From: Escherichia phage SD2
Length of the DNA: 64,000 bases
Reading direction: 5' to 3' (one strand)
Sequence record: PQ821640
In this document: in pieces, positions 1 through 64,000 of the stretch
Numbering within the stretch: the stretch's first letter is position 1
How the letters are laid out: each line of letters opens with the position of its first letter
Made by a program: the position numbers and the translations under genes
The notes under the pieces: model-generated
Databases searched by the model: none
What the model saw: the letters and a program-made list of their open reading frames with translations, nothing else
Told to the model about the DNA's origin: nothing

Positions 1-212
1 TAAAAGTCATCTAAATCAACAATAATCTTAACACCTTGTGCCTTCAGGCGTTTAACTTCGTCTGATCCACGAGAATACACTCTATTAAAAACTAAAACGT
101 CTTTCTTAGGCTTAAACGTATTTCCCGCAAATGGCATTACAATACGATGGTAATCACAACCACTGCCTAACTTATTATCACACTTAAGTACAGGAGTATT
201 AGGATTTACCAT
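1..212 (-). CDS. hypothetical protein, N-terminal part only (gene runs off window start)
   Basis: Reverse-strand ATG near 210-212 preceded by GGAGG; frame open to position 1; absent from ORF track because there is no in-window stop. Confidence 0.4.
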   Translation of the reverse strand, partial: MVNPNTPVLKCDNKLGSGCDYHRIVMPFAGNTFKPKKDVLVFNRVYSRGSDEVKRLKAQGVKIIVDLDDF

Positions 213-885
213 ATTTTTGAGCCTCCTCATAAGAGATAAAAGTTTTACCATTGCGAAGATCCTCCAGTGATTGTTTATATTGTTCCCAGTTTACACCAAT
301 CCCCTGTTCTTTCTCTTCTTTTGACAGATTTGCAAAAGGTAAAGGATTATCTCCAAACACATCGTCAGGATGGATAAACGCCATAATTCGAATAGGACAT
401 GGTACGCCGTGAATACCTCGGTTCAAACCTGCCAGTGGAACGCGCTGAATCCACTCTGCATCTTCATATCCATAACCGTGGGTGTATGAACGGAAATAGC
501 CAGCTTTCTCAATAACTGCACGGGAATACATACCGAACTGGCACATACCTAGTTCCCAAATAACCACTTCACCTTCAATACCTTTTACTTTATCTTTAAA
601 GTATTCAGGCATACCAAAGAAATCCCAACCATTTTCCTTAGCCTGTTTTACAAAATATGTTTCCCAACCTGGCACAACCGGATAACAATCATCATCAAAA
701 ATAAACCAGTAATCATACCCTTCATCATAAAACTTTTTCATCAGTTCATTACGGGCATATGCAACACCTTTTCGTTCCCGATCATACTGTACAACAAAAG
801 TAGCATTAGGATCAGTCACAAGATAATCTTTAAGAGGACGCTTACCTACAGTAATAACACCAACACCAATTTTTGTATTTTCCAA
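199..885 (-). CDS. putative glycosyltransferase (GT-A-like, DxD motif)
   Basis: ORF track 228 aa; motifs WFIFDDDCYP and YGYEDAEW. Confidence 0.45.
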   Translation of the reverse strand: MENTKIGVGVITVGKRPLKDYLVTDPNATFVVQYDRERKGVAYARNELMKKFYDEGYDYWFIFDDDCYPVVPGWETYFVKQAKENGWDFFGMPEYFKDKVKGIEGEVVIWELGMCQFGMYSRAVIEKAGYFRSYTHGYGYEDAEWIQRVPLAGLNRGIHGVPCPIRIMAFIHPDDVFGDNPLPFANLSKEEKEQGIGVNWEQYKQSLEDLRNGKTFISYEEAQKYGKS

Positions 886-894
886 AATAACTCC

Positions 895-1458
895 TTAAAT
901 AATTTTATTCATGTCTTGACAATGTAAAAGGTGTGAAACAGCTTTCCTAGGATCATCACTACCTAAACGGTATGTGTGAAATAAATATAGCCCACGTAAT
1001 AAACCTAGCCTTTTATTGTTAGCGTGTAATGCTTTAGAGAAAATTATATCAAACTGTATTGATCTTTCCTCAAAAGGGATTTCATTCCACAGACTCTTAC
1101 GAAAGAGAAGAAAGAATCCTGCTAAGATAGCATCTGTAGGTACTTCCTCTATTGAGTTTCCCCATTCTAGATGTGCTCTTTTTGCAATCTCAATGTGGTG
1201 TAATATATTTGGATCTTCACTTCTTTCATTATTAAATAATTGATATGTTGATCCCAATCTATTACAAGATGCACCAAGAACATCAAAATCAGGATTTGAA
1301 CGGACTATTGATTCCAACCAAGCAGGTTGTTCTGGAAGAAGAAACATTGTATCAATGTCTCTTAGGCAAATCCAACTATCTTCTGGTAAGACACTTATTG
1401 TGTCATTGATACCTTTTCCAATATCTCCAGAAAGATAGGGAGTTATGTGAAATATCAT
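895..1458 (-). CDS. hypothetical protein (possibly glycosyltransferase-associated)
   Basis: ORF track 187 aa; compact spacing with flanking genes. Confidence 0.45.
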   Translation of the reverse strand: MIFHITPYLSGDIGKGINDTISVLPEDSWICLRDIDTMFLLPEQPAWLESIVRSNPDFDVLGASCNRLGSTYQLFNNERSEDPNILHHIEIAKRAHLEWGNSIEEVPTDAILAGFFLLFRKSLWNEIPFEERSIQFDIIFSKALHANNKRLGLLRGLYLFHTYRLGSDDPRKAVSHLLHCQDMNKII

Positions 1459-1515
1459 ACTCCCTCCGTATTATTACTTTAGCATTTTTAGACTAAAAAG
1501 TCCAAATGGTTTTAC

Positions 1516-1710
1516 CTATTGATTACGTTTTGCGAGTTCCATCTGGATAGCTAAACTGTGATCTCGTGCTTCCATATACTCTTTATATGTTTCATTAAGA
1601 TGATCACGACAAACATCACGCAGTTTAATCAGTTTATCTGTAGGGATACCACTAAGATCATCCCAAGACTTTACAACTTCACCAGTATCATTGATCCCAA
1701 TGGTTTTCAT
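1516..1710 (-). CDS. hypothetical protein
   Basis: ORF track 64 aa. Confidence 0.4.
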   Translation of the reverse strand: MKTIGINDTGEVVKSWDDLSGIPTDKLIKLRDVCRDHLNETYKEYMEARDHSLAIQMELAKRNQ

Positions 1711-1918
1711 CTACAACCTCCTTAATTGCTACAGCACAGTTTTTGCAGATACACTGCCCTTTACCTTTAGAAATCTGGATGTAAGGTTCATTTTCATTTT
1801 CGCCCTTACGTGAGTCATATATTACAGAATTGAAGCACACAACGCAAATATTTTTTAAGATTGTATACTTATCAACTTTCTTTTTTGTTTTAAAGTTAAC
1901 TTCAATAACATCAGCCAT
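1688..1918 (-). CDS. hypothetical Cys-rich small protein (CxxC...CxxC)
   Basis: ORF track frame; start moved to internal Met that abuts the upstream stop; CVVCFN and CICKNC motifs. Confidence 0.4.
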   Translation of the reverse strand: MADVIEVNFKTKKKVDKYTILKNICVVCFNSVIYDSRKGENENEPYIQISKGKGQCICKNCAVAIKEVVDENHWDQ

Positions 1919-2196
1919 TAGTGTAACACTCCCAGTATGTTGTTTTGTGACATAACCATAGAACATTCAACATTATCGTGACTACGTGAAAAACGTTCCC
2001 AAACATCTTCATCGACTCGTAAAGCTATACAAGGATAGACGTTATCATTGATCATTTCAATTGAATAAACATCCACATTGTCTTCGTCTTCGATGAACAT
2101 CATTGCAAACTGTTCTAAATGTTTCCTAATGTAATGTACATCCTCTTCTGTAAGACCAATAACAAGATAACTTGCAACGATAACGCCATCTTTCAT
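1918..2196 (-). CDS. hypothetical protein
   Basis: ORF track 92 aa. Confidence 0.45.
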   Translation of the reverse strand: MKDGVIVASYLVIGLTEEDVHYIRKHLEQFAMMFIEDEDNVDVYSIEMINDNVYPCIALRVDEDVWERFSRSHDNVECSMVMSQNNILGVLH

Positions 2197-2206
2197 CTAT
2201 ATCTCC

Positions 2207-2716
2207 TTAGCGATAGAATTGATGTTCTTTGTAGCGGTACACTAGAACCATATCTTTTTCCCAGTGTGCTCTTATTGTAGATTTTTTAAAGTATAATGCT
2301 CCTTTTGTAATATCTAATGCAATTCGTAATTCTGGAAAATGGTTATCGAGATAAAGTAGACGTTCTGCTATAGCTTTAGCGTCTTTCCACTTATCGTGTT
2401 CCATAACGTTGAATGTCTTCGTGTAAGAGAATTGTCCTTTCTGAAACAAAACTTCTTTTATAGTATCAGGGAAATATGAATCTCTAGCCCTATTCAATAC
2501 TACATTACCAACAGCAGACATACCGCGCTTTCCTTGATTACGACTTTCTGCATAGATTGCACAAGCTAATAGATTTTCTTTACTATCACGCTTTGTACAC
2601 TTGTGAACTACTTTAGCAGTTTTTACGTTTGCAGCTTCGGCTTGCGCCACAACAGGTGTAAATGTAAAAGCAGTTAAGGATAGTAACGCAATTGCGACAA
2701 AGGTTTTTATTGACAA
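2207..2716 (-). CDS. secreted SleB/CwlJ-like cell wall hydrolase
   Basis: N-terminal signal peptide (AQAEAA cleavage region); motifs CAIYAESRNQG and VGNVVLNR typical of SleB/CwlJ family. Confidence 0.55.
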   Translation of the reverse strand: MSIKTFVAIALLSLTAFTFTPVVAQAEAANVKTAKVVHKCTKRDSKENLLACAIYAESRNQGKRGMSAVGNVVLNRARDSYFPDTIKEVLFQKGQFSYTKTFNVMEHDKWKDAKAIAERLLYLDNHFPELRIALDITKGALYFKKSTIRAHWEKDMVLVYRYKEHQFYR

Positions 2717-2768
2717 ACTTGCCTCCTATTTTGTTAAACGAACTTTTATTGTAACACAGAAGAGGCTA

Positions 2769-2790
2769 TTTTGCAAGTGGAGGGGGATTA
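2769..2790 (-). terminator. GC hairpin downstream of gene 2810-3412 (weak U-tract)
   Basis: GGAGGGGGATTATCCCCCCTC palindrome. Confidence 0.3.
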
Positions 2791-2809
2791 TCCCCCCTCT
2801 TACACTCTG

Positions 2810-3412
2810 TTAGATATTGTAAACCTTTGTATGAGTTACTACACCATCTTCTACAAAATCAATACGTTCTTGATCCGTGACTAGTGCAGACAACACTTTA
2901 AATTTAATTTTTACACGTTCAAAAGCTGGTTGACCATCTTTAAGATAATTATGTTCAGTTGTCACTGTCTTGTTTACAAAATCAACTTTTGCTTTACCGT
3001 TTTCGCGTAAGTGGAATGTTTTTCCTGCTTTATACACAATTTCAACATTACCTTCGAGAGTAATTCCTTCAAAAAGTTCACCATCTTCTTCATTTTCTTC
3101 ACTTTTGAACAGACGACGAAACTCTTCCATATCAAGATAAACAACATCTTCAGAATAACTATCAGTAAGATATGTCTTACCCTCCATTAACCCGAAATAT
3201 TGCCAGATTGCCGAATAAACATCACTAGATGATCCAAGGGTTTCTCTGAGTTTAGTTCCACGGATTACTTCATAAACTTCAAAATTGAAACCAGACTGCA
3301 AAGCATCAAACAGCACATCACTAACTTCTAAAGCATAATCTTCATTGTTGTCAATATCTACAAGAAAATTGCCGCTACGAATAAGTTTTTGACCTTCTAA
3401 AGTAATACCCAT
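2810..3412 (-). CDS. hypothetical protein
   Basis: ORF track 200 aa. Confidence 0.5.
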   Translation of the reverse strand: MGITLEGQKLIRSGNFLVDIDNNEDYALEVSDVLFDALQSGFNFEVYEVIRGTKLRETLGSSSDVYSAIWQYFGLMEGKTYLTDSYSEDVVYLDMEEFRRLFKSEENEEDGELFEGITLEGNVEIVYKAGKTFHLRENGKAKVDFVNKTVTTEHNYLKDGQPAFERVKIKFKVLSALVTDQERIDFVEDGVVTHTKVYNI

Positions 3413-3425
3413 TGTTTTCTCCTCT

Positions 3426-3455
3426 TTTATTTAAAATATGCGCCCCGAAGGGCGC
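3426..3455 (-). terminator. rho-independent terminator (bidirectional-looking)
   Basis: GCGCCCCGAAGGGCGC hairpin flanked by A/T runs. Confidence 0.6.
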
Positions 3456-3476
3456 TATGATTTATTACTTGACGTA

Positions 3477-4073
3477 TTACTCGAACCAATCGTCGCCAGC
3501 GCCAAACGCTTTAACTACATCGTAAATGTCAAGCCCAGCTTTACCGACACCATACGCTTTCAGTTTCCATTCGCTATCTTCTCGCACCAGGGAGGCAACG
3601 TGGCAAATGGTGTTACCTGCAAGTTCTGGAGCCAAGAAGTCAAAGTCCAGCAGTTCAACATTACGTTCATCATCGAAGATTTTAAGGAAACCTTCGGTAG
3701 CGTGACCAAGGCGTTTCTTACCCGTTTCGTCATCAATAGTAATTACGAATGCAATTTCTTGTGCTTCAGCAGAGATATTATCCAGAGTAACATCAATCTG
3801 CTCCATCTGTCCTACACCATCACGAACATCTTCACCTGCAAAAGTAGAACGTTCAGGATCAAATTTCTGCGCGTAGCACACCAGGTGACGAGGAGACAAC
3901 AGTTCCGGCAGACCAGATGCATTGTGTCGGCAAATCAGAGCACTAACATCCAGATCCAGTTTTTCGTTAGATTTCCAAGAGAATTCCAGACGAATGCGTT
4001 TCAGTGCTGGTGCGATCTTTTTCAGAGAAACTTTTTCGCTAGAACCTTTTTTCAGGGAAATTTTCTGAGTCAT
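3477..4073 (-). CDS. terD: TerD-family stress protein
   Basis: 198 aa; N-terminal ISLKKG..KVSLKK, LDLDVSAL, C-terminal EWKLKAYG typical of the TerD domain. Confidence 0.8.
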   Translation of the reverse strand: MTQKISLKKGSSEKVSLKKIAPALKRIRLEFSWKSNEKLDLDVSALICRHNASGLPELLSPRHLVCYAQKFDPERSTFAGEDVRDGVGQMEQIDVTLDNISAEAQEIAFVITIDDETGKKRLGHATEGFLKIFDDERNVELLDFDFLAPELAGNTICHVASLVREDSEWKLKAYGVGKAGLDIYDVVKAFGAGDDWFE

Positions 4074-4145
4074 AATTTATTATCTCCTTTGTTATTAATT
4101 TACGTTGTCTATTTTACTAATCTTTTCTACAAAGTCAAGCGTTTT

Positions 4146-4940
4146 TTACGCTTTTGCTCCGAATTTTTTAACCCACTCACCAAACTCTTCGGATAACAGT
4201 TTATCGTAAAGTTCTTCATCAGACAAGGACAAATCTGCAATACCGATAAAATCAACATTATCGTACTCTTTTGCCAAGTCTTTCAGGAATTTAAAGTTTG
4301 CATTACCTACACCAACCATAAACCAGTAAACAGGCGTATTGCGGTGTTTGTTCAGTAAGCTACGTACTGCTGAAGTATCCATGTTTTCCCCGTCAGTCTG
4401 GAAGAAAATCATTGCAGGAGTACGATCAACTTGTGCATTAGTATCTACAACCTGTTCTACAACAGTACGTGTTACTTCTACAAGTTCTTTTTTACCAGTT
4501 AGTTTAGCAAGGAAACCCTTAGCTGGGACTTCTTCATACTCAACGACTTCGCGTGTAATATTTTTCATAGGTACACTACCGAAGTATGTATCATAGATCT
4601 CCTGCATTACTGGAGCATAAGCAGTACCACCGTTGATGCAAACATTAGACATGCAAGAGCCGACATAATCATCATACACATCAGCCGTTGCAGGGGGCAG
4701 TTCAAAAGAAGAACTATTGAAAGCCCACATGTCAATCTGTGCATTGTCATCAAACTTCATACCAAACGGCAGCAGTTTACCTACAAAATCACTAACAGTG
4801 CCATCACGATACAGCTCACACATACTACCCGAAATATCTAAGGCGCTACCGACACGAAGAACAACATCGTTAATCTTTTTCTTACGCAGAGATACAGTAA
4901 GAGTTTCTTGACGTTTTTTAAGACTGATTTTATTGGACAT
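4146..4940 (-). CDS. vWA-domain protein (TerY/TerF-like, MIDAS motif)
   Basis: 264 aa; DISGSM MIDAS-like motif; N-terminal ISLKK repeat; sits between TerD and TelA-like genes. Confidence 0.6.
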   Translation of the reverse strand: MSNKISLKKRQETLTVSLRKKKINDVVLRVGSALDISGSMCELYRDGTVSDFVGKLLPFGMKFDDNAQIDMWAFNSSSFELPPATADVYDDYVGSCMSNVCINGGTAYAPVMQEIYDTYFGSVPMKNITREVVEYEEVPAKGFLAKLTGKKELVEVTRTVVEQVVDTNAQVDRTPAMIFFQTDGENMDTSAVRSLLNKHRNTPVYWFMVGVGNANFKFLKDLAKEYDNVDFIGIADLSLSDEELYDKLLSEEFGEWVKKFGAKA

Positions 4941-4941
4941 A

Positions 4942-5211
4942 TTATTTCTCCTTTCTGAGTGTAATGTTAGTAACTTCTAAATCCACTTCGACTACTTCTG
5001 TATCATATAAAATACAGTTAAGTTGACCTCTTTGTGAACCGTTCAGACACATTGCTTGGTTTGTATTAACCTTAATAAACACTAAGTTTCTGAACGTATC
5101 TAAACCAGAATCTTGATAGGCAACATAATATACGAATGTATCACCTGCGTCAAGTTCTCCAAAACATTTAGGTTCATCTGATTTGTCGTCTTTGATATTA
5201 AATTTAAGCAC
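4942..5211 (-). CDS. hypothetical protein
   Basis: ORF track 89 aa. Confidence 0.45.
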   Translation of the reverse strand: MLKFNIKDDKSDEPKCFGELDAGDTFVYYVAYQDSGLDTFRNLVFIKVNTNQAMCLNGSQRGQLNCILYDTEVVEVDLEVTNITLRKEK

Positions 5212-5767
5212 TGTCTTCTCCTTTACCTGCCCTCCAGCCTAAATAGAAAGCCTCTCTGGTGATCTTTTGCAACTCGTTTAAAGAGATAGTTACAACTAAA
5301 TCATCTTCAATCTCTAGCTTTGAGTCTTCTTCTGTCTCAATGCAAGTATTATGCACTTTGTGGTAAGGTTTGTCAACACGTTTAAATTTATTATTTTCAA
5401 TACTGAAGAAGCAATCTGGATCTTCTTCTCCATCACCCCAGCCCTGGTTAGGGTCTTCTTCAGATCTTTCTGTTGGGATCTCACCTGTAAAGTGCTCTTC
5501 TAATATCATAGCGATACCATCTCCAAGATCGGAAGAGAACATCAAGTTACAAACTTCTTCCCAAGGCATAGACCACTTAAATCTTTTACGATTGCCATGT
5601 TTATCTTCTTCGTTAGAGAAAACACTACCATAGCTATCATAATTGCCATACATCTCTTCAACAACTTTACCACCTTTCAAAAGAAATAGGTAGCAAGGAG
5701 AGCCATCGAAAGAGGTAGAAAGAGCAGCATTACCAGACTCTTTGCACAAGAAACTAAAACACCCCAT
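5204..5767 (-). CDS. hypothetical acidic protein
   Basis: ORF track 187 aa. Confidence 0.45.
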   Translation of the reverse strand: MGCFSFLCKESGNAALSTSFDGSPCYLFLLKGGKVVEEMYGNYDSYGSVFSNEEDKHGNRKRFKWSMPWEEVCNLMFSSDLGDGIAMILEEHFTGEIPTERSEEDPNQGWGDGEEDPDCFFSIENNKFKRVDKPYHKVHNTCIETEEDSKLEIEDDLVVTISLNELQKITREAFYLGWRAGKGEDSA

Positions 5768-5967
5768 TATACACCAGCCTTAAGATCAATTAAGGCCAAA
5801 GTTGTTTCAGAATGTGTTGGCTCGTCTACAGGTGCAGTCATATGATAATACAAAAAGTTTTCGGCATCATACCAATTTGACTCTTGACATTGTTTCCAAC
5901 CATCAATGAAAGCATCTTCCATAATGGTTTGTAATTCTTCACGAGTTAAGTGAATATCTTTATTCAT
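5767..5967 (-). CDS. hypothetical protein
   Basis: ORF track 66 aa; start/stop overlap with neighbours. Confidence 0.4.
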   Translation of the reverse strand: MNKDIHLTREELQTIMEDAFIDGWKQCQESNWYDAENFLYYHMTAPVDEPTHSETTLALIDLKAGV

Positions 5968-6200
5968 TACACATTCTCCTCTTTTACCAAATCCATCGTT
6001 GAACTATCAAAACCATCTTTAGAAGAATAGGTATAGACAGAACGTAGTTCTCGCAGGACAGTAAATACATTAGGATCATCTAACCAAGCATCCTGGAGGA
6101 GAACATAACGATCTTCATTGTCGTACTGGACAGCGATCATAGAACCAGACAGTTTGTAAATTTTAATATTCATAATATATTTCTCCTTAAAGTAGACCAC
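5967..6200 (-). CDS. hypothetical protein
   Basis: ORF track 77 aa. Confidence 0.4.
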   Translation of the reverse strand: MVYFKEKYIMNIKIYKLSGSMIAVQYDNEDRYVLLQDAWLDDPNVFTVLRELRSVYTYSSKDGFDSSTMDLVKEENV

Positions 6201-7290
6201 GTTTAACAGTTTGAATCATACCATCTTCAAGAGATTGTACTTCTTGAATGTAATCAATACGAGCAGCACGGGCTTCAGTGTTGATCCGATTAGTTTCTTC
6301 CAACATTTTAACTAAGTTTTCTTGATCGCGACGTAATGTCTCAATATCCAATACTTGACGATTAGCAAGTTGTGTAGCTTCAATTTGGTTTTGTGCAGCC
6401 AGATCACTACCCATTGCAATAGCAGCATTAAATTCATTCAGTACATTGTTCTGTGTATCGGCTGCTTTCTTCTGGCGTAGACTTTCAATATACATAGAAA
6501 AGTTTGCAGAGTAAGCAGGAATAACATTATTCACAATATTACGGGCTGATCGCATCAAACTTGCAGATACTTTCTGCATACTTTGTACACGTGGCCCCAT
6601 CTGAACACACAGTAAACGCAAGGCTTTCAGGTCTGCAATACGAATTTCAAGCAGATCCATAGTATCACGAGTACGTTGACGCTCTTCTACTTCATTTTCA
6701 GGTAGTGTATTAAGGCGAACTTCTTCTTTTTCATAAGTAGCTGTTAGAAGCTCTATATCCCTGTTTAAGCTAAGAGCATATTTTGCAATAGCCTCTTCTA
6801 AACGTTGCAGATATCGTAAAGAATCTTCTTCTTTTTTCAAGTCTGTTTGGAGTGTCTTTACCAAACCTTCAATACGATTATTGATGGTGTCAAATTCACC
6901 AAACAAATCTTCTTTCATACCTAATACTTTCTTAACTAGTTTACCTAAGCCTTTAGATTGTTTAATAGAATTAGGATCAAGTTGCTTTGCTTGCTTAATA
7001 AGTGCAGTTAAACGCTCACTCATTTCATCTCCCTGAGATGAACGCTGGTGTTTAAGCACTTCCGCATTAAGGTTACGAAGAGTAAGTCCTGCATCAGCAC
7101 CAACCTGTTCAATCTCTTCACGAGACATTGGAGGCAGCATTTGTACAGGTCGTGCAACAGCAGGGGCATATACAGGGCTTGCATCCATAGCAGTTGGAGC
7201 AAACAAAGACTTACTTTTTTCTGTTGTTGCCGTGAATACACTCATTTCAGACGGTTTGCTTTTTACGGCACTGATAAAAGGACTGGACAT
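6187..7290 (-). CDS. TelA-like (toxic anion resistance) coiled-coil protein
   Basis: 367 aa, long helical/coiled-coil region, size and composition like TelA/KlaA; Ter-gene context. Confidence 0.5.
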   Translation of the reverse strand: MSSPFISAVKSKPSEMSVFTATTEKSKSLFAPTAMDASPVYAPAVARPVQMLPPMSREEIEQVGADAGLTLRNLNAEVLKHQRSSQGDEMSERLTALIKQAKQLDPNSIKQSKGLGKLVKKVLGMKEDLFGEFDTINNRIEGLVKTLQTDLKKEEDSLRYLQRLEEAIAKYALSLNRDIELLTATYEKEEVRLNTLPENEVEERQRTRDTMDLLEIRIADLKALRLLCVQMGPRVQSMQKVSASLMRSARNIVNNVIPAYSANFSMYIESLRQKKAADTQNNVLNEFNAAIAMGSDLAAQNQIEATQLANRQVLDIETLRRDQENLVKMLEETNRINTEARAARIDYIQEVQSLEDGMIQTVKRGLL

Positions 7291-7358
7291 TCAATTTCCT
7301 CCATATTCTTTAGTAGATGGTGATACCTCTGTACCACCATCATAACACAAATTAAGTA

Positions 7359-8210
7359 TTAAACAAACATATCTAAATAATTTGTAGTAATAAATGCTCC
7401 ATCTGCTTCCAGATTAACATAACCAGTAGCATTAGTGGTTAAGAAATCCAGATCGAAGGACTCTTTAACACCCCGTACCTCAACACGAGAGATATCGAAT
7501 ACAGGTAGTGTAACAGCCTCTTCGTGCAATACCGTACCTTTGTAGGTTGCCTTAATGATAAACTTGATATTACCCGTTCCCGCATCATACAAAACACTTT
7601 CAAACCCTTTGAGAGTATATTTATCACCAGAAGTGAAGTGCAAAGTTGCTTTGTTTACAGTACGTTTTTTACGAGGAGTTCCTTTCACACGTTTATGATC
7701 ACTACGTTTTTTGCATTTAGGAATGAATACAAACGATACACTCTCAAGAAAGGTATCAACATCAAGGATTTTAATATCCTCTGTTGCAGCAAATTTTGAA
7801 GTCGTTGCATCAAAATGCTTTCCCCTGCGATCATACATAAAGATATCAAACCGATCTTCTAAATCAAACAAATTGTGTATCTTAATTTCAGAATGCTTGC
7901 ACATTGCAGCAACCTTAAACTCTTCAAAACGTGGGTGTTCTACAAGCTCTTCAAGTTTTACACCAAAGACAGTATATTGTTTCGAAGTTTTTTCTGGCGT
8001 TGGCATTACAGAAGCATAATCACCGATTGCGCTTTTAAAGCAAAATTGTTCTTGACCTGTATTTTTACCAACGAATTTACAGTATTCATCATCGTGCATA
8101 CTTTCCTGGGTAGTACCAACAAACTCAAAACCATCCTTATTCTTCTCAAGAATTTCTTGATTAAAGATCCAACCTTCCAGGCGATACACTTTACCAACTT
8201 CTAGTTTCAT
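7359..8210 (-). CDS. hypothetical protein
   Basis: ORF track 283 aa; N-terminal GKVYR motif also seen in product of 45116-45568. Confidence 0.5.
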   Translation of the reverse strand: MKLEVGKVYRLEGWIFNQEILEKNKDGFEFVGTTQESMHDDEYCKFVGKNTGQEQFCFKSAIGDYASVMPTPEKTSKQYTVFGVKLEELVEHPRFEEFKVAAMCKHSEIKIHNLFDLEDRFDIFMYDRRGKHFDATTSKFAATEDIKILDVDTFLESVSFVFIPKCKKRSDHKRVKGTPRKKRTVNKATLHFTSGDKYTLKGFESVLYDAGTGNIKFIIKATYKGTVLHEEAVTLPVFDISRVEVRGVKESFDLDFLTTNATGYVNLEADGAFITTNYLDMFV

Positions 8211-8245
8211 CTGTTTCTCCTTCTTATTTAATCTGTATTAAATTA

Positions 8246-8836
8246 TTAACGACGACGTGAGCTACTAAAACTACGTTTCGATGAAGAATAACTTTTCGAA
8301 GACTTACTATAAGAGCTAATAGGGCTTGAGTAAGACTTACGAGCAGAGTAATTACTATTCACTTTTGTTGTTGATGGGCGTGAATACGTTTGTACACTTT
8401 GCTGCTTAATTGTGTTTTGTTTAGTGGTTGTATATGTATTCCCTTGTTTATCATAAAAACTATGCTTTTGTGTTGTATATGCTTTACTATTAGTTGTAGG
8501 AGCAGCGTTGTTATTAATAATTGTTGTATTGCTACCGCCATCTCTATAACCACCACCGCCACTATTACCACTCAACATATGACCAAGAAGCATACCTGTA
8601 GCAAATTCACCTACACCAGAAGAACCACTGCCGCCTCCTTGCACAACAACTGTTGAAGGTTGTGCAGGTGCTGCTTGAACAACTTGAGGCGCAGGTTGAT
8701 TTACATATTGTTCATCTACCATCTGATTTGGTGTTTGTTGGTAACGTTGGTTTTGTACACTTTCAGAATCATCACAACCTACCAGCAATGCACTGCCTAA
8801 AACAACTGCAACAATAAAAGATTTAATGTTTTTCAT
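8246..8836 (-). CDS. lipoprotein with Gly-rich and Ser/Tyr/Lys-rich low-complexity tail
   Basis: Start moved to second Met (RBS GAGAGGG); signal peptide with lipobox LLVGC. Confidence 0.55.
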   Translation of the reverse strand: MKNIKSFIVAVVLGSALLVGCDDSESVQNQRYQQTPNQMVDEQYVNQPAPQVVQAAPAQPSTVVVQGGGSGSSGVGEFATGMLLGHMLSGNSGGGGYRDGGSNTTIINNNAAPTTNSKAYTTQKHSFYDKQGNTYTTTKQNTIKQQSVQTYSRPSTTKVNSNYSARKSYSSPISSYSKSSKSYSSSKRSFSSSRRR

Positions 8837-9029
8837 CTGTAACCCTCTCATTTAAAGTCTCGACACAATTTTTAAAATCTCTAGAGAAACAATACATCTG
8901 TTCTCCGTTCCTGTTGATAGTAATTGTATGGTTATCAACATATGTTGTCAAGATAAAAATCAAACAAAATAACCCTAAAGCAAAACAAATATTTTCAAAC
9001 AGAATCCAAAGAACACGTAAAACCACCAT
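8823..9029 (-). CDS. small hydrophobic protein
   Basis: ORF track 68 aa; predicted TM segment; RBS-like GAGGTGA. Confidence 0.35.
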   Translation of the reverse strand: MVVLRVLWILFENICFALGLFCLIFILTTYVDNHTITINRNGEQMYCFSRDFKNCVETLNERVTDEKH

Positions 9030-9040
9030 CAGATCACCTC

Positions 9041-9061
9041 AATAAAGCCCCCGAAGGGGCT
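9041..9061 (-). terminator. rho-independent terminator after TerC gene
   Basis: GCCCCCGAAGGGGC hairpin followed on minus strand by TTTATT. Confidence 0.6.
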
Positions 9062-9068
9062 TAATGAA

Positions 9069-10046
9069 TTAAGCAACAGCCTGGTCTTCTTTTTCAGGGA
9101 AGATTAAACTTGCAATAACACCCAGTCCCAGAGTACCTAACACAATATACATACTGATCGTCGGATCAATGTGTGCTGGCAGGAAACTCACTTTTGCGTG
9201 CAGAGTTTCTGCAAACGGGTGATACATCAGTTTTACACCCACAAATACCAGGACTACGATAACTGCTTTCTCCAGATGAACCAAATATTTCAGTGCAACA
9301 CTAAGGACAAAGAACAGAGCACGTAGACCTAAAATTGCACACAGCATTGAAGAAAATACAAGCAGAGGTTCTTGTGTCACTGCAATTACTGCTGGAACAG
9401 AGTCTACTGCAAAGATTACGTCAACCATTTCCATTACAAACACACAAACCAATGCAGGAGTTGCTACACGAACACCATTTTTGATTGTGAAGAACTTCTC
9501 ACCATCCATCTGATCAGATACAGGGAACAGCTTACGAACAATGCGAGTAGCCCAGTGTTTAGAGTAATCAACTTCTGCGTCATTATCTCCAGCGAATACC
9601 ATTTTAGCGGCGCAGAAAAGGATGACCGCACCGAAGAAGATATTAACATACCAGCCCAAACTCAACAAGTAAGTACCTACTGCTACAAACACACCTCGGA
9701 AGACAATCGCACCTGCAATACCCCAAAGTAGAATCTTGTGCTGCAAGTGTGTGCTTTTAATACCAAAACTTGCGAATACTGCCACAAATACTACTAAGTT
9801 ATCTACAGAAAGAGATTTCTCCAACACATACCCACTCAAGAACAAGCTCGCAAAATCAGCACCGTGTTGGAAGTATACAAAACCATAGTAGGCTAACGAT
9901 ACCCCAATCCAGAAAATTGACCAGCCAATTGCAGATTTAAATGAAATTTCTTTGTTTTCTCTGTGTCCAAAGAAATCAATACAAATCGACAAGACTAAAA
10001 TACCCACTAAAACAACCACATCAATAATTGGGAAACCCAGTTGCAT
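9069..10046 (-). CDS. terC: TerC-family integral membrane protein
   Basis: 325 aa polytopic membrane protein with EKSLSVDN motif characteristic of TerC family. Confidence 0.75.
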   Translation of the reverse strand: MQLGFPIIDVVVLVGILVLSICIDFFGHRENKEISFKSAIGWSIFWIGVSLAYYGFVYFQHGADFASLFLSGYVLEKSLSVDNLVVFVAVFASFGIKSTHLQHKILLWGIAGAIVFRGVFVAVGTYLLSLGWYVNIFFGAVILFCAAKMVFAGDNDAEVDYSKHWATRIVRKLFPVSDQMDGEKFFTIKNGVRVATPALVCVFVMEMVDVIFAVDSVPAVIAVTQEPLLVFSSMLCAILGLRALFFVLSVALKYLVHLEKAVIVVLVFVGVKLMYHPFAETLHAKVSFLPAHIDPTISMYIVLGTLGLGVIASLIFPEKEDQAVA

Positions 10047-10123
10047 TCTTTTCTCCTCTTTAATGCGGAGGACAATCCTCCGCTCTATGTCGTATACTAT
10101 AAACTGTTTTTAAAGAAAGTCAA

Positions 10124-10372
10124 CTAGTTCAGTTCTGTAATTTTAAGTTTATCTTCTTTGTTAATGATAGGGAAAGCTACAGCATCACCTACATCATCAA
10201 TAAAGCAAACAGCAAGACCACCTTCCACTTTGCTAACCTGACCATTAAAGGCGTGATACGGGGCAGGAACAATATCTCCATCTTCAAGGAGAATAGCCTC
10301 ATAAACCTTACCAACAGTACAATCACGAGTGTTTATAAATTTTTCAAGCACTTCAACATTTACTTTACGCAT
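10124..10372 (-). CDS. hypothetical protein
   Basis: ORF track 82 aa. Confidence 0.45.
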   Translation of the reverse strand: MRKVNVEVLEKFINTRDCTVGKVYEAILLEDGDIVPAPYHAFNGQVSKVEGGLAVCFIDDVGDAVAFPIINKEDKLKITELN

Positions 10373-10386
10373 ATAAAAATCCTCTC

Positions 10387-10593
10387 TTATTTGTTAGATT
10401 GAAAGATACCACGAAGTACCGCAAGAATGAACGTCACACAGACTACACTCCAAAACGTTACAGGAACATGATGCCAGTCTAAACCGATAATGTCAATCAT
10501 ATAGTTGTATGCTAAAAGCAGTAGCCAACTAGGGATTAACACAATCAAGAACACAACAATAAAACAACCTAATACTGCTAAAACACCTGCCAT
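10387..10593 (-). CDS. small membrane protein
   Basis: ORF track 68 aa, two hydrophobic segments. Confidence 0.45.
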   Translation of the reverse strand: MAGVLAVLGCFIVVFLIVLIPSWLLLLAYNYMIDIIGLDWHHVPVTFWSVVCVTFILAVLRGIFQSNK

Positions 10594-10602
10594 ACTTTCT
10601 CC

Positions 10603-11319
10603 TTATTTCAGTTTGTAAACAATTACATTTAAACCTTTGTTTACTAGAGTTTCTTCGATCATAAGTTTTACAATATTCCAAGAACCTCCAGCCAAACCAC
10701 AACCAAGCATTGGTAAACCTACAATTTTACCGCCTGAAGATACAACATCGTCTCCCATACTATCTAACGCATTGTAGATAGCTTCATAATTCAGGTCACG
10801 CTTACCTTCCTCACGACGACTATAACCATATTGTCCATATAAATTATAAATTGTCAAATTGTTTTCTGTATACTTAGTAAACGTACCTAATTTTTTATAA
10901 TCACCACGCTTAGTGGCACAGTCTGCTTTAAACGCACCAGGCCACTTGCTTTTAATTTTTGGTGCAATACCACTACCCATAGTGCAAAAACAGTTACAGC
11001 AGTGTGCTATAGCGTCTATATCGCCTCTCTCTGCTGCTGCTAAAAGATCACCGTATACCTCAATGATACCTGCTGGATAACTTGTTACAATTTCATCTTC
11101 CCAGTACATTTTCTCTACACCACCGATCAGTGCAAAGTTTTGTGTGATGCGATCATCAATATAATTAAGACCTGAAACATACACAGCATATTCATCCTGT
11201 GCTGTAATGCCTTGTACACGAATTCTTAAGACACCATCTTTATCTGTTGCTACACGCCCAAAATCTTTTTCTGTAATATTGGTGATAGGATCTCCGAAAG
11301 TCGTCACTTTATTAGACAT
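10603..11319 (-). CDS. Macro-domain-like protein (putative ADP-ribose binding/processing)
   Basis: Start at internal Met with RBS AAAGGGG; DAIAHCCN...MGSGIA resembles macro-domain DAIVNAAN...GGGVA signature. Confidence 0.45.
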   Translation of the reverse strand: MSNKVTTFGDPITNITEKDFGRVATDKDGVLRIRVQGITAQDEYAVYVSGLNYIDDRITQNFALIGGVEKMYWEDEIVTSYPAGIIEVYGDLLAAAERGDIDAIAHCCNCFCTMGSGIAPKIKSKWPGAFKADCATKRGDYKKLGTFTKYTENNLTIYNLYGQYGYSRREEGKRDLNYEAIYNALDSMGDDVVSSGGKIVGLPMLGCGLAGGSWNIVKLMIEETLVNKGLNVIVYKLK

Positions 11320-12169
11320 AATAATCCCCTTTAACATTAGATTTGTTGATAATGTTGCTTTCAAAAAATTGATGCAGGAAATCAAAGTTCTTTTTGTATT
11401 TTTCAATATTATTGTAACCTTCTGCAAGGCAACCAAAGAACAGTTGTTCTACATAATACAAAGGAAGTTGTGAAAGTGCAATTTTAAAATCAACTTCGCT
11501 TTGACTCATTAGATACTTAATAGGACGAACCAAACATTTAGCATCAGTTTCTTGCTTAATCATTTTAATAAAAGCTGCCAGGTTATTGATATAGTTGAAG
11601 TTAAGTGCAGCTTCGGTGTTGGCTTCTGTACCTTCATACTTTGCAAAGTACAGGAAAAACGTATCGTTTTCAACACCTTCTTTGTCTAAAATTTCAATAA
11701 GTTTTTCTTCGTGTGTTCCTGTAATATTAACATCATCAATGAAAATCAGAGTTTTATTACCCCAGAAATCACGATTGATAGAGAAAGTGTCACCATCGAT
11801 CAAAGCCTTACGATCTTCTTTGCTAAGAAATCCATAATCATTGATATAACTCACTTTACGATGAACGATATCCCACTCTACTGCTTTACCTCCTTTGATA
11901 GAGATTAGGTAGTTGAGGTGATCTACAAAATGTTCAGATAACACTGTAGCTGCATTTTTCACATAGTTATATGGAGATGGAATAACAACAAAACTTTCAT
12001 TTACTAGTCGTTCTTCATATTTAGAAAAGAAACTTTCAGCCAGAATGCGTCCCATTCTTTTTGCTGCCTGGTTACTACCAAACTTTAGTTTGGAATAATC
12101 TGCAATGTTAAATTTTGCTTCCTTCAGGTTAGTAAAAGTATTAGCAAAATGTTGAATTTGATTACGCAT
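11312..12169 (-). CDS. phosphoribosyltransferase-like protein
   Basis: 285 aa; PRPP-binding-like motif LIFIDDVNITGTH. Confidence 0.5.
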   Translation of the reverse strand: MRNQIQHFANTFTNLKEAKFNIADYSKLKFGSNQAAKRMGRILAESFFSKYEERLVNESFVVIPSPYNYVKNAATVLSEHFVDHLNYLISIKGGKAVEWDIVHRKVSYINDYGFLSKEDRKALIDGDTFSINRDFWGNKTLIFIDDVNITGTHEEKLIEILDKEGVENDTFFLYFAKYEGTEANTEAALNFNYINNLAAFIKMIKQETDAKCLVRPIKYLMSQSEVDFKIALSQLPLYYVEQLFFGCLAEGYNNIEKYKKNFDFLHQFFESNIINKSNVKGDYYV

Positions 12170-12818
12170 TAATAAGTTCCTCTTTTTTAAGTTTAGCCAA
12201 CAAGTCTTCTGGATTAATAATATGACAGAACTTCATCCCTATGTCAACAGCTTTTCCATCATAAATCAAACTATCTCCAACGTGTAAAATCTCCTCTGGT
12301 GCGAGATCAAACGTTACCATTTCATCAAAAGAGAGTTTAAAAAACCTAGGATCTGGTTTACACAAGCAAAACTCATCAGAAAAATGCATAAAGTCAAATG
12401 GTAATTTTGTTAAGCCAGAATATACAGCTAAGAAACTACCTGGTACAAAATTAGTATTGCTCTTAATACTCAAAGAATAGATTGAACTTAGCTCTTCCAA
12501 CTTCTTGCAAAGCTCAGGGTTCAATATTGGAGGATGTTTTATAAACATTGCTAAACAGTCTCTTTTTAACCCATCTACTTTATCAAGATCAATGTTCAAA
12601 CGAGTAGAAAGTGTTTCCCAAGCATTCCTAGACGTTCCACAAATGCCTTTTTCTGCTTTTAAATCCAGGAGAGTTTTTACCTCTTTATATACAGTAGCTG
12701 CTTCTGCCTCAGAACAAGAGGCATACTCGGCAATAACCTTGTTGCGTTCTTCTGCATACAAAGGATTAGCAGTAATAAGAGTATTCCATACATCAAAAGA
12801 AATATGCTTAACAGTCAT
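12162..12818 (-). CDS. HAD-superfamily hydrolase
   Basis: Start moved to Met with GGAGG RBS; motif I FDVWNTL (DxD-type), C-terminal GDS..D. Confidence 0.55.
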   Translation of the reverse strand: MTVKHISFDVWNTLITANPLYAEERNKVIAEYASCSEAEAATVYKEVKTLLDLKAEKGICGTSRNAWETLSTRLNIDLDKVDGLKRDCLAMFIKHPPILNPELCKKLEELSSIYSLSIKSNTNFVPGSFLAVYSGLTKLPFDFMHFSDEFCLCKPDPRFFKLSFDEMVTFDLAPEEILHVGDSLIYDGKAVDIGMKFCHIINPEDLLAKLKKEELINA

Positions 12819-12821
12819 TTT

Positions 12822-12976
12822 TAATCCTCCGTCCAAAAGAATATCATCTGCTTAATTTTATTGATCTCTTGATGTAGTAACTTTCCAGCATGTGATTGAT
12901 CTTTAATATTGACAGCAAGAATTTCAAGCTCCGTTAGTTTTTCTTGGATAGCTTTATATTCATCATCTGTAAGCAT
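12822..12976 (-). CDS. small hypothetical protein
   Basis: Manually found ~51 aa ORF with RBS AAAGGGGAAG; coordinates approximate. Confidence 0.3.
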
Positions 12977-12987
12977 TTTCTTCCCCT

Positions 12988-13179
12988 TTAGAATGGTAAT
13001 CTTTGTATGTCACTTATCCCCACACCCAGAAGTCTAGCAATATCCTTATCTAAAAGCAACTCTTTTTGTTCTAAAATGTTAATCAAATCTCCTAATACTT
13101 CTTTAATGTCACGATCATTTTTAGCAACGTGACCACCTGCGGTATCAACTTTATCTTTAAAAACAAAATAATGATCCAT
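12988..13179 (-). CDS. hypothetical protein
   Basis: ORF track frame; second Met preferred (GAGGG RBS). Confidence 0.4.
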   Translation of the reverse strand: MDHYFVFKDKVDTAGGHVAKNDRDIKEVLGDLINILEQKELLLDKDIARLLGVGISDIQRLPF

Positions 13180-13189
13180 AATACCCTCC

Positions 13190-13222
13190 ATATAAATAAA
13201 GGAGGCTTTCGCCTCCTTTTAT
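13190..13222 (-). terminator. rho-independent terminator after AAA ATPase gene
   Basis: GGAGGCTTTCGCCTCC hairpin with flanking T/A runs. Confidence 0.6.
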
Positions 13223-13225
13223 CAC

Positions 13226-14386
13226 TTAGTAAGAACGACCACCAAACACATACTCTGTGTAGTTTTTACGTTCTTTGTTTTTAATAACAACTTCAATGTT
13301 GTTACCTTTATCATCGGTGAACATAAAGTGATAGCCGTCACCACCCATTGTACGAATGTGTTTTTCATCATACGTTAGCAAGATACGGTCTACACCCCAG
13401 TAGTAGTCACCTTCTTCATCTTTATCTTCTACGGTAACAATCCCTTCCATTTCAGGAAGATGCTCTTCACCTAGTTTATGGTCTACAGCTACAACATAAC
13501 GATTACCGCTAAACAAACCTTGTGCTGTCATACCGTCAATATCGGTATCTGACGAAACATCTCCTGTACGATCTACACCGTTAACTTTCAGAAGTTTAAC
13601 CTCTTTTGCAGCATAGCTGTGTTCAGTAATACTGATACCCATCAATGCAAGTGCATCAGAGAATTTGTCATTAGGGTAACGGTTAAGTTCTTCTACTAAT
13701 GACTGAACAATATCAAAGTTCAAATCCACGGAGAGATTGTAAAGCGTTTCAAAATCTGGTAAGAAGGCTTTGTTCTCCAGATTTTTAGCCAGATAATCAT
13801 CCATAGTAGCTTTAGGTAGTTTCTTATAGCTAAAACTGTAGAAAATACGGCTAGGACGATTACGCAAAAATTCTGATACATAACCATCATTTTTAGTCAA
13901 TACAAACAGTTTGTCGTAGCCACCAACACCATCCAGCAGGGTAAGCAAACCATCTTGTGCATCTTTTTCAGCATACAATTTATCAAATTCATCGATCATA
14001 ATCATCACAGGTTGTGTGATTTTAGACATAAAATTGATAAAGCCTTCACCATTAAAAGCACTACCGATAGAAATAGTAGGAATACCCATTTCACGAAGAG
14101 CAGAAGACAGCATTTTAGCTTGCAAAGTTTTACCGCTACCTTTCGTACCCTCAAGGAGAACACCTGTGTTTTTACCTTTACGGCTAAGGAACGTCTTGAT
14201 AATACGTTCTGATTTATCATCAGTATCACCGTATGTTACTGAAGGGACTTCCATATCGTTTTTAGGATACAAGAAGAACTCGCCACTTTGAGTAACACCT
14301 ACACCAAAAGTTCCTGCTGGAATTTCTTCAATATCTGTACCAGATTTCTGACGCAGGAAGATTTGATTGCCGAATACTGTAAACAT
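13226..14386 (-). CDS. AAA-type ATPase (paralog A)
   Basis: 386 aa; Walker A GTKGSGKT, Walker B IMIDEFDK; paralog of 30172-31299 product. Confidence 0.7.
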   Translation of the reverse strand: MFTVFGNQIFLRQKSGTDIEEIPAGTFGVGVTQSGEFFLYPKNDMEVPSVTYGDTDDKSERIIKTFLSRKGKNTGVLLEGTKGSGKTLQAKMLSSALREMGIPTISIGSAFNGEGFINFMSKITQPVMIMIDEFDKLYAEKDAQDGLLTLLDGVGGYDKLFVLTKNDGYVSEFLRNRPSRIFYSFSYKKLPKATMDDYLAKNLENKAFLPDFETLYNLSVDLNFDIVQSLVEELNRYPNDKFSDALALMGISITEHSYAAKEVKLLKVNGVDRTGDVSSDTDIDGMTAQGLFSGNRYVVAVDHKLGEEHLPEMEGIVTVEDKDEEGDYYWGVDRILLTYDEKHIRTMGGDGYHFMFTDDKGNNIEVVIKNKERKNYTEYVFGGRSY

Positions 14387-14406
14387 AGTTTTCTCCTCTA
14401 TTTAAT

Positions 14407-14877
14407 TTAGTCAGATTCCCAAATGTTGTCTTTCTTAACCCACATTCGTTGATTATCTGAACCTCTATAACGTTTCGTTGTTGGTTGATTCATATCATAC
14501 TTACCATCTATCACTATGTCAACCAGTTTTTTAATTTTCTCTGGAATTTCTTCAAAAAGATATCCTGTATATAAGACAATATCTTTTTTGTTTCCAAAAC
14601 AATCTCTTACCTTCTCAAGAACATACTCTACAGTGTCAATGTTCTCTTTGTCAAGAGGTTCACCACCTAAAACTGTTAATCCTTTAATGAAAGGTCGAGA
14701 TAAATCTTCCAAGATAAGATCTAATGTTTCAGTAGTGAACTCTTGTCCGTAGTTATACGACCAGGCTTTCTGGTTAAAGCAGCCACGGCAACCGTGGCTA
14801 CAACCGCTCACCCACAAAGAGCATCTTACACCGTCACCGTTGAGCATGTCAACAGGTTCATATCCGGCGTAATTCAA
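14407..14877 (-). CDS. nrdG: anaerobic ribonucleotide reductase activating protein (radical SAM)
   Basis: 156 aa; CSHGCRGC radical-SAM cluster motif; 4-nt overlap with nrdD. Confidence 0.85.
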   Translation of the reverse strand: MNYAGYEPVDMLNGDGVRCSLWVSGCSHGCRGCFNQKAWSYNYGQEFTTETLDLILEDLSRPFIKGLTVLGGEPLDKENIDTVEYVLEKVRDCFGNKKDIVLYTGYLFEEIPEKIKKLVDIVIDGKYDMNQPTTKRYRGSDNQRMWVKKDNIWESD

Positions 14878-15845
14878 AAATGTTTCTCCCTTTCTAGTAC
14901 CTCTTGCATTTTACCTTTATTATAAGGGCGAGAGTTAGGGGCAGAAAGGTATCCTGACACTCTTCTGATCACAGATATGGATTCTTCTTCATGATTACCG
15001 CAACTTGGACACTCGAAGCCTTTAGCCGTTGCTTTAAATTCACCATGAAAACCACATTTGAAACACTGATCTACAGGTTGGTTCACGCCAAAATAAGGAA
15101 TTTTATTGTAGGCATAATCTACAAGAGTTTCCAGTGCTTGCAAGTTATTTTTAAGGTTTGGTGTTTCTACATAACCTATGTTCCCACCATTACTAATTTG
15201 TGCAAAACCTTCCTCATAATCCCACTTTTGGAACGGGGTAGTGTGCATCCATACAGGTTGATGGAAAGAGTTTGTCAAGTAGTCACGATCAATAGAGCCA
15301 GGATAGCGATCATTTAACGCTTTGGCAAATTTATAGCACAAGGATTCTGCTGGTGTTCCATACAAACTAAAAGCTAAACCAGAACGTTCTTTAAATGTGC
15401 AACAGATATCCTTCATATATTGAAGGATGTTTTTACCCATTGCTTTTGGATTGGTGTTGTTTGGGTATAAAATCTCCATAGCTTCTGCTAAACCTACATA
15501 ACCGATACTAATAGAGGCATAACCACCTTCAAATAGTTTACCAATCTCTTCATTAGCTTCTAGTCGAGCTAAAGCCCCTTCCATAAACAATGTAGGGTTT
15601 TGAGATGCTTTGGTATGTCTAATACGGTTAACACGTAGCATATGTGCCTTATACGCCATCTCCATATGTTGTTCCAACAGTTCAGTAAATAAGATGCCCT
15701 TTTCACGGGACTCTGCTGCAATGATAGGTAAGTTTAAAGAAACTACGCCTAAGTTGAAACGACCATCATATTTTTCACCTTGCTCTGTTGCATAGTATGA
15801 CAAGAAACTTCTACACATTATGTTCAAAGTGGCTCGCAAGGCCAC
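14874..15845 (-). CDS. nrdD: anaerobic ribonucleoside-triphosphate reductase, 3' exon (C-terminal half)
   Basis: C-terminal glycyl-radical-like IRRVSGYL, zinc ribbon CFKCGF...CPSCGN; 5' limit is a splice junction not resolved here (track start is GTG). Confidence 0.8.
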   Translation of the reverse strand: MALRATLNIMCRSFLSYYATEQGEKYDGRFNLGVVSLNLPIIAAESREKGILFTELLEQHMEMAYKAHMLRVNRIRHTKASQNPTLFMEGALARLEANEEIGKLFEGGYASISIGYVGLAEAMEILYPNNTNPKAMGKNILQYMKDICCTFKERSGLAFSLYGTPAESLCYKFAKALNDRYPGSIDRDYLTNSFHQPVWMHTTPFQKWDYEEGFAQISNGGNIGYVETPNLKNNLQALETLVDYAYNKIPYFGVNQPVDQCFKCGFHGEFKATAKGFECPSCGNHEEESISVIRRVSGYLSAPNSRPYNKGKMQEVLEREKHF

Positions 15846-16575
15846 TCCCGCACCATTACGTGCTGCTGCATGTCACCATGCAGATCAGACTATATCTTCA
15901 TGCTTAAAGCATGTCTACCATTTGGGGTGTCATAGGCTTACACCCTACGCTGCTACATTCATCACAGCTAGTCGTTAGGCATTTCGTAACAGAACTCATA
16001 ATCATAATTATTTGGTGCTCCGCGCTTTAAGATTGCAGATATTCTTTTTCTGTCCAACCCTAAAGCGTCAGCACAACATCTCAGACTTTTAAAGTAAAAA
16101 ACTTCACCAGTAGCCTTATGAGTAGCTTTTACACTGTGACACCTTGTGTAGAAAGCATAACAGTTATTATCGTAACCCTCTTGCGTGTTGTCTGGACAAG
16201 ATCCCCACTCAAGATTGTATACACTGTTGTCTTTCCTATTGTCACCTTTATGCTTCACATAAGATAAATTGTCTGGATTGGGTAAAAACGCTTCAGCTAC
16301 AAGTCTGTGCACCCGAAAGCAAACAGTTTTCTTGTTTTTACGTATTCTGACAAGTTGGTATCCTGTGTTTATTTCTTCCCACAAGCGAAGGATTCTTTCA
16401 TCCTTATACCTAGTACAATAAACATTTCCAAGCTCGTCAATTTCATACCCTTCAAAATCACGAATTTGTTTTCTCATATCAGTACCCCCTTCTTCTGTGT
16501 TGGGAGTTCTGTTACGTTTAGCACGGGATTGTCTCGTTGAGAGTTCCCCCGTTTAGGCAGATTTTACATGAGCAG
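15846..16575 (-). mobile_element. putative group I intron interrupting nrdD, carrying HNH homing endonuclease ORF
   Basis: nrdD reading frame broken between 16576 and 15845; intervening ~730 nt contains a free-standing HNH ORF and GC-rich structured flanks; boundaries approximate. Confidence 0.6.
15968..16477 (-). CDS. HNH-family homing endonuclease (intron-encoded)
   Basis: 169 aa; YEIDELGNVY, VHRLVAEAF, DNSVYNLEW motifs; RBS AAGGGGG. Confidence 0.75.
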   Translation of the reverse strand: MRKQIRDFEGYEIDELGNVYCTRYKDERILRLWEEINTGYQLVRIRKNKKTVCFRVHRLVAEAFLPNPDNLSYVKHKGDNRKDNSVYNLEWGSCPDNTQEGYDNNCYAFYTRCHSVKATHKATGEVFYFKSLRCCADALGLDRKRISAILKRGAPNNYDYEFCYEMPND

Positions 16576-17442
16576 TTATAGTTTACCCATGCTTGTGACG
16601 CGACCATCTGAAGATCCTGTAACTTCTTTGTTTAAAGGTACAGAGATAAAATCAGGATAAATGCGTTCAGCACAACACTCCATTGCCAGTTGCTTCAAAT
16701 CATAGTTTGGATCACCAGCTTTCATGTTAACACCATCTTCCAAGAAGAAGATAACTTTAGGAAACACAGGAGTTACCCTATCTTTTCCTAATCCTTGTTT
16801 GTGCACCATTAGGTAGTTTTTAGTGATCATTCTACCAAAAGCAGAGGTATCCAAACCTAAACTAATTGTTATAAAAGGTGACTGACCATTTACACTCATT
16901 AGGGTGTTCACCTGGTAGATTAAAGTTTGCATTGCATCATAGACCTGTTTATCTACCATACGCATAGCAATATCATAATCACCAACGTCAGCATAGATTT
17001 TATTAAAACTTGCTTTAACGTATTGACTAAGCCCAGTATCAATATGTGCACAAGTTTGTCCACCATATTGGCTAGAAGCTACTGCTTGAATAATTTGAGT
17101 TAGGACAGTAGTTGCTACACCGATAGATTTTGGTTTTTCAATATGTGCATTACCAATACGGAAACCGTTCTCAAGCATATCTTGGTAATTTACCAGGCAA
17201 CAGTTAGTTAGAGGTGAGAGTAAATAATCTAAATCGTGAATGTGACCATACCCGCTTTTATGCCATTCTGCCAGATCTTCCGGTAAAATATGGGTCATTG
17301 CCATGTGCTTGCTTAGGATACCTGCTAGTAAGTCTCGGTGAGTATTAACAATCATTGCAGGTTTGTTTGCATTTTCACGAGTAAATTCTTCGGATGTTTG
17401 TTCGAGGAATCCGATTACATCCTCATATAGTTTTTGGGTCAT
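16576..17442 (-). CDS. nrdD: anaerobic ribonucleoside-triphosphate reductase, 5' exon (N-terminal half)
   Basis: Start at Met11 of track ORF with GGAGG RBS; class III RNR-like sequence; in-frame stop at 16576 lies in the presumed intron, true exon end slightly upstream. Confidence 0.7.
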   Translation of the reverse strand: MTQKLYEDVIGFLEQTSEEFTRENANKPAMIVNTHRDLLAGILSKHMAMTHILPEDLAEWHKSGYGHIHDLDYLLSPLTNCCLVNYQDMLENGFRIGNAHIEKPKSIGVATTVLTQIIQAVASSQYGGQTCAHIDTGLSQYVKASFNKIYADVGDYDIAMRMVDKQVYDAMQTLIYQVNTLMSVNGQSPFITISLGLDTSAFGRMITKNYLMVHKQGLGKDRVTPVFPKVIFFLEDGVNMKAGDPNYDLKQLAMECCAERIYPDFISVPLNKEVTGSSDGRVTSMGKL

Positions 17443-17460
17443 TAATCCTCCGTGGAAAAT

Positions 17461-17487
17461 AAAAGCCAGCATTAAGCTGGCTTTAGG
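17461..17487 (-). terminator. rho-independent terminator upstream of nrdD
   Basis: AGCCAGCATTAAGCTGGCT hairpin followed on minus strand by TTTTATTTT. Confidence 0.55.
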
Positions 17488-17531
17488 GTGGATCTTTATT
17501 TTAAATCTTTTTCGTAAGATTATCCTTGATC

Positions 17532-18482
17532 TTAGTCAAGGTTTTTGGTAATACGTGTACAACCATCAGAAGTCAAACCGTCAACTTGAGTTTCCCAAGT
17601 ACCATGAATATTTCGGAACAATGTTGTTACACCTTTTGGTTCATTAATAATGATTGCCATAACAAGTTTAGGATCGATAACAGACATAATCTTTTCCTCA
17701 ATACCCTCTGTAATAACATTATTGCGCACAATATTAATTGCATCTTCTTGTACAGTAAGAACACTTACGTTCTTAAGAGTATATACCTGCTGTGTAGTGT
17801 AAATGATACGAACATAACTTACAGAACGAGTAGGCACAGGTTTACGCGGTCGGCGAAAACGTGGTTTTGGTGAAGATTCAGTTTTACTTTCATCTTTTGA
17901 ATAATACTCCTCAAACAGTTTAGTAAATGTTTTTACATCAACTACAAACCGATCTTTCCGATATGGAGAATTCTTATGTGCACCATTAATACCACTGTTT
18001 TCATCGAAGAAAGTAATGTTTTCTTCATTTGAATACATTAGATAATGATCTGCATTTTTCCAATGTGGTTGTGGACAACGAGGATTACAAACGGAAAGCA
18101 GATAACTAATATCTTCTTCCGTGGCATCAGTATCCACGAAACACGTATTATGCACAGTCAGTTGTACTTTTTCAGCCATATCTTTTTCTTTATCCTCTTT
18201 AGCAAGATATTCAGTACGAATAATCTCCAGAAAATTTTCAGGTGTTACTTCCATAAATGTATATTCAGGATGAAGTTCCATATATTCAAATCCACAACCA
18301 TCTAACTGCTGTAGAAAGTTAGGGTAGAAGAACAAATCATTAACACTGTGAATCAGATTATTGATTTCTGCTTCAGTTGTGTAACCAAAACTCTTGTGAA
18401 TTGCTTCGTTAAGAATATGCAGGATACCCATCTCTTCTGCTGCTTTTTTAACTTCCAGTTTATTAGCGTAAAATGCAATCAT
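17532..18482 (-). CDS. hypothetical protein
   Basis: ORF track 316 aa. Confidence 0.5.
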   Translation of the reverse strand: MIAFYANKLEVKKAAEEMGILHILNEAIHKSFGYTTEAEINNLIHSVNDLFFYPNFLQQLDGCGFEYMELHPEYTFMEVTPENFLEIIRTEYLAKEDKEKDMAEKVQLTVHNTCFVDTDATEEDISYLLSVCNPRCPQPHWKNADHYLMYSNEENITFFDENSGINGAHKNSPYRKDRFVVDVKTFTKLFEEYYSKDESKTESSPKPRFRRPRKPVPTRSVSYVRIIYTTQQVYTLKNVSVLTVQEDAINIVRNNVITEGIEEKIMSVIDPKLVMAIIINEPKGVTTLFRNIHGTWETQVDGLTSDGCTRITKNLD

Positions 18483-18499
18483 TATGTTCTCCTTCTAAA

Positions 18500-18934
18500 T
18501 TAGTTTAAAATTTCTTTTGCAATGGTAGAAGCAAGTTTTCCATCATATTGATTCGGATACTCTGCTTTAAGGTGTTTCATCATATCTGGCATTTTCTTGC
18601 CTGTCAAGGCAAATTCTTCAGCAATAGCGCGAAGGTCATCTTCAGATAGCATTTCTGGTAAATATTTTTCCAGAGTGGTGATATCACGCATAGCTCGCTC
18701 ACATTTGCTAAGGGAAGCATTAACTTTCTTAAGTGAGTCTAGTTCCTCTTTAGCGTGTGCAATACCAATCTTAACAATGTTAATCATAATATCGTCTTCT
18801 GATTTGTTTAGATTTGCCTTTTGAGTACGAGCAAGGTCAAACTCACCAATAATATTAGTTAACAAAGCAAAAGCACCCTTATCGGTTGTACGTGCTAAGA
18901 TACGATCTGCTTTCATTTGTGTCACAATAGACAT
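18500..18934 (-). CDS. GatB/YqeY-domain protein
   Basis: 144 aa; C-terminal YLPEMLSEDDL...DGKLAS pattern resembles the YqeY family. Confidence 0.5.
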   Translation of the reverse strand: MSIVTQMKADRILARTTDKGAFALLTNIIGEFDLARTQKANLNKSEDDIMINIVKIGIAHAKEELDSLKKVNASLSKCERAMRDITTLEKYLPEMLSEDDLRAIAEEFALTGKKMPDMMKHLKAEYPNQYDGKLASTIAKEILN

Positions 18935-18946
18935 TCTATTCTCCTC

Positions 18947-19519
18947 TTATTTGCTAATGCTTTGAATGTTATTTACAACACGGTTTATTGCCAGTGAAGC
19001 CCTAGGCTCTGCAATACCTGTTGCATAGATATAAGGATGACCTTTTGGAGACTCCCTCATACCGAATGAACCTAATTCTAAACCATATTCATCCTCTACG
19101 TCAACCCCAATATTAGTGGGTACTAAATATGTTTTAACTCCATAATAAGTAGAGAAGAAACAACGCATAGCGTTAGCATACTCTTCAATTGTAGCATCAG
19201 GGTAGAACTCAATCAACTCCAATTTCAAGAAAATATTAAAATGGGTATCATCTAAATTTTCTTCTGTACGGTAACATGGCGTTAGTGCCATATATGGATT
19301 ACCTGCTGCAAATTCAAAACCATCCTTCTCCATTTGCAGGAAAGATTGTTCTGCACTAGCTACATAGTATTTACCGTTAGGATGCCCTAATGGGCGATCC
19401 TCTTTATTTTCTGGTAGTGTGTACGCCAGTATATCAGCATCCACGAGATATGGAACTTCTAACATTTGTGCAAATCGACCATAGTAATCAATAGCTTGAG
19501 CTATTACTGCAACATTCAT
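18947..19519 (-). CDS. hypothetical protein
   Basis: ORF track 190 aa. Confidence 0.5.
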   Translation of the reverse strand: MNVAVIAQAIDYYGRFAQMLEVPYLVDADILAYTLPENKEDRPLGHPNGKYYVASAEQSFLQMEKDGFEFAAGNPYMALTPCYRTEENLDDTHFNIFLKLELIEFYPDATIEEYANAMRCFFSTYYGVKTYLVPTNIGVDVEDEYGLELGSFGMRESPKGHPYIYATGIAEPRASLAINRVVNNIQSISK

Positions 19520-19767
19520 GATCGACCTCCATTGCGGAATGCACGTTTAGTAATGTTTGACATAGTGATCAAATCTTGAAGCGTCATAGCAGGAAAATGC
19601 TGTTCAAGAACACCTTCAACAGCGCCTACAATATCTGATAACTCAATAAGTTGCATCAGCTTGCAATCTTGATCAATAGCATCTTGAAGTTCATAAAGCT
19701 CTTCTTGAATCTTAGCAACAGAACCATATTCCTCTTTGCTAATCTCCTTCAAATGATACCCTGCCAC
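19516..19767 (-). CDS. hypothetical protein (weak MazG-like pattern)
   Basis: 83 aa; EELYELQDAI resembles MazG EExGEL motif; tentative. Confidence 0.35.
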   Translation of the reverse strand: MAGYHLKEISKEEYGSVAKIQEELYELQDAIDQDCKLMQLIELSDIVGAVEGVLEQHFPAMTLQDLITMSNITKRAFRNGGRS

Positions 19768-19777
19768 TTTAACCCCC

Positions 19778-22552
19778 TTAGTTTACCAGTTTATTTATGT
19801 CTGGTAAAAGATTTATTTCACCTAAGAAATCACCTTCACCTTCCTCTAGCCAACTTTCATATGCTTGTGCATGATTATAGTTACCATCAAAAGAATCTGC
19901 AACAAATTTTTCTACAGTTTTTCGAGATGTGCCAGCGCCAAATACACCAAGTTTAATACCATTGATCGGTAAAGTGGTGCTTGTGGGTACTTTCTCTGTT
20001 GCAACACGGTTGATATCTATAATCTCCTGTACGGTTGTATTCCATTGTAAGCATTTAACACAACGGGTGTGCGCTACATACAGTAGGTTTCGCTCTGCCT
20101 CTTCTAGTCCTACCCATTCACCAGTCTTTTTATCATAGTTGGAAGGAAAATCATTAGCAACAATAACCTGATCCCACTCCAAACCTTTAGACTTATGTGC
20201 TGTAGTCAGTGTGACTTTTGCTGTAGGAGAATTTCTATGCGTTCTAAGTGTATGTGCTATAGTGTTTGCCTTACCAGAAACTACAATGTTTAACAAGCGT
20301 TTAGCATCTGGATCAGCCTCTGCACACTCAACAAATTCATTCCAGTCTGCGTAAGGTAATACAGTTTCATGTTTTACTTTCTCAATATCTCCTCTTCGAA
20401 GAGCATTAACACTATCTACCATAGAGATAAAATCCCTGGTATCTACGTTAATAATAATTTCTTCCCCATCTGCAATACGATCCATTGCCTCCATAAGCAA
20501 GGTTAAATTCTTGCGAAAGATGATAGTGTAAGGTTTTGTATAGTCTACAACATCTGATTTGTAGCTACCTACTACAGTATCAAAGCCTTTACCAACCAAA
20601 GGATGACGCAAAGGTTCTTTATCACTTAAAATCATATTCGCAATGTTTGCCACTTTGGGGCCAAAACGGAAGCAAGCAGTTAATGGAAGCTCTGCCCCAT
20701 ACTTAGCTGTTTCAATCATCATATTAGAGCTACCTCTAAATTGATAAATGCAGTTATGGCTAAGAATTTCATTGCCAAAGAAGTTAGCAGTATCCTCTAC
20801 TTCAATATCATAATAGATACCATCACTATCTACAATGTCCACAATTTCTTCTGCCGTTACAGTATCACCATCTTTTACCAATACAGACATGCCTTTAAAC
20901 AAACCCGCTGCCGGAATTAAATTATATTTGGCGGTGTTCACAGAGGACATGCATTCTTTTAAAGATGCAAACGGAACTATTTCAAGGATCTTTTGTGCAA
21001 AACTCAATGCTTCACGATAAGAGTTGAAATATTTACGTACACGGTAACGACCTTCCAATTTAGCAACACTCACGCTTACACCTGCTTCAATGAGTGAAGC
21101 ATAGATTGGCATTTCACTTTCTGTCCACTCAAAGCTAACTTGTGTTCCTTTACAACTTTGTGCTCGCAAAGTCACTGTTAACATTTTTCTTTCATCTACT
21201 GCACAATTGATGCTGTGCCAGTGTGGATAAGCAAAATGATAATCTTTATCCTCTAAAAGTTTAAAACCATTTTGTCCGAATTGTTCAAAGATGTTGTTGA
21301 TTCTTTCTTGATTAATACCGCGTGAACTTGCTTCAAATACACAAGTAGGAATGCCATATTGTAAACTGTATGCCATTTCTTTTTCCATAGCAGCTTCACG
21401 GTTTTCAACAATATCCAACACCCATAACTTCTGTGCTTTTTCAGAACGTGTACGTTGCCCCAGTTTAGAAAAACCTTCTTTATCATCGAATTTGTTAGTG
21501 ATCCCTACTCGGAAGCCTAAATCTTTTCTCCACATTAGGTATACCACCATCTGATCATCTTTCAGAACATAAGGTGAAGCCCAAATACGATGGTTATGTG
21601 TCATATCTAAAGTCTTACCTTTAGCAGTAATAACATTCCTACCTTTTGTACGTGTAGATAAAGTCTTATTTGTTACTTTTCTAAATGTAACTTTACCGTT
21701 AGAATAAGACTCTACCTTATCACCTATTTGCAGGTCTTTCATTGTAACCTGACCATTTTCGGTATTAAGTACCGTGTTTTCTGACACACATTGGAATTCA
21801 TCACCAACTACCACAATTTGTTTTGCAGATTTAGCATTTCGCAGAATAGACAAGAATGCAGGGTTAACATCCTGGAATTCATCCCCAAAAATAATGTCAT
21901 AACCAAGATCAGCACCAGACAATTCAAACAATTTTACATAGGTGTCGTGCGTCATCAAAGTATCTGTGTTAGGGTCAATGCGCTCTCGCCACAATTGTTT
22001 TGCATACTTAACTACTTCTGTAATTAGTTTGTGTTCGTTAATACCTTTTCTTTTAATATCTGCAAGATGTACACTAGGAAAATGTTTACGGCTGATAAAA
22101 GGATCATCCGAAAATTCAAACTTACCTACGGTTTGCTTGATCATTAAACCAATCATAGCACGAGTTAAAAGTGTTTTCCCTCGTTTATCAATAAGATTAT
22201 TAATCTTAAATTTCTTTGCTATCTCACTACCTGTACCTGCAACGTTAACATACTGTCCTTCTGGTCGGGACAGTTTTGCACGTAAACGATGATCCAGGAA
22301 TTGATAGCAAATGGAATGCAATGTACGGCATTCTACATTTGGTGGCATCTTACGCCGTGCTTCTTCTGCCATGCTTTTATTGAAAGCTAAGTAAAGAATG
22401 CGATCTTCTGTACTGTTAGCCAGCAAATAAAGTGTTGACGTTTTTCCTGATCCAGATTTAGCTTGGATAGTTAAAAACCGATGATCTGGAAAAGCCTCCT
22501 TAATAGCTGTTTGCTCTTCTGTTGGAGTAAAACTCAACTCTTTCTTAGCCAT
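19778..22552 (-). CDS. UvrD-like SF1 DNA helicase interrupted by an intein
   Basis: Start at MAKKELSF (RBS AAGAGAGG); Walker A AKSGSGKTS, motif II IIFGDEFQDV; motif III GDEFQ / CIYQFRG is split by a 346-aa insertion. Confidence 0.8.
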   Translation of the reverse strand: MAKKELSFTPTEEQTAIKEAFPDHRFLTIQAKSGSGKTSTLYLLANSTEDRILYLAFNKSMAEEARRKMPPNVECRTLHSICYQFLDHRLRAKLSRPEGQYVNVAGTGSEIAKKFKINNLIDKRGKTLLTRAMIGLMIKQTVGKFEFSDDPFISRKHFPSVHLADIKRKGINEHKLITEVVKYAKQLWRERIDPNTDTLMTHDTYVKLFELSGADLGYDIIFGDEFQDVNPAFLSILRNAKSAKQIVVVGDEFQCVSENTVLNTENGQVTMKDLQIGDKVESYSNGKVTFRKVTNKTLSTRTKGRNVITAKGKTLDMTHNHRIWASPYVLKDDQMVVYLMWRKDLGFRVGITNKFDDKEGFSKLGQRTRSEKAQKLWVLDIVENREAAMEKEMAYSLQYGIPTCVFEASSRGINQERINNIFEQFGQNGFKLLEDKDYHFAYPHWHSINCAVDERKMLTVTLRAQSCKGTQVSFEWTESEMPIYASLIEAGVSVSVAKLEGRYRVRKYFNSYREALSFAQKILEIVPFASLKECMSSVNTAKYNLIPAAGLFKGMSVLVKDGDTVTAEEIVDIVDSDGIYYDIEVEDTANFFGNEILSHNCIYQFRGSSNMMIETAKYGAELPLTACFRFGPKVANIANMILSDKEPLRHPLVGKGFDTVVGSYKSDVVDYTKPYTIIFRKNLTLLMEAMDRIADGEEIIINVDTRDFISMVDSVNALRRGDIEKVKHETVLPYADWNEFVECAEADPDAKRLLNIVVSGKANTIAHTLRTHRNSPTAKVTLTTAHKSKGLEWDQVIVANDFPSNYDKKTGEWVGLEEAERNLLYVAHTRCVKCLQWNTTVQEIIDINRVATEKVPTSTTLPINGIKLGVFGAGTSRKTVEKFVADSFDGNYNHAQAYESWLEEGEGDFLGEINLLPDINKLVN
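20753..21790 (-). mobile_element. intein (about 346 aa) inside helicase motif III
   Basis: Insertion begins with Cys (CVSENTVL, Hint block A-like) and ends SHN followed by Cys (+1); flanking exteins reconstitute GDEFQCIYQFRG. Confidence 0.75.
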
Positions 22553-22553
22553 T

Positions 22554-23030
22554 TCAACCTCTCTTAATTTGTTTAACAAGCATAGGAACAAAATCTCGTT
22601 TTAAAATTTGTTCAATAATATGATCAGGTAGCTGTTGGAAATTATAATTAAACGCTACTGTCTCACCTTTAGGTGTTTCTACCCGCACATATAGCATGTT
22701 ACGAAGTTTATCCACTTGTGCTGTATATTCTAAACCATGTAATTGATGCATTGCAAACATCAAATCATCAGTTTCAGTTTGGAATCTATCCCTTGTTTGC
22801 ATCAAGGATAAGGTAAAAGGTAGATTTTCCCTAAGAGCCACCTTCTTAGGAATTAGTGAAGGGAAATACTCCCCAATAACTTCCTGTGTAAGCTGAATAC
22901 ACTCTTTTTCAAGTTGGTTTTGTTCCTTAAGTTCACAAACACTTTTTTGTAAAGTGTTAACCTCTTTTTGCAAAGCTGCTAGTTGAGCACTTAACTTTCT
23001 TTTTTGATTACGACCAAAACGTTTAGACAT
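22554..23030 (-). CDS. hypothetical coiled-coil protein
   Basis: ORF track 158 aa. Confidence 0.5.
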   Translation of the reverse strand: MSKRFGRNQKRKLSAQLAALQKEVNTLQKSVCELKEQNQLEKECIQLTQEVIGEYFPSLIPKKVALRENLPFTLSLMQTRDRFQTETDDLMFAMHQLHGLEYTAQVDKLRNMLYVRVETPKGETVAFNYNFQQLPDHIIEQILKRDFVPMLVKQIKRG

Positions 23031-23038
23031 ATTTCCCC

Positions 23039-23554
23039 CTAGTAAAACCCCTTAACAATTTGTATTAACTCGGCACAACGGTTGACCAACTTTTCATCGT
23101 ACAATACACGTTGTGGCATATGTTGTATAATATACTCCATTTGCTCATGCCATGTCCACTTTTCTTTTTTGTCCGGGATAACATCACTAGCACGAGAATT
23201 ATCTTTTAATGTTTGTATAATCCAATTGCTTGGAAAGTGCTCTCCACCTTTTTTAAATGGTTTATAGTGGCCTAGAGTGAATTGAGAATCCCCTGTTAGA
23301 GCACCCAATTTATTTAGATGGATAATCAAACTACGAAACACGTAGTATTCATAGATGTTATCCACCGTATAGCAAGCATAATATTTCAAGATGCCCTTAT
23401 CTCGCGGATACTTACCAACATCCAGATTACACCAGTTGACATTTTCTGGATCATAGTTGTGTTCCTTAAGCCATATTTCTCTTTCATCAAAGTCTGGGTA
23501 TATTACCGCCCTGCTTACAGAGTCAACAAGTGGAGATTGAGCATCAAAAAACAT
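23039..23554 (-). CDS. hypothetical protein
   Basis: ORF track 171 aa. Confidence 0.5.
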   Translation of the reverse strand: MFFDAQSPLVDSVSRAVIYPDFDEREIWLKEHNYDPENVNWCNLDVGKYPRDKGILKYYACYTVDNIYEYYVFRSLIIHLNKLGALTGDSQFTLGHYKPFKKGGEHFPSNWIIQTLKDNSRASDVIPDKKEKWTWHEQMEYIIQHMPQRVLYDEKLVNRCAELIQIVKGFY

Positions 23555-23575
23555 TATATTTTCCTTATTGGTTTA

Positions 23576-23941
23576 TTAAACGTTTTCTAAATCTTTTAAG
23601 GCATTACCCAACGTTAGAACAATAACATCGTTTGCTGCCTCTTCCCCATTGATATTGGTGAAATTTGGTGTGACAAAAGTAACCATATAAAACTCGTCCA
23701 CCTGGAAGACAGCAATAACACCGTCCATCTTAACATCTTGACGAAAGGAAAAACCAATCATCTTCTCTTGCAAAGGCATATCCCCTTCCTTCATTACTGC
23801 CAGGGAGTTTTCAGGAATGTTATATTTATCTGCTCCGATGTAGATGTACGTAATGTTATCTTTATCGTGATGATACAGGGTTGCTTTTTCCATATCTAAA
23901 CCTGACAGATCAAATACGTTAATTTCTTGTGTAGTCTTCAT
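23576..23941 (-). CDS. hypothetical protein
   Basis: Track ORF with start moved to internal Met (GGGAGG RBS). Confidence 0.45.
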   Translation of the reverse strand: MKTTQEINVFDLSGLDMEKATLYHHDKDNITYIYIGADKYNIPENSLAVMKEGDMPLQEKMIGFSFRQDVKMDGVIAVFQVDEFYMVTFVTPNFTNINGEEAANDVIVLTLGNALKDLENV

Positions 23942-24305
23942 AAATATCCTCCCAAATCCAATAATCATCTGTGTAAGTAGGATGCCTTTTATCCCACTCT
24001 GTTCTAGCCCAAGCAACCGCTGCTACCAATACATCACCATGACAAGGTTGAGGTGAGCAGAAGCAAACTAAGTCTTTCCCTTCTAATTCTAACAAATCCT
24101 CAAGAGTGATTTTACCACAACGAATTTGTTCCCACAACCACTCTTTATATCTTTGTATAGTTGATCCTCGTGGTTCATCATCCTTTAACTTAAAAGGATT
24201 TGCAAACTTTGAGGCTTTTAACCCCATATGAGGCATAGCTCTGCCAATGTACACTGCACCTTCAGGTATTACTTTACCTAAATGGTAGAAATTTAATACT
24301 TTCAT
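23919..24305 (-). CDS. hypothetical protein (DUF4326-like C-terminal motif)
   Basis: LVCFCSPQPCHGDVL motif; start coupled to upstream stop. Confidence 0.4.
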   Translation of the reverse strand: MKVLNFYHLGKVIPEGAVYIGRAMPHMGLKASKFANPFKLKDDEPRGSTIQRYKEWLWEQIRCGKITLEDLLELEGKDLVCFCSPQPCHGDVLVAAVAWARTEWDKRHPTYTDDYWIWEDIYEDYTRN

Positions 24306-24306
24306 A

Positions 24307-24657
24307 TTAACCCAAACACATCTGTGCAATCAAGCCCTGTATAAATTTATTAGCTTCTTTACTGTCGTAATCAGTTTCTTCTGGATATCCATCTCCATCG
24401 TACACAACTGTACCTTCAATATACCCTGCCTCAATTAAGGCACGGATCATATCAAATTGCCAGCATGAGTTACCAAATGGACGTTTACCATTAAAACACT
24501 CTTCTTCTCTCCATAACGTAGAGAGTAGTTGTCGGAAATATTCCCGTACAGTGACAGTACCAAGATCTGAATCCTCAAACATAACATCCAGGGCATCAGG
24601 ATTGCTTTTCTCTACATAAGGAATATATTTAACACCATTAATAGTTACATCAAGCAT
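24307..24657 (-). CDS. hypothetical protein
   Basis: ORF track 116 aa. Confidence 0.5.
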   Translation of the reverse strand: MLDVTINGVKYIPYVEKSNPDALDVMFEDSDLGTVTVREYFRQLLSTLWREEECFNGKRPFGNSCWQFDMIRALIEAGYIEGTVVYDGDGYPEETDYDSKEANKFIQGLIAQMCLG

Positions 24658-25020
24658 TTATTTCTCCTTATCATCATATTCTAGGAACATATCTGCACGA
24701 TATGCTTTACGCTCTTCAAACTTAGCAGGATCTACAACAATAAGCAATACAAGGTTAACATCTAAATACTTCTTAACAAATAGAAATAAATCTTTTCCAC
24801 AGTTAAAACCTACACCAGTATAGGCATCCCCATATTGATCTACTGATTTAATCTTCTTACTAACCGTACACTCTATGCTATTCTTTTCTTCTTGGTATAA
24901 GGCTTTCCCACCCCAATATGTAAAGAATTTAGTACCGTCAGCACCAAGTTTAAAACCTTCTGTTGCATGTCCAGCAAATGAAAGTAAACATAACCAAGTG
25001 ATCATCAGGTACTTTAGCAT
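24658..25020 (-). CDS. secreted/periplasmic hypothetical protein
   Basis: Start at MLKYLMITWLCLLSFAGHA signal peptide. Confidence 0.45.
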   Translation of the reverse strand: MLKYLMITWLCLLSFAGHATEGFKLGADGTKFFTYWGGKALYQEEKNSIECTVSKKIKSVDQYGDAYTGVGFNCGKDLFLFVKKYLDVNLVLLIVVDPAKFEERKAYRADMFLEYDDKEK

Positions 25021-25021
25021 T

Positions 25022-25504
25022 TTAACCACCCAATTGCAAATGTTTAGAAAGAACAATATCCCACTGATCACCACAACCGTTATCTATGCGGAACATAATG
25101 TACGTATCATCTTCTTCTACAACATATAACACCTCATAGGAATTACAACAGCCTTCCCAATTTTTAACAGCCTCTGGTGTATCATGTGTAAAAATTTCAT
25201 TACCATCATACGACCAAAACAAAGGGGTGAGGTTTTCGAACGTCAGTAAAGTAGGGTTTACTTCATCTTTAACTGCTTCCTCATATTCTTTATGTGTTTG
25301 TACTGCTTTAGTTAGTGTACTCATGTCTATCTCCTTTTCTCCTTCTTGACTATGAAGGATAGCGAACTCTCTAAACTCCACCTCACGCCATGTTTTCAGG
25401 TAGTGCTTTATAATTTGATCAACATCTGCCTGTTCAACGTTACTTTTCAAGCAATAGTAGTCATGGTCTTCACCCATTCTACCCCATATGCTATACATTG
25501 TCAT
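25022..25504 (-). CDS. hypothetical protein
   Basis: ORF track 160 aa. Confidence 0.5.
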   Translation of the reverse strand: MTMYSIWGRMGEDHDYYCLKSNVEQADVDQIIKHYLKTWREVEFREFAILHSQEGEKEIDMSTLTKAVQTHKEYEEAVKDEVNPTLLTFENLTPLFWSYDGNEIFTHDTPEAVKNWEGCCNSYEVLYVVEEDDTYIMFRIDNGCGDQWDIVLSKHLQLGG

Positions 25505-25772
25505 CTGATTGATCCTTCACATTGTTCTTGGCATACACAGGAATAACATCATGGTGATCTTTATTACTTTCGTCTGTTAAAGCCCAAAACAACTTACCTG
25601 CCGGATGTTTAAAGATGTAAGCAATAGGTTCCTCTTCCTGTGCTTCTTTGCTACGGATGCCATCCCGCCAGGCAAGCCAAGTGTAGATCATCATCTCTTG
25701 ACGTTCTTCTTCATTAGGCCACAGATGGGGTAGAAAGTTTTTATCAAACCATTGCTTAAATTCTTCAGTCAT
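25491..25772 (-). CDS. hypothetical protein
   Basis: ORF track 93 aa. Confidence 0.45.
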   Translation of the reverse strand: MTEEFKQWFDKNFLPHLWPNEEERQEMMIYTWLAWRDGIRSKEAQEEEPIAYIFKHPAGKLFWALTDESNKDHHDVIPVYAKNNVKDQSDDNV

Positions 25773-25782
25773 AGTCTACTCC

Positions 25783-25947
25783 TTAGCGTACAAAGTTAAC
25801 TTCTGCTTCTTTCAACTTTGACACTTCTACATAACCACCATGATCATCTTTAATCCATTCTTTTCCTTTACGGATGATAACAGGGTAGGTAGAGTGAGTA
25901 AGTTTAGGTACAGATCTTTTTGTTTTAGTGATAGAAATGTTTTGCAT
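25783..25947 (-). CDS. small hypothetical protein
   Basis: Manually found ~54 aa ORF with AAGGAG RBS; coordinates approximate. Confidence 0.35.
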   Translation of the reverse strand: MQNISITKTKRSVPKLTHSTYPVIIRKGKEWIKDDHGGYVEVSKLKEAEVNFVR

Positions 25948-26007
25948 AGTAGTCTCCTTAGTAAATTTTACATAGAGTCTAGATTATTTAGTAGGTAGAG
26001 TCAATAA

Positions 26008-26274
26008 CTAATTACTGTTAGATCTGTACTCTGTCTTCCATTCACAATGGTAAACTTCAACAGGTTCTAACTTCCAGTGTTCAGGAACTAGTTCAGGACA
26101 ATATCTACAAAAGAGAAATAGATAGATAACTAAGACAGGTATTAAATAGTAAAATGGTATACGATCATAACCATACTTACGAGATAACATGTAGACATAT
26201 AGATAGGGTATAACAATTAATCCTATAACTATAAGTAAGAAGAGAAGTATAAACCTTAGTGTAGTAACATCCAT
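26008..26274 (-). CDS. small membrane protein
   Basis: ORF track 88 aa, two TM segments. Confidence 0.45.
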   Translation of the reverse strand: MDVTTLRFILLFLLIVIGLIVIPYLYVYMLSRKYGYDRIPFYYLIPVLVIYLFLFCRYCPELVPEHWKLEPVEVYHCEWKTEYRSNSN

Positions 26275-26293
26275 AGTATTCTCCTATACAGTA

Positions 26294-26413
26294 ATATACT
26301 CTGTTCCTGCCCCTCCATGAGTGACAGGAACAATATCTATAGAGAATACTAACTCGCTTCGCTCGTCACCTTTCAGGTTTAGGGTAGCATGTTTTTCTGA
26401 AAAAGTCAATACT
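26294..26413 (+). repeat. conserved noncoding element, copy A (hairpin + CTCGCTNTCGCTCG + TTAGGGTAGCATGTTTTT + GAAAAGT)
   Basis: About 70-120 bp shared with 51664-51760 in the same orientation; intergenic. Confidence 0.5.
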
Positions 26414-26438
26414 CTCCACAAAACTTTACAAAATACTT

Positions 26439-26711
26439 TTACATAGGTACAACAGAGTCTGTTTTGAAGTCGTACATATGATTTACACCTGTGATTTTTG
26501 ACATAGAGATTGCACGTTTAGCACCTGCAATTACCTGGTCTGTCTTCTTAATCTCTTCACGGAACTTACGTACAGTTAGAGAGAAGAAACGATGATCCAT
26601 CCATTGACGATTCACACGATCACGCTTGAAGTGACGGAAATCTTCAATCTGTTTATTGCGCAATCGGCGCAGTACATGCAATAATTTATAGTAAGGGTGT
26701 TTATTTTTCAT
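26439..26711 (-). CDS. hypothetical basic protein
   Basis: ORF track 90 aa. Confidence 0.45.
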   Translation of the reverse strand: MKNKHPYYKLLHVLRRLRNKQIEDFRHFKRDRVNRQWMDHRFFSLTVRKFREEIKKTDQVIAGAKRAISMSKITGVNHMYDFKTDSVVPM

Positions 26712-26714
26712 AAT

Positions 26715-27143
26715 TTATTCTCCAAATCGAAAATCGTCAATATCATCAAACCATACACAATGGCGAGTCCTTTCTTTTTCTGTTGCAGACATTGTTTCAA
26801 CAGCTTTAGGACTAAGCACAACAGGAATGTAACGAACAGGTCGTTCATAATAGTAGCCATACTTTTCTGTATTAGCTGCCTCAAAGACTTTACGGCGTTC
26901 TTCAAGATCTTCTATGGTGAATCCTACCATATAACCATCATGTTTGCTACCCCATCCTTCCTCACTTTCAACAATCGGGATATAAAAGCCGTTACGCGTC
27001 CCTGACGCTGGTTCCTCTTGAGCCTGAAGGCAAGCCTCCCATCCTGCTTTAAAGACGTTATAGAGCGATTTACGCACGTTATGAGTGCCGCTTTCGCTTG
27101 CTGGATAGAGTTCATTAAACTTGTCTTGGATTTGTTGTGTCAT
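26715..27143 (-). CDS. hypothetical protein
   Basis: ORF track 142 aa. Confidence 0.5.
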   Translation of the reverse strand: MTQQIQDKFNELYPASESGTHNVRKSLYNVFKAGWEACLQAQEEPASGTRNGFYIPIVESEEGWGSKHDGYMVGFTIEDLEERRKVFEAANTEKYGYYYERPVRYIPVVLSPKAVETMSATEKERTRHCVWFDDIDDFRFGE

Positions 27144-27286
27144 ACTCGCCCCTTAGTGATTATTTGACCAGCTAAACAAATAGCTTGTAGTACAATAAAG
27201 AAGTAGCCTAATTTTACACTACCCAATACCCAGAATGCAATGTTTGCAAACAAACAAAAAGTAATATTAAGTCTAAAGAATAACAT

Positions 27287-27487
27287 TTAATCCCCTTCAT
27301 ATTTAGGTAAAGGCATATATGCCACAATGGGAGGGTAATCAAAGTGAAAATGATGGTTCACCACAATAATCTTACCAGACATACTTTTATGCACTTCACA
27401 ATACCCTTTTCCACCATCTTCCATTACCACCACATACTCACCTAGTGGGATATCGTATGGATCTTCTACTTTTACCCATTCTGTCAT
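27287..27487 (-). CDS. hypothetical protein
   Basis: Track frame, start at internal Met overlapping upstream stop (ATGA). Confidence 0.4.
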   Translation of the reverse strand: MTEWVKVEDPYDIPLGEYVVVMEDGGKGYCEVHKSMSGKIIVVNHHFHFDYPPIVAYMPLPKYEGD

Positions 27488-27639
27488 TTTGTAGACTCCT
27501 CGTAGTAAGGTAAAGCCCTGATCAGTTGTTCTGAAGTGCCATTTTGCACCCACGTAACACCATTGTCAACAGAAACATACCCTTTTTTGTCAATAAATTT
27601 ACGCAGACAGCCAGTGAACTTATTTTTGTAGATAACCAT
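27484..27639 (-). CDS. small hypothetical protein
   Basis: Manually found ~51 aa ORF with AAGGAG RBS; approximate. Confidence 0.35.
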   Translation of the reverse strand: MVIYKNKFTGCLRKFIDKKGYVSVDNGVTWVQNGTSEQLIRALPYYEESTK

Positions 27640-27651
27640 CTTTACTCCTTG

Positions 27652-28005
27652 TTACATCCACAGGTTATGAAAATACTTAGCAAACAAAATACGACCTTCT
27701 AAACGATCTTGCCGTTGTTTTTCATTAACTTCTTCTGGTGGAGTTGAGTCCTTAAAAGAAGACTCCATTTTTTCAAGAATTTCTAACCAGTGTTCTGCTG
27801 CTCGTTCTTCCATATAAGGTAGATAGTCACCTTTAGCGTGTGGGTACATCCGACGAAGTAACCCACTAGGAATTTTAACATTGTTTGTGGCTATCACTTT
27901 TGCACGATACGCAGAAAGTGCATTGTAGATCAGTTTACTTAGTGTCACATCCAGATCAAGAAGATCACTCTCTTCAAATTGAATTTCATCGTGTACAATT
28001 TTCAT
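27652..28005 (-). CDS. hypothetical protein
   Basis: ORF track 117 aa. Confidence 0.5.
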   Translation of the reverse strand: MKIVHDEIQFEESDLLDLDVTLSKLIYNALSAYRAKVIATNNVKIPSGLLRRMYPHAKGDYLPYMEERAAEHWLEILEKMESSFKDSTPPEEVNEKQRQDRLEGRILFAKYFHNLWM

Positions 28006-28289
28006 CGTGCCTTCTCCCGATCTGCATCTAATTTCAACAAGAAATCTGTATACTCTTCCGAACCTTGGTGTAAAAACATGTGATAAGAGCTTACCAGTTT
28101 CTTCGTTGTCGTATAACGTTCCATTTCCCCAACAACACCTCCACCTAGTGTGTAGAGCACAATACCTTCAACTCCAACATAGGTTACTACTTCAACCAAG
28201 TCTGTGTTATCCCAATAGTAGTTAGGTGACACAATAAGATCGCCCACTGCCAGTTTAATGTTTGCTACTTCGTCTTGTGAATAATACAT
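28002..28289 (-). CDS. hypothetical protein
   Basis: ORF track 95 aa. Confidence 0.45.
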   Translation of the reverse strand: MYYSQDEVANIKLAVGDLIVSPNYYWDNTDLVEVVTYVGVEGIVLYTLGGGVVGEMERYTTTKKLVSSYHMFLHQGSEEYTDFLLKLDADREKAR

Positions 28290-28301
28290 TTGGTTCTCCT
28301 C

Positions 28302-28595
28302 TCACATTAAGACACGTTTTGTGTTGATGGGAGCATCATCAAACATGTTAAGAACATTGTCAAGCAGTTTTACTAATTCATTTGTAATTTGTTCCCTTGA
28401 ACGGGAGGAAGTGAGCACTTTGCTTTCACCAACAATATGCATAACTTTTATAGGAGCATCTAAAATGATGTTGTGCTGACGATCCTCTTCAAAAGAAGCC
28501 AACCATTTCTCATTGTTACCGTGCAAGGCTACAATCACACCAAAACCGTTAATTGTTTCAGAAATATTCTTAGTTGCTAAAGTAATGTTCATCAT
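28302..28595 (-). CDS. hypothetical protein
   Basis: ORF track 97 aa; first gene of the minus-strand block. Confidence 0.5.
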   Translation of the reverse strand: MMNITLATKNISETINGFGVIVALHGNNEKWLASFEEDRQHNIILDAPIKVMHIVGESKVLTSSRSREQITNELVKLLDNVLNMFDDAPINTKRVLM

Positions 28596-28711
28596 CTACC
28601 TCTTTTGTTACGATACACACAGAGTACCAGAAACTAATTTCAGATCAAGTATTGACATACTGTTTTATTGTGCTAATCTTAATGCATACACAAATGAGAG
28701 GAGATAAACGA

Positions 28712-29263
28712 ATGCAAAACACCGATCTGACTTGGGTAGAAGCCAAAGAAGCAATGTTAAAAGGCAAACGTGTTAAACATAAATACTTTTGCGAAGGGGA
28801 ATGGTTTGAAATGCGTAACCAATCCCTTGTAGACGAAAAAGGAAATAACATGGAACAATGGTTCAAAAATGAAATTTGGCAGGGAACAGGTTGGTCTATA
28901 GTTGAAGATCAGCCTAACTCAAGCGCACTGTTTAGCCCTATTATGTATCGCGTCATCGGTGCTTTAGTTGTTGATCACGGGATTGCAGTGGAAAAAGAAT
29001 GCTGGGAAGAGGTATCTTTTTTCAACCTGGCTTCTTATGCAAAAAGCCATATGCACTTGTTTGAAGAAGGGGGTGAATTTGTTCTTCGTATGCGCTATGG
29101 CAAAGAATTCAGATTACCACTTGATAATGATGTAGACACTGTTGTAAAATGGTTAGCAGAGCATTATGCTTACGATGCAATTTGTGGTCGCAGCTTCGGT
29201 AACGAACGCTGGGACATGATTTGTGAAAAATATGATTTTGAGCCGGAATACGGAGTTTTATAA
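28712..29263 (+). CDS. hypothetical protein
   Basis: Start at MQNTDL with RBS GAGAGGAG; track ORF trimmed. Confidence 0.5.
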   Translation: MQNTDLTWVEAKEAMLKGKRVKHKYFCEGEWFEMRNQSLVDEKGNNMEQWFKNEIWQGTGWSIVEDQPNSSALFSPIMYRVIGALVVDHGIAVEKECWEEVSFFNLASYAKSHMHLFEEGGEFVLRMRYGKEFRLPLDNDVDTVVKWLAEHYAYDAICGRSFGNERWDMICEKYDFEPEYGVL

Positions 29264-29514
29264 TGTTAAGTATCAAACCTAAAATGATAACAGCAGATGA
29301 AGCAGACTTTATTTTCAAATGTGGACGTGTATGGAGAGAATTCACAAAAGGGAATGAAGTGGTTGTTGTTGTCGAACACAAGATATCTATCCAGGATCTG
29401 TTTGGACAATATGTTGATGTTATTAAATTAGGTATTGACAAGGGTTTAGTTGAGGTGTTAACATTAGATCAAGTTGAAGCAGAGCACCTCGATAAAGTGG
29501 TGGTTGAATTTTAA
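29263..29514 (+). CDS. hypothetical protein
   Basis: ORF track 83 aa. Confidence 0.45.
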   Translation: MLSIKPKMITADEADFIFKCGRVWREFTKGNEVVVVVEHKISIQDLFGQYVDVIKLGIDKGLVEVLTLDQVEAEHLDKVVVEF

Positions 29515-29534
29515 AATACAGACGGGAGAAAGGT

Positions 29535-29708
29535 ATGAGTTTCTTTGTTACAGTATTTATGGCTATCTGGATTGTAGTCTCACTCGTTCTTTTCCTGGTG
29601 GGTTGTCTGGAAGAGATTAAGAAAGCAGTTATTTGCGGTTTCTTTGGCTTTATTATCTCTCCTGCCTGGATGTGGTTCTTCATTATGATTGGTTTCCTTA
29701 AAAGGTAA
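29535..29708 (+). CDS. small membrane protein
   Basis: Manually found ~57 aa hydrophobic ORF, RBS GGGAGAAAGG; approximate. Confidence 0.35.
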   Translation: MSFFVTVFMAIWIVVSLVLFLVGCLEEIKKAVICGFFGFIISPAWMWFFIMIGFLKR

Positions 29709-29722
29709 GTGAGGAATAAAGA

Positions 29723-30160
29723 ATGAGTAAAACAAACGCAATCGCAGATAAAGCAACGGATGTACTTCTGAACATGGTTAACGTCACTATTCAAACAATG
29801 AGTGATGTTGTGGAGTTTGGAAAACAACAAATTCCAGAAGTAATCCATCAATTACTAGTGTGGAAAGCAGTATCCGCAGGTTTATGGCAACTTTTTAGTA
29901 TTTGCTTTATGTTTATTACTTTTATTGCTGTGCGGAACCTCGTAAAAGCAATTAAAGATAAAGAATGCCTGTGGTCACGAGATCGCTATGGTGAAGTATC
30001 TGCTTTACCTATTGTTGGTCTTGTTGTCTGTGCTTTCTTTTTCTTTTTAGGATTTGTTATTTTCTTTTCGAATTTTGATTGGCTAAAAATCATTATTGCA
30101 CCAAAAGTGTATCTGATTGAATTTGCTGCTGATTTAATTCGTTCATCTCAACAAAAATAA
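29723..30160 (+). CDS. membrane protein
   Basis: ORF track 145 aa, multiple TM segments. Confidence 0.5.
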   Translation: MSKTNAIADKATDVLLNMVNVTIQTMSDVVEFGKQQIPEVIHQLLVWKAVSAGLWQLFSICFMFITFIAVRNLVKAIKDKECLWSRDRYGEVSALPIVGLVVCAFFFFLGFVIFFSNFDWLKIIIAPKVYLIEFAADLIRSSQQK

Positions 30161-30171
30161 AAGGGGTTAAA

Positions 30172-31299
30172 ATGAAATACACGATTTATGGTGATATTGT
30201 AAGTGTAAATAAAGATATGGGTGTGGAATCTAATTATCTTCCACCTGGATTCTATACTGTTAGTCGTGATCCCCTTGGCAATTATTTTTTAAGCCGTGGT
30301 AATCTAACAGGTGTACCGGATGTTCTGTATGGTGAAACAGAAAAACGAGCAAATCACGTTATCCGTACATTCCATCGCCGGAGTGCACAAGGTAAAAATA
30401 CAGGTTTGCTTCTGACAGGAACTAAGGGCAGTGGTAAAACTATGTTAGCCAAGCTCATTAGTCGTGACCTTGTAGAAGAAGGTATTCCAACTATTATGGT
30501 TACTCAAGCCTACAGTGATGCTAATTTCATTGAACTTATTAGCAAGATCACCGACAAAGCAGTGATTATTTTTGACGAGTTTGATAAAGTGTATGAGAAG
30601 AAACAAGATCAAGAAGCACTTCTCACTTTGTTAGATGGTACTGGCAGTGGTAATAAACTGTTTATTCTAACTAAAAACAGTGGCTTTATCTCTGAATTCT
30701 TTCTAAATCGTCCTAGTCGTGTGTTTTATAATTTTAATTATGATAAAATCTCACTAGAAACTATGATTGACTATTTAGATAAAAACCTGGATAACAAAGC
30801 ACACTTTGATAATTTCCAAAGACTTTGGGATGTAAGTTTAGAGTTGTCCTTTGATGTGATCCAAGGTATAGTAGAAGAACTTAATTTCTACCCTGATTTA
30901 TCCTTTAAAGAATGCATCTCTATGATGGGCGTTTCTTTGGGTGGTGGTAATAAATGGGATATCAGCAGCGTTGTTATTAATGGAAAACTTCAGAAAGTTA
31001 GCTGGGTATCTAGTTGGCATAACTTCACACCTGCAATCTTTTTAGGTGGTTCGTGCACACTAGACGTGTACTTGTCATCTCCAAGTGATGCAGACTCTAA
31101 AGAAGCCCTTGCTAATAGCTCTTACGTGGTTTTTGATGATGAAGGCGATGCTCGAATTCCATTGAATGCGACAAAAATGAAAGCAGATCTTATTACAGGC
31201 GGTAAAATCGTTGTGTTTAGTGATGATCCAGAAGATTCTTTCCGTATTGTTCTGGAACCAACTATCACCAATGGTGCAACTTTGGCAAGTGTGTTTTAA
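30172..31299 (+). CDS. AAA-type ATPase (paralog B)
   Basis: 375 aa; Walker A GTKGSGKT, Walker B IIFDEFDK; collinear similarity to 13226-14386 product. Confidence 0.7.
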   Translation: MKYTIYGDIVSVNKDMGVESNYLPPGFYTVSRDPLGNYFLSRGNLTGVPDVLYGETEKRANHVIRTFHRRSAQGKNTGLLLTGTKGSGKTMLAKLISRDLVEEGIPTIMVTQAYSDANFIELISKITDKAVIIFDEFDKVYEKKQDQEALLTLLDGTGSGNKLFILTKNSGFISEFFLNRPSRVFYNFNYDKISLETMIDYLDKNLDNKAHFDNFQRLWDVSLELSFDVIQGIVEELNFYPDLSFKECISMMGVSLGGGNKWDISSVVINGKLQKVSWVSSWHNFTPAIFLGGSCTLDVYLSSPSDADSKEALANSSYVVFDDEGDARIPLNATKMKADLITGGKIVVFSDDPEDSFRIVLEPTITNGATLASVF

Positions 31300-31304
31300 G
31301 TAAG

Positions 31305-31330
31305 CCAGCAAATAAAAACCCGCTTCGGCG
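31305..31330 (+). terminator. rho-independent terminator
   Basis: AAACCCGCTTCGGCGGGTTTTCTTG; same core as terminator at 55300-55324. Confidence 0.7.
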
Positions 31331-31373
31331 GGTTTTCTTGCATTAATGCCAGATTTAATAAGAGGAGTAGTAG

Positions 31374-32363
31374 ATGGCAGCACCAAAATCATGGGAACAA
31401 TATAAAGAAGAGTGTATACCAATAGCAGAGAGTAAGCAAATCCAAATCTTAGGATGGACGGGACAATGGAAAGGGGTCCACACAAAACTTGATTTGTTGT
31501 GCCATTGTGGTTATAAATGGGATACTACAAGTATTAACAGTTTTAAATGTGGTAGCGGTTGTCCACAATGTAGGAGGAAGAATATAAGGAAGTCACAAAC
31601 AATGTCCGACGATCAACATATTGCAGATTTCTTTTCTACAGGGGAATTTAAGGAAGGCACTATCTTCACTAACACAGGAACACGGGGTAAAGGATGTAGG
31701 AATATTATCTGGATGGTTGAATGTCCTGTTTGCTCTCATGATGAATATGTTCAAGCAGGTGTTTGTGATGGTAAATTTTACTCTGAAGGAGATAACCTTA
31801 AACGAGGGTATATTCCGTGTCGTTGTGGGAACTATCGGTATACAGAAGACCAGATCACCTATAGGGTAAAAAAGGAAGTAGAAGGGAAAGGGTATGTCTG
31901 GGTAGATTGGATTACCAAACCCTCTTCTATAGGTAAGTTTAAATATCTTTGTCTTGTGCATGGTGAGCAGATAGGGAGTGCTAATAATTTATTAAGCCTC
32001 GGTCGAGGTTGTCCTATGTGTGCTGGTCATAGTCAGCAGCAGTTATATATTAATATTGTTAAGGATGATAATATTATAGTTGCTCTTAAGTTTGGTATAG
32101 CTAAAGATAGTGATAGGCGATTAAACATTCAAAATAGCCGTAATCTGTTTTTTATGGAACGTATTTGTTTATATGATTTTAGCACAGTGAAACAGTGTAA
32201 GGCTGCTGAAAGAGCTATAAAGAAAAAATTAAAAACTGGTATTTTAACAGCAAGAGAGTTGAAAGACGGTCATACAGAAACAGTAAGTGTTTCTGATTTG
32301 GAAAATCTTCAAAAAATTATTACACAATATGGTGGCAAGTTAGTATACAATAAGGAGGTGTAA
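31374..32363 (+). CDS. zinc-ribbon repeat protein with C-terminal T5orf172/GIY-YIG-like region
   Basis: 329 aa; several CxxC...CxxC pairs; C-terminal VALKFGIAKDSDRRL resembles T5orf172 motif. Confidence 0.5.
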   Translation: MAAPKSWEQYKEECIPIAESKQIQILGWTGQWKGVHTKLDLLCHCGYKWDTTSINSFKCGSGCPQCRRKNIRKSQTMSDDQHIADFFSTGEFKEGTIFTNTGTRGKGCRNIIWMVECPVCSHDEYVQAGVCDGKFYSEGDNLKRGYIPCRCGNYRYTEDQITYRVKKEVEGKGYVWVDWITKPSSIGKFKYLCLVHGEQIGSANNLLSLGRGCPMCAGHSQQQLYINIVKDDNIIVALKFGIAKDSDRRLNIQNSRNLFFMERICLYDFSTVKQCKAAERAIKKKLKTGILTARELKDGHTETVSVSDLENLQKIITQYGGKLVYNKEV

Positions 32364-32915
32364 ATGCGGATTACTGATAAGTATGTGTTCTTCTTTTCAG
32401 CAAAAGATGAATTTAGCAACTGGTATCTATCATCTTTTATTGAACCTTTAGCACCCAAGTATAATAATTCTATTACAAGTTCTGTTGAATTTACTTGTGT
32501 GGAACAATATATGATGTGGAGAAAAGCATGTTTGTTTTATGATTACAGTATTGCATCTTCTATTTTAACCGGAGATCTAAGATATACAGGAGAAAAAGAA
32601 CAAGCATATTATAAGCGACTAGGCAGATTAGTTAAAGATTATGATGAAGATACCTGGACTTCTTTACGGGAGAAGATTGTCAAACGTGGTTTGTATCTTA
32701 AATACACACAAAATGAAGATCTCAAAAATAAACTTATAACCTACGCAGATAAGGAGTTCGTAGAGGCAAGCCCTTATGATTCTATTTATGGTATCAAAAT
32801 GGGGATGTGGGATCGTGACGTGGAAAATAAGGACTGTTGGAAAGGACAAAATCTTTTAGGAAAATGGCATACAGACCTTGCTGTTTATCTAAAAGCACAA
32901 TCTGATATTTCCTGA
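32364..32915 (+). CDS. NADAR (YbiA-like) domain protein
   Basis: 183 aa; EFSNW, EQYMMWRKACLF, LGRLV, KFTQNEDLKNKLITY..EFVEAS..D..YGIKMG pattern of the NADAR/DUF1768 family. Confidence 0.7.
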   Translation: MRITDKYVFFFSAKDEFSNWYLSSFIEPLAPKYNNSITSSVEFTCVEQYMMWRKACLFYDYSIASSILTGDLRYTGEKEQAYYKRLGRLVKDYDEDTWTSLREKIVKRGLYLKYTQNEDLKNKLITYADKEFVEASPYDSIYGIKMGMWDRDVENKDCWKGQNLLGKWHTDLAVYLKAQSDIS

Positions 32916-32940
32916 TATTTTGAAAATTTTTATTTTTATA

Positions 32941-32955
32941 AAAAGGGGTGTGGGT
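32941..32955 (+). promoter_or_regulatory. AAAGGGGTGTG motif, copy 1
   Basis: Recurs at 44180 and 44259 at the borders of the cassette array. Confidence 0.3.
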
Positions 32956-33129
32956 TTCATGTACGGAAATTCACCCTCTGAATAATATATTCAGAGTAAA
33001 TATTATTTTGTACTCTGTTAATAAATTATTTAATTTGTTTGTTGGATTATGATATCTGGTTTTTAAAAGGCATACTATCTCTTAACTACTACTTATAACA
33101 GAACAGTAAAATCATTTTTATAAAAAGGA

Positions 33130-33340
33130 CAAAATTATTTAAAGTTTTTACAGATTTTTGGATACAAATTTTGAAAATGAAAAGTTCAAGTTTGGTCAAA
33201 ATTATTTAAAGTTTTTGTATGTATTTCTATCCAGATTTTGAAAATGAAAACTTCAATTTTTTAAAAATTCCCCAGTTTATTTAAAGTTTTTTTACCTTTT
33301 TCCGTAGAAAAATCAAAAATGAAAAGTTCAATTTCGTGTT
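33130..33340 (+). repeat. three tandem ~68-70 bp repeats (ATTTAAAGTTTTT ... ATTTTGAAAATGAAAAGTTCAA)
   Basis: Direct repeat units at about 33130, 33198 and 33266; each contains the inverted repeat TTGAA..TTCAA. Confidence 0.6.
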
Positions 33341-33349
33341 TTTATGGGT

Positions 33350-33470
33350 ATGCGTATGATAATCATTCTCATTTGTAAATGAGAATCATTATCATTTAAT
33401 TATGTAAATGATAAGCATTCTCACTAAGAGAATGAGAATCATTAGCAAATGAGAATTTTTCTCATTTGCA
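33350..33470. promoter_or_regulatory. cluster of at least 4 Fur-box-like palindromes
   Basis: ATGATAATCATTCTCATT, AATGAGAATCATTATCATT, AATGATAAGCATTCTC, AATGAGAATCATTAGCAAATGAGAA versus Fur consensus GATAATGATAATCATTATC. Confidence 0.45.
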
Positions 33471-33479
33471 GAATAACGC

Positions 33480-34100
33480 GCAGGGGCGGTGTTTGTCTCG
33501 CGCTCCCGTGTCCCCTCGCCATACAATAAGAATAGCATAACCAACAACAAAAGCAAGCGATTATTTTTATCTTTACATTTCTTTACAAATTTATTTTAGA
33601 CGAGCTACCGGCGATCAACCTTCCAACCAGTGCCCCTGGTATGTTAGCCCCGCCTTTACGCCGTGGGGGTGGCGCTTCCTCTTCTGTATGTAAAACAGTA
33701 TAAGCCCGATCCCTGGGCTTGTCAAGATTATTTTTTGTTTTCTTGCCAGGATAGGACACCTAACCAAAAATACATGTCGCCCCGTGCCCCTGGCGGGATC
33801 TTGCTTTCCCCGCCGCCACTGCAAGCCCATAAATAACCATTTACGAACGTATCAAAGTGATCTATCTCTTCCACCTTATGATCGCCCAGGTTGAGAACGG
33901 TTTCAACCTTTAAGCCCGTTGCGCTTGCTACCTGGTGCACCGTGCCGCCTTGCCAGCCCAATGAGTGCATGAGATGTAAAGGAGTATTTGTCATGGTATC
34001 GCCCTTTCTTTGATGTGCGCCCTGGTTGGCGCGGTAGAAAGATAATAGCCGTTTCCTTTATAGATAGCAAGCAAAAAAGAAATGAAAAAAGATTAAAAAA
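33480..34100. other. GC-rich compositional island
   Basis: Visibly higher GC than the flanking AT-rich sequence. Confidence 0.5.
33728..33994 (-). CDS. hypothetical protein encoded in the GC-rich island
   Basis: ORF track 88 aa; overlapping alternative frames present. Confidence 0.3.
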   Translation of the reverse strand: MTNTPLHLMHSLGWQGGTVHQVASATGLKVETVLNLGDHKVEEIDHFDTFVNGYLWACSGGGESKIPPGARGDMYFWLGVLSWQENKK

Positions 34101-34104
34101 ATGG

Positions 34105-34166
34105 TTGACGTTCCTCACCTGGTAGCGTAGTATTCATCTTGTCGAGGGGCGGCAATAGTGCCGCTC
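34105..34166 (+). promoter_or_regulatory. cassette 1: promoter (TTGACG-17-TAGTAT) + 5' hairpin GGGCGGCAATAGTGCCGCTC
   Basis: Sigma70-like boxes; hairpin starts ~8 nt after the -10. Confidence 0.6.
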
Positions 34167-34188
34167 ATAACAGAAGAGAGAAATAATC

Positions 34189-34461
34189 ATGGCATCATAT
34201 AGCGCATCAATGATCGTAGCTGGCATCACTGGTAAACCTATGCGCGGTGGCGGATCTTTCGCTAACATCAATATTGATGGACGTTTATCCCTGGACGCAG
34301 CGATCACAGTGGCACGGGAAACGTTTAAAAAAGAATGTAATTTCAATAAACAAGATTATCTCGGTTTCGCTATTGAAAAAACCGCGCGATTTGTGGATTA
34401 TAAAAGCCCGAAAATGATCGACACTACACTAAAAGCGCAAGATGTAGCGTTTTTGCTTTAA
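34189..34461 (+). CDS. hypothetical protein (cassette 1)
   Basis: ORF track 90 aa. Confidence 0.55.
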   Translation: MASYSASMIVAGITGKPMRGGGSFANINIDGRLSLDAAITVARETFKKECNFNKQDYLGFAIEKTARFVDYKSPKMIDTTLKAQDVAFLL

Positions 34462-34464
34462 GTC

Positions 34465-34524
34465 TTGACACTGAAAAATAATTTGGTAATATATACTCCA
34501 TAAGGCGGGAAATGGTTTCCCGCC
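34465..34524 (+). promoter_or_regulatory. cassette 2: promoter TTGACA + hairpin GGCGGGAAATGGTTTCCCGCC
   Basis: Consensus -35, TG-extended -10; canonical hairpin core. Confidence 0.65.
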
Positions 34525-34546
34525 AAAACAAAGAAAGGGTAACACA

Positions 34547-34909
34547 ATGAGCAAGCAAATCAATACTATCATGTTAAACCTGGTATCTTTCCGCGATGAC
34601 GTGAAAAACCTTTCGCGTGATGCAGTGGATGCACGGATCGAAAGCTATCGCACACAGATCGCAACGTTACCGCTGAAACGTGATCAACATGCCGCTAATA
34701 TGATGCTTGATGCTATGATTAAAAAGATGATTCAATGTGATCTTACCCTGGCTTATGAATATGCTGGCGATCTCTTTGTAACATATAGCAAGCCCGTTCC
34801 AGGTATGAGCACCACGGAAGAATTGCATGCCTTAAATCTGCGACAAGATGCATGGGATAACATGCGCCGTGTTATGGTATGGGTAGAAAGCGGTAAAATT
34901 TACGAATAA
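34547..34909 (+). CDS. hypothetical protein (cassette 2)
   Basis: ORF track 120 aa; RBS AAGAAAGGG. Confidence 0.55.
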   Translation: MSKQINTIMLNLVSFRDDVKNLSRDAVDARIESYRTQIATLPLKRDQHAANMMLDAMIKKMIQCDLTLAYEYAGDLFVTYSKPVPGMSTTEELHALNLRQDAWDNMRRVMVWVESGKIYE

Positions 34910-34915
34910 AAACGG

Positions 34916-34969
34916 TTGACATTGCACTAAAACCTGATAAGCTATCTTAAAGCGGGAATTGTTCCCGCT
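34916..34969 (+). promoter_or_regulatory. cassette 3: promoter TTGACA + hairpin AGCGGGAATTGTTCCCGCT
   Basis: Hairpin variant preserves pairing. Confidence 0.55.
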
Positions 34970-34987
34970 TACATAGGATAAAACTTT

Positions 34988-35134
34988 ATGAAACAATATG
35001 TAATGAGTATTCATACCAAAAACGGCGCTACTGTTACGACTCCGGCACGGTTTGCACTTGTAAACCGTTGCAAGAGACTAAAACGAGAGTTAAAAAATAA
35101 CCGTGCAACGGGCTTTAAACGCTGGGGAGGATAA
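34988..35134 (+). CDS. small basic protein (cassette 3, ~48 aa)
   Basis: Manual ORF; stop is followed by GGAGG and the TTG start of the next gene; approximate. Confidence 0.4.
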   Translation: MKQYVMSIHTKNGATVTTPARFALVNRCKRLKRELKNNRATGFKRWGG

Positions 35135-35136
35135 TC

Positions 35137-35397
35137 TTGTTTTTTCTAAAAGTTTTTGATAATGTGATCGCTTTTGAACATGCTACAACGTTCGACCTGG
35201 CGAGATACGCTATCAGGTTTAAAGATAATGTTTATCCCCGTGCTGGCGGCGGTTACACTATTTTTAATCATCGCAACGCGCAACTGACTGATGTAACTAA
35301 TCCAGATCCTGGAGTGTATCGCATAGGCTGGCTACCGTCAAAAGACGCGGCAAGCATGTTTAAGTTATGTAAACTACTAACAGAAGAGGCGAACTAA
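35137..35397 (+). CDS. hypothetical protein (TTG start)
   Basis: ORF track 86 aa; TTG start 6 nt after GGGGAGGA. Confidence 0.5.
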   Translation: MFFLKVFDNVIAFEHATTFDLARYAIRFKDNVYPRAGGGYTIFNHRNAQLTDVTNPDPGVYRIGWLPSKDAASMFKLCKLLTEEAN

Positions 35398-35398
35398 C

Positions 35399-35953
35399 AT
35401 GGGGCGTGAATATGTGATCCAGTCCTGGGTAAAGCATGACGCAAATGATCCGCGCATAATACCAGATGACATGATCGATCACATGGTGGGGTATAGCGGG
35501 GAGCAGATAGGAAATCGAGCGGCAAAGAGCAACGGCAACACCAGAACGAGATCCGTTCGCCCTGGATGGCTGGCAAATGGTAACGCTGACATTGCAAGCG
35601 CCGCAGATCCAAGCGATGACGCTAAAAATAATCCCTTGTATAACATTGATCCGGCTTTTAAGGTGTTGGAAGAGTATCCCGCTAAATTAGCCGCACTAGA
35701 TAAAGCATACGAAGAAAAACGGGTGGCATGGACTGTATACAACACCGCTAAAATGGTGCTAGATGCAAAATTGATTAAAGCCCAGGAGAAGATCAATAAA
35801 CTTGTTACCATAGCGCAAGAGGAAGACCAGGACGACCAGGAGGAAGAGGAAGAAATCATGCCTATCCTGGAAGAGGAAGAGATCCAGCCATACATGCCGA
35901 CGGAAGAGGAAAAAAGACAAGCCTTAAAAAATTATAAAAATTGTATTGTGTAA
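35399..35953 (+). CDS. hypothetical protein with acidic D/E-rich C-terminal region
   Basis: ORF track 184 aa; RBS GAAGAGG. Confidence 0.55.
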   Translation: MGREYVIQSWVKHDANDPRIIPDDMIDHMVGYSGEQIGNRAAKSNGNTRTRSVRPGWLANGNADIASAADPSDDAKNNPLYNIDPAFKVLEEYPAKLAALDKAYEEKRVAWTVYNTAKMVLDAKLIKAQEKINKLVTIAQEEDQDDQEEEEEIMPILEEEEIQPYMPTEEEKRQALKNYKNCIV

Positions 35954-35956
35954 GGC

Positions 35957-36013
35957 TTGACATATGCAAACAAGCCCCGTAATATGTACCACATAGAGCG
36001 GGGCAACGCCCCA
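35957..36013 (+). promoter_or_regulatory. cassette 4a: promoter TTGACA-17-TAATAT + hairpin GAGCGGGGCAACGCCCC, no ORF directly after
   Basis: Followed ~20 nt later by a second promoter; possible short leader or small RNA. Confidence 0.5.
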
Positions 36014-36034
36014 TAAGGTGAAATAAAAAATCAC

Positions 36035-36062
36035 TTGACACCTGAAATCAGTAAGCTATAAT
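36035..36062 (+). promoter_or_regulatory. cassette 4b: consensus promoter TTGACA-16-TATAAT
   Basis: Exact -35 and -10 hexamers. Confidence 0.65.
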
Positions 36063-36099
36063 GCTTATATAAATTAAAGCGTTACTAAGGAATAAAATC

Positions 36100-36465
36100 A
36101 TGGCTAAAAATATTAATGTTTCTGCTTATGCTACCCTGGCTAATACTGCTAAAATTGAACTATCCAGCATTGAAGCGGTACATATTAGCGCCCGTCGCTG
36201 GTTTCAAAAGTCTTATGGTAATACTTATTTCTCTTTGATGGTTGACGTTGAGATCGGCGGTAAACTGATTGAAGTCGTTAACGTTCCGTTTCATTATGGT
36301 TATGGTGATCATTTTGATACCGTTGCCCTGGAAGAGTTTAGCAAGGTTATCAACCTGGAAGGTAAAGAGTTTTCAAATTATGCTTATCTTTCCCGTTTTT
36401 GCCGTGATAATGGGATCGCTGTATACAGTCATGCAAGCGATGTTAAACGTAAAAAAGATTTATAA
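36100..36465 (+). CDS. hypothetical protein
   Basis: ORF track 121 aa. Confidence 0.55.
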   Translation: MAKNINVSAYATLANTAKIELSSIEAVHISARRWFQKSYGNTYFSLMVDVEIGGKLIEVVNVPFHYGYGDHFDTVALEEFSKVINLEGKEFSNYAYLSRFCRDNGIAVYSHASDVKRKKDL

Positions 36466-36469
36466 AAAG

Positions 36470-36535
36470 CATTGACAGCACGAATAAAAAGAGTAAAATG
36501 TTTCATATCAGGACGGGGGAACGGTTTCCCCTCCT
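36470..36535 (+). promoter_or_regulatory. cassette 5: promoter TTGACA + hairpin GGACGGGGGAACGGTTTCCCCTCC
   Basis: Hairpin variant with altered stem that still pairs. Confidence 0.55.
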
Positions 36536-36554
36536 AACAAAGAGAGAAATAAAA

Positions 36555-36737
36555 ATGGCTAAATGCACTATTTGTAAGAAAGAAATAGTATTAGTTCCAA
36601 GCGCCCGTGAACGTGCCGCTAAGTTCGGTGGCAAACCGTCAGACTATACGAAAATGTTTACTACCCATGCAGCTTGTCAAGTAGCAAAACGTTCACAAGA
36701 AAGCGTAGAATTAATGCGTAAACTTTCCAAAAAATAA
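36555..36737 (+). CDS. small protein MAKCTICKKE... (cassette 5)
   Basis: Start at Met20 of track ORF, after hairpin and RBS AAGAGAGAAA. Confidence 0.5.
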   Translation: MAKCTICKKEIVLVPSARERAAKFGGKPSDYTKMFTTHAACQVAKRSQESVELMRKLSKK

Positions 36738-36741
36738 GTAT

Positions 36742-36803
36742 TGACAAAGTATTTTATTACTATATAATGGTTTACATCGAGAGCGGGAATAGTTCCCGCC
36801 TCA
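36742..36803 (+). promoter_or_regulatory. cassette 6: promoter TTGACA-16-TATAAT + hairpin GAGCGGGAATAGTTCCCGCCTC
   Basis: Consensus boxes. Confidence 0.65.
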
Positions 36804-36823
36804 CTGAAAAAGAGATTAACATC

Positions 36824-37063
36824 ATGGCTAAATCTAAAATGTACAACGGTCACAAAAATAAAACTCATTGGAATGTAAGCCTTTGGATTAATAACGATCC
36901 AGGTTTTTATAATATGGCAAAAGAATTTATAGCCGTGAACAACAATAAAGATAACGCCGCGCGTGAAATGATGTCATTACTTAACGAAATGGGCCAAAAT
37001 ACTACGCCAGATGGCTATAAATTCAGTAAAACCAGTATCCGCGCCGCTATGGTAGGAATGTAA
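36824..37063 (+). CDS. hypothetical protein (cassette 6)
   Basis: Start at MAKSK, Met20 of track ORF. Confidence 0.5.
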   Translation: MAKSKMYNGHKNKTHWNVSLWINNDPGFYNMAKEFIAVNNNKDNAAREMMSLLNEMGQNTTPDGYKFSKTSIRAAMVGM

Positions 37064-37072
37064 TAAAAGCAG

Positions 37073-37132
37073 TTGACAACGTTTTTTAATCTGGTATAGT
37101 TTATCACATAGGGCGGGAAATGGTTTCCCGCC
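37073..37132 (+). promoter_or_regulatory. cassette 7: promoter TTGACA + TGgTATAGT extended -10 + hairpin GGGCGGGAAATGGTTTCCCGCC
   Basis: Canonical hairpin. Confidence 0.65.
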
Positions 37133-37154
37133 AAATGAAAGAAAGGTTATCATT

Positions 37155-37382
37155 ATGGCTATCGTTATTGTTCGCGTATCCGGCACGGTTGGAATCTCCC
37201 AGGTAGTAGCAGTTATCACCGAGAAGAAAGGGGATGATCTTCACTCCTCCTTGAATAGCTGGGCGGTCGCTAATTTCGGGCAATGGTCGAGCGTTGAGTA
37301 TATCGAATCCTACCAGGTGCCAACGATTAGCCTAACCGATCTGAATGTTGATCGCTTATTGTGCCTGGATGGATTAAACTAA
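37155..37382 (+). CDS. hypothetical protein (cassette 7)
   Basis: ORF track 75 aa. Confidence 0.55.
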   Translation: MAIVIVRVSGTVGISQVVAVITEKKGDDLHSSLNSWAVANFGQWSSVEYIESYQVPTISLTDLNVDRLLCLDGLN

Positions 37383-37390
37383 AAATAATC

Positions 37391-37448
37391 TTGACAAGAT
37401 AACTAAAATCAGTAAAATGTAATGCATAGGGCGGCAATAGTGCCGCTC
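37391..37448 (+). promoter_or_regulatory. cassette 8: promoter TTGACA + hairpin GGGCGGCAATAGTGCCGCTC
   Basis: Hairpin identical to cassette 1. Confidence 0.6.
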
Positions 37449-37469
37449 ATAGTAAGAGAGATTATCAAA

Positions 37470-37685
37470 ATGGCTAATATCCGCACACTGTTAAAAAATG
37501 CAAGTCAAGTTTTATTTTCAGATGACGAGTATTTCAACAAAGACATTACAGGCGTGAAAAATTTAAAAGACGTGAAGGATGTTATCGGTATCCGTGGATC
37601 TTTACGTAAAGGTGACATATACGGTAACAAGGTGCAATATAAACTATCAAAAGATTATGATTTTACTTTGACAATTATTTCATAA
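37470..37685 (+). CDS. hypothetical protein (cassette 8)
   Basis: Start at MANIRT, Met17 of track ORF. Confidence 0.5.
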   Translation: MANIRTLLKNASQVLFSDDEYFNKDITGVKNLKDVKDVIGIRGSLRKGDIYGNKVQYKLSKDYDFTLTIIS

Positions 37686-37691
37686 AACTAC

Positions 37692-37752
37692 TTGCAAACC
37701 TGGTAAAATAAAGTAAACTATATTCATTAAGGCGGTGGAATAGCCCACCGCC
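37692..37752 (+). promoter_or_regulatory. cassette 9: promoter-like TTGCAA + hairpin GGCGGTGGAATAGCCCACCGCC
   Basis: Stem differs from canonical copy on both arms (GGTGG / CCACC) and still pairs. Confidence 0.5.
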
Positions 37753-37775
37753 TAACAAAGAGAAGAGGAAACATC

Positions 37776-37946
37776 ATGATCACTTTCGCTACCCGTGAAG
37801 CCGCTCGCAACGTTGCACGTAAAGTTAACGCCGCCAACCTGGGCGCTACGCTTAAAGCCCCGGTGAAAGATGAATCAGGAAAATGGATCTTTCCTGGTCT
37901 GCGTCACGCTGATAAGCTGGGGACATTAACGTTAAAAAATAAATAA
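37776..37946 (+). CDS. small protein ~56 aa (cassette 9)
   Basis: Manual ORF, RBS AAGAGGAAA; approximate. Confidence 0.4.
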   Translation: MITFATREAARNVARKVNAANLGATLKAPVKDESGKWIFPGLRHADKLGTLTLKNK

Positions 37947-37953
37947 TATCCGC

Positions 37954-38020
37954 TTGACAGTAGCATCATTTATAAGTAAAGTAACAACAACGGCGGGAAA
38001 ATTATTGGTTATATATTGCA
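37954..38020 (+). promoter_or_regulatory. cassette 10: promoter TTGACA + degenerate hairpin remnant (GGCGGGAAAATTATTGG)
   Basis: Hairpin 3' arm lost. Confidence 0.4.
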
Positions 38021-38076
38021 AGCATGATCATAACTTTGGCAAAATATCATAACGTAGCGTAATCGAGAGGAAAAAC

Positions 38077-38214
38077 ATGAACGCATCACAGCAGATCGAA
38101 AAATTCAACCGCAGCAAGGCGCGTAAAAATTGGAACGAAGAGATCACCAAGAAAGGCGATAAGCGGAACAAAACAAAAAGAGATCGCAGCACAAAAAGAC
38201 ACTGGAACGAATAA
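38077..38214 (+). CDS. very basic 45-aa protein (K/R-rich)
   Basis: Manual ORF MNASQQIEKFNRSKARKNW...; RBS GAGAGGAAAAA; followed by terminator; approximate. Confidence 0.4.
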   Translation: MNASQQIEKFNRSKARKNWNEEITKKGDKRNKTKRDRSTKRHWNE

Positions 38215-38216
38215 CA

Positions 38217-38245
38217 AAAAGGGCGCAATAAGCGCCCTTTTAGCT
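38217..38245 (+). terminator. rho-independent terminator
   Basis: AAAAGGGCGCAATAAGCGCCCTTTT. Confidence 0.7.
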
Positions 38246-38332
38246 TATATAGAGGCTTGTTACCCATAGGCAATGGTAACGCCAGGGCAAGCCTATAAAT
38301 CAACGTTAGACGGCTTTACAGGAGCTTTAAAA

Positions 38333-38515
38333 ATGAGATTAGAAGAAATAAGCAAGGCACTAGCCCAGGGGCAAAGGTTATGCGCCCGATATCGTGATCA
38401 ATATGGCTTTATAACTAGCGGCGTGATCCTGGGGATTGAAGGCAATAAAATTTTTATTGACACGTTGAAAAACGTTGTATATAGTGACAATATAATCTCA
38501 ATAAAACATATATGA
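38333..38515 (+). CDS. hypothetical protein
   Basis: Start at MRLEEISK after AGGAG RBS, within track ORF 38273-38515. Confidence 0.45.
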   Translation: MRLEEISKALAQGQRLCARYRDQYGFITSGVILGIEGNKIFIDTLKNVVYSDNIISIKHI

Positions 38516-38523
38516 GGCAAGAA

Positions 38524-38925
38524 ATGAAAAAATTATTGATCGCTGGTTTAATCTCTTTTGGCATGGTTGGAACATCTAGCGCGGCGATATCCTCCACAGT
38601 AGCAGAATTAAGCGCCGTTGATGCAATGGAAAACGTCATGATCATTAATAACGCGATCCCCGATGAAATCATGGAGGATTCACACATGATCGCTTATGGT
38701 GCTGTTACACAATTAACGGCAAAAATAGATAAATCTATTGTTAATGGCTTAAATGAAGATGTACCATGTGAAATTATTACCAGTGTGCTAACGACTCAAA
38801 ATTTTACGCCGTGGCTAAAAAGTATTCAAAAGGTACACAGCACCGCCGCAGATCGTAGCAATGAAAAACTAGTGTCAGCACTTGCAACGTATACCCTAGC
38901 AAAATGTACCGAGATAAAAGGTTGA
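38524..38925 (+). CDS. secreted protein with signal peptide
   Basis: MKKLLIAGLISFGMVGTSSAA signal peptide; RBS GAGG. Confidence 0.5.
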   Translation: MKKLLIAGLISFGMVGTSSAAISSTVAELSAVDAMENVMIINNAIPDEIMEDSHMIAYGAVTQLTAKIDKSIVNGLNEDVPCEIITSVLTTQNFTPWLKSIQKVHSTAADRSNEKLVSALATYTLAKCTEIKG

Positions 38926-38949
38926 CAATATAGAAAGCACGTTATAAGA
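38922..38949 (+). promoter_or_regulatory. promoter TTGACA-16-TATAAG (no hairpin)
   Basis: Sigma70-like boxes upstream of 38971 ORF. Confidence 0.5.
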
Positions 38950-38970
38950 TACACAACAAAGGAGAACCAC

Positions 38971-39273
38971 ATGAACGGCATAGCTAAAACGTTTTTTCTT
39001 TTTTCTGGTGTAAATGATCCATCAATAAAAGTCGATAGTGTAAAAGAAAACAATACTATCACCGCTAAATTGTTTCAAGATGAAACAAATAACGTGCTAA
39101 TCATTAATCTTAAAGAAATAACGAAAGGTTATTATACTATTGCTTACCATGCGATCTATCATGCGGGTACTAGTGAGGAAGTGCAAACAAGCAACAACGA
39201 AAGCGCGGCGCTACCTGGTGATCTGGTGCTGGGCGTTATCAGTTTAATTGTCAATGATTTTTTTAAGGAGTAA
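38971..39273 (+). CDS. hypothetical protein
   Basis: ORF track 100 aa; RBS AAGGAGAA. Confidence 0.55.
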   Translation: MNGIAKTFFLFSGVNDPSIKVDSVKENNTITAKLFQDETNNVLIINLKEITKGYYTIAYHAIYHAGTSEEVQTSNNESAALPGDLVLGVISLIVNDFFKE

Positions 39274-39277
39274 AACC

Positions 39278-39373
39278 ATGCCCTATTTACATTTATTTTT
39301 CGGTATCTTATTGACAGGATCTTTTTTCTTCTGTATGCTTGTTTCTATTGTAAACCACGTTTTAAGACATTAA
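39278..39373 (+). CDS. tiny hydrophobic peptide (~31 aa)
   Basis: Manual ORF MPYLHLFFGILLTG...; approximate. Confidence 0.25.
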   Translation: MPYLHLFFGILLTGSFFFCMLVSIVNHVLRH

Positions 39374-39382
39374 GGAAACAGC

Positions 39383-39502
39383 ATGAAAATTATTCCCGTA
39401 CAGTATAGCGTAATAAATCCAGCATATGAGGAAGGAAGGAAAACAAGCATGGCTTTATGTTGTATTACTACTATAGCCATGTTATTATATATTGTGTTTT
39501 AA
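39383..39502 (+). CDS. tiny hydrophobic peptide (~39 aa)
   Basis: Manual ORF MKIIPVQYSV...CCITTIAMLLYIVF; approximate. Confidence 0.25.
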   Translation: MKIIPVQYSVINPAYEEGRKTSMALCCITTIAMLLYIVF

Positions 39503-39531
39503 TAGGTTTTATAGTTGTACGCTTTAAAGGC

Positions 39532-39560
39532 TTGACAATTTTTTGTTATGCTTTAAAATA
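39532..39560 (+). promoter_or_regulatory. promoter TTGACA + TAAAAT
   Basis: Followed by mini-hairpin CGGCAAAGGCCG. Confidence 0.45.
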
Positions 39561-39602
39561 TATCTTGAAAACGGCAAAGGCCGCAAACAAAAGGGTAAAA
39601 TT

Positions 39603-39926
39603 ATGAAATCTGTGATCGGTGTTTATTTGGATAACTCTGATTTTTTCTATCATCGTGCGCGTTTCCTTGATGCGATTGAAATGATAGAATCAGGCTTTAA
39701 AGAGTATCGCCTTGCACATGATGACCTGGAAGCATTACAGGGCAATAGTGTTTTTACATTGCAAGCTAAAGCACTATGTAAAAGCCGGATCGACATTGCG
39801 AGCAAAAAGATAGAACGCGGCATGTCCTGGTTACGCACCGCAGAAATTAACATGGGGCAATGGTACGGCGAAAACTTAGAAAATAAACTCACTTTTGTAA
39901 ATGTAGAAAATCTTAAAGATTATTGA
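39603..39926 (+). CDS. hypothetical protein
   Basis: Start at MKSVIG, Met21 of track ORF. Confidence 0.5.
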   Translation: MKSVIGVYLDNSDFFYHRARFLDAIEMIESGFKEYRLAHDDLEALQGNSVFTLQAKALCKSRIDIASKKIERGMSWLRTAEINMGQWYGENLENKLTFVNVENLKDY

Positions 39927-39989
39927 TTGACAGCACGCCTGATAAGGAGTATATTGTATCTCATAGAGCGGGGAAATGGTTTCCCCGCC
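39927..39989 (+). promoter_or_regulatory. cassette 11: promoter TTGACA + hairpin AGCGGGGAAATGGTTTCCCCGCC
   Basis: Hairpin variant with one extra G-C pair. Confidence 0.6.
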
Positions 39990-40008
39990 TTAACAGAAGA
40001 GATAAGAT

Positions 40009-40293
40009 ATGAAAATCACAAAAGCACTTTTCAACTATGCAGCACGTCGCGGATTATGCTTATCCGTTGAAAATTTAGGAAAAGAAGATTTTTTGTGCTT
40101 TTGGGAGCTTGAGAATGATAATGAGTGGATCTTCTCTTATTCTATCTGCAAAGATCAAAATGGTTGCTTGTTAACCTGGCACGGTAATATCTATTTGCCG
40201 GAAGAAATAAAACAAGAATTACCAGGCACGATCATGACTGAGAAACAGCTTAAGGAAGTGATCAATTTTGTAAGGCAAAACATTAAAAAATAA
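40009..40293 (+). CDS. hypothetical protein (cassette 11)
   Basis: ORF track 94 aa. Confidence 0.55.
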   Translation: MKITKALFNYAARRGLCLSVENLGKEDFLCFWELENDNEWIFSYSICKDQNGCLLTWHGNIYLPEEIKQELPGTIMTEKQLKEVINFVRQNIKK

Positions 40294-40294
40294 T

Positions 40295-40355
40295 TTGACA
40301 GTAGGCAAACAACGTAGTAAAGTTTACCACATAGGGCGGGAAATGGTTTCCCGCC
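40295..40355 (+). promoter_or_regulatory. cassette 12: promoter TTGACA + hairpin GGGCGGGAAATGGTTTCCCGCC
   Basis: Canonical hairpin. Confidence 0.65.
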
Positions 40356-40373
40356 AGAATAGAGAGAACTAAA

Positions 40374-40478
40374 ATGATTATTCTTACCATGATGTGCGCG
40401 GCGGTTATTATTCCTTTGATAACGCTTATTGTTTCTGAGATCGATGATCTTCTCTTTGAAAGAAGTTTAAAAAAGTAA
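40374..40478 (+). CDS. tiny membrane peptide (~34 aa, cassette 12)
   Basis: Manual ORF MIILTMMCAAVIIPLITLIVSE...; approximate. Confidence 0.35.
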   Translation: MIILTMMCAAVIIPLITLIVSEIDDLLFERSLKK

Positions 40479-40540
40479 TTGACAACGGCTAATAAGCTGA
40501 TAATATGTATCACATAGGGCGGGGCAATAAGGCAACGCCC
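40479..40540 (+). promoter_or_regulatory. cassette 13: promoter TTGACA-TAATAT + hairpin GGGCGGGGCAATAAGGCAACGCCC
   Basis: Hairpin variant with enlarged loop. Confidence 0.55.
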
Positions 40541-40558
40541 ACTAATGAGGGTAGCATC

Positions 40559-40663
40559 ATGTTAGAGAAAATTTTCACGGTTGTAATAGTGGGCCTGGCG
40601 TTATCGGTTGGAGTGATTGCAACTATGGCTAACATGATCCTATCTTCCCACGGTATCGGCTAA
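40559..40663 (+). CDS. tiny membrane peptide (~34 aa, cassette 13)
   Basis: Manual ORF MLEKIFTVVIVGLALSVGVIATMANMI...; approximate. Confidence 0.35.
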   Translation: MLEKIFTVVIVGLALSVGVIATMANMILSSHGIG

Positions 40664-40677
40664 AAGAGAAACACAAC

Positions 40678-41064
40678 ATGAAAACAGAAATCATTATTGA
40701 AATCATCAACGGTTATAAAGAAGCCTTTATTTTTGCTGAATCAGCAAGGGATCATGAAGGTAATTTTATTGATAACTTAGACGATTATGATTTTTCAGAT
40801 CAAGCCCATCAACGGATCATTAATGACGTAGCGGCTTATTGTGATGCCAATGATGCTGCTATCTCTGAGGCAATGAGCGACGGCGCAACAGCAAACCAGA
40901 TCGGGAATGATTTACATTTTACCCGTAACGGTCACGGCGTAGGTTTTTGGGATCGCCCTGAAATATACACTACTAACACCGCCAACCGCCTAACAAATGC
41001 AGCTAGATTAATGCCATCGGTGCATGCTTACATTGGTGAAGATAATTTGATTTATATTGAATAA
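40678..41064 (+). CDS. hypothetical acidic protein
   Basis: ORF track 128 aa. Confidence 0.55.
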   Translation: MKTEIIIEIINGYKEAFIFAESARDHEGNFIDNLDDYDFSDQAHQRIINDVAAYCDANDAAISEAMSDGATANQIGNDLHFTRNGHGVGFWDRPEIYTTNTANRLTNAARLMPSVHAYIGEDNLIYIE

Positions 41065-41070
41065 AAAGTG

Positions 41071-41129
41071 TTGACACCGATCCCCAATATGGTATTATTT
41101 ACCACGTAGGCGGGAAATGGTTTCCCGCC
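41071..41129 (+). promoter_or_regulatory. cassette 14: promoter TTGACA + hairpin GGCGGGAAATGGTTTCCCGCC
   Basis: Canonical hairpin. Confidence 0.65.
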
Positions 41130-41153
41130 AGGTAATCAAAAAAGGTAAACATT

Positions 41154-41543
41154 ATGCGCAACCTGATTTCTGTTTCTAACGTTGAAAAATTTCAATCCTT
41201 GCAGGGTATCATTAACAACGTAGCGCCTTTTTTAGTCAATGGCTTGATTGCAAAGATGAAAAATAAACATCATGCGGCATGGTCTGCTTATTGCTTTGAT
41301 AATGATGAAAAAGCGGCTGAAATGATGTTAAATATGCTTTTGGATAGTGTAGAATCATCTTTACCGGAAAACATCGCAGAAGAGATCACCTATCGTTATA
41401 ATATGGCGATCACTTACCAGGAGGTTGCGCAATTCAACATGATGGATGATGACGAACAACAGGATCAAGAAATGTTCTGGGAGTATGCAGATCGTCAATC
41501 GGCTTTTGATGAAAAGTTAGCGATGTATTATAACGAATATTAA
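41154..41543 (+). CDS. hypothetical protein (cassette 14)
   Basis: ORF track 129 aa. Confidence 0.55.
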   Translation: MRNLISVSNVEKFQSLQGIINNVAPFLVNGLIAKMKNKHHAAWSAYCFDNDEKAAEMMLNMLLDSVESSLPENIAEEITYRYNMAITYQEVAQFNMMDDDEQQDQEMFWEYADRQSAFDEKLAMYYNEY

Positions 41544-41557
41544 TACACGGTAAAAGA

Positions 41558-41585
41558 AAGGGGCGCACTAAGCGCCCTTTTTTGT
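41558..41585 (+). terminator. rho-independent terminator
   Basis: AAAGGGGCGCACTAAGCGCCCTTTTTTTG. Confidence 0.7.
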
Positions 41586-41861
41586 ATTCTTTTTTCACGA
41601 TGGAAACAACACGTAAAGAATAGGCGTAAAGGTGGCGTAAAACAGCCTAAAACCGATTATAACCGCTTAAACAAGGTAGGGATGATTAATCACCTTACCA
41701 GGATGAAAAAGCCGTTATAAAGCTATCTAGAGCGTTTAAAGCACATAGGAAATAATTTGCTTTTTATCTTGCCTTTTATTCTGCTTTTGATTATTATTAT
41801 GGAACGGGCGGCACCTGGGAGCAGGGGAAGATAATCACCGGACGATCTTATTATATATTGA

Positions 41862-41880
41862 TAGCTTCCACCTATCAAAC
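41862..41880. promoter_or_regulatory. inverted repeat TGATAGCTTCCACCTATCA
   Basis: 6-bp arms TGATAG/CTATCA; second copy at 42753. Confidence 0.4.
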
Positions 41881-41928
41881 AACAAAACATTAAAGAAATA
41901 AACTATCAAATCTTTACAATCTCACCTA

Positions 41929-41987
41929 TTGACACCGGATCGCCCTTATACTAAGATGTATCACGTAGGCGGGAAGTGGTTTCCCGC
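41929..41987 (+). promoter_or_regulatory. cassette 15: promoter TTGACA-TATACT + hairpin GGCGGGAAGTGGTTTCCCGC
   Basis: Hairpin variant. Confidence 0.6.
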
Positions 41988-42006
41988 TCAATATAGGAAT
42001 CATATC

Positions 42007-42237
42007 ATGATCGAACAAATTAAACGCGCTGAGGCTATTAACGGCAATGTGATCTACTCTGTCAGCAATAACGAAAAAGGCGTACCTTATGCAGCGGTGA
42101 TAGTACAGCCTGACGGTGATTATTGGTTTACTGTATACGGATCTTATTCTTTTGGGCGTCCAGTACATGATAAAATTTTGAAAGTAGCTAATCCCACTGG
42201 GAAGAATATCACAGTAGAAAAATTCTTTGAAAAATAA
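42007..42237 (+). CDS. hypothetical protein (cassette 15)
   Basis: Start at MIEQIK, Met27 of track ORF. Confidence 0.5.
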   Translation: MIEQIKRAEAINGNVIYSVSNNEKGVPYAAVIVQPDGDYWFTVYGSYSFGRPVHDKILKVANPTGKNITVEKFFEK

Positions 42238-42312
42238 CTTGCTTTATAGCCTCTGTTAATTTATAGTTATCGTGTAGGGCAAGCAATTTTAAACGGTAAA
42301 CGAGGAATCTCC

Positions 42313-42696
42313 ATGAGCAATATCATCAACCTGGCGGCTACTGTAAACGGTAAAGATTTTAACGGCGCTGTAGATCGTGATCCTATGTGGTACTTGTCAG
42401 TATTTAAAGGCGATCTGGTTGAAGTTAGAACAACCGAAGGGTATAGCGATGATTATAAATGCGAGATCCATTTACATAACTGGTACACGGGGAAAACTTA
42501 TGCGCTAAACCATGCGTTTATCGGGAAAATTGAATATCGCGAGATGATCGACGAAGAAACGGGGCAAGATTTTAGCGATTATGTTTATATTCGTTCAGAA
42601 ACATTAGCCGAACGTTTGATCGAGAAAATGAAAGCAAAAAATAAAATTAATTTAGCTCATTGGCTTGATATAACAAACGATCCGGCTTATAAGTAA
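42313..42696 (+). CDS. hypothetical protein
   Basis: ORF track 127 aa; RBS ACGAGGAA. Confidence 0.55.
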   Translation: MSNIINLAATVNGKDFNGAVDRDPMWYLSVFKGDLVEVRTTEGYSDDYKCEIHLHNWYTGKTYALNHAFIGKIEYREMIDEETGQDFSDYVYIRSETLAERLIEKMKAKNKINLAHWLDITNDPAYK

Positions 42697-42711
42697 ATAA
42701 CATTTCACACC

Positions 42712-42740
42712 AGGGCGCACAAAGCGCCCTTTCTTTTTTA
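42712..42740 (+). terminator. rho-independent terminator
   Basis: AGGGCGCACAAAGCGCCCTTTCTTTTTT. Confidence 0.7.
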
Positions 42741-42752
42741 CCTAAATAAAGA

Positions 42753-42772
42753 TGATAGCTTTTACCTATCAA
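42753..42772. promoter_or_regulatory. inverted repeat TGATAGCTTTTACCTATCA
   Basis: Second copy of TGATAG-N-CTATCA site, again just downstream of a terminator. Confidence 0.4.
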
Positions 42773-42939
42773 AAACGTTCACCGAAAAAAGTGAATAGAT
42801 CGCGGTATCGAGCTAATCAAGGAGCAGATGAACAACCATACCATGAAGATCATAAGGCGCTTACAACGTGTTTTAGACCGCTTATTTTTAATTTCTTCAT
42901 GTAACTATCTGGCAAAAACAGCCTTTTTCTTGTCTTTCC

Positions 42940-43020
42940 TCTTAAATGATAATCATTCTTATTTATAGCTGATTATTTATGCAATAAACTGAATAATGTA
43001 ATAATGATAATCATTCTTAA
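42940..43020. promoter_or_regulatory. two Fur-box-like sites (AAATGATAATCATTCTTAT; ATAATGATAATCATTCTTAA)
   Basis: 14-16 of 16-18 positions match Fur consensus. Confidence 0.45.
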
Positions 43021-43844
43021 CTTAAGACCATCTAACCTATAAAATAATAAGTTATCTAACTAAATTAAAACTAATTATCTCACCTTTATTTATAACTTAC
43101 TGTTACTATCTCATTGATAACCTTATATTAAACAACAATAACTAATATAAATTATTACTAAGCTAAATATAATCTATCTAACCTTTAAAACTATAATTAT
43201 AATCTATCGAATTGTTGCACAAAGTAACTATTAAATTGTTAGTAACATTACTAAATAATTAATATCCTATCTATTTATGATCTAATCTTTACCTTCCTAT
43301 TTATTACCTAAATAATCATTTCATACCGTAATCATTTCATACAATAATTATAACAAGAAATATAATTAACAAGCGTATCATTAGCAGCCTATGCCGGACA
43401 CATAGGCGGCTAATAATAACGCAACTACACACCCCACATAATAACCATCACCGATAGTTATTATTTGTGCTTATGTAGCTTGCAACAACTGCAAGCGCAA
43501 CAATATACATGGTATATTGTATTCCCTTACATTGTTGCGGTGCGTTATTATTAGCTAATGTTTGGAACATTGGCTATAATATAAGCTATCCAATAATAAA
43601 CATAGTGAATAATAACCCTGATGATCATAATGCGCCACCTTCCAGGGGGCGCTATGTGAACACAAAGAAATCTTTCTTGTCAAGAAAAATATTACCATTA
43701 TTGCGCAAAATTATTTACATCTGAATAGATGGTTTTTCATACTATTGCCCCATATAGCCTATCATTTGTTGAGCCTACTTTCTTAAAAGCGCAATAAATT
43801 AGAATTATCTTGATTTTTAGGGCGTTTTATAGTATAGAAAATAT

Positions 43845-43865
43845 GCAAATGATAATCATTATCAG
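43845..43865. promoter_or_regulatory. Fur-box-like site GCAAATGATAATCATTATCAG
   Basis: 16/17 match to GATAATGATAATCATTATC. Confidence 0.5.
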
Positions 43866-44029
43866 TTATCTTCCACGGGTGGCACTATTTCACGCAGGAT
43901 CATTTCATTTGGCAAGGTGTATATAGATGTTTAGACTTGCCAAGCCATTGATTTGCTTAGAATTTATCTGTTTTGTTGTGAGTAATGCCTTTCTTGCTCA
44001 GAAAATAATCAAAAGTCTTATAAGTCATT

Positions 44030-44062
44030 GAATGATAATGCAAATGATAATAATTCTCATTG
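44030..44062. promoter_or_regulatory. Fur-box-like tandem site GAATGATAATGCAAATGATAATAATTCTCATTG
   Basis: Overlapping GATAAT hexamer repeats. Confidence 0.4.
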
Positions 44063-44179
44063 ATATTTGAGGGGGACGGTCAGCAGAAATCGGGGGGCGC
44101 TGAAAATCGCGTTAAGCACCTCTCGCAAGCGAGCAGTATTTTGCGGCAAGTTATTGATATTATTGACTTTACGCTTATG

Positions 44180-44290
44180 AAAAGGGGGTGTGTCGAAATA
44201 AATCGGGTATACCGGAAAATTTTTGTGGCATAGATATTTATTTGTCTATATTATGTACAAAGGGGTGTGTTAAAAATATTAGGTATATAT
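44180..44290 (+). promoter_or_regulatory. two copies of AAAGGGGTGTG-N-AAATA-N-T(C/T)(G/A)GGTATA motif
   Basis: 44180-44210 and 44259-44290; upstream of the 44468 operon. Confidence 0.35.
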
Positions 44291-44467
44291 AGAATAATTG
44301 ATAGGGAAATCCTATACTAAATCCTTCATTATTGCAGCGGGTGAAAGACAGAATCGAAGATGCAAATAATGCTTGCATTGGATAGAAATGTCTGTATAGT
44401 GGTTTGCATACCGCGCACGACGCGTTTCCATTTTCAATAAAATGTTAGCATTATGGGGAGGTAGAAA

Positions 44468-44935
44468 ATGAGCGAAAAACCAGTGAGAGCTTCCACAATA
44501 TTGGAAGCATACCTGCAATGCGTTGTAGATTACGTCAAGAGAAACTCCAGCCTACTGGACGTCTACCGTGCAGATGATGGCGATGTTGGTATTGTCTATG
44601 TGAAACACACTTTATCCGCGCGTAATGAGGTTTTCCGTGCAAGTATGTTAGGGTGTGATCGTGTTCGTGTGAACTATTTAGACCCGAACTATCGCCATGC
44701 TCTTGAAGATATTGAAGATTATCTTCCTCGCTGCCCGACAGGTAATGCAAAAGTGGCAGAAGAAGCCCCACAAGGTGTTGATTATCGTGTAGCCTTGTGG
44801 AAAAAGGCACGTCAACTACAAGTGCTGAATGAAATGAAAGAAGAGATTGAAAAAGAACTGAAAGAAGATTTTGGTATGCTTCCAAAAGACGCTTTGAAAT
44901 GGTATGATGAACTAGGAGGAGAAAGTTATGAATAA
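44468..44935 (+). CDS. hypothetical protein (first gene of small-gene operon)
   Basis: ORF track 155 aa; RBS GGGGAGG. Confidence 0.6.
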   Translation: MSEKPVRASTILEAYLQCVVDYVKRNSSLLDVYRADDGDVGIVYVKHTLSARNEVFRASMLGCDRVRVNYLDPNYRHALEDIEDYLPRCPTGNAKVAEEAPQGVDYRVALWKKARQLQVLNEMKEEIEKELKEDFGMLPKDALKWYDELGGESYE

Positions 44936-45104
44936 AGGAACTACTGTATATTTAGTGACTAAGAACACCCCAGGTTGGAATCAGTGCACAACAACTCCGT
45001 ATAAGATTTGTGCAACATTGGAACTAGCACGACGTGCAGAAGCAGAAGTTGATGCTATGCGATACAGCTATGGTGAAATCATTCCTTTTACTCTTCAACA
45101 ATAA
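44928..45104 (+). CDS. small hypothetical protein (~58 aa)
   Basis: Manual ORF overlapping upstream stop (ATGAATAA); approximate. Confidence 0.4.
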   Translation: MNKGTTVYLVTKNTPGWNQCTTTPYKICATLELARRAEAEVDAMRYSYGEIIPFTLQQ

Positions 45105-45115
45105 GGATTTGTGTA

Positions 45116-45568
45116 ATGTTTGAAATTGGTAAAGTGTATCGTTTTAAGAACGCATCTTATATCCGTAAGTTTGCTAATATGTCTGAGTGCAATAGCAGGA
45201 TTGCTTCTTTCTTAGGTGATTCCTATTTTCGTGTATTAGATGTGGATGACTGGTATGGTGTCACTGCTTTGCAATCCTTAGCAGGAGAACAAGAAATTAT
45301 CGCTCAAAATGAAGGAGACTTTCTTCAGTGTTACACGTTGCTTGCAAAAAGTGAGTTTGAATACTTTGTAGAAGTATTAGAAGAAGCACCAAAAAGTAAA
45401 CACGAAGAGAAATACCTGCTTGTAGTGGATGGAGTTCCGATCATGGAAACCATCTCCCGTGAGGAAGTTGAAAAAGAGGCAAAACGTTACAAACTGGATC
45501 GTACACAGAGTGTAGTCGAAGTCTATTCTCTTGTTGGTGTTGCAGATATTAATGTGACCATTGTATAA
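45116..45568 (+). CDS. hypothetical protein
   Basis: ORF track 150 aa. Confidence 0.55.
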   Translation: MFEIGKVYRFKNASYIRKFANMSECNSRIASFLGDSYFRVLDVDDWYGVTALQSLAGEQEIIAQNEGDFLQCYTLLAKSEFEYFVEVLEEAPKSKHEEKYLLVVDGVPIMETISREEVEKEAKRYKLDRTQSVVEVYSLVGVADINVTIV

Positions 45569-45616
45569 TATATATGTAATGACAGATACATTCTTCGTGT
45601 ATCTGATAAGTCTCCT

Positions 45617-45784
45617 ATGTTTGACTGGCGGGGCTGGTGGCTACTGGCTCCGATGCAAGGTCTGACTGACGTGGAAAAGGAGGCTTATGTGTATACAAAA
45701 GAAGAGATAGAAGATAGCCTTTATTTGACAGATAATATTAAGAATGGTATCTTTGAGTGTAAATTGAAAGGAGAGGAAGAATGA
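45617..45784 (+). CDS. small hypothetical protein (~55 aa)
   Basis: Manual ORF ending in ATGA overlap with next gene; no clear RBS; approximate. Confidence 0.3.
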   Translation: MFDWRGWWLLAPMQGLTDVEKEAYVYTKEEIEDSLYLTDNIKNGIFECKLKGEEE

Positions 45785-46080
45785 CTGTTACAGAAAAACT
45801 GCGCTGTATTGCAAAGCAAAGTGGGGAAGGCTTATGGTTTCCTATTGATGAAGTTATTCAAGACTGTTATGATCAGGCAAAAACTGGCAAATACTCCAAG
45901 GCATTTAAACCATCTGTTTTCGGTTTGGATGACTACCCGACAAATGAACAAGCAAAGAAACGTCAAGTTGATTTGATTGATCTTGCTATGGAAGCACTAC
46001 GAGAGCGTGGACTTAGTAAGGTGTATGCTTTAAACACCAAAGAAGGTTTTGTAGATTCAGTGATCGTAGACTGGCATTAA
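45781..46080 (+). CDS. hypothetical protein
   Basis: ORF track 99 aa; RBS AAAGGAGAGG. Confidence 0.55.
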   Translation: MTVTEKLRCIAKQSGEGLWFPIDEVIQDCYDQAKTGKYSKAFKPSVFGLDDYPTNEQAKKRQVDLIDLAMEALRERGLSKVYALNTKEGFVDSVIVDWH

Positions 46081-46089
46081 GGAGAAGCC

Positions 46090-46458
46090 ATGCAAGAGAA
46101 TAATAAAGTGTGTAACATGAAAAGCAGCCCCTATTTGCTACAATTTTATGAGTGGTGGTTGGAACAAGAAGATACAAACTTTAGCAAAAAGCATTATGGT
46201 CTTTGCACGTGTCTTGTAGACTTCTTATACAACATTGCTTGGATAAAAGATGTTGAGAATGTAGCAAACCTTCAAGCCTCTGTACGAGAGGAAATGAAGG
46301 AACAGTTTAAGAAAGCAGGTTTGAACCATTTACATCCATTTAATACAGATTTCTCACATTACTTTACAGAAACAGAGTTAGGCATTGCACACCTTAACAA
46401 AGAACGTGTACAATGGGTGATTGATCGTATTCGTGATATGGAGAAATACAATGGTTAA
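46090..46458 (+). CDS. hypothetical protein (paralog of 47082 product N-terminal domain)
   Basis: Shared LLQFY, LHPFN, HLNKERVQWV motifs. Confidence 0.55.
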   Translation: MQENNKVCNMKSSPYLLQFYEWWLEQEDTNFSKKHYGLCTCLVDFLYNIAWIKDVENVANLQASVREEMKEQFKKAGLNHLHPFNTDFSHYFTETELGIAHLNKERVQWVIDRIRDMEKYNG

Positions 46459-46669
46459 GTTTAAAACTTTCTGTGCAATCTCTGTTTGTCTTATTCTTGC
46501 ATACGTGTTATTCTCTGGTATCATTCGTTTAGGTGATCATATGGCAAGAGAAGCTCGTGAAAGTGAAGCTAAAAAAGAACAGTGTATTGTGTTCAAGCAT
46601 CAAAGAAATGCTGAAAAGTTTCTCGCACTTGATTGCAATCGTTATGTATCTTATCAAATGTATGAGTAA
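46451..46669 (+). CDS. small membrane protein (paralog of 51160 product)
   Basis: Start at MVKFKTF; TM segment plus C..KH...AE.FL...C..Y pattern shared with 51160-51384. Confidence 0.45.
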   Translation: MVKFKTFCAISVCLILAYVLFSGIIRLGDHMAREARESEAKKEQCIVFKHQRNAEKFLALDCNRYVSYQMYE

Positions 46670-46678
46670 GGAGGATTT

Positions 46679-46903
46679 ATGGTAAAACGTCTGGAATGGG
46701 ATGCGTGTACTGCTCACGCTTGTCACTGCGATATTGTGGAAGATCCTAATGGAGAAATGGTGTATTATGAGAACTACGAAGCATTGCACAATGCTGTGAT
46801 TGCTTTGCTGGATGATATTAGCTCACGCTACCCAGGACAACAATTCACGTGTCCACATATTCAACTGTTAGCCAAACTTACGGAGTATCCAAGTGTTCCA
46901 TAA
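46679..46903 (+). CDS. hypothetical protein
   Basis: ORF track 74 aa; RBS AAGGAGGA. Confidence 0.55.
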   Translation: MVKRLEWDACTAHACHCDIVEDPNGEMVYYENYEALHNAVIALLDDISSRYPGQQFTCPHIQLLAKLTEYPSVP

Positions 46904-46904
46904 T

Positions 46905-47072
46905 ATGGGTGTCCCTGAACAACTACTCTTTATTGTAGGACTAGTAGGCTTATTGGCGGCTGGAGCTAAAGCCGCTTCTCACACGCGTCACATAATGTTA
47001 AGATTTCTATTCCTGCTCCCTTCTATCCTCGTACTACTAGTCATACTGATCGATAACATTTTTCACAATTAA
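46905..47072 (+). CDS. small membrane protein (~55 aa)
   Basis: Manual ORF MGVPEQLLFIVGLVGLLAAG...; approximate. Confidence 0.35.
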   Translation: MGVPEQLLFIVGLVGLLAAGAKAASHTRHIMLRFLFLLPSILVLLVILIDNIFHN

Positions 47073-47081
47073 GGAGAGGTC

Positions 47082-47666
47082 ATGAGTAAAATTATACCAA
47101 GCAGTTATGAATTATTGCAGTTTTATGTATATTATATAGACTGGGTTACTAGATCGAATGTTAAAGACAATGCGATGTTTAGTAAAAGCATCTGTTTAAC
47201 GGAAAGTATCTTCCGTTATTGGCACACAGGCAGAAAGTGTACACACAGTGAAGCTATGCGCATTGTAGGTGAATACCTGGAGCAATTGCAAAAAGCAGAA
47301 CTTCCTGTCCTTCACCCATTCAACGAATCTAAAGAAGAATTAGAACAAGAGTGTAGGGAAGGTAAGTGCCATTTGAATAAAAAACGTATTGAATGGGTAA
47401 GGCAACGTTTAGCCGATGCAGGAAAGACTCCTAGTGACTCTGACTATACGTGGTACGATGTAGAGGGTTTAGTTCAAGGTTTTGAGGCTTGTGCTATAGA
47501 TAATACCAACTTTGCCAAAATTTTATGCGAGGTTTATGATCTGGCAGATAAAATCCGAAATCAAGGATGGAAACAAGAGCATAAAGAATCATATGAACGT
47601 CTTGACAAGATTTTCAAACAGATCTATTCTAACCACAAAGAGATGTTCCAAATGGAGGATGTGTAA
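47082..47666 (+). CDS. hypothetical protein
   Basis: ORF track 194 aa; RBS AAGGAGAGG. Confidence 0.55.
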   Translation: MSKIIPSSYELLQFYVYYIDWVTRSNVKDNAMFSKSICLTESIFRYWHTGRKCTHSEAMRIVGEYLEQLQKAELPVLHPFNESKEELEQECREGKCHLNKKRIEWVRQRLADAGKTPSDSDYTWYDVEGLVQGFEACAIDNTNFAKILCEVYDLADKIRNQGWKQEHKESYERLDKIFKQIYSNHKEMFQMEDV

Positions 47667-48349
47667 TGAAAGAGATTATGTTTGAAGGTCATCGTTACGA
47701 AGTCCCAGACAATGCAAATTTCATGGCTCGTGATATCACTGGAGATGTGTTCTGGTTTGAAGATGAACCTGTGTTTTCGAACAAACACTGGTTTTCACAA
47801 CAATCTTCTTCTGAAAATATGACTTTTGGCTACGTAGAACCTAAAGTCTGTTGCAGAGCAGCTTCTTCTTTGGTAAAAATTTCCCAGGATGATCAAGAAA
47901 ATACTCCAGATGTTGTTAGTGCACTACTGAAGTACATTGCAGAACTTGAGAAGAAAATTAAAGAAGCAGAAACTAAGGTGAAAGCACGATCAGCAATCAT
48001 TGAAGCTATGTCTGAACGTATTTTAGAACTAGAAGATTTGTGTGGAGAGGCTTATCAAGTGGTTGGTGCACTGGCTTGTGAAGCACAAATGTTTGAAACT
48101 TCAGAGCAAGTTTCACATATGTTAGATAATTTAAGTGAATGTAAAATGATTCATGATGATGTATTGCCATTCTGTTGCAATGTTAACAAAACAGAGCAAA
48201 CAGAAGATTCAGAAACAGTTTATGTTCCGCTAATGTGTGTTCCAGATCATCTAAAAGGTGTATTCTCTTGTAAATGGTCACTGTTGAGCGTTACTAATTG
48301 TGGTGAAAACTATTCTGCTAACATTGAATTGCTAAAACACGTTAAATAA
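47666..48349 (+). CDS. hypothetical protein
   Basis: ORF track 227 aa. Confidence 0.55.
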   Translation: MKEIMFEGHRYEVPDNANFMARDITGDVFWFEDEPVFSNKHWFSQQSSSENMTFGYVEPKVCCRAASSLVKISQDDQENTPDVVSALLKYIAELEKKIKEAETKVKARSAIIEAMSERILELEDLCGEAYQVVGALACEAQMFETSEQVSHMLDNLSECKMIHDDVLPFCCNVNKTEQTEDSETVYVPLMCVPDHLKGVFSCKWSLLSVTNCGENYSANIELLKHVK

Positions 48350-48359
48350 GGAGAGTAAG

Positions 48360-48764
48360 ATGTGGTCTGTTAAAATCAAATATAATGCGCAGTATTATGG
48401 TGGAAAACCTTACGAAGTTGTTATTTGTGATTGTATCTCTAAAGACGTTGCACAGCTTTGTGGCGCTGGTGTTAGTGAAGCTATGAACAAAATGCATAAT
48501 TCTACTGTGCGTTTCCTGGATCGGGATATTCCAGAAGATGTAAATGACTATGGTTACGAAGTTATTTACAGTGAAGGTAAGAAGCTCTCTATTGAAGATG
48601 CACTTAAAGCACTACCTGCTATGTGCAACCCGACACCAGAAGCAGTTAAAGAGATTTTACCAGAATCCAACCCCGATGAATATGCTTCTATGGTTGCTTC
48701 AGATATGTGGAATCTCTGTCGAGAAACTATGATTAAAAATCTTGTGGAGATGGCACATGAGTAA
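48360..48764 (+). CDS. hypothetical protein
   Basis: ORF track 134 aa; RBS AAGGAGAG. Confidence 0.55.
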   Translation: MWSVKIKYNAQYYGGKPYEVVICDCISKDVAQLCGAGVSEAMNKMHNSTVRFLDRDIPEDVNDYGYEVIYSEGKKLSIEDALKALPAMCNPTPEAVKEILPESNPDEYASMVASDMWNLCRETMIKNLVEMAHE

Positions 48765-48975
48765 AACGCACTTTATACATCCGTTTGATCCAAAGAACAA
48801 GGCGGTCATACACCGCCGTTGGACTGAAACGCGCATTACAAAATGTCCTGTGCCAGCAGCACAGGAATATAACAAAACATATAAAGCAGAATTCGTGGAG
48901 TACACCTTTGTGAATAACAAAGGGAAGGAGGTTTATGTTCCAGAATACTGCCTTTGGATAAAATGGGAGGAATAA
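48757..48975 (+). CDS. hypothetical protein
   Basis: Track frame, start at MSKTHF. Confidence 0.45.
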   Translation: MSKTHFIHPFDPKNKAVIHRRWTETRITKCPVPAAQEYNKTYKAEFVEYTFVNNKGKEVYVPEYCLWIKWEE

Positions 48976-49142
48976 TGCAAACATTTTTTATCGACAAGTT
49001 CAACAAAAATATGAACACGTGGATGGCAACATTCACTATGCAATTTGCGTCATTTAAAGAGGCTCAAGAATGGTGCGATCAACACAAGGATTTTGATTTT
49101 TACTATCAAATTAATCCAAATCTCTCTCCAGAGGAGAAATAA
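48975..49142 (+). CDS. small hypothetical protein
   Basis: Track frame, start at MQTFFID after GGAGG. Confidence 0.45.
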   Translation: MQTFFIDKFNKNMNTWMATFTMQFASFKEAQEWCDQHKDFDFYYQINPNLSPEEK

Positions 49143-49143
49143 T

Positions 49144-49488
49144 ATGTTGGCTGATATTGAAATCCTTATGTACCGACAAGGTATGATCAAGATGTGGCTG
49201 GATTCTTTTAGCAACATATACTGCACAGTGCGATCAGCAGAGGAGCGTAAAACGCTTATTTTATCTGCTATTATTGATAAACAACGTTTCTTCAAAGAAG
49301 TTTTGCAAACAGGATTCTCCGATGCAGGAGTAGAGATTGCAACTCTTAGTCTTGGGGTGCTGTCTTACTTGGAGTCCGTTGTTTTATATGTCTTCTCTTT
49401 AGAAGAAGACTTGCAATTGGAAGCATTAAAACTTATTCTAAATGCTGCAATTGACATAGAACAAAATCGAATTGATTCTTTTGAATAA
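49144..49488 (+). CDS. hypothetical protein
   Basis: Track frame, start at MLADIE. Confidence 0.5.
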   Translation: MLADIEILMYRQGMIKMWLDSFSNIYCTVRSAEERKTLILSAIIDKQRFFKEVLQTGFSDAGVEIATLSLGVLSYLESVVLYVFSLEEDLQLEALKLILNAAIDIEQNRIDSFE

Positions 49489-49504
49489 AAATAAGGAGAA
49501 AACT

Positions 49505-49963
49505 ATGCAAGAGGTTAAACATTATCCACATGGTCGTAGTTTTGTAGCTGTATGGCATGTTCCTGCTCGTAATGAACTGTTTTGTGCATCTTTTCATTAT
49601 AAAGATGGACAATATTTCACCTATGACGAAACGATGGATGATTTTATCCCAGAGTGCGATCATGGGTATACACCAATGTTCTTTAAACGTATGAAAGCTC
49701 GTTTCTTCGTTACAGATGTTGATGGTGAACCTACTTGGCACATCGAAGAAGATTGGCAATATTCTGTGGATATTAAAGAAGCCCCAGAATGGGCTACACT
49801 GCTGGTACACGTCAAAACCCCTACCCTTGACGTTATGGCGTGGGTTAATCATGATGATACCCATTTCCAATACATAAATAGTAGCACAGAAATTTCTGGT
49901 GAGATTATTGGTCGTTGGAAACCTACGAATCAGGTTGCTATTGTTGGATATAAGACAGTATAA
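49505..49963 (+). CDS. hypothetical protein
   Basis: Track frame, start at MQEVKH after AAGGAGAA. Confidence 0.55.
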   Translation: MQEVKHYPHGRSFVAVWHVPARNELFCASFHYKDGQYFTYDETMDDFIPECDHGYTPMFFKRMKARFFVTDVDGEPTWHIEEDWQYSVDIKEAPEWATLLVHVKTPTLDVMAWVNHDDTHFQYINSSTEISGEIIGRWKPTNQVAIVGYKTV

Positions 49964-49964
49964 T

Positions 49965-50159
49965 ATGAAAAATAGCGTAGACTGGGATGATTTATCCGAT
50001 TTTGAAAAATGGTTCTTAGGTAGTGGTTGTTATGCAGATGGGGATCTCGAAAGAGATCCTTCTGGAAACTACACTATGCCATTAACCCAAGGTTTTTATG
50101 AGTGCTGGTGCGCAGCACAAGACAACGTACTGAATAAGGAGACAACACAATGCAATTAA
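49965..50159 (+). CDS. hypothetical protein
   Basis: Track frame, start at MKNSVD. Confidence 0.45.
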   Translation: MKNSVDWDDLSDFEKWFLGSGCYADGDLERDPSGNYTMPLTQGFYECWCAAQDNVLNKETTQCN

Positions 50160-50389
50160 ACATCGGACAACCAATTTTTGATGCAGATACTGGTCAATAT
50201 GCAGTAATTGTTGCTCGTATGAGCGGTGATGATTTTATTGTTTCAGAACTACTTGAATCAGATCCGCAACTGCGCGTAGTATGTGACCTATATCTTCGAG
50301 ACGAAAGTGATCGCATTGCACTGAAAGAAGATGGTATGCTCTACTACACCTGGACTAGAGATCCTGGGGTAACGGAGGTAGAGGTATAA
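50150..50389 (+). CDS. hypothetical protein
   Basis: ORF track 79 aa. Confidence 0.5.
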   Translation: MQLNIGQPIFDADTGQYAVIVARMSGDDFIVSELLESDPQLRVVCDLYLRDESDRIALKEDGMLYYTWTRDPGVTEVEV

Positions 50390-50688
50390 TGGTAAGGAAC
50401 AGGGGTTTACATAAAAGAAGACACCTTACTTACTGGCATCGTAAAGTACATGAACCTGTATCAAAGAAAGAATGGCAATACCTGCCTTATGGAAAGGAGC
50501 GAAGAAAGTATTTGTTAGCTCATTTAAGGGTACATGGTTCGCTTCCTGTTAACAGTAAGTGGCAATTGCAAACAGCTTATGACGAAGATATGAAATATTT
50601 GTTAAAGAGAGGCATTATTTGCCTTGTTAAGATAGGGCGATGGAAATCTCGTCAATCCTATATCGTACTTAAACAGGAGAAACCATGA
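50389..50688 (+). CDS. hypothetical basic protein
   Basis: ORF track 99 aa. Confidence 0.5.
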   Translation: MVRNRGLHKRRHLTYWHRKVHEPVSKKEWQYLPYGKERRKYLLAHLRVHGSLPVNSKWQLQTAYDEDMKYLLKRGIICLVKIGRWKSRQSYIVLKQEKP

Positions 50689-50936
50689 ATATCAAAGATG
50701 TTGTAGCATACGTAGCAGATGAAGTTAAAAACCATACAAGTTTACTGAAAGTAATGGTTGTGGTTAAAAATGGCATTGGACAAGTAAACGTACAACATGT
50801 CTTATCTGATACTGTATATAATGTGTTTGAATGTAAAGACACACCTCATGGAGTACGTGTGGTGTATATTGATAACAATTTCAAAGAGTGTGTGAGACAT
50901 ACCTTAAAAAATGAGCTAAGGATCACAACCTTATGA
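50685..50936 (+). CDS. hypothetical protein
   Basis: ORF track 83 aa. Confidence 0.5.
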   Translation: MNIKDVVAYVADEVKNHTSLLKVMVVVKNGIGQVNVQHVLSDTVYNVFECKDTPHGVRVVYIDNNFKECVRHTLKNELRITTL

Positions 50937-51106
50937 GTTATTATGTTGTACCTTATGCCAATAAGTGGAGAGTAAGAGAAACTTGTTTTCTATTCTCCTG
51001 GTGGGCTACATTCGGAGATGGTTGTGGAAATGATACAGGAAAGCCTGTAGAGTATGACACAAAAGAAGAATGTGAACAGTGGATAAAATTAACACAAAGA
51101 TGTTGA
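50933..51106 (+). CDS. small Cys-containing protein (~57 aa)
   Basis: Manual ORF MSYYVVPYANKW...; approximate. Confidence 0.35.
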   Translation: MSYYVVPYANKWRVRETCFLFSWWATFGDGCGNDTGKPVEYDTKEECEQWIKLTQRC

Positions 51107-51159
51107 CACGATCTTAACTTCTTGTTAGTATCAATGTGTACTAACGATAAGGAGGGTTT

Positions 51160-51384
51160 ATGAAGTCTGTAAACAAGTTGCAACAATTTTTGTTATCAAC
51201 AGCAATCTTTTTGCTTTTGTTAATTGGTATTCTGTATGGTGCATCTAACTTATACAATCTACACAACAATGTAGAACATAACATAGAGAAGTGCACCATT
51301 CTAAAACACAATAAACAAGCAGAAGATTTCTTAAAGAATAAATGTTACAACTACATTGATTATGAGGAGACAAATAATGATTAA
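51160..51384 (+). CDS. small membrane protein (paralog of 46451 product)
   Basis: ORF track 74 aa; RBS AAGGAGGG. Confidence 0.5.
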   Translation: MKSVNKLQQFLLSTAIFLLLLIGILYGASNLYNLHNNVEHNIEKCTILKHNKQAEDFLKNKCYNYIDYEETNND

Positions 51385-51619
51385 AGAATTAGGCATGCGA
51401 GTATACAGTGAGTGGACTCCAAGCAATGGCCCAGGAGTTGTTGCAGCTAAGTGTATCAATGGTCGTATTGAGTACCTGGAAGGTTATGAAGATAATGAAG
51501 AGTTAGTAGATTATGCTAAATCTTTTATTGAAGATGATACAGACTTTATTGTATTATATGATACAGGAGAGTTAGAGTATGGATATGATGGAGATGGGGA
51601 TATCTTTGAACTTCAATAA
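51377..51619 (+). CDS. hypothetical acidic protein
   Basis: Start at MIKELG after GAGGAG. Confidence 0.5.
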   Translation: MIKELGMRVYSEWTPSNGPGVVAAKCINGRIEYLEGYEDNEELVDYAKSFIEDDTDFIVLYDTGELEYGYDGDGDIFELQ

Positions 51620-51663
51620 GAGTAGTAAGTAAGATATAAAGAGTGTATAGTTAGTAACATTAC

Positions 51664-51760
51664 ATATACTCTTTCCATGTATAACATGGAATATTCTCTA
51701 CCTCGCTATCGCTCGGTATATAAGATTAGGGTAGCATGTTTTTTACGAAAAGTAAAACTG
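51664..51760 (+). repeat. conserved noncoding element, copy B
   Basis: Shares hairpin + CTCGCTATCGCTCGG + TTAGGGTAGCATGTTTTTT + GAAAAGT with 26294-26413. Confidence 0.5.
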
Positions 51761-51814
51761 TTTGTACCGATTGATAGCAGGTTTTTAATAGATTTTATCT
51801 ATGAGGAGTAGAAA

Positions 51815-52033
51815 TTGTACAAATTATATAAAGCAAAAGATAAGTTTACGGGTAATACATCTGGTTTCTATGTAACACCTCGTGGTGTTGCTGTGTTCGA
51901 TTGGATCTCTGGTACTCCAGATCGTGAAATGATCTCTCTTGTAAAACTGTCGGAACAAGAGTACACTTACGGTGACATTACAACATTCTATTCTCGTGCA
52001 GAAAATCCAAAACTGATCGCGGAGTGGGAATAA
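51815..52033 (+). CDS. hypothetical protein (TTG start)
   Basis: ORF track 72 aa; TTG start after GAGGAG. Confidence 0.45.
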   Translation: MYKLYKAKDKFTGNTSGFYVTPRGVAVFDWISGTPDREMISLVKLSEQEYTYGDITTFYSRAENPKLIAEWE

Positions 52034-52296
52034 TGGTTACACGATATGGCTTAGAGGTGTACAGCCAAGGTGCTGCTGGTCAGTGTGATATTGTACCAGA
52101 TCCAGAAGGGGATTATGTTCTTCTTGCTGATTACAATAAGCTAGAAGAAAGACTTCTGGCTGTGTATGCTAAAGAAAACAAAACAATCTGCCCTTATTGC
52201 AGTGGAATGGGTTGGGTGGTTGCAGATGTTGGACAAATGTACGAATGTGTGCCTTGTAAAACCACAGGATTTATTGAAAAGGATACTGACAAATGA
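52024..52296 (+). CDS. hypothetical protein with C-terminal CxxC...CxxC
   Basis: ORF track 90 aa. Confidence 0.5.
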   Translation: MGIMVTRYGLEVYSQGAAGQCDIVPDPEGDYVLLADYNKLEERLLAVYAKENKTICPYCSGMGWVVADVGQMYECVPCKTTGFIEKDTDK

Positions 52297-52541
52297 CTGT
52301 AGCAGATAAAATGAGAGAACTGGCAGAAAACGCAGAACTTAACAAAGCAAAGGATAGTCTACAAAATATCTACTCGTATATTGAGAGAGCAGCTAAAGAT
52401 GGAGACAGAGAAGTTGCTATATATACGCTTTATCCAACTTTTGTAAAAGTTAACTTGGATGCTGAAGGTTTTTCAACTTTTATTGATACAGAAACATCTC
52501 ATTACGACGAAAACTTTACTCGAATAGTTATTCGATGGTAA
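52293..52541 (+). CDS. hypothetical protein
   Basis: ORF track 82 aa. Confidence 0.5.
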   Translation: MTVADKMRELAENAELNKAKDSLQNIYSYIERAAKDGDREVAIYTLYPTFVKVNLDAEGFSTFIDTETSHYDENFTRIVIRW

Positions 52542-52646
52542 ATTTCTGACATTTATACGCCCTGGCTACCTGGGCGTAATAAATTCAGCTTATATTTGAT
52601 CCGCGCCTTCGGCGCTTAGGCAAAGCCACGCCACACAGGAGGGTTT

Positions 52647-53057
52647 ATGTTCAAATGGTTAAAAGGGTTTCTAACATCTTTGGCAGAACCTAAGCAAGAT
52701 GTTATTAAAAGCTCTATCACAGGAAAACCGCTTGTTATAGTCACAGGCGGCTTTGGTCATGGGTTTTCTCTTAAACAAACAGATATAGGTTTACAGGGGT
52801 GTCTGATTAGCTTTAGAATCACTCAATTAGGAGATAATAGACAAACAATCTTAGATCTTTTCAATGGGGAGTTTGATGATTATTTATCTAAGAGGGATAA
52901 AGAACGTCTGATCGAGCATATAAAACACCGCTATGAGCGTGGTGGTTACTATTTAGAGACAAAACGTAATTCACAAGGTGATCTTGACATAGTTAGCATA
53001 GCGTGGGATAATGAATTTAAAACTAAACTTGGTAAACTTCTGGAGGAGTTATGGTAA
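52647..53057 (+). CDS. hypothetical protein
   Basis: ORF track 136 aa; RBS CAGGAGGG. Confidence 0.55.
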   Translation: MFKWLKGFLTSLAEPKQDVIKSSITGKPLVIVTGGFGHGFSLKQTDIGLQGCLISFRITQLGDNRQTILDLFNGEFDDYLSKRDKERLIEHIKHRYERGGYYLETKRNSQGDLDIVSIAWDNEFKTKLGKLLEELW

Positions 53058-53233
53058 ATATTAAAACAGGTGATATTGTACGTCTTGCCAGCGAAGAAAT
53101 GTTAATGACTGTAATGGTATCTACTTACGATACTTGCGAAGTGGTGTGGTTTGATGTTAATGAGCAACTACAGAAAGCTACATTTGATAAACGTATGCTT
53201 CGTAAAGTTGAAGAAGTGAAGGAGGAAGAATAA
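53051..53233 (+). CDS. hypothetical protein
   Basis: ORF track 60 aa. Confidence 0.45.
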   Translation: MVNIKTGDIVRLASEEMLMTVMVSTYDTCEVVWFDVNEQLQKATFDKRMLRKVEEVKEEE

Positions 53234-53234
53234 T

Positions 53235-53447
53235 ATGGGAATGTTGCTTCGTGTTTTTGTGTTTCTTATGTTCTGGATTATCGTTGGTAACGGTATTGTA
53301 TTTTTGATTTTTCCTGAAGTGATGACAGGTAATGAAAATAAGGCAGTGCCTTACATTATGCTTATCGGTTACGGTATTGGTACACTTGGACTACTGTTTG
53401 CTGATTGGTTAATCAATACTTTGTTCTCTAAGTACAGGAACAACTAA
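53235..53447 (+). CDS. small membrane protein
   Basis: ORF track 70 aa, two TM segments. Confidence 0.5.
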   Translation: MGMLLRVFVFLMFWIIVGNGIVFLIFPEVMTGNENKAVPYIMLIGYGIGTLGLLFADWLINTLFSKYRNN

Positions 53448-53448
53448 T

Positions 53449-53721
53449 ATGTCGGAAAACTTACCTAATGTTTTCTTTTGTTTTGTAGATGGTGTTACAC
53501 AAGAAATTATAGTTGACGAAGAAGGTATGTTTACTTATTTTGCATCTGAAGAAGAGGCAAAACTATCAGCTATGAAATGTATAAGCCAAATGTCAGTACC
53601 TGCTGTCAACAGGTTCGGTATTGCCCAGGTGTATAAAACAGTAACAGAGTTTACACCAGATCGAAAACTAACTTTTCTTAACGTTCACTTTGTTTGTAAG
53701 TTTAGTGAACTACGACATTAA
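53449..53721 (+). CDS. hypothetical protein
   Basis: ORF track 90 aa. Confidence 0.5.
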   Translation: MSENLPNVFFCFVDGVTQEIIVDEEGMFTYFASEEEAKLSAMKCISQMSVPAVNRFGIAQVYKTVTEFTPDRKLTFLNVHFVCKFSELRH

Positions 53722-53735
53722 AAGCAGGAGTAAAA

Positions 53736-54335
53736 ATGAAAGAATATTGGAGTGGTGAGAAGGGCTTGCTAAAGCCAGGGATGCTTTTGCGAGTAAAGAA
53801 CATGTTGATCACACAAGATTACATAATGCCTAATCCTGGAGCATTAGTAGAATTCCTTACTGCGCGAGATCAACCTGGGGTTGGTGAAATGTGGATTGTA
53901 ACGTGGATATCTCTCGATAGTAAATTGCGCGTTGCTCCTATTGACCCAAAACACTTGGAATCTCCTTACGCCAGCATTGATTCTCGGATCATAGATTTGG
54001 CTAGAGTTTATAAAGCTAGGACTGGTGTAGAATTAGATGTAGAAATTTTAAATCAATGTATTGACTTCTTACCTGAAAAAGTGCATAATGCACAACAAGA
54101 AGATAGCAGTTTAGAAGTTATTCTTCTGAATGATGGGATGTTCTCTGGTTTAGCATCTGTAGATTTTCCAATAACATTAAGATTGTTACCTGGAGAATAC
54201 GTACTGGATGAAGATACTATTGCTATATCCTCTAAAATTTTAGAACTCATTCCAGGTGCAAGGTGTGTTGGTGATACATCTTCCTTGCTGTTTACTCTGA
54301 ATGAAGAAGCCGTTATAGTTAAAAAGGAGAAGTAA
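53736..54335 (+). CDS. hypothetical protein
   Basis: ORF track 199 aa; RBS AGCAGGAG. Confidence 0.55.
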   Translation: MKEYWSGEKGLLKPGMLLRVKNMLITQDYIMPNPGALVEFLTARDQPGVGEMWIVTWISLDSKLRVAPIDPKHLESPYASIDSRIIDLARVYKARTGVELDVEILNQCIDFLPEKVHNAQQEDSSLEVILLNDGMFSGLASVDFPITLRLLPGEYVLDEDTIAISSKILELIPGARCVGDTSSLLFTLNEEAVIVKKEK

Positions 54336-54336
54336 A

Positions 54337-54441
54337 TGATGACGTTTATTGTTGGTGTTGTTGTTGGTTATTTTGGTCACAAGTATCAGGATGTTATCAT
54401 CGCTAAAGTTGACGAAGTAATCGAAAAATTTAAACACTAAT
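54337..54441 (+). CDS. tiny membrane peptide (~34 aa)
   Basis: Manual ORF MMTFIVGVVVGYFG...; approximate. Confidence 0.3.
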
Positions 54442-54491
54442 TTTCTAAAAGGCTGTACTATTGTGCAGCCTATCTTTCAAAGGAGAGTAAA

Positions 54492-54665
54492 ATGTTCAAA
54501 GATACCAATTATAAATGTGTACATTGTGGTAAATCTTTTGGTGATCACCAAGCTAAGACGTTCAATTGTCCACGAAAAGGGCGAGGTAGCTTTAAAGGTT
54601 TTAATCCATCCCACGTTTATTCTCCCAACTACGAGAAACCAGAAGAAGAAAAATTTGTAATCTGA
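54492..54665 (+). CDS. small zinc-ribbon-like protein (~57 aa)
   Basis: Manual ORF MFKDTNYKCVHCGK...CPRKG with RBS AAAGGAGAG; differs in frame from track ORF 54463-54660; approximate. Confidence 0.4.
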   Translation: MFKDTNYKCVHCGKSFGDHQAKTFNCPRKGRGSFKGFNPSHVYSPNYEKPEEEKFVI

Positions 54666-54674
54666 GGAGGCAAT

Positions 54675-54962
54675 ATGGAACTAGTACAAGAAGTTTATGA
54701 AAAACTAAAAGAAGAGAGTCTTGATTGGCCTGAACATGCTCTTATTGTCGTCAAAGATACTAATGGTGAAATAAAATTCTCAAGTGTGAGTGAAGACGAT
54801 GTTGTTTTAAGTCCTACAGGATATTATATGAGAGGTGTTACGTGTCTGTTCAACACCAAAGTGTATCCTGAAGTTAAACTTAGTTACGGTGAACCTGATC
54901 ATCCAGAAATCGTTACACGTAATGAATATGAAAATTATTATTTTGCTCGTGAAAGCAAATAA
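54675..54962 (+). CDS. hypothetical protein
   Basis: ORF track 95 aa; RBS GAGGAGG. Confidence 0.55.
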   Translation: MELVQEVYEKLKEESLDWPEHALIVVKDTNGEIKFSSVSEDDVVLSPTGYYMRGVTCLFNTKVYPEVKLSYGEPDHPEIVTRNEYENYYFARESK

Positions 54963-54970
54963 GGAAAACT

Positions 54971-55294
54971 ATGCAAAAAATAAATACTGGTTCTCGTCCT
55001 AAACAGAAGCAAACAAAAGCAAGGGTATCTTATGTTGATAACTCTTGTTATAATTTCAAAAATGTTAAAGAAGTTATCATTGATGAAAAAGAAGGTTTGA
55101 TTCACATTTCATCTGAACGTTTGAAAGGTAGTGTTACTCTTCGTGAGAATGTATCTATACCTATGAAAGTTGTGGTTACACTCTGTGTTGATAAGCCAGA
55201 TGTTGTTAACTACTATGTGTTCCGTGATAGTTGTATTTCATCACATAATAAGATTTTTAAATCTTCGCACGTTAAAACAAAACACATTGTATAA
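54971..55294 (+). CDS. hypothetical protein
   Basis: ORF track 107 aa. Confidence 0.55.
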   Translation: MQKINTGSRPKQKQTKARVSYVDNSCYNFKNVKEVIIDEKEGLIHISSERLKGSVTLRENVSIPMKVVVTLCVDKPDVVNYYVFRDSCISSHNKIFKSSHVKTKHIV

Positions 55295-55299
55295 CACAT

Positions 55300-55324
55300 A
55301 AACCCGCTTCGGCGGGTTTTCTTG
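55300..55324 (+). terminator. rho-independent terminator
   Basis: AAACCCGCTTCGGCGGGTTTTCTTG. Confidence 0.7.
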
Positions 55325-55379
55325 TATATACGCTCTTTATCTGTTATAAACACTTTTACCATAAACAATAGGAGGTATT

Positions 55380-55601
55380 ATGTCTGTAGTTGTAGAAGGT
55401 AGTATTGGTTTCTTAGTAGATAACCCTCACCCTTTCGTGGTTAAGGTTCATATTCAAGAAAAGGTAAGCAACAATACGTGGCTGTGCTTGTTAGATAGTA
55501 AGATACACTCTTATACAGAGGTTTATCTTCACACTTGGCAAATTGGTACAATAACAGCAGAGGATGAATTGATAATTGAACTATATGAACGAGATCTATA
55601 G
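55380..55601 (+). CDS. hypothetical protein
   Basis: ORF track 73 aa; RBS AGGAGG. Confidence 0.55.
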   Translation: MSVVVEGSIGFLVDNPHPFVVKVHIQEKVSNNTWLCLLDSKIHSYTEVYLHTWQIGTITAEDELIIELYERDL

Positions 55602-55668
55602 ATGACTTTATTAGAGAGTATAGTAGTGTTAATCATCTTTATCATTGTTGTCATAGGATATTTTACAG

Positions 55669-55705
55669 AAGACTAAAATAAAGCCCCTAGAATCGCTTCT
55701 AGGGG
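55669..55705 (+). terminator. rho-independent terminator at end of plus-strand block
   Basis: AAAGCCCCTAGAATCGCTTCTAGGGGCTTTTGTTTG. Confidence 0.7.
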
Positions 55706-55776
55706 CTTTTGTTTGTATTAGGTAGGGAAACGTATTACTAAAATAAAAAGTGCGTTAGAATGCGTTACAGGAGGTT

Positions 55777-56034
55777 TTAGGAATGCATAAAATCTTCTTC
55801 AGGGCAGGTTGAGAGATAAGAGATGCACGTTGGGACAACAACAACATTGTCTTTAAGGTTTTCAACCAAGCCTTTTGTAATCCCAGCCACTGCCCCGTTA
55901 ATATCTGCTTGACGGATACCAAAGCCTTGTTGTGCGGATAGATAACAAAATCCCTCACCTTTCTGTTGATTGTTATTGAAGTAATAAACGTAGTGCATCA
56001 TAAAATGGTCTTTAACGATTTGTTCTGTGGTCAT
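55777..56034 (-). CDS. hypothetical protein
   Basis: ORF track 85 aa. Confidence 0.5.
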   Translation of the reverse strand: MTTEQIVKDHFMMHYVYYFNNNQQKGEGFCYLSAQQGFGIRQADINGAVAGITKGLVENLKDNVVVVPTCISYLSTCPEEDFMHS

Positions 56035-56045
56035 AATATTCTCCT

Positions 56046-56072
56046 ATAAGAAAAGGGGCTTTCGCCCCCTTG
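56046..56072 (-). terminator. rho-independent terminator after Sir2-like gene
   Basis: GGGGGCGAAAGCCCC hairpin then TTTTCTTAT on minus strand. Confidence 0.6.
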
Positions 56073-56078
56073 GTTAAG

Positions 56079-56891
56079 TTATTTAGTCAAATGATCTTCT
56101 ATCATTTTTATGAAAGCAGGATTGCTAAAAGCATCTGCGGCCTTTTCTCGATAAACAAAGACTCCTCTATCTTCGTAAAGAAGAGTTTCTTCGTAATTAA
56201 TTCCTGGGTTAACAACAATCATTTTTGTACCCATATTAAGTGCAGGGAATAATTCCCAATTAAAATTGATAACTTGGTTTGAACATCCTACTACTACAAC
56301 CAAATCTTGCATGGTCAAAGTATCAAACAAGTGAGCCATATCTGCATACAAAGGTGCAGCCTCACCAAAAAATACAACATTAGGCTTCACCCAGTTGTAA
56401 TCATCTATGTTTATACTGTTGTAACCAATATCTACCAGTGTTTTGTAATCCCCAGGATGCATACGGTAAACTACTTCAGGAAGATATCCGTGCACGTGGA
56501 TAACAGAATCCCTGTCTACACCTGCTCGCTCTAGTAGATCATCAACGTTTGTTGTCAAGTTTACTACTTGGTTAGGATATTCCTTAAACCACTTTGCTAT
56601 TTGAATATGTGCAGCATTAGGTTGTACATCTTTAAGCTCAACACGTCTTTTGTTATAAAATTCGTGTGTTTTGGCATACAAATCCATACCGTTTTCGTCT
56701 ACACCACCAACCACTGGAAGATCTGGTGATGTTCTCACACGATAACCTGCTTGGAAAGCTCCAATATCGCAGATCTCTTCTAAATCCCATTCTTCCCATA
56801 AGGCACGACCACTATCTGTGTCTGTTCGGAATGTTCGAATCCCACTGTCTGCACTTAAACCAGCTCCACTAACAAAAATTACTCTTCGCAT
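56079..56891 (-). CDS. Sir2-family (sirtuin-like) NAD-dependent protein
   Basis: 270 aa; FVSGAGLSADSGIRTFR (GAGxS..SGIxTFR), TTNVDDLLERAG, HVHG motifs of the Sir2 fold. Confidence 0.75.
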   Translation of the reverse strand: MRRVIFVSGAGLSADSGIRTFRTDTDSGRALWEEWDLEEICDIGAFQAGYRVRTSPDLPVVGGVDENGMDLYAKTHEFYNKRRVELKDVQPNAAHIQIAKWFKEYPNQVVNLTTNVDDLLERAGVDRDSVIHVHGYLPEVVYRMHPGDYKTLVDIGYNSINIDDYNWVKPNVVFFGEAAPLYADMAHLFDTLTMQDLVVVVGCSNQVINFNWELFPALNMGTKMIVVNPGINYEETLLYEDRGVFVYREKAADAFSNPAFIKMIEDHLTK

Positions 56892-57448
56892 TCAATATCC
56901 TCTTCGTAATCATCATACCAAGAAGATGCGTCGTAACGCTCTTCCTCTTCAAAATCCCAATTAATTTCTACTCCAAAATCTAAAAACAATTTAACAATGT
57001 TTTCTGTAGAATAGTATTTATCATAAGCGTTAGCTAGTTCCCAATACTTATCACTCAATTTTTTATAATTAGGATCATTATAATCATGAGCTACTTTATC
57101 ACCATAATCATACATCTCTTGTTCAGCTTTAAGCATAGCTTCTGGTGTAAGAAGATTAGGGAACGGACGATTTCTTTCTTTTAACTTAGAAGCAATCCAG
57201 TTTGCAACATTCGCCACTTCACCATCTCGATTATCACCTAAACAACTTGCATAATCTCCATCTTCGTAAGTGCCTAAATCCCCACTGACTTCATGTACAA
57301 TAGATGAATACGATCCACACGTTTCACAATCTGAAAAAGTGTCTACTGTTGTAATATCAATAGATAAAACTGGTAAAGCCATAGCTTCTTTCACACAAGC
57401 CTCCTCATATAATAACATATCATCAAAACCCATATATCCTCCAGACAA
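56879..57448 (-). CDS. hypothetical acidic protein
   Basis: ORF track 189 aa. Confidence 0.5.
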   Translation of the reverse strand: MSGGYMGFDDMLLYEEACVKEAMALPVLSIDITTVDTFSDCETCGSYSSIVHEVSGDLGTYEDGDYASCLGDNRDGEVANVANWIASKLKERNRPFPNLLTPEAMLKAEQEMYDYGDKVAHDYNDPNYKKLSDKYWELANAYDKYYSTENIVKLFLDFGVEINWDFEEEERYDASSWYDDYEEDIECEE

Positions 57449-57452
57449 ATAA

Positions 57453-57472
57453 AGCCCCTGGTTGGGGGCTTT
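57453..57472 (-). terminator. terminator-like hairpin
   Basis: AGCCCCTGGTTGGGGGCT followed on minus strand by TTTATTTG. Confidence 0.5.
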
Positions 57473-57488
57473 GGTTAAGTTTTACGGA

Positions 57489-58100
57489 TTATACCAGACT
57501 TTTAAGGTAGTTGTCAAGTGCTTCTTGATCACCTTGACAAACATAGCAACGGAAGTCTTGAGCAGAAGGTTCTTTGTCCTCTTCCCAATCCCAATAGACA
57601 GTACCTTTGTAGCGTGAACCTGGGAACTCGAAGTACGCTACATGGGTAATATGGTGTGGGCCACCCCAAAACTCTGTAAAAGTAAATTGAGGATACGCTG
57701 CTTTAACTGTATTTTCAAACCAAGTTTTACGATCTAATGCTTCGTTTATAAAATAAGCATGGCGTTCCATTTCATCCCAATCTTTCCAAACGCATTTTTC
57801 ATCCAAAGAAAAAACAAAATTCTCACTGTTAAAATCGTCTGTATCTGATTCCAAAATATCATAATCATGTGCGCTAGGTATCCACCATCCAGCTTCTAAT
57901 AGTGCTTTCGCAGGTACAAAACCTTTTTCAGCGTATTGATCAAATTCTTTTACTCTACGTACAGTGCAGTATTCATCTTCACCACCAATGTCCAGTATAC
58001 AAGCGCCTTTGCGTCTTGCTGCAAGACCATGTGTATCAAAAACTACAACACTACCTTCACCATCTTCACGATCTACTTGATATGCAACTTTTTGAGTCAT
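57489..58100 (-). CDS. hypothetical protein
   Basis: ORF track 203 aa. Confidence 0.5.
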   Translation of the reverse strand: MTQKVAYQVDREDGEGSVVVFDTHGLAARRKGACILDIGGEDEYCTVRRVKEFDQYAEKGFVPAKALLEAGWWIPSAHDYDILESDTDDFNSENFVFSLDEKCVWKDWDEMERHAYFINEALDRKTWFENTVKAAYPQFTFTEFWGGPHHITHVAYFEFPGSRYKGTVYWDWEEDKEPSAQDFRCYVCQGDQEALDNYLKSLV

Positions 58101-58120
58101 ATTACCCCCAATGTATATGG

Positions 58121-58219
58121 GAAATTAACCAAAAGATAAATTCCCAAAAACACCAACCAAGAAAAGTTAATGGAATTATAAAAGCTATCAAAGCAGTCTT
58201 CCAGCCTTTCCACAATGTT
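58121..58219 (-). CDS. tiny membrane peptide (~32 aa)
   Basis: Manual ORF METLWKGWKTALIAFIIPLTF... with GGAGG RBS; approximate. Confidence 0.3.
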
Positions 58220-58223
58220 TCCA

Positions 58224-59213
58224 TCATTCCTCCATACACTTAAGAATATGTGCAATGACAGGTATAGTCCAACCATTACCTAACATCTTATATGCTTGTG
58301 TGTTACTACTTACTTTAAAGTAATCATCTGGAACACCTTGTAAGCGGCAACACTCTTTAACCGTTAACTTTCTATAATGCACACCTTCACTCAATTTTTC
58401 AAAGGCATCCAGATATCTTCCAGGTGGAATGTAAGCTAATAGTACGTCTTTCGGCACAGTCGTGAGGCAACGAGTTTTTTCACTGTCCTGAACTTCCAAG
58501 CAATGTACCAAACGATCAGTTTTAGATGTACTACGTTTGCCATTTTCATTAATTCTACGCCCATATATTGCCGCTGGATAAAAAACCAGTTGTCTGCGAC
58601 TCTTTTCAAAATACTGTTCTATATTACCACCTTTGGCATAATTTGCATCTATGCAATACGCCTTGTCCCTGTCTACAATACTATCATCTTCAATGATATC
58701 TTGCAACACTTCATTGGTAATATCCCAAGGCTTTATTTCCCAATTGCACCAGTATAAACGTTGTCTATTCTGTGCCGTGAAATCTGCGGAGTTAATGAAC
58801 ACAGGATCAACACCTAAGTAACTTGTGATCACGTTTTCCCACTCCACCTTCATCTTAACGTTTTCAAGCATGAACTTAACATTAGGGTTAAACTTTTTAA
58901 TATGTTCAAGGATTTCAACATATTCAAAGAACAGTTTAGATCGCGGATCTTGAAAGTTCAAACCCTTACCAGAAGAAGAGAAGCCTTGGCACGGACTACC
59001 ACCTAGCAAAAGATCAATTTCTCCCCACGGGATATCCCATTCTCTCCATTTTGTAACATCACCTAATTGAACAATATCTGGAAAATTGGCTTGGCTTTCA
59101 GCTATGGCAAATTTGTCCAACTCTGAAGCATAATACTTATCTACTTCAATACCTGCACTTTTTAGTGCAAGCATTCCTCCTGACATACCATCAAAAAGAC
59201 TTAAAACTTTCAT
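58224..59213 (-). CDS. DNA (cytosine-5)-methyltransferase
   Basis: 329 aa; motif I FDGMSGG, motif IV GGSPCQGFS, motif VI ENV, QNRQR. Confidence 0.85.
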   Translation of the reverse strand: MKVLSLFDGMSGGMLALKSAGIEVDKYYASELDKFAIAESQANFPDIVQLGDVTKWREWDIPWGEIDLLLGGSPCQGFSSSGKGLNFQDPRSKLFFEYVEILEHIKKFNPNVKFMLENVKMKVEWENVITSYLGVDPVFINSADFTAQNRQRLYWCNWEIKPWDITNEVLQDIIEDDSIVDRDKAYCIDANYAKGGNIEQYFEKSRRQLVFYPAAIYGRRINENGKRSTSKTDRLVHCLEVQDSEKTRCLTTVPKDVLLAYIPPGRYLDAFEKLSEGVHYRKLTVKECCRLQGVPDDYFKVSSNTQAYKMLGNGWTIPVIAHILKCMEE

Positions 59214-59626
59214 TATTGCTTCTTCTCCTTAACACTAGCTGGTAATTCTGCCTTAAGGCAGAAGTTTAAACGGTAAGCCTCATTTTCATTTAAAAGTACA
59301 GATTCACACGATAACCAGAACAAGAGATCCTCAATACTAGGACTGTGAAGCCAACAGTGCAGAAGAGAATGTTGTTCTATATCAATGTAATTTAGCAACA
59401 AGCCTTGTAAGGCGTAACTAGTTCCTGTCGTTTTTGCTTTTTCAAGGATGATATTGTGTTTACTAACAACCTTCTTTCTAAGACCAAACCATTTATTAAC
59501 AACAACAGTCTCTTCTTGTAGTTGTTTTCTTATTTTCTCACATTCTTTAACTACAATCTGCATCTTATCCACTGCTGATTGAAGTTGTTCTTTTGTTGGG
59601 TTTACAAAATAGTCACTATAATACAT
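59213..59626 (-). CDS. hypothetical protein
   Basis: ORF track 137 aa. Confidence 0.5.
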   Translation of the reverse strand: MYYSDYFVNPTKEQLQSAVDKMQIVVKECEKIRKQLQEETVVVNKWFGLRKKVVSKHNIILEKAKTTGTSYALQGLLLNYIDIEQHSLLHCWLHSPSIEDLLFWLSCESVLLNENEAYRLNFCLKAELPASVKEKKQ

Positions 59627-59683
59627 ACTAATCTCCTCTTCTGTTTTTGTGTAGTTTATTCGAAAAAACTGGTGTTGTCAACA

Positions 59684-59710
59684 AAAAACCCGCCGAAGCG
59701 GGTTTATATT
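59684..59710 (-). terminator. rho-independent terminator
   Basis: AACCCGCCGAAGCGGGTT with T-run on minus strand. Confidence 0.6.
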
Positions 59711-59966
59711 ATTCTACAGGAATTTCTTCACCAAGAGAAACTTCCAAACGGAATGCTTTACTTTCAATACATTCACTACCTTTTAAGAAATCGAATTGCA
59801 CTATAGACTGACTTAATAGAATAGATAGAATCACATCGCAATCTTCACTAGGAGCCAGATGTTTGTATTCTTCCTTCAAGGTAACATCATAAAAACATAA
59901 ATCCCCTACTCCTAGTTCATCCCATCCTTCCCACGCATCTACAAAGTTAAACTCTAAACCTTTCAT
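59709..59966 (-). CDS. hypothetical protein
   Basis: ORF track 85 aa. Confidence 0.45.
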   Translation of the reverse strand: MKGLEFNFVDAWEGWDELGVGDLCFYDVTLKEEYKHLAPSEDCDVILSILLSQSIVQFDFLKGSECIESKAFRLEVSLGEEIPVE

Positions 59967-60487
59967 ACAACCTCCTCGTAATTGTTATTGTGTTTTACTG
60001 TCTCAACATACAATAAAGATTCCATCTGTAAGACATTACCAGAAATAATAAATCCATAAGCCATTTCAGATGTGTCTATATCATACGCCCCGTCTTCCGG
60101 TTTAGCAAAGTGTAAAACTATTTCATCTGGGTTTTCTTCATCCCATATTTTAGAAATTTTCCGAACCAGAATATTAGCTAAAATAGTTGACATTCGGGAT
60201 AAAGCTGTATCCTCGTATCTTTTAAAACCTAACCAATAGAGGTTAAGAATTTCTACTTCTTCTTGTGTTAAGTTTTTGTCTAAAGTAATCAGATCTGTAG
60301 GATACATCGTTTTTGTTGAATCTACTATTACAAAACCTGGAGTGTTATGAAAAACAATCTTAACTTTATCACGTATGAAGTTTAAACCTTGTGCCTCAAC
60401 TATATATTGTATTGTAGGTACAATATCGTTTGTTACATCAATAAAGCTATCTTTAATGACGCTTATATTATTTCTGGACAAGACCAT
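59963..60487 (-). CDS. hypothetical protein
   Basis: ORF track 174 aa. Confidence 0.5.
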   Translation of the reverse strand: MVLSRNNISVIKDSFIDVTNDIVPTIQYIVEAQGLNFIRDKVKIVFHNTPGFVIVDSTKTMYPTDLITLDKNLTQEEVEILNLYWLGFKRYEDTALSRMSTILANILVRKISKIWDEENPDEIVLHFAKPEDGAYDIDTSEMAYGFIISGNVLQMESLLYVETVKHNNNYEEVV

Positions 60488-61046
60488 TCTCCTCTAAAAT
60501 AGGTTTAATAAATTCGAAGATTTGTTTTTTACTTTTACCTCGAATATTAAAACAAGGAACATTAAACTTTTTAGCCAACATCCAAGCTGTTCTTGTACCA
60601 CCTAAAGGATCTCCATTTTTATCTGTATTTGCACAAGCTAAAAGAAAACAAGATGGTTTTGGATTCTCAAGATCTCTGCCAAGAACTTGGTGGATATTCC
60701 TTTGATGTAATTTTTTAGCACCTTGAGATAATCTGTCCCAAGCAGGATGCAATTCTTTTGCATATTGCAAGGTTAGAGCATAGTTTACACTATCTGGTCT
60801 GTCAAGAACAATAACCTCTCCCTCTATCTCATTACCTTTAAACGAAGGCCAAGGAATGTATATTTCTTTCTTTGTATTGTTTCCACTATCATATACCCCG
60901 CATTCAAATGCGGAATCTGCGCCTTCTGCTTTACCAGATCGTAAAATGAACCATGTAGATAACCATTTGGCAACAGCTACCATAGTGTCCCATTCTTCGT
61001 CTGTAATATCTCTGCTACCAACACCTGTGTAGAATAAATCGCTCAT
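60468..61046 (-). CDS. hypothetical protein (possible DprA/SLOG-like Rossmann domain)
   Basis: Start at MSDLFYTGVGSR with AAGGAG RBS; GVGSR...SGKAEGADSA pattern; tentative. Confidence 0.4.
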   Translation of the reverse strand: MSDLFYTGVGSRDITDEEWDTMVAVAKWLSTWFILRSGKAEGADSAFECGVYDSGNNTKKEIYIPWPSFKGNEIEGEVIVLDRPDSVNYALTLQYAKELHPAWDRLSQGAKKLHQRNIHQVLGRDLENPKPSCFLLACANTDKNGDPLGGTRTAWMLAKKFNVPCFNIRGKSKKQIFEFIKPILEENGLVQK

Positions 61047-61056
61047 GGTTTTCTCC

Positions 61057-61377
61057 TTAACAAGTAATATTGGGAATAATACTGGGAGTAACAATTGGAG
61101 TAATAGGGTACGTAAACCAAGGGCTTCCAATTTCCCAAGGACTATAAGGTGTACGAGGATCAAATGGAGGCGTTACTTGAGGCTTTTTCCAAATCTCCGC
61201 TAGTTGTTTCTTCCATTTATCCCTTGCTGTATCGTTATCTTCATCCAACTGTTCGTCATTATCTTTTATTTCTGATTTTGGAAATAAAAGCTCTTTGACT
61301 AACTCAACGTCTTCCGTTTCAATAGTAGTTTCTTTCGTAATATTCCCTACCGTCTCTTTAATTGTGACTTTATACAT
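61057..61377 (-). CDS. hypothetical protein
   Basis: ORF track 106 aa. Confidence 0.45.
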   Translation of the reverse strand: MYKVTIKETVGNITKETTIETEDVELVKELLFPKSEIKDNDEQLDEDNDTARDKWKKQLAEIWKKPQVTPPFDPRTPYSPWEIGSPWFTYPITPIVTPSIIPNITC

Positions 61378-62123
61378 TAGTCCTCCTCTAAAGTAGAATA
61401 AAATTGTAACGTATTTGAATCATCAAAATATGCAAAGGTTAAATTACCATTGAACACAGATCCAGTATCCATATATACCCTATTACTGCTAATTACAGGT
61501 TTAGGAACATAAGAATGCCCGTGAAATACATAATCTACTCCTGAAACTCTAGGAAGAAGAATCCCTTCAAGGGCGCAATCTATCATATCACGATCCCACA
61601 TTAAAGATTCTGTGAATCGAGATACTTGTTCTTTATTCATATTCGAACAAAATGGCAAAACTTCCGTCACTGGTAGATGTTCCAAAACTGAAGGATATCC
61701 TCCGTGAATAAAGCCTAGTTTCATATTACGATAGTTGACAACAAGTACAACAGGTAAATCTTCTAGCATCAAAGCAAGAGCAGTTGCACCTTCTTCTCCA
61801 CACTCATTTAGAACTGTATGGCCTCCGTTCTGAAACCAACATTCGTAATATCGCCTATCACCTTCTAGCAACCCTTTAATCATCATATCTTCGTGATTTC
61901 CACGAATAGCATAGCGATTTAGCTTTCTGGTGAATTCAACGGTACAACGAAAATTCTGCTTGCCGCGATCTGTAAGATCTCCTAAAGATACAACAACATC
62001 TTGATCTCGAATACCTAAAGTATTAACACCTTTCTGGTATAAATCAAAGCAACCATGTAAATCACCAATAATAAACAGGTCTTGATCATCTTTTACACTA
62101 ATTTCTTGATATACTAGCATCAA
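61377..62123 (-). CDS. Ser/Thr protein phosphatase (calcineurin-like metallophosphoesterase)
   Basis: 248 aa; GDLHG, GDLTDRG, GNHE motifs. Confidence 0.85.
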   Translation of the reverse strand: MMLVYQEISVKDDQDLFIIGDLHGCFDLYQKGVNTLGIRDQDVVVSLGDLTDRGKQNFRCTVEFTRKLNRYAIRGNHEDMMIKGLLEGDRRYYECWFQNGGHTVLNECGEEGATALALMLEDLPVVLVVNYRNMKLGFIHGGYPSVLEHLPVTEVLPFCSNMNKEQVSRFTESLMWDRDMIDCALEGILLPRVSGVDYVFHGHSYVPKPVISSNRVYMDTGSVFNGNLTFAYFDDSNTLQFYSTLEED

Positions 62124-62446
62124 CTCTCCTCAAAATCCATAAGTATAAAGATATTAACTTTACCTTCTATATTATGTTCTACAACAAGATCTGCAAATTC
62201 TTTGTAGGCTTTTTCTTCTATTTGCTCAATGTGAGACGCTACATCTTTGTATATAGCGTCACCATCTACTTTAACAAGGAGGAATAGAGATCTTACCTCA
62301 ATCTCTTTATTTTTACGGGGTAGAAAATCGACGGCTTCTTGTATACGCCAGCCGAGATACCCTGGAGTCCTTTGAATATCCTCCAAATGACTTTCTAAGA
62401 TTTCCCTTCCTTTGTCTATTAAAGCCTGTTCTGTCGTTATTTTCAT
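62120..62446 (-). CDS. hypothetical protein
   Basis: ORF track 108 aa. Confidence 0.5.
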   Translation of the reverse strand: MKITTEQALIDKGREILESHLEDIQRTPGYLGWRIQEAVDFLPRKNKEIEVRSLFLLVKVDGDAIYKDVASHIEQIEEKAYKEFADLVVEHNIEGKVNIFILMDFEES

Positions 62447-62456
62447 CCCCTTCTCC

Positions 62457-63029
62457 TTAATGTGTTAATGAAACTGCGTAACTAAACACAGGTTCAGATA
62501 TTACATCGGCTACAGTAATAAAAACGTCCTCATCTTGCGTTGTTTCTACACGACATACAGTTACACCATTTACCACAAATTCAACGCAATGTGGAATATC
62601 TTCACAAACGAATGTAGTGTAAGTAACACCCAAAGCATCATACAAAGATTTAACAGTATTTGCAAGTGCCGCAGTTTCTTCTTTTTCTGAAACAATGAAT
62701 GCTGTAACAACAAGATTGTTTGCATAGTTTAGACTGTCCTCTATAGCCAATGATTTACAAGGTAGTAATGCAAAATATTTACCTGGTTTAATCAGACCTG
62801 CTTCCCATTGATTCAAAATTGCCTGGGATGGTTTAGTAATATAAAACAGATTTTCACTTGGGTTATCAATATTACTTCTGGCAATACAACGTGAAGGATT
62901 ATTAATATCAAACACATGATCAAAATCTACACAAACTGGTAAACTGAAAGGTGTAAATTTTTTACCTAATAATCCTACTGCTGACAATATGTTTGCTGTG
63001 CTTATCTTCCCGTTAAAAGCTAAACGCAT
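62457..63029 (-). CDS. hypothetical protein
   Basis: ORF track 190 aa. Confidence 0.5.
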   Translation of the reverse strand: MRLAFNGKISTANILSAVGLLGKKFTPFSLPVCVDFDHVFDINNPSRCIARSNIDNPSENLFYITKPSQAILNQWEAGLIKPGKYFALLPCKSLAIEDSLNYANNLVVTAFIVSEKEETAALANTVKSLYDALGVTYTTFVCEDIPHCVEFVVNGVTVCRVETTQDEDVFITVADVISEPVFSYAVSLTH

Positions 63030-63040
63030 ATTTAACTCCT

Positions 63041-63244
63041 TTAACTAGCAACCGTAACTTCCGAACTTTCTTCTTTCGTACTATCTACGATATGCCTGGT
63101 GGCAATATACGAGACTTGCCAGTTACCATCTGGTGTAGTCTCAATAAGTACCCTATCTACTTCGAGAAAATGCAAAAATTCAACCATCGCTCGCTTCGAT
63201 AGGAATTGTTTTTTAACAGTCTCCTCAAAAGATTGAACTGCCAT
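63041..63244 (-). CDS. hypothetical protein
   Basis: ORF track 67 aa. Confidence 0.45.
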   Translation of the reverse strand: MAVQSFEETVKKQFLSKRAMVEFLHFLEVDRVLIETTPDGNWQVSYIATRHIVDSTKEESSEVTVAS

Positions 63245-63253
63245 GTTTCCTCC

Positions 63254-63916
63254 TTATTTAATATCCAATTTTGCACAAAGACGTTGTACCGCTTTGGCAT
63301 CGAACAAACTCCCACGAATAGTTCTCTTTCCTGATTCATTCAGATGCTTTGCAATCGTCATATATGGCGTTTTACAAGCTCTGTATGCAACTAAAGAATC
63401 TTTTAAAGAAAGCGCAAACTCTTTTGAGCGTTTTGCTTCTTCTGTTTTCGTATAATCTGTTCTTTTGTATTTAGGGTTTGCTGCACCAAGAAGCGTTCCC
63501 TTCGCTTTTGCTACCTTAAGGCTCTTCTTAACACGATCAGATATTGCACGAGCCTCTTCTTCTGCCAGAACTGCTAAAATATTTATTATCATATTTTCAG
63601 CGGAGGGCATAGTTGCTATCCGTACATTAATCATCTCTAACAAGGTTGCAACAGAAGCTGTGTTACGTCCCAGACGGTCAACCTTAGCAACAACAAGTGT
63701 AGCACCTGTTTCTTTGCAAAGATTAACAGCTTTTACAAGCTCTCTACGTTGCTTCCAATCGCCTTTACCAGAATAAAACTCTGCAAAGCTACCTACAATA
63801 GTATAATTTTCTTGTGAATCCAGGAAGCGTTGGATATCTGCTTCCTGTGATTCTATACCATACTGGTTGCCTTGTTGTTTCTTCTTAGAAAGTCGATGAT
63901 ACAGTACAAACTTCAT
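63254..63916 (-). CDS. serine recombinase (resolvase/invertase family)
   Basis: 220 aa; N-terminal YHRLSKKKQ (catalytic Ser context), VVAKVDRLGRN, C-terminal HTH-like region. Confidence 0.75.
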   Translation of the reverse strand: MKFVLYHRLSKKKQQGNQYGIESQEADIQRFLDSQENYTIVGSFAEFYSGKGDWKQRRELVKAVNLCKETGATLVVAKVDRLGRNTASVATLLEMINVRIATMPSAENMIINILAVLAEEEARAISDRVKKSLKVAKAKGTLLGAANPKYKRTDYTKTEEAKRSKEFALSLKDSLVAYRACKTPYMTIAKHLNESGKRTIRGSLFDAKAVQRLCAKLDIK

Positions 63917-64000
63917 AACACCCTCCTGTTCTGTTGCAGGAAGTATGCACTACCTTAATGTTAAAGTCAACAGTTAAGTAGTGGTAATATCATCCTCTTG

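Follow-up and report, generated by a model that had tools for sequence, protein, structure and literature searches.

Fur-box arrays at the terminal repeat and early-block border of a phi92-like Escherichia coli phage

Chromosomal Fur operators of E. coli, such as those of ryhB, gpmA, entC, fepA-fes, and fhuF, consist of 19–21-bp inverted repeats with overlaps shifted by 6 bp, and 83% of the Fur clusters overlap promoter-like sites; ryhB is a small RNA repressed by Fur (PMC2189734). Fur boxes have also been described on phage DNA: they precede sitABCD in lambdoid phages (PMC6969025), and in the cryptic prophages of K-12 they precede nohA/nohB and coincide with the start of translation of ydfK/ynaE (PMC2189734, Table 4). 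These sites of temperate phages and prophages are single operators before specific genes, mostly accessory cargo expressed from the prophage. A Fur site is likewise carried by the stx1 promoter. Many high-affinity sites on a high-copy replicon are familiar from titration systems such as the Fur titration assay, which uses multicopy Fur boxes, and datA, which titrates DnaA. In phage T5, palindromes in the region of the injection stop signal (iss) have been described, and the T5 literature consulted does not name them as Fur boxes (10.1101/866236).

The DNA analysed here (64,000 nt, referred to as the window) is that of a phi92-like (Justusliebigvirus) virulent E. coli phage. It also carries host Fur sites, but in noncoding arrays from which no target gene is apparent, and the phage is strictly virulent. 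We found no earlier account of these phage arrays in the literature. A symmetrised 21-bp Fur position weight matrix (PWM) was built from 17 aligned E. coli K-12 sites (sequences from NC_000913.3), with the base composition of the window as an AT-matched background. For the coordinates of the training sites we used Table 4 of Chen et al. 2007 (PMC2189734); 14 of the 17 had been footprinted or gel-shifted. Nine window sites scored 16.1–25.4 bits, compared with 11.8–23.4 bits for the native sites in leave-one-out scoring (n = 17). This bears out an earlier note on this DNA that had counted at least eight; the six sequences it quoted were all present, 0–4 bases from where it had placed them. In 200 dinucleotide-preserving shuffles of the window, the mean number of sites of at least 16 bits was 0.105 (maximum 2), and AT-richness is therefore not the explanation. 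All nine fall in two noncoding regions, with five sites in 32916–33728 (0.002 expected from such shuffles) and four in 42905–44467 (0.008 expected). The next-best position (21234, 15.9 bits) is within a 937-aa ORF and is probably a chance match, and the two that follow (14.2 and 12.6 bits) both overlap real boxes at a 6-bp shift. Such shifted overlapping sites are a signature of Fur clusters. As a specificity control, the PWM marked only the known operator regions in 17 kb of E. coli ent-fep. Because the scores equal or exceed those of native operators, shifted overlaps are present, and the sites are conserved across the subfamily, they are Fur boxes in every respect visible to sequence. Host Fur very likely binds them, and they would then be genuine, selected, high-affinity operators for host Fe2+-Fur that form part of the terminal architecture of the phage. 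Table 1 lists the boxes and the surrounding features.

Table 1 Fur boxes and neighbouring features of the window (scores from the Fur PWM).
Feature	Position	Strand	Remarks
Fur box A1	33354..33374		GTATGATAATCATTCTCATTT; 21.4 bits; position kept in all five aligned lineages
Fur box A2	33377..33397		AAATGAGAATCATTATCATTT; 25.4 bits, above all 17 native E. coli sites; kept in all lineages
Fur box A3	33406..33426		18.6 bits; belongs to the middle pair of the array
Fur box A4	33430..33450		16.1 bits; only in Justusliebigvirus genomes
Fur box A5	33447..33467		19.9 bits; adjoins the highly conserved noncoding block; kept in all lineages
Conserved noncoding block between inward promoter and array A	33468..33690	-	Candidate ~210-nt minus-strand transcript
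Inward-facing sigma-70 promoter	33697..33725	-	TTGACA-17-TATACT; 11/12 match; ~230 bp upstream of array A
Terminal early cassette block (phi92 gp225–gp248)	34189..42696	+	Small genes; near-consensus sigma-70 promoters serve most of them individually
Intrinsic terminator at the end of the cassette block	42712..42730	+	AGGGCGCACAAAGCGCCCT followed by a T run
Fur box B1	42944..42964		22.5 bits; 214 bp past the terminator ending the cassette operons
Fur box B2	43002..43022		17.2 bits; overlapped by a 12.6-bit site shifted by 6 bp (42996)
Direct terminal repeat (DTR) of virion DNA, 343 bp	43772..44114		Match to the phi92 DTR annotation
Fur box B3	43847..43867		23.3 bits; inside the DTR, 75 bp in from the left edge; 14.2-bit shifted site at 43841
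Fur box B4	44042..44062		23.6 bits; inside the DTR, 52 bp from its right edge

Syntenic arrays are present in phage alia, a 153-kb IMG/VR relative, Phapecoctavirus ukendt, and Klebsiella phage 05F01. Across three further Stephanstirmvirinae lineages the arrays keep their places, motif, and scores, while boxes are gained or lost; the middle boxes of array A vary in number by insertion or deletion of whole boxes. The identity of A1, A2, and A5 across lineages is 0.82, compared with 0.31 for the inter-box spacers. No site of at least 16 bits was found elsewhere in the sister genome alia (other 92 kb). In region B, a box at the place of B1 also occurs in L020 and ukendt (20.1 bits), and B2 is degenerate in both.

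The earlier note had placed the boxes on either side of the cassette array. The location is true, but the main point was missed: one region holds the DTR, and the other bounds the terminal early block on its inner side. In the phi92 record FR775895.2, the DTR is annotated at 1–343 (left) and 148270–148612 (right), the two copies being identical (343/343), and window positions 43772–44114 match it at 329 of 343 positions. Seven sequence records start or stop at window position 43772, and the BME3 paper gives a DTR of 342 bp, determined by PhageTerm (PMC12210895). The phi92 counterparts of B3 are at 76 and 148345 and those of B4 at 271 and 148540, the last being 72 bp from the right physical end. 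B4 is embedded in a run of about 45 bp of NATWAT-like hexamers. Two boxes per DTR copy, B1/B2, and the five of array A add up to about 11 strong boxes per virion DNA.

The relation of the boxes to promoters differs from that in E. coli. While the phage sites resemble the chromosomal operators in their inverted repeat and shifted overlaps and score as high or higher, they are discrete, 17–29 bp apart and up to five per array, instead of hexamers that overlap across a single promoter, and they lie away from recognisable strong promoters, in a terminal repeat and at module borders. The cassette block, which is transcribed outward (gene names from the phi92 annotation), has about 20 plus-strand promoters with 10–12 of 12 positions matched, and promoter-like sites total 63, against 41.8 ± 5.7 expected. 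None of these approximately 20 near-consensus sigma-70 promoters (34.4–42.0 kb) carries a Fur box, which speaks against the proposal of the note that Fur exerts iron-responsive control of early transcription. Classical operators could instead repress overlapping weak promoters, so that a few phage transcripts, such as short noncoding RNAs starting in or beside the terminal repeat or leftward and rightward units of the two noncoding regions, would be made only at low iron. Most E. coli Fur clusters do overlap promoters, ryhB being Fur-repressed (PMC2189734), and the phage boxes overlap matches at 33366–33395 (+), 33385–33356 (-), 43885–43858 (-), and 44060–44032 (-). A conserved TTGATT is also located 31 bp upstream of B3, followed by a conserved block. 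These overlapping matches are only of 9/12 grade, however, and are created by the GATAAT-like content of the boxes themselves; they are not kept in L020 or ukendt. Moreover, no iron link was seen for the genes flanking the arrays, and five to twenty boxes per array far exceed what an operator needs. We therefore regard this explanation as doubtful, although the palindromes carry GATAAT hexamers resembling a -10 element, and the 9/12 matches at 33366, 43885, and 44060 may be weak Fur-repressed promoters.

Array A is the inner border of the terminal early block and comes directly after the last of the early units that face inward. Its palindromes lie beside three AT-rich direct repeats of about 70 bp each. 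The noncoding block between the inward promoter and the array has a mean pairwise identity of 0.82 in four lineages, compared with 57–61% for the adjacent NADAR protein, and a hairpin within it shows a compensatory change (CCAG/CTGG to CCTGG/CCAGG). The block had no match in Rfam, and its fold energy was no better than that of shuffles. Klebsiella phage 05F01 retains the promoter as TTGACA-18-TATAAT, with the spacer hairpin altered and its T tail lost. The inward promoter is predicted to yield a minus-strand transcript that runs into array A.

A similar layout is found in T5, where the iss (untranslated repeat region 3 of the terminal repeat) is, like array A, a repeat-rich noncoding inner border of a host-polymerase early block about 8% from the end. 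T5 boxes are located at 9551, 9655, and 9690 (17.2, 25.4, and 21.0 bits) together with half-boxes, within the annotated iss (9140–10149); the 21-mer at 9655 is identical to A2. They follow the inward operon T5.011–017 and a terminator at 9275–9296, adjoin the calculated shear point (~9618, AY587007 numbering) and the major nick at 9748, and recur as an iss-region cluster in all five T5-like genomes sampled (T5 and four relatives). Both phages also have a box near a physical end, that of T5 being 230 bp from it. These parallels suggest that the array could be the central, conserved part of a stop signal of the T5 type, halting DNA entry, or entry driven by RNA polymerase, after the terminal 8% until early proteins act. 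Array A lies 11.5–11.6 kb from the right end of phi92 (7.8% of the genome) and the T5 boxes at 7.8–8.0%, in both cases after the last inward-facing early unit, and among 34 contigs of at least 30 kb, arrays within 3.6 kb of a contig end were about 4 times as frequent as a rough uniform estimate. The percentage match may nevertheless be coincidence and the enrichment an assembly artefact. T5 has a 10.2-kb terminal repeat, paired DnaA boxes, A1/A2, site-specific nicks, and nine DRD repeats; those tested for were not found in the phi92-like phage, including A1/A2 homologues and, in the two noncoding regions, DnaA boxes. Since, in addition, two-step entry was never reported for phi92-like phages and entry halted by a cytoplasmic protein has no worked-out mechanism, such a stop signal seems quite unlikely.

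Fur is abundant and oligomerises along DNA. We tentatively favour a role of the box clusters as a boundary or roadblock, suggested by the layout: B1/B2 follow the terminator, array A follows the inward promoter, and no strong promoter is boxed. In iron-replete cells, Fur would occupy the clusters and, instead of acting at a classical promoter operator, form a nucleoprotein boundary or roadblock that would separate the terminal early block from both the terminal repeat and the convergent genes lying deeper in the genome. A single genome would have too few boxes to titrate Fur and hundreds of genomes enough, so that occupancy should drop with phage DNA replication or iron scarcity and the boundary would then open. 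We found no direct precedent for a Fur roadblock in the literature, nor is it obvious what advantage would select for a boundary that depends on iron.

Multicopy Fur boxes derepress Fur-regulated genes, and a cell contains about 5,000–10,000 Fur monomers, a pool that a few hundred phage genomes would match. A decoy is thus quantitatively plausible from the box count: as phage DNA multiplies, the near-consensus boxes would soak up Fur and derepress the host regulon (iron uptake, RyhB iron sparing), which would feed iron-requiring phage enzymes such as class Ia ribonucleotide reductase. Some viral contigs have still larger arrays, that of L062 reaching 20 PWM positions with 13 bits or more. The phage encodes NrdA and NrdB. 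A sponge, however, has no need of termini or module borders, yet the box positions are conserved, which argues for a local role. Any effect would come late in infection, and T5 has the same boxes, although its A1 is annotated in host DNA degradation and host expression shutoff, leaving no regulon to derepress. A decoy is accordingly unlikely as the main role.

Spaced repeats like those of array A recall iteron-type origins. Five palindromes 17–29 bp apart beside the direct repeats, and two boxes in the DTR, where terminase must act, would fit an origin-like or packaging element bound by a phage-encoded initiator, terminase accessory protein, or repressor, the Fur resemblance being incidental or mimicry. 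We consider this highly improbable. The 21-bp consensus is identical to that of host Fur and scores above native sites in nine instances, for which an independent origin is very unlikely; no Fur-family gene is annotated in the sister genomes, and the T5 origins were reported near the genome centre, away from the iss region (10.1101/866236). An incidental likeness to the site of a phage regulator, which the earlier note had offered as its alternative, is further weakened because the motif also occurs in phages that are unrelated, namely the T5-like phages and a relative of Microcystis phage Mic1, with no candidate binding protein in common: tblastn with the T5 pre-early proteins, including the DNA-binding A2, found no homologue in the Stephanstirmvirinae DNA searched. 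Host Fur is the sole factor common to these phages. More broadly, two near-perfect boxes no more than 34 bp apart were present in more than 120 viral contig stretches, and 43 clusters had three or more strong boxes.

Nine strong Fur boxes were found in two noncoding regions of the window, five of them (A1–A5, array A) in one region and four (B1–B4) in the other. The Fur model was independent of the phage: the strongest sites of Escherichia coli K-12 (n = 17, of which 14 had been footprinted or gel-shifted) were taken by their coordinates from Chen et al. 2007 (PMC2189734, Table 4), and their sequences from NC_000913.3 were aligned. The resulting 21-bp position weight matrix (PWM) was symmetrised, with the window's own composition (37.3% G+C) as the background. 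Native K-12 sites scored 11.8–23.4 bits in leave-one-out scoring, and in a specificity control on 17 kb of the ent-fep region the matrix picked the known operators only. The palindromes that an earlier note had described as Fur-box-like from the sequence alone were located in the window, and nine sites scored at least 16 bits. In an AT-matched background of dinucleotide-preserving shuffles, 0.105 such sites were expected per window; when the two noncoding regions were shuffled separately, the expectations were 0.002 and 0.008 versus five and four observed sites, respectively. This is a genuine excess with overwhelming statistical backing, and it cannot be put down to AT-richness. The reading of the palindromes as Fur boxes in the earlier note is borne out.

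A Fur box is defined as a 19-bp inverted repeat, GATAATGATAATCATTATC, or by its 7-1-7 core, TGATAATNATTATCA, and the sites have this form. Mismatches to the 19-mer number two to four in seven of the nine sites, with six at 33445 and five at 42942. The phage boxes agree with the native consensus of the 17 K-12 sites, AAATGATAATCATTATCATTT, and often have G/C four positions from the centre on each side (TGAGAAT...ATTCTCA). The next-best scores after the nine were 15.9 bits at 21234, and then 14.2 and 12.6 bits at shifted overlaps of the main boxes. Four such overlapping sites (43841, 14.2 bits; 42996, 12.6 bits; 44036, 9.4 bits; 33400, 8.5 bits) each lie 6 bp from a main box, and overlapping sites with a 6-bp offset are a signature of Fur clusters (Chen et al., PMC2189734). 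A blastn comparison of one noncoding region with the other returned the Fur boxes as the sole shared sequence. As sequences, the phage boxes are members of the Fur-box family, and Fe2+-Fur would very probably occupy them in iron-replete cells. The earlier note had also considered that a phage protein recognises these sites and that the resemblance to Fur is incidental, which we regard as most improbable. Searches of ten flanking proteins against Pfam and PHROGs yielded no match connected with iron or DNA binding; those returned were NADAR, a CapR/T5orf172 endonuclease-like protein, a Gp30.8-like protein, and unknowns. The consensus sequences of ArgR, TyrR, and Zur were also considered, and their half-site spacing does not fit. 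A consensus DnaA box, TTATCCACA (minus strand, 21222-21230), and the 15.9-bit Fur-like site (21234-21254) are 4 bp apart within a 937-aa minus-strand ORF, and this arrangement is probably a coincidence.

Both noncoding regions match approximately 130–140 phage records at 90–99% identity, with Escherichia phages W22, EC.P2, alia, PHB05, and phi92 as the top matches. The matching phages are virulent myoviruses of ~147 kb in the genus Justusliebigvirus, subfamily Stephanstirmvirinae. The "cassette array" of the earlier note corresponds to phi92 gp225–gp248 and consists of small genes that mostly have a near-consensus sigma-70 promoter of their own. About 20 cassette promoters match 10–12 of the 12 positions; promoter-like sites numbered 63 in all, versus 41.8 ± 5.7 expected.

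The direct terminal repeats (DTRs) annotated in phi92 (FR775895.2; 1-343 and 148270-148612) are identical copies, and the corresponding 343-bp segment of the window matches the phi92 DTR at 329 of 343 positions. Seven independent GenBank records (phi92, PHB05, VEcB, W22, PD114, UAB_1, and PD06) start or end exactly at window position 43772. The record ends of phiWec187 are arbitrary and uninformative for termini. In phage BME3, a 342-bp repeat was determined by PhageTerm (PMC12210895). The "DTR-L" of the BME3 record (PP239276.1, 146957-147298) is 73 bp off the repeat present at the record ends, and for this reason the phi92 coordinates were used; the shift puts the apparent repeat start exactly at a Fur box and looks like an annotation slip. 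The segment represents the physical ends of the virion DNA, so that the window crosses the junction of the right and left genome ends. The terminal repeat therefore contains B3 and B4, at 75 and 52 bp from the two DTR edges, and each end of the virion DNA carries both boxes. The ~11 boxes of each genome sit in noncoding DNA, at its termini and on the border of the terminal early block. Array A of phi92 is 11.5–11.6 kb from the right end, at 7.8% of the genome.

Features of the window, numbered in order inward from the right genome end, and regular Fur-box arrays in IMG/VR contigs (L-numbers).
Order	Feature	Position	Strand	Description
	Remnant of gene family	44340-44400		
1	Direct terminal repeat	43772-44114		Contains B4 and B3
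	Box B4	44042		23.6 bits
	Box B3	43847		23.3 bits
2	Structured (multi-hairpin) element	43387-43557		
3	Box B2	43002		17.2 bits
	Box B1	42944		22.5 bits
4	Strong terminator	42712-42730		Closes cassette block
5	Early cassettes	34.2-42.7 kb	plus	Outward-transcribed
6	Divergent promoter region			
7	Gene gp224			Inward-facing
8	Inward sigma-70 promoter	33725..33697	minus	TTGACA-17-TATACT, near-consensus
9	Conserved noncoding block	33468-33725 (with promoter)	minus	~210 bp
10	Five-box array A			
	Box A5	33447		19.9 bits
	Box A4	33430		16.1 bits
	Box A3	33406		18.6 bits
	Box A2	33377		25.4 bits
	Box A1	33354		21.4 bits
	Three direct repeats	33114-33334		
	Regular array	L062:10758-11323		
	Regular array	L104:6647-6937		
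	Regular array	L041:5779-5907		
	Regular array	L100:10733-10949		
	Regular arrays	at least 110 other IMG/VR loci		

Box arrays are present at both syntenic places in alia, a 153-kb IMG/VR contig, Phapecoctavirus ukendt, and Klebsiella phage 05F01, and the box arrangement is kept in the four subfamily lineages sampled. The identity of the adjacent NADAR protein is 58% in the 153-kb contig, 57% in ukendt, and 61% in 05F01. The remaining 92 kb of alia contained no site scoring 16 bits or more. In the alignment of array A, the positions of A1, A2, and A5 are conserved, and the middle boxes are gained or lost as whole units. Identity across the four lineages is 0.82 in A1, A2, and A5 versus 0.31 in the inter-box spacers, the latter value coming from 13 spacer columns only. 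The conservation of the boxes and the turnover of whole boxes in divergent lineages show that the motif is upheld by selection and not by recent common descent alone. In the Vequintavirinae phages KPP-1 and SalP219, no boxes were found in 30 kb around the NADAR gene, where the gene context is different and little informative.

The control of phage early transcription by host Fur, a possible role named in the earlier note, is not supported, as no box is located on any promoter with at least 10 of 12 matches. The promoter-like matches that overlap the boxes reach only 9/12, arise from the GATAAT-like content of the box itself, and are not kept in distant relatives; it is unlikely that the boxes are operators of weak Fur-repressed promoters. 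We tentatively favour a reading in which the clusters may serve as nucleoprotein boundaries or roadblocks and not as promoter operators. This reading draws on where the clusters sit (past the outward terminator, past the last inward early unit, and within the terminal repeat) and on the lack of overlap with strong promoters. Fur-bound clusters would seal off the terminal early block on both sides, against the repeat and against the convergent upstream genes. The Fur pool is roughly 5,000–10,000 monomers, and ~11 strong boxes per genome in hundreds of genomes would approach it. Fur occupancy would be expected to drop as the number of boxes nears this pool, that is, late in infection, or under iron limitation. 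The number and strength of the sites would also suit a decoy locus, and the earlier note had considered titration of Fur. This reading, with host iron uptake derepressed by a Fur sponge, is weakened by T5, whose A1 protein is annotated for host DNA degradation and shutoff of host gene expression, and it is quite unlikely.

Fur boxes were also found in the genome of phage T5 (NC_005859), at 9551 (17.2 bits), 9655 (25.4 bits), and 9690 (21.0 bits), together with two half-boxes within a repeated TTTTTAAATGAGAATCATT unit. These boxes are within the annotated injection stop signal (iss, 9140-10149). The inward operon T5.011-017 closes ahead of them with a terminator at 9275-9296, and they end 38 bp short of the major nick (9748). 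Inside dmp, 230 bp from the genome end, is a further box of 18.2 bits. The iss-region cluster was shared by T5 and the four other T5-like genomes sampled, and two of these four also had the end-proximal box. A comparative study of this region by Davison catalogued palindromes and proposed DnaA boxes, which occur paired in inverted repeats as a feature of the T5 stop signal, and made no mention of Fur (10.1101/866236). In the SD2 window, no DnaA box (TTWTNCACA) was found in 32.9–34.2 kb or 42.7–44.5 kb. A tblastn search with 18 T5 proteins from the first 12.5 kb, including all terminal-repeat (pre-early) proteins, detected no homologue in the window, the rest of alia, or ukendt. The sole match was T5.007 in Klebsiella phage 05F01 (L026:19322-19543, 48% over 82 aa), where the homologue is encoded in the early-cassette region.

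The SD2-type array is similar to the T5 iss in containing Fur boxes and in its distance from a genome end (7.8% from the right end in phi92 versus 7.8–8.0% in T5), while it lacks both the DnaA box pairs and A1/A2, the T5 pre-early proteins needed to resume transfer. Because of these absences, it was not classed as a T5-type stop signal. The agreement in position would suit a shared role in which Fur-box clusters are a hitherto unrecognised component of the signal delimiting the first-entering DNA of phages with direct terminal repeats; phi92-like phages would then enter in two steps, as T5 does, and Fur at the array ~8% from the end would help to arrest entry until early functions act. In a variant, polymerase-driven entry and inward transcription would be arrested. 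However, there is no report of two-step entry for phi92-like phages, and we consider such a role very unlikely; if true, it would couple infection to host iron status.

When IMG/VR was scanned for pairs of near-perfect boxes at most 34 bp apart, at least 120 stretches were returned, in contigs of 21–65% G+C that may include prophage or host DNA. By our own estimate, assuming uniform base composition, the chance expectation of such box pairs is far below one. The PWM identified at least 111 distinct clusters on the listed stretches, and three or more boxes were present in at least 43 clusters; the richest cluster among the matches listed has 13 distinct strong boxes, and contig L062 has 20 PWM positions that score 13 bits or more. 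Among the matches listed, the array periods are 29, 38, and 89 bp, and the preferred centre-to-centre spacings are 23–24, 29, and 34–35 bp; T5-like phages and a relative of Microcystis phage Mic1 are among the contigs identified. One arrayed contig (L088) had no relative in the phage collection. The arrays in the matches listed are modestly enriched near contig ends (22% in the outer tenth, KS p = 0.002) and lie at most 3.6 kb from an end in 15 of the 34 contigs of at least 30 kb, for which assembly-breaking repeats could be an alternative cause. The Fur box is conserved across bacterial phyla, and the presence of the same motif in T5 and in Justusliebigvirus and Phapecoctavirus phages, where none of the 18 T5 query proteins had a homologue in the DNA searched, indicates that the common factor is the host's Fur.

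Fur boxes are textbook elements known as operators ahead of genes, and we know of no Fur-regulated unit arranged like these phage boxes. In temperate phages, Fur boxes are located upstream of the accessory gene cluster sitABCD (PMC6969025), and those of K-12 prophages are upstream of nohA/nohB and at the translational starts of ydfK/ynaE (PMC2189734). The SD2 boxes, by contrast, form arrays in the terminal noncoding DNA of a strictly virulent phage. No prior description of Fur boxes in virulent-phage noncoding arrays, Stephanstirmvirinae, or the T5 iss was found in the openly searchable literature. The placement of the boxes and their recurrence in T5 and many viral contigs give them an interest beyond that seen in the earlier note. 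If Fur is recruited, the boxes would let phages sense the iron state of the host, or turn it to their advantage, as a general strategy, and would offer a simple experimental handle on the first-step transfer of T5. K-12 is the recorded E. coli host for the Justusliebigvirus phages JohannJBalmer, EmilieFrey, and PaulScherrer, and phages of this genus that infect K-12 make the system experimentally tractable.

Other noncoding elements were observed beside the boxes. The inward promoter, which reads TTGACA-18-TATAAT in Klebsiella phage 05F01, is followed by the ~210-nt noncoding block, which is 82% identical in four lineages; its flanking protein is merely 57–61% identical across lineages. The block has one hairpin with a compensatory change and no clear intrinsic terminator ahead of the Fur array, and it is a candidate conserved small RNA. 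Folding of the predicted minus-strand RNA (33470-33692) was no better than that of shuffles (z = 0.51). Rfam (gathering thresholds for the whole window and E-value mode for both noncoding regions) and ARAGORN returned nothing relevant.

The conserved multi-hairpin element is located between B2 and B3, ~215 bp ahead of the DTR, and consists of a closing stem, GCTAATAATAACGCA / TGCGTTATTATTAGC, followed by at least three inner hairpins. All stems are kept in the distant relatives L020 and ukendt via compensatory changes (ACGCA/TGCGT to AGCCA/TGGCT; GCCTATG/CATAGGC to GCTACG/CGTAGC; ATAACCATC.. to ATAACTATC..). The alifold energies are -52 (plus) and -65 (minus) kcal/mol, with no Rfam match, and the element could be a novel noncoding RNA or a DNA structure for packaging or replication.

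The three direct repeats, with start-to-start distances of 67 and 75 bp, are directly outside the Fur array, and each combines an exact copy of the TATTTAAAGTTT motif with a tail resembling GAAAATGAAAAGTTCAA. Ukendt, L018, and the Klebsiella phage retain the motif TATTTAAA(G/C)TTT, which has no exact copy elsewhere in the window. TATTTAAAGTTT was rejected as a genome-wide promoter motif, with 5 matches versus 4.1 expected, the three exact ones being all inside the repeats. Beyond the DTR, the window retains the last ~50 bp of a gene family that occurs in L020 (L020:1658-2762) as three tandem paralogues of ~120–126 aa (PHROG 2510, function unknown). The L020 paralogues are flanked by box B4 and the first left-end gene, and many close relatives have insertions at this place.

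Follow-up and report, generated by a model that had tools for sequence, protein, structure and literature searches.

Phages related to rV5 and phi92 are common therapeutic and typing phages, and several described systems offer points of comparison for the non-coding locus presented here. Phage morons are self-contained genes that carry a promoter and a terminator of their own and occur sporadically. Promoter-driven origin RNAs are exemplified by oriF and oriG of phage T4, the primary origin of phage T7 with its tandem promoters, and RNA II of ColE1. The genome paper of rV5 marked a "non-coding" box but could not place the origin, and no origin has been mapped in the rV5 phage group (PMC3606486). 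In phiTE, an rV5-like phage, a pseudo-ToxI RNA blocks ToxN (PMC3475682). The host response regulator CpxR recognizes a box with the consensus GTAAA-N5-GTAAA (PMC4846824). Our literature search on rV5/phi92-like phages found no transcriptomes, small RNAs or origins, and no paper on CpxR-dependent phage promoters was found.

The window analyzed here, a 64,000-nucleotide stretch of Escherichia phage SD2 (PQ821640), can be assigned by sequence to a phi92-like myovirus (Justusliebigvirus, Stephanstirmvirinae); over positions 33000-34600 the best match is Escherichia phage W22 (98.6% identity), and phi92 is 96.2% identical. An earlier note on this DNA had described a GC-rich island in AT-rich phage sequence at 33480-34100, holding an 88-aa minus-strand open reading frame antiparallel to its flanks. 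Sliding-window analysis confirmed the island, with a GC content of 0.470 compared to 0.373 over all 64 kb (z = 3.46), a level attained by only 0.4% of 621-nt windows. The GC maxima of the 64 kb at the 200-, 300- and 500-nt scales all lie within or overlap the island, and the plus-strand GC skew over 33500-34000 is -0.1 to -0.2. To its left lies a local GC minimum of 0.20-0.25 (33000-33400), the most AT-rich stretch nearby, whereas the right-hand edge is soft, since GC enrichment continues through the next 2 kb of plus-strand cassettes (0.43 over 34000-36000). The open reading frame is present at 33728-33994 exactly as described, and is the sole minus-strand gene between plus-strand genes.

On balance we favor, by a modest degree of belief, the explanation that a ~1.27-kb non-coding control region common to all phi92/rV5-like phages spans 32916-34188, that the island makes up its right, GC-rich half, and that the island forms an early-transcribed control module of three leftward units arranged head to tail. 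Within an AT-rich genome, its high GC content would be owed to stable RNA and hairpin elements, to the palindromes in the promoter spacers and to the host-like codons of the 88-aa gene. The features of the region are listed below from right to left.

34105-34133, plus strand: predicted promoter of the first rightward early cassette, TTGACG-17-TAGTAT (consensus scan), divergent from the gp224 promoter
34042-34070, minus strand: candidate sigma-70 promoter of gp224, TTGCTA-17-TATTAT (consensus scan, 9/12)
33728-33994, minus strand: gp224 homologue, an 88-aa protein gene (Phi92_gp224, phrog_19316) with a predicted five-helix product
33697-33725, minus strand: predicted promoter P1, TTGACA-17-TATACT, matching the sigma-70 consensus at 11/12 positions
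33590-33690, minus strand: conserved, predicted structured RNA element of ~100 nt (covariance model, 112 bits, and covariation)
5' end of the 33590-33690 element, minus strand: purine-rich leader
33674-33671 with 33662-33659, minus strand: predicted stem S1, CGCC/GGCG, invariant
33668-33665 with 33651-33648, minus strand: possible pseudoknot, CCCC/GGGG
33642-33636 with 33630-33625, minus strand: hairpin B, with compensatory changes
33615-33608, minus strand: invariant AUCGCCGG
33612-33599, minus strand: weak 3' hairpin
33570-33589, minus strand: tandem TGTAAAGA repeat, reading TTTGTAAAGAAATGTAAAGA, with an 11-nt period, directly after the RNA element
33529-33556, minus strand: predicted promoter P2, TTGCTT-16-TATTCT, with a predicted start at ~33522 (read from sequence and alignment)
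33477-33522, minus strand: GC-rich P2 leader, GCGAGGGG...CCCCUGCGC, then GUUAUUCU, at the left edge of the GC island
33351-33470, no strand assigned: cluster of Fur-box-like inverted repeats, e.g. AATGAGAATCATTATC, downstream of P1 and P2
33114-33334, no strand assigned: three AT-rich direct repeats of ~70 nt, towards which transcription from P1 and P2 would head

According to this explanation, the first unit would be gp224, expressed from its own promoter and divergent from the first rightward early cassette. In the second unit, P1 would give rise to a ~100-nt structured RNA (33690-33590) once host RNA polymerase meets the injected DNA. The third unit would place the tandem TGTAAAGA repeat, as a CpxR-like box, directly upstream of P2; the P2 transcript, together with any read-through from P1, would run through the GC-rich leader (33522-33477) into the Fur-box-like palindromes and then the three ~70-nt repeats. 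The module would thereby make a small structured RNA and direct regulated transcription into the repeats and operators. An anonymous GC-rich patch is in this way resolved into defined parts, namely a conserved predicted RNA with a covariance model, a small orphan protein and a putative promoter class.

The product of the 88-aa gene starts with MTNTPLHLMHSLGWQGGTVHQV, and its counterpart in phi92, gp224, is annotated as a "hypothetical protein". A protein search returned 21 cluster representatives at 40-99% identity; the retrieved homologues, of 86-93 aa, share the motifs LMxxLGWQGGTVHQVAxATGL and FWLGV, and in Certrevirus (phiTE and CB7) homologues sharing the N-terminal half of gp224 occupy the same position. 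Compared to seven close relatives, gp224 has a pN/pS of 0.06-0.16, with differences falling mostly at third codon positions; the raw ratio against W70 is 0.40. Hence gp224 is a real protein gene under purifying selection. Its predicted fold is a confident five-helix bundle (pLDDT 93.4), for which no known relative was found, and neither sequence nor fold gave a significant match to any helix-turn-helix (HTH) family. The candidate promoter of gp224 stands back to back with that of the first rightward cassette.

The earlier note had suggested a recently acquired host-derived moron, that is, a gene of foreign composition dropped between phage cassettes. The composition of the island (GC 0.47 versus 0.373) would suit such an origin, as would gp224 itself, with its own candidate promoter, its terminator-like hairpin and an orientation opposite to its neighbors; in these traits, and in its deviant composition, it does resemble phage morons. 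Its codon usage is likewise atypical, with a GC3 of 0.53 against 0.295 ± 0.069 in 44 long ORFs and a codon-adaptation index of 0.517, lower than that of every one of the 44. That part of the suspicion stood; however, the early cassettes adjoining the island share the GC3 shift (0.37-0.49 against 0.295 in the long ORFs), so the bias looks regional rather than the mark of a fresh import. Unlike morons, moreover, gp224 is neither sporadic nor host-like. A sensitive blastn search matched the island in 236 phage records of the Stephanstirmvirinae and Vequintavirinae, 126 of which cover at least 80% of it; the Vequintavirinae matches are 67-85% identical and come from phages of Klebsiella, Salmonella, Cronobacter, Pectobacterium, Serratia, Erwinia and Enterobacter. 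The locus and its neighborhood are syntenic in all lineages inspected, and the gp224 homologues remain in synteny across the two subfamilies and under purifying selection despite identities that range down to 40%.

Searches of host genomes pointed in the same direction. The comparison of the island with host genomes that the earlier note had proposed gave no blastn match among 5,426 complete E. coli genomes, and gp224 protein matches lie on phage-sized contigs only, except for one entry labeled "E. coli" on a 145.8-kb contig. A 19-base core of the RNA element had four matches among 185,579 species genomes, only one of which was real, on a 4-kb phi92-like contig in a metagenome bin; there was no genuine bacterial match in that set. 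The earlier note had also held that conservation across related phages, together with phage-like codon usage, would speak against an import; the conservation was found, whereas the codon usage of gp224 is atypical for the phage. With synteny in 236 records and no match in any E. coli genome searched, the moron proposal is largely refuted and retains hardly any credibility: the island has long belonged to the main non-coding control region of phi92/rV5-like phages and is not recent host DNA.

P1 begins 2 nt past the gp224 stop codon and is predicted, as a near-consensus sigma-70 promoter, to start transcription at ~33690. Its hexamers are found at the same place in 32/32 compared sequences from all lineages, with 9-12 of 12 consensus positions and a spacing of 17-18 nt, and the alignment of these sequences showed that the spacer drifts between lineages while the hexamers stay. 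The GC-rich palindromic spacer (33702-33720) doubles as a terminator-like hairpin for gp224 in a terminator scan (33720-33702). Like P1, P2 is predicted to be a promoter by its match to the consensus.

What lies downstream of P1 is conserved more widely than any other part of the island. Distant relatives share query positions 101-225, corresponding to 33570-33694 of the window, and not the open reading frame, and in these relatives the shared block is mostly unannotated. Over ~100 nt from ~33690 the mean column identity is 83%, with CGCC...GGCG and AUCGCCGG invariant. A covariance model built from 29 element sequences found a single copy in the window, at 33590-33690 on the minus strand with 112 bits. 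The earlier note had offered a structured RNA or DNA element as an alternative for the island, which holds for this stretch downstream of the open reading frame but not for the open reading frame itself.

Covariation was tested on 39 distinct sequences, including divergent members added by a metagenome scan. With the raw MAFFT alignment a variable hairpin led RNAalifold astray, and a hand-drawn structure with a model-based alignment took its place. In the resulting structure, 88.4% of cells are paired compared to 29-50% with slid partners, and the covariation score is 0.167 versus 0.077 in shuffled alignments, with 0/500 shuffles reaching the observed value. Hairpin B carries compensatory changes in four of its six pairs: 49:71 (AU 25, GC 13), 51:70 (AU 25, GC 3), 52:69 (CG 35, GC 3, GU 1) and 54:67 (AU 16, CG 9, GC 3). 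The length of the hairpin differs by 5-8 nt between sequences, and the element is therefore not coding. Stem S1 gives no covariation evidence, because it never varies. A pseudoknot between the CCCC of the S1 loop and the downstream GGGG is tentatively proposed: pair 26:40 is CG in 29 sequences, AU in five and U-G in 4MG, and the variant ("type 2") sequences would pair ACCAA with UUGG in a 1-nt register shift, some keeping only two to three pairs and one of them only two. A wobble-pair strand test was neutral, with 35 G-U cells offset by A·C cells, so the assignment of the RNA to the minus strand is taken from P1 alone.

Folding of the single sequence was no better than that of shuffles (z -1.2) and was significant on neither strand. 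Searching Rfam 15 with lax filters, using 8 kb and 321 nt, returned no family match for the element; hits were limited to ohsC, at chance level (16 bits, E 5.9), and to rsmX (E 0.93), which lay elsewhere. ARAGORN detected neither tRNAs nor tmRNAs, whether in the window or at five related loci, and the tRNA-cluster context suggested by record OY757067, which lists 12 tRNAs there, is an annotation artefact, as none of them is detectable. A 14-base pattern scan of viral contigs yielded almost only chance matches. The element belongs to no Rfam family; judged from sequence, covariation and promoter position, it represents a new, putative phage-encoded small structured RNA with promoters, which would be made and act as RNA. 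Genome records, in which this region is currently empty or wrongly annotated, could be amended with it. Raoultella phage Ro1 carries a homing-endonuclease-like gene (phrog_953, E 8e-79) within the element and, beside this insertion, a second copy of the element that is divergent; such an insertion is expected as the usual fate of a highly conserved, important sequence.

Other readings of the conserved block were weighed against this one. The ~100 nt might act as double-stranded DNA, as a structural or protein-bound component of an origin or a packaging site, with P1 merely transcribing through it. Such a role would account for the long invariant runs, ATCGCCGG and CGCC...GGCG, which never covary, and would fit the repeats and palindromes nearby, the strand-neutral wobble statistics and the several deposited genomes that are linearized in or near the region. 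Nevertheless, the compensatory pairs of hairpin B and its variable length with a preserved stem indicate folding of RNA or of a single strand rather than recognition of a duplex, and a strong promoter is fixed at the 5' edge of the block in every lineage; we consider the duplex-DNA reading unlikely. The terminator scan found no clear intrinsic terminator after the element, which sits well with a DNA role and also bears on a second possibility, that the element is a cis-acting leader, attenuator- or riboswitch-like, gating whether transcription from P1 continues through P2 to the Fur-box region and the repeats. Since there is no obvious terminator, read-through is likely, and two CGCC and two GGCG blocks would permit alternative pairings in a compact, pseudoknot-like 5' domain, with the weak 3' hairpin followed by a U/A-rich tract. 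However, no riboswitch in Rfam was matched even with lax filters, the minus strand has no downstream gene to be gated, and the alternative nested pairing is unsupported in the variant sequences, which makes a cis-acting leader a rather unlikely, though not fanciful, explanation.

Pseudo-ToxI of phiTE provides a precedent, within the same phage group, for a third reading, in which the RNA is an early anti-defence decoy, such as a mimic of an antitoxin RNA, of a CRISPR repeat or of another host RNA, that neutralizes a host immunity protein (PMC3475682). Both are non-coding RNA loci of rV5-like phages, pseudo-ToxI being expressed during infection, and a strong early promoter and a pseudoknot-like fold would suit a decoy. 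By contrast, pseudo-ToxI is a tandem repeat of 36-nt ToxI-like units, whereas the present RNA is single-copy, lies at another locus and has no similarity to ToxI. An antitoxin RNA of the ToxI/pseudo-ToxI type was rejected, as the window and the 8.9-kb phiTE locus around the element contained only chance 12-mers and no tandem ~36-nt repeats; phiTE carries the present RNA element too, and because this locus has no ToxI similarity, pseudo-ToxI must lie elsewhere in its genome. In addition, the RNA is near-identical across phages of five host genera (Escherichia, Klebsiella, Cronobacter, Pectobacterium and Salmonella), a breadth uncommon for a decoy against a strain-specific defence, and sequences complementary to it in the window are limited to 11-12-mers at chance level, with none of at least 13 nt. 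A decoy is accordingly very unlikely. For the preferred small structured RNA predicted to be transcribed from P1, a trans-acting role is conceivable but doubtful.

Between the RNA element and P2, a pattern search located a perfect GTAAA-N5-GTAAA at 33586-33572 within TTTGTAAAGAAATGTAAAGA, where 0.38 perfect matches per window are expected by chance. The box of the E. coli cpxP promoter, CTTTACgttgtTTTACa, corresponds to CTTTACatttcTTTACa in the reverse complement of the window, with cpxP-like flanks of the form CTTTAC-N5-TTTACA. In the 32-sequence alignment the box is kept in most lineages, and is reduced to one half-site or lost in the Serratia, Erwinia and W70 lineages. P2 of the Vequintavirinae reads TTGCAA-17-TATATT and starts 3 nt after the box, whereas phi92-like phages have a 10-nt insertion between the box and the -35 hexamer that keeps the helical phase; the insertion equals one helical turn, in keeping with a bound activator that has to face the polymerase. 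As in promoters dependent on CpxR~P, such as that of cpxP, the box precedes a sub-consensus -35 hexamer, and its spacing shifts by exactly 10 nt between lineages. Differences are that the phage box has the opposite orientation relative to the promoter compared to cpxP, is carried by a virulent phage, and is centered at ~-49, or at ~-59 in the phi92-like phages. Taken together, these features suggest that P2 may be tuned by CpxR~P, the envelope-stress regulator of the host.

The predicted P2 transcript begins with a leader that holds two conserved blocks, GAGACAAACACC and CCUGC. RNAalifold finds no consensus structure for this leader, which may be an RNA hairpin, a weak terminator or a DNA site. 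Beyond it, Fur-box-like matches are strongly enriched in the window (21 versus 1.9 expected), and similar palindromes are present in the Klebsiella and Pectobacterium relatives. The layout of three repeats plus palindromes recurs with a different sequence in 4MG, K23PH08C2 and pEa_SNUABM_56, at a spacing of 67-76 nt, and CB7 has shorter three-copy repeats spaced by 63-78 nt, also with palindromes. Iteron-like repeats and an AT-rich stretch (GC 0.20-0.25) thus stand beside the island and not inside it, and no credible gene follows P1 and P2 on the minus strand.

This arrangement raises the possibility that a replication origin lies in the repeat region and is activated or primed by leftward transcription. 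As at the T4 oriF and oriG, T7 and ColE1 origins, one or two strong promoters would be aimed into an AT-rich, repeat-bearing non-coding region, and here the transcript would be G-rich. On the other side, there are no DnaA boxes (TTATCCACA-like) in 32900-34200 and no turning point of the cumulative GC skew at 33.5 kb; its turning points are near 28 kb and 56 kb, at switches in gene orientation. The RNA also has a conserved fold of its own, which origin transcripts of T4 and T7 do not need. We therefore treat an origin here as a tentative proposal, on the doubtful side and about as probable as a trans-acting role of the RNA; if the RNA does prime or license replication, the origin would be located for a whole phage subfamily.

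The box and its promoter are not confined to rV5-like phages. Scanning IMG/VR with the 20-mer TTTGTAAAGAAATGTAAAGA revealed five copies in a contig ~95% identical to Hafnia phage Zyzzx, of which four lie immediately before a promoter; a podovirus-like contig holds the box and promoter together three times, and further contigs contain the 20-mer. The box lies 3 nt before the -35 hexamer in rV5-like phages and in Zyzzx-like, podovirus-like and jumbo-phage-sized contigs, compared to 13 nt in phi92-like phages. The pattern GTAAA-N5-GTAAAGA-N3-TTGC occurs at 51 distinct sites, 27 of which are followed by a good -10 hexamer at a distance of 16-18 nt, compared to a background of 5.8%; with rV5-like homologues removed, the figure is 16/40 against the same background. 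By these sequence criteria the box-plus-promoter module is a recurrent class of predicted phage promoter, with CpxR, by sequence likeness, as a candidate for the protein that binds the box. That a box resembling the site of a host response regulator is common to other, unrelated phage contigs is a more surprising lead than the RNA; if it binds CpxR, lytic phages would, just as they infect a cell, be reading one of its stress pathways. A far-reaching extension, which we hold to be quite unlikely, is that unrelated virulent phages of Enterobacterales use the envelope-stress signal set off by their own adsorption and DNA injection to switch on early non-coding transcription, with T5-like phages bearing the box in the DNA injected first, coupled in rV5-like phages to a pseudoknotted RNA and origin activation. 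In phage T5 the box occurs alone, in the first-step-transfer terminal repeat between T5.009 and hegG.

The compositional shift extends to the neighbouring early genes. The first rightward early cassettes (window 34189-35953) also combine a raised GC3 (0.37-0.49, compared to 0.295 in long ORFs) with a low codon-adaptation index (0.53-0.63, compared to 0.709 in long ORFs); the shift is therefore regional, and is perhaps typical of early genes.

The CpxR-like box, which lies upstream of the candidate promoter P2 in the window, was also found in other phages. The window's 20-mer TTTGTAAAGAAnnGTAAAGA is also present in T5 and many T5-like phages, and its reverse complement is identical to the CpxR box of cpxP at 15 of 17 positions. 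In these phages, the 20-mer is located within the first-step-transfer terminal repeat, where it adjoins a leftward promoter-like site (TTGCGC-17-TATTAT). The copies are distributed as follows.

Copies of the CpxR-like box in other phages
L125:9721-9740 (T5 coordinates ~5077-5096; L180/L181): TTTGTAAAGAAnnGTAAAGA, between T5.009 and hegG
L145 (contig resembling Hafnia phage Zyzzx): box copies at 1319, 2330, 2843 and 4797, in addition to one minus-strand copy
L095: three box copies

L145 and L095, both phage contigs unrelated to rV5, possess multiple boxes per genome, which sit at a fixed distance of 3 nt upstream of the -35 hexamer. This recurrent arrangement suggests that the box and its promoter together constitute a shared early-promoter class.

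Fur-box-like matches number 21 in the whole 64-kb window, against 1.9 expected. Immediately left of the island, the inverted repeats at window 33351-33470 are Fur-box-like, with AATGAGAATCATTATC matching at 15 of 16 positions, and similar sites occupy the same position in Klebsiella and Pectobacterium relatives. A second large non-coding AT-rich region (window 42900-44450) contains four further sites.

Fur-box-like sites in the second AT-rich non-coding region
42945-42963: Fur-like site
43000-43018: Fur-like site
43845-43866: Fur-like site containing a perfect AATGATAATCATTATC at 43848-43863
44043-44061: Fur-like site

The perfect AATGATAATCATTATC lies immediately downstream of a sigma-70-like TTGATT...TATAGT, an arrangement that corresponds to the classical layout of Fur-repressed promoters.

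Further left of the island, window 33114-33334 comprises three direct repeats of 62-79 nt each with a spacing of 67-76 nt. Despite differing repeat sequences, this architecture is retained in distant relatives (L005:1131-1335, L006:1093-1297 and L184:909-1124), and the repeats are candidate iterons. The feature table of L006 (OY757067.1, Klebsiella phage vB_Kpn_K23PH08C2) places twelve tRNAs and HNH pseudogenes across the control region. We rejected this annotation here, as the sequence is an ordinary control region in which ARAGORN finds no tRNAs; the annotation appears to be shifted relative to its sequence.

In Raoultella phage Ro1 (L080:6287-7129), a 197-aa homing-endonuclease-like gene (phrog_953) is inserted between two copies of the conserved RNA element, the upstream one with its 3' end cut off and the downstream one a divergent variant.

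The stretch that separates gp224 from the gp226 homologue (window 33995-34188, compared to 3498-4250 in phi92, L001) is a hot spot for indels: in phi92 it holds an additional cassette, gp225, and in many relatives an insertion of ~260 nt, which the window lacks. In one rV5-like metagenomic contig (L126:4535-4795), the gp224 homologue is broken by a stop after 19 codons, yet all 88 residues are aligned by tblastn; the stop possibly reflects a pseudogene or a sequencing error.

Follow-up and report, generated by a model that had tools for sequence, protein, structure and literature searches.

The region at approximately 34.1-42.0 kb of Escherichia phage SD2 is best explained as an array of self-contained early-gene cassettes. 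The window analysed (64,000 nt of record PQ821640) belongs to a Justusliebigvirus-like, phi92-like myovirus, of the phi92/phAPEC8 type of E. coli phages. About 19 small early-gene cassettes are present in the array, 14 of which carry a conserved hairpin at the start of the message. In at least two subfamilies of phages, the fold of this hairpin is preserved on the strand that is transcribed, and its distance to the promoter is constant. The mRNA itself is its most likely site of action. Our leading reading, which is tentative, is that of mobile early-promoter cassettes whose transcribed hairpin protects or standardises the 5' end of the message.

The cassettes display a constant order: a near-consensus sigma70 promoter, a start-site motif C(A/G)TAG, a GC-rich hairpin with a stem of 5-10 bp, a leader with a Shine-Dalgarno sequence (SD) and a small ORF. 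The succession of promoter, transcribed hairpin, ribosome-binding site and small ORF had been put forward in a preliminary description of the sequence and is confirmed here, as are its hairpin positions (14/14). In the hairpin units, the -35 hexamer is TTGACA in 12 of 14 cases, the spacer measures 16-17 nt and the -10 hexamer reads TAnnnT. Between the -10 hexamer and the stem there are 10-14 nt (mode 11) rather than the 6-10 nt initially reported; the single exception (7-8 nt) is the unit at 34916, where CATAGG is moreover located 3' of the hairpin. This flank, formerly considered invariant, exists in six variants (CATAGG, CATAGA, CGTAGG, CATAAG, CATCGA and TATCAG). The ORFs, said to span 34-130 aa and to lack recognisable domains, reach 184 aa, and PF08200 (T7 gp1.1 family) and DUF7249 were each recognised in one of them; all of the ORFs tested against PHROGs (10/10) match families of unknown function. 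The leader (17-22 nt) is A-rich (53% A), with a purine-only tract, a modest SD and an A at -3. The geometry was evaluated on a non-redundant set of 96 units (12 loci): predicted position +4/+5 is the first of the stem in 69/96 units, 3-4 unpaired nt are left at the predicted 5' end in 72/96, the hairpin lies 17-22 nt from the ATG in 80/89 and the UTR length is 38-50 nt. In line with the proposed location at the mRNA 5' end, the hairpin would lie 3-4 nt from the predicted end.

The 22-nt hairpin core occurs five times at ≤3 mismatches, versus none in 100 shuffles. A covariance model seeded on six hairpin copies was used to scan the 64 kb and recovered 13 of the 14 + strand copies, all within 34.1-42.0 kb, in addition to one unreported - strand copy at 10056-10092; there were no further credible hits in the 64 kb. 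The 34147 copy was missed solely because its 5' flank differs. The hairpin has no match in Rfam, and no description of it was found in the literature searched.

Pairing is kept in 97.8% of cells, compared to 24-71% when the partner columns are slid. Cells altered on both sides number 45 versus 12.4±3.5 after shuffling, a value reached in 0 of 500 shuffles, and the covariation score is 0.264 versus 0.143 after shuffling and 0.02-0.08 after sliding. Stem classes that differ in sequence (GGCGGGAAA, GGGCGGCA, GAGCGGCGGA, GGGGCG, GCGGAGGA and GGCGGTGG) occupy the same site, G.U pairs are found in 36 stem cells, the spacing from GGCGG to CCGCC at the stem base is 6, 8 or 11 nt, and the G-rich arm lies on the 5' side in every case, with no flipped copy. 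The sense strand folds better in 54 of 72 fixed windows and the antisense strand in 15 (p ~1e-5). Compensatory changes, variable stem-base spacing, G.U pairs and sense-strand advantage all support the earlier suggestion of selection on structure and not on a fixed DNA sequence; the compensatory cells exceed those of shuffles, and the stem is kept in related phages.

The element is found at the same position in Phapecoctavirus, rV5 and a Certrevirus, and was retained at this position across Stephanstirmvirinae, Vequintavirus and Certrevirus despite diverged flanks and loops. This retention, the multiple independent compensated stem variants and the nature of the sole broken copy in the window, a deletion scar (37992-38002) and not a decayed copy, make it very unlikely that the hairpin is a functionless passenger of a promoter module spread by duplication or gene conversion, with its palindrome kept by template-switch (quasi-palindrome) correction. 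Such a passenger would nevertheless fit the many near-identical copies, the promoters that work without a hairpin and the documented inter-unit exchange; concerted evolution through this recombination could inflate the similarity between hairpin copies.

A role in transcription was also considered, in which the hairpin would attenuate or terminate upstream read-through, or form a nascent-RNA pausing or antitermination element like nut or put. Its promoter-proximal position is that of nut and put sites, intrinsic terminators number only three in the array, versus about 19 promoters, so that read-through would build up if not attenuated, and the PeSL stem-loops of T4-type phages lower lacZ expression as strongly as rrnB T1 (PMC2839356). 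Such a role is nonetheless improbable. No T-run follows any hairpin copy on either strand, and the phage uses a distinct family of canonical terminators where it does terminate (GGGCGC-N5-GCGCCC and a T-run), which rules out the hairpin as an intrinsic terminator. The fixed distance to its own -10 would be unneeded if upstream transcripts were the target, no boxA-like sequence was found, the loops are not boxB-like as judged by sequence and not by a formal test, and few terminators are available to antiterminate.

All units of the array are on the + strand; the bit scores below are those of the covariance model. Unit 1 (34105-34461) is composed of a promoter at 34105-34133 (TTGACG-17-TAGTAT), a hairpin at 34147-34166 (GGGCGGCA-atag-TGCCGCTC, one G.U) and an ORF at 34189-34461 (90 aa). 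It is a hybrid, relatives having 250-550 bp of extra cassette at the junction 34147-34149. In Unit 2 (34465-34909), the promoter (34465-34492) precedes a hairpin at 34504-34524 (GGCGGGAAA-tgg-TTTCCCGCC, -14.0 kcal/mol, 51.2 bits) and an ORF at 34547-34909 (120 aa). Unit 3 (34916-35953) associates a promoter at 34916-34943 (TTGACA-16-TAAGCT) and a hairpin at 34951-34969 (AGCGGGAA-ttg-TTCCCGCT, 20.5 bits) with three ORFs, at 34988-35134 (48 aa), 35137-35397 (86 aa) and 35399-35953 (184 aa). The weak hairpin of Unit 4 (35957-36465), located at 36000-36012 (GGGGC-aac-GCCCC, 13.7 bits) behind the promoter 35957-35985, has no ORF of its own; a second, consensus promoter (36035-36062), devoid of hairpin, is followed by the ORF 36100-36465 (121 aa), and relatives have a 269 bp extra cassette at 36100-36106. 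Unit 5 (36472-36737) contains a promoter at 36472-36499, a bulged hairpin at 36510-36535 (GGA-C-GGGGGAA-cgg-TTTCCCCTCC) and an ORF at 36555-36737 (60 aa); since approximately 36565-36761 lacks an alignment block in phi92, AMO3598, 92CQ and PaulScherrer, this cassette is absent there. Unit 6 (36741-37063) has a full-consensus promoter (36741-36768), a hairpin at 36779-36802 (GAG-A-GCGGGAA-tag-TTCCCGC-CTC) and the DUF7249 ORF (36824-37063, 79 aa). Unit 7 (37073-37382) combines a promoter at 37073-37100, a canonical hairpin at 37112-37132 (53.5 bits) and an ORF at 37155-37382 (75 aa). Unit 8 (37391-37685) carries a promoter at 37391-37418, the hairpin GGGCGGCA-atag-TGCCGCTC at 37429-37448 and an ORF at 37470-37685 (71 aa); its cassette is absent in phage muut, as 37435-37703 lacks an alignment block, with joints at 37434 and 37704. 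In Unit 9 (37692-37946), a weaker promoter (37692-37719, TTGCAA-16-TAAACT) precedes a hairpin at 37730-37753 (AGGCGGTGG-aatagc-CCACCGCCT, -17.7 kcal/mol) and an ORF at 37776-37946 (56 aa).

The segment 37954-38241, where a degenerate remnant had been noted near 38000, is a deletion junction: the promoter 37954-37982 is followed by a truncated 5' arm (GGCGGGAAAA, 37992-38002), the ORF 38077-38214 (45 aa; PF08200, E 5.5e-11) and a bidirectional intrinsic terminator (38217-38241). All relatives compared (6/6) have about 320 bp more at 37993-38000. In phi92, this extra stretch starts with an intact hairpin, GGCGGGGAA-tgg-TTTCCCGCC (L002 promoter at 6882), and includes gene gp236. Early promoters devoid of hairpin follow between 38457 and 39926 (38457-38485, 38922-38950 and 39532-39559, the last with only a 4-bp mini-hairpin, CGGC-aaag-GCCG, downstream), with ORFs at 38524-38925, 38971-39273, 39278-39373, 39383-39502 and 39603-39926; the hairpin is therefore an optional module. 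Unit 10 (39927-40293) resumes the pattern with a promoter at 39927-39955, a hairpin at 39968-39988 (GCGGGGAAA-tgg-TTTCCCCGC, 30.8 bits) and an ORF at 40009-40293 (94 aa). Unit 11 (40295-40478) has a promoter at 40295-40323, a canonical hairpin at 40335-40355 (52.8 bits) and a hydrophobic ORF at 40374-40478 (34 aa); AMO3598 has two distinct units that align with 40284-40354, which designates Unit 11 as a unit-to-unit deletion or replacement joint. Unit 12 (40479-41064) displays a promoter at 40479-40506, a long variant hairpin at 40517-40540 (GGGCG[GG]GC-aataag-GC[AA]CGCCC, tandem G.A, 14.7 bits) and ORFs at 40559-40663 (34 aa, hydrophobic) and 40678-41064 (128 aa). Unit 13 (41071-41583) consists of a promoter at 41071-41098, a hairpin at 41109-41129 (40.3 bits), an ORF at 41154-41543 (129 aa) and an intrinsic terminator at 41555-41583. 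Unit 14 (41929-42730) contains a promoter at 41929-41957, a hairpin at 41968-41988 (GGCGGGAAG-tgg-TTTCCCGCT, two G.U, 38.5 bits), ORFs at 42007-42237 (76 aa) and 42313-42696 (127 aa) and a terminator at 42712-42730; the first ORF is absent in AMO3598 and 92CQ, as approximately 41970-42263 lacks an alignment block, and the joint (41969) lies inside the hairpin. Outside the array, the - strand copy (10035-10123, 44.5 bits) comprises a promoter at 10123-10096 (TTGACT-16-TATAGT), CATAGA, a hairpin at 10083-10065 (GCGGAGGA-ttg-TCCTCCGC) with three stem positions altered on both sides relative to the canonical one, the SD GAGGAG and an ATG at 10046; the gene under its control encodes a membrane protein of the TerC family.

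When close relatives are aligned, block boundaries lie inside the cassette units, often within the hairpin; the units are the recombination joints where relatives gain, lose or swap cassettes. The repeated 70-100 nt unit, especially its near-identical hairpin, supplies the homology. Selection at the DNA level, for a recombination or cruciform site used in cassette shuffling or for a repressor operator overlapping +5 to +25, may be envisaged from this concentration of joints, from the inverted repeat, a classic operator form, and from the suggestion of the PeSL authors that a recombination protein might target the stem-loop (PMC2839356). We consider it a poor candidate: ordinary homologous recombination already predicts joints in repeats and needs no special site for them, evolvability by itself is only weakly selected, the varying half-site spacing and mid-stem changes are incompatible with a dimeric operator, G.U pairs and folding advantage are strand-specific, and the position is fixed relative to the predicted transcription start and the start codon.

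Protection or standardisation of the mRNA 5' end is favoured by the promoter geometry, the conserved pairing, the sense-strand bias, the absence of T-runs and a stem kept while loops swap. Host RNA polymerase should use the near-consensus sigma70 promoters at once after infection; the proposed label of early host takeover derives solely from these promoters. An RNA paired almost from its 5' end would offer RppH and 5'-end-dependent RNase E less access to the unstructured AU-rich leader; base-paired 5' ends are poor substrates for both enzymes (PMC3997798; PMC5360333), and RNase E plays a major part in degrading T4 early mRNAs (PMC3014915). With the hairpin, all cassettes, newly acquired ORFs included, would share one folded 5' end and have an accessible ribosome-binding site; in read-through transcripts, a cut in the AU-rich RNA derived from the promoter would restore this protected end. 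The stem would begin just beyond the downstream edge of the open-complex bubble, the closest to +1 that a strong promoter permits. The unpaired nucleotides at the predicted 5' end are only borderline compatible with protection, 3-4 nt reportedly being the upper limit for a protective 5' stem-loop according to Emory et al. in 1992. E. coli RppH needs at least two unpaired nt and prefers three or more, so that the predicted end would suffice for it, which counts against protection. The B. subtilis enzyme has the same requirement and preference (PMC3997798). Scanning RNase E readily bypasses a simple stem-loop (PMC9943677), hence a bare hairpin would not protect against an enzyme already engaged at the 5' end. 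The array promoters at 36035, 37954, 38457, 38922 and 39532 have no hairpin or only a vestige, and most early promoters of rV5 and the Certrevirus lack it, so that early expression can proceed without the hairpin; nor would the unflipped G-rich arm be expected from a purely structural role.

The hairpin could instead be a common tag by which a trans-acting RNA-binding factor, of phage or host, handles the early messages as a single regulon: a nuclease or translational repressor shutting them off at the early-to-middle switch, or a protective protein through which the hairpin would truly block RNase E, a bound protein being a good obstacle and a bare stem-loop a poor one (PMC9943677). A single element is common to at least 14 messages and lies in one place, 17-22 nt ahead of the start codon, the GGCGG/CCGCC stem base and arm orientation are invariant, and shared motifs on phage early mRNAs have precedents in the T4 RegB and RegA sites and the gp43 operator hairpin (PMC3014915). 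We nevertheless find this explanation rather doubtful. Loops vary among orthologous units and subfamilies (TAG/CAC, ATAG/ATGG/ACGG): the Unit 6 orthologue of ESCO13, ZCKP1 and AMO3598 keeps the stem with loop CAC instead of TAG, and rV5 keeps stem and position with other flanks, no CATAG and loops tgt or aac. This lack of loop and CATAG conservation weakens the idea of a sequence tag. Stem length and mid-stem sequence vary as well, the same arrays hold many early promoters devoid of hairpin, and no candidate RNA-binding protein was identified, short of a systematic search.

The cassettes have a published counterpart in the PeSLs, composite early-promoter/stem-loop cassettes of T4-type phages (PMC2839356, PMC4122927). 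This precedent, the recombination joints, the conservation in rV5 and Certrevirus and the - strand copy at about 10.07 kb are additions to the preliminary description. Block boundaries inside units have likewise been described for PeSL cassettes, and the deletion, insertion and swapping of cassettes via the repeated unit is the process described for them. The SD2 array represents a variant of this known kind of promoter–stem-loop cassette.

The cis element proves to be real and well defined; it is widely conserved and is absent from Rfam and from the papers searched. A promoter scan revealed a run of plus-strand sigma70-like promoters extending from 34105 to 41929, nearly all of which display TTGACA, a 16-17 nt spacer and TAnnnT, and a GC-rich hairpin was located downstream of fourteen promoters of the array. 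Within these fourteen units, the -35 is TTGACA in 12, the spacer measures 16-17 nt, the -10 conforms to TAnnnT and the upstream sequence is A/T-rich. A 22-nt core occurs five times with three mismatches or fewer, versus none in 100 shuffles. A covariance model seeded with six in-register copies was run unfiltered across the whole window; it recovered 13 of the 14 copies and one more at 10056-10092 on the minus strand, with no other credible match in the window. The copy missed, at 34147, carries a hairpin identical to that of the 37429 copy and a different 5' flank. The promoter scan, the core count, the covariance model search and the presence of the hairpin after 14 promoters together bear out the 14-unit array reported in the preliminary description.

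The MAFFT alignments of the hairpins (A1 and A2) were gapped out of register with the stems and were not used for pair counts, and the seed alignment (A3), in which one additional A had been inserted into the 5' flank of two of the six rows, served for seeding only. All pairing statistics were obtained from the real sequences realigned by the covariance model (A5). No match at E<=1 was obtained among 4227 Rfam covariance models over 33000-43000 on both strands, and no prior description was found in the literature searched on phi92, phAPEC8, rV5 or PVP-SE1 phages. The rV5 paper gives a list of promoters alone, and for phi92 and ESCO13 the records carry RBS features, without promoters or stem-loops.

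The anatomy of the units can be summarized as follows. The stem starts 10-14 nt past the -10 hexamer (mode 11) in 13 of the 14 window units, a gap wider than the 6-10 nt originally proposed; the exception is the unit whose -35 begins at 34916, where the stem starts 7-8 nt after the -10 and CATAGG is placed 3' of the hairpin. The stems comprise 5-10 bp, with folding energies of -6.5 to -17.7 kcal/mol. The transcription start was assumed to be the purine of the conserved C(A/G)TAG, predicted 7-8 nt beyond the -10, so that the transcripts would open with RUAG and then enter the stem. The geometry was measured on a non-redundant set of 96 units, drawn from the window and from 11 related loci. With the start site so predicted, the stem begins at +4/+5 in 69 of the 96 units, three to four 5' nucleotides are left unpaired in 72 and none to two in 19, the 5' UTR is 38-50 nt long, and the hairpin always lies within its own transcript. 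The hairpin and the start codon are separated by 17-22 nt in 80 of 89 units. A accounts for 53% of the leader, in which positions -14 to -8 form a purine-only tract; the best match to AGGAGG reaches 4/6 in 71 of the 89 units, A occupies position -3 in 96% of them, and GCT (26 units) and AAA (13 units) are frequent second codons. Many cassette ORFs, such as those at 34189, 36100, 36555, 36824, 37155 and 37470, start with ATGGCTAAA, ATGGCTAAT, ATGGCTATC or ATGGCA, and such shared starts reflect either selection on translation initiation or homology co-transferred by unit-to-unit recombination.

The hairpin is absent or vestigial at five promoters (36035, 37954, 38457, 38922 and 39532). The last of these (39532-39603) is followed by a 4-bp mini-hairpin, CGGC-aaag-GCCG, which looks orthologous to the GGGCA-aaag-TGCCC unit of the minus-strand promoter at 18160 in the rV5 locus and which may be a decaying copy. 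In all copies of the window and of the related loci L001-L013, the G-rich arm is 5' and the C-rich arm 3', and this orientation is never flipped; none of the explanations considered accounts for it.

No T-run follows the hairpin at any copy. The intrinsic terminators of the array belong to a family of their own, GGGCGC-N5-GCGCCC followed by a T-run, and are located at 38217-38241 (bidirectional), 41555-41583 and 42712-42730, thereby splitting the array into three transcription blocks. On these sequence grounds, a missing T-run and a separate terminator family, the reading of the hairpins as terminators was rejected. Attenuation of transcription by the hairpin is a distinct proposal, ranked below the roles that the hairpin may play on the finished message and considered improbable. 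Just past the bidirectional terminator, a larger imperfect hairpin at 38240-38330 (GGCTTGTTACC-CATAGGCAAT-GGTAAC-GCCAGGG-CAAGCC) includes CATAGG and lies upstream of the ORF at 38333-38515, with no obvious promoter. A divergent minus-strand consensus promoter at 33697-33725 (TTGACA-17-TATACT) is conserved, with matching sites in phi92, ESCO13, ZCKP1 and PsgM04F, the four more distant relatives scanned, and displays a GCGCC-N7/8-GGCGT hairpin about 21 nt beyond its -10. The co-oriented 88-aa ORF at 33994-33728 starts about 270 bp further upstream and therefore cannot be driven by this promoter.

Whether the helix or its sequence is conserved was evaluated on the related phages. At the same site, relatives present differing stems, namely GGCGGGAAA/TTTCCCGCC, GGGCGGCA/TGCCGCTC and GAGCGGCGGA/TCCGCCGCTC, with the further classes GGGGCG/CGCCCC, GCGGAGGA/TCCTCCGC, GGCGGTGG/CCACCGCC and a long form containing tandem G.A. 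In the model-guided alignment (110 matches, 71 distinct rows), 97.8% of the cells are paired versus 24-71% after sliding of the partner columns, both sides are changed in 45 cells versus 12.4±3.5 in shuffled alignments (a value reached in 0 of 500 shuffles), and the covariation score is 0.264 versus 0.143 shuffled and 0.02-0.08 slid; the alignment being model-fitted and the sequences related, these figures overstate independence, and the qualitative result is clear. The conservation of a helix at this site is thus supported. The compensatory conservation in related phages that the preliminary description had proposed to look for is present, both in the doubly changed cells and in the multiple stem classes. 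The GGCGG and CCGCC half-sites are 6, 8 or 11 nt apart, a variation that a fixed geometry could not tolerate, and a fixed-spacing dsDNA operator was accordingly rejected; a role of the element at the DNA level ranks low and is hardly probable.

Strand specificity is supported less cleanly. A first comparison of sense and antisense folds used boundaries set on the sense fold and was repeated with fixed windows: of the 72 unique cases, each of 31 nt, 54 give the more stable fold as sense RNA and 15 as antisense. The alignment contains 36 G.U cells, an argument tempered by a recurrent and real class of internal C.A mismatch, GGCGG-C-GGA/TCC-A-CCGCC. A strand-symmetric mismatch count gave 12 G.T versus 16 A.C and was set aside, the stem finder having over-extended into the flanks.

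The element extends well beyond the phage under study. Over its 6 kb core, the region shares 93-96% identity with about 25 complete genomes of E. coli myoviruses, 145-150 kb in size, among which are phage inny, ALITA, PaulScherrer and phi92 (Justusliebigvirus, Stephanstirmvirinae), and the matching records annotate the region only as hypothetical proteins. The 'Campylobacter phage' records A145, A110a and A150 (host C. jejuni) are also about 95% identical to the region and probably correspond to mislabelled or contaminated isolates. Many copies are present in ESCO13 and ZCKP1 (Phapecoctavirus), PsgM04F and phi1_175008. In the Certrevirus PcCB7V, two copies are found among about 14 array promoters, the rest of which keep CATAGA without the hairpin. 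Phage rV5 carries about five copies (GGCGGGAA/TTCCCGCC), located 10 nt after the -10, with different loops and no CATAG. The element predates the genus. In orthologous units, defined by the same downstream gene, the stem is kept and the loop entirely swapped (TAG versus CAC; ATAG, ATGG or ACGG). These swaps and the rV5 copies devoid of CATAG indicate that conservation applies to the helix and to where it sits, and extends neither to the flank nor to the loop. The reading of the conserved apical AAUGGU motif as a protein site was weakened by the same orthologue swaps and by the different rV5 loops.

The ORFs of the array encode 34-184 aa. Pfam matches above the curated threshold were obtained for two of them only: a 45-aa ORF of the T7 gp1.1 family at about 38077-38214 (PF08200, 'Bacteriophage 1.1 protein', E 5.5e-11) and an ORF at about 36824-37063 matching DUF7249. 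The initial impression that the small ORFs have no recognisable domain fails for these two; all ten ORFs tested against PHROG match families of unknown function. PF08200 is an early-gene family also present in T7. The additional unit at 10035-10123, on the minus strand, drives a TerC-family membrane protein gene within a tightly packed minus-strand cluster. Its 5' arm, GGAGGA, resembles an SD and its 3' arm, UCCUCC, an anti-SD, with the true SD, GAGGAG, 8 nt downstream; an alternative pairing masking the RBS is therefore conceivable.

The stretch 33900-42800 was aligned to six close relatives. Cassette content varies between phages that are 95% identical, and nearly every block boundary falls within a promoter-hairpin-leader unit; for about ten boundaries the distance from the -35 is +39 to +59, the position of the hairpin. 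The first unit is a hybrid, created when a cassette that phi92 still carries was lost; three further cassettes (36555-36737, 37470-37685 and 42007-42237) are each lacking in some relatives. The unit with its -35 at 40295 aligns over 71 nt (40284-40354) to two units of the close relative AMO3598 located about 780 bp apart with three genes between them, the signature of a unit-to-unit homologous deletion. What had been taken for a degenerate hairpin remnant near 38000 is the left edge (37992-38002) of a deletion of about 320 bp, which took away the remainder of the hairpin and the greater part of one gene. That the hairpin is a passenger sequence without function, merely carried by such exchanges, is ranked low and appears very improbable.

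The consensus promoters, the conserved helix on the transcribed strand at a fixed 5'-proximal site, the stereotyped open leader and the recombination joints within the units are all observed. The role that we favour, as a tentative proposal, is an action of the helix in cis on the mRNA 5' end. RppH and 5'-end-dependent RNase E act poorly on base-paired 5' ends (PMC3997798; PMC5360333), and RNase E is a major route of early-mRNA decay during T4 infection (PMC3014915). Without the hairpin, the A/U-rich leaders would be exposed to decay. The stem would start just past the downstream edge of the open-complex bubble, presumably as near to +1 as a strong promoter permits. Several points stand against this cis-acting role: the predicted overhang of 3-4 nt is borderline, many sister promoters are devoid of the hairpin, the arm orientation is never flipped, and RNase E bypasses simple stem-loops while scanning (PMC9943677), for which reason the form of the stabiliser idea that treats the hairpin as a scanning obstacle was dropped. 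A trans-acting reader of the hairpin would answer both the RNase E bypass and the fixed arm orientation; variable loops and flanks weaken this explanation, which we consider unlikely. One could imagine, as a similarly doubtful proposal, that the hairpin serves as an address label, a phage or hijacked host protein reading the 5'-proximal GGCGG/CCGCC helix on every cassette message. Such a protein would decide the fate of the messages, either by protecting them during host-mRNA degradation or by silencing the early regulon at the switch to middle genes, and any ORF recombined into a cassette would automatically become a member of the regulon. The interest of the element would climb sharply if a dedicated reader protein exists.

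The coliphages concerned (about 145-150 kb; phi92, phAPEC8, rV5 and relatives) find wide use in phage therapy and in screens for defence systems, and the early regions of phages of this type are annotated only as strings of hypothetical proteins. Their early genes are likely to fulfil anti-defence and host-takeover functions, and the stereotyped, conserved 5' UTR module provides a concrete handle on early-gene expression. The module also explains the sites at which cassettes are exchanged between phages. On the practical side, the unit constitutes a compact, naturally insulated expression cassette for E. coli, and with the hairpin model, the early promoters of this group and the limits of its cassettes can be annotated.

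A number of known systems can be compared to the element. The T7 phi10 leader hairpin and synthetic 5' hairpins act as 5'-terminal stabilisers. So do the stem-loops of the ompA and papA 5' UTRs (Emory, Bouvet and Belasco 1992; Bricker and Belasco 1999, both as relayed in PMC3997798). The likeness lies in a GC-rich hairpin a few nucleotides from the 5' end, followed by an unstructured RBS. Stabilisers of this kind work with any stable stem, which fits the covariation; structure rather than sequence is indeed retained here, as judged by covariation, multiple stem classes and orthologue loop swaps. The element differs from them as a multi-copy family on at least 14 messages, with an invariant orientation of the G-rich arm and a predicted 3-4 nt overhang that is borderline for protection.

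The lambda nut sites (boxA-boxB/N) and HK022 put sites likewise place a small RNA hairpin just 3' of phage early sigma70 promoters. They comprise a boxA element and a boxB hairpin with a conserved loop, upstream of terminators, whereas the loops vary here and are, in our assessment, not boxB-like pentaloops; the element is present once per gene instead of once per operon, with almost no downstream terminators (three in the array). No boxA-like match at two substitutions or fewer was found in the array except one unrelated, and we know of no N-like protein in this phage group. The element is thus not built as a nut/boxB-type antitermination site. T4 early-gene control relies on RegB sites, RegA sites and the gp43 operator hairpin (PMC3014915). 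These share with the array the principle of one cis element common to the 5' regions of numerous early messages and the concept of coordinated decay or repression. In T4, this part is played by short sequence motifs placed at the SD or by a loop-specific operator, whereas structure is kept and the loop varies here. To our knowledge, no cognate protein is known for the element. Lambdoid morons, which are promoter-gene-terminator inserts, resemble the TerC-like gene at about 10.0 kb, equipped with its own promoter-hairpin unit within a packed opposite-strand cluster. The insertion of morons is thought to be illegitimate, and unlike the present units they have no conserved flanking module.

The closest parallel is found in the PeSLs, mobile regulatory cassettes of the T4-type phages RB49, phi1, PST and nt-1 (Arbiol et al. 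2010, PMC2839356; Comeau et al. 2014, PMC4122927). In RB49 and phi1, they combine strong sigma70 early promoters and stem-loops, are dense in plastic ORFan regions, and have crossovers mapped between the -10 and the ATG and also inside the loop (PMC2839356; PMC4122927). The array shares with them a single intergenic unit made of AT-rich upstream sequence, strong sigma70-type early promoter, GC-rich stem-loop, SD and ATG, its dense repetition among the small ORFs of unknown function that fill a plastic region, and insertion, deletion or replacement joints inside the units, stem-loop included. The lineages differ, T4-type phages on one side and Stephanstirmvirinae and Vequintavirinae on the other. 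The position of the PeSL stem-loop is variable (five subclasses), mostly upstream of +1, between or over the -35 and -10, and hence outside its own transcript; here the stem-loop is always transcribed, at a fixed site (+4/+5 in 69 of 96 units), and its copies make up a single family in sequence and structure across subfamilies. One PeSL stem-loop was shown to behave like a strong terminator; the hairpins described here lack a T-run and coexist with a separate terminator family. The promoter, the stem-loop with SD and ATG, the plastic region and the joints of a PeSL are thus all found in the array, and its variable position is not. The idea of mobile regulatory cassettes is thereby extended past T4-type phages, with a stem-loop that can be a transcribed RNA element instead of a terminator. 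The units are best filed with the PeSL kind of mobile cassette, as representatives of another lineage with a transcribed 5'-UTR hairpin, and the difference is anatomical and probably functional as well.
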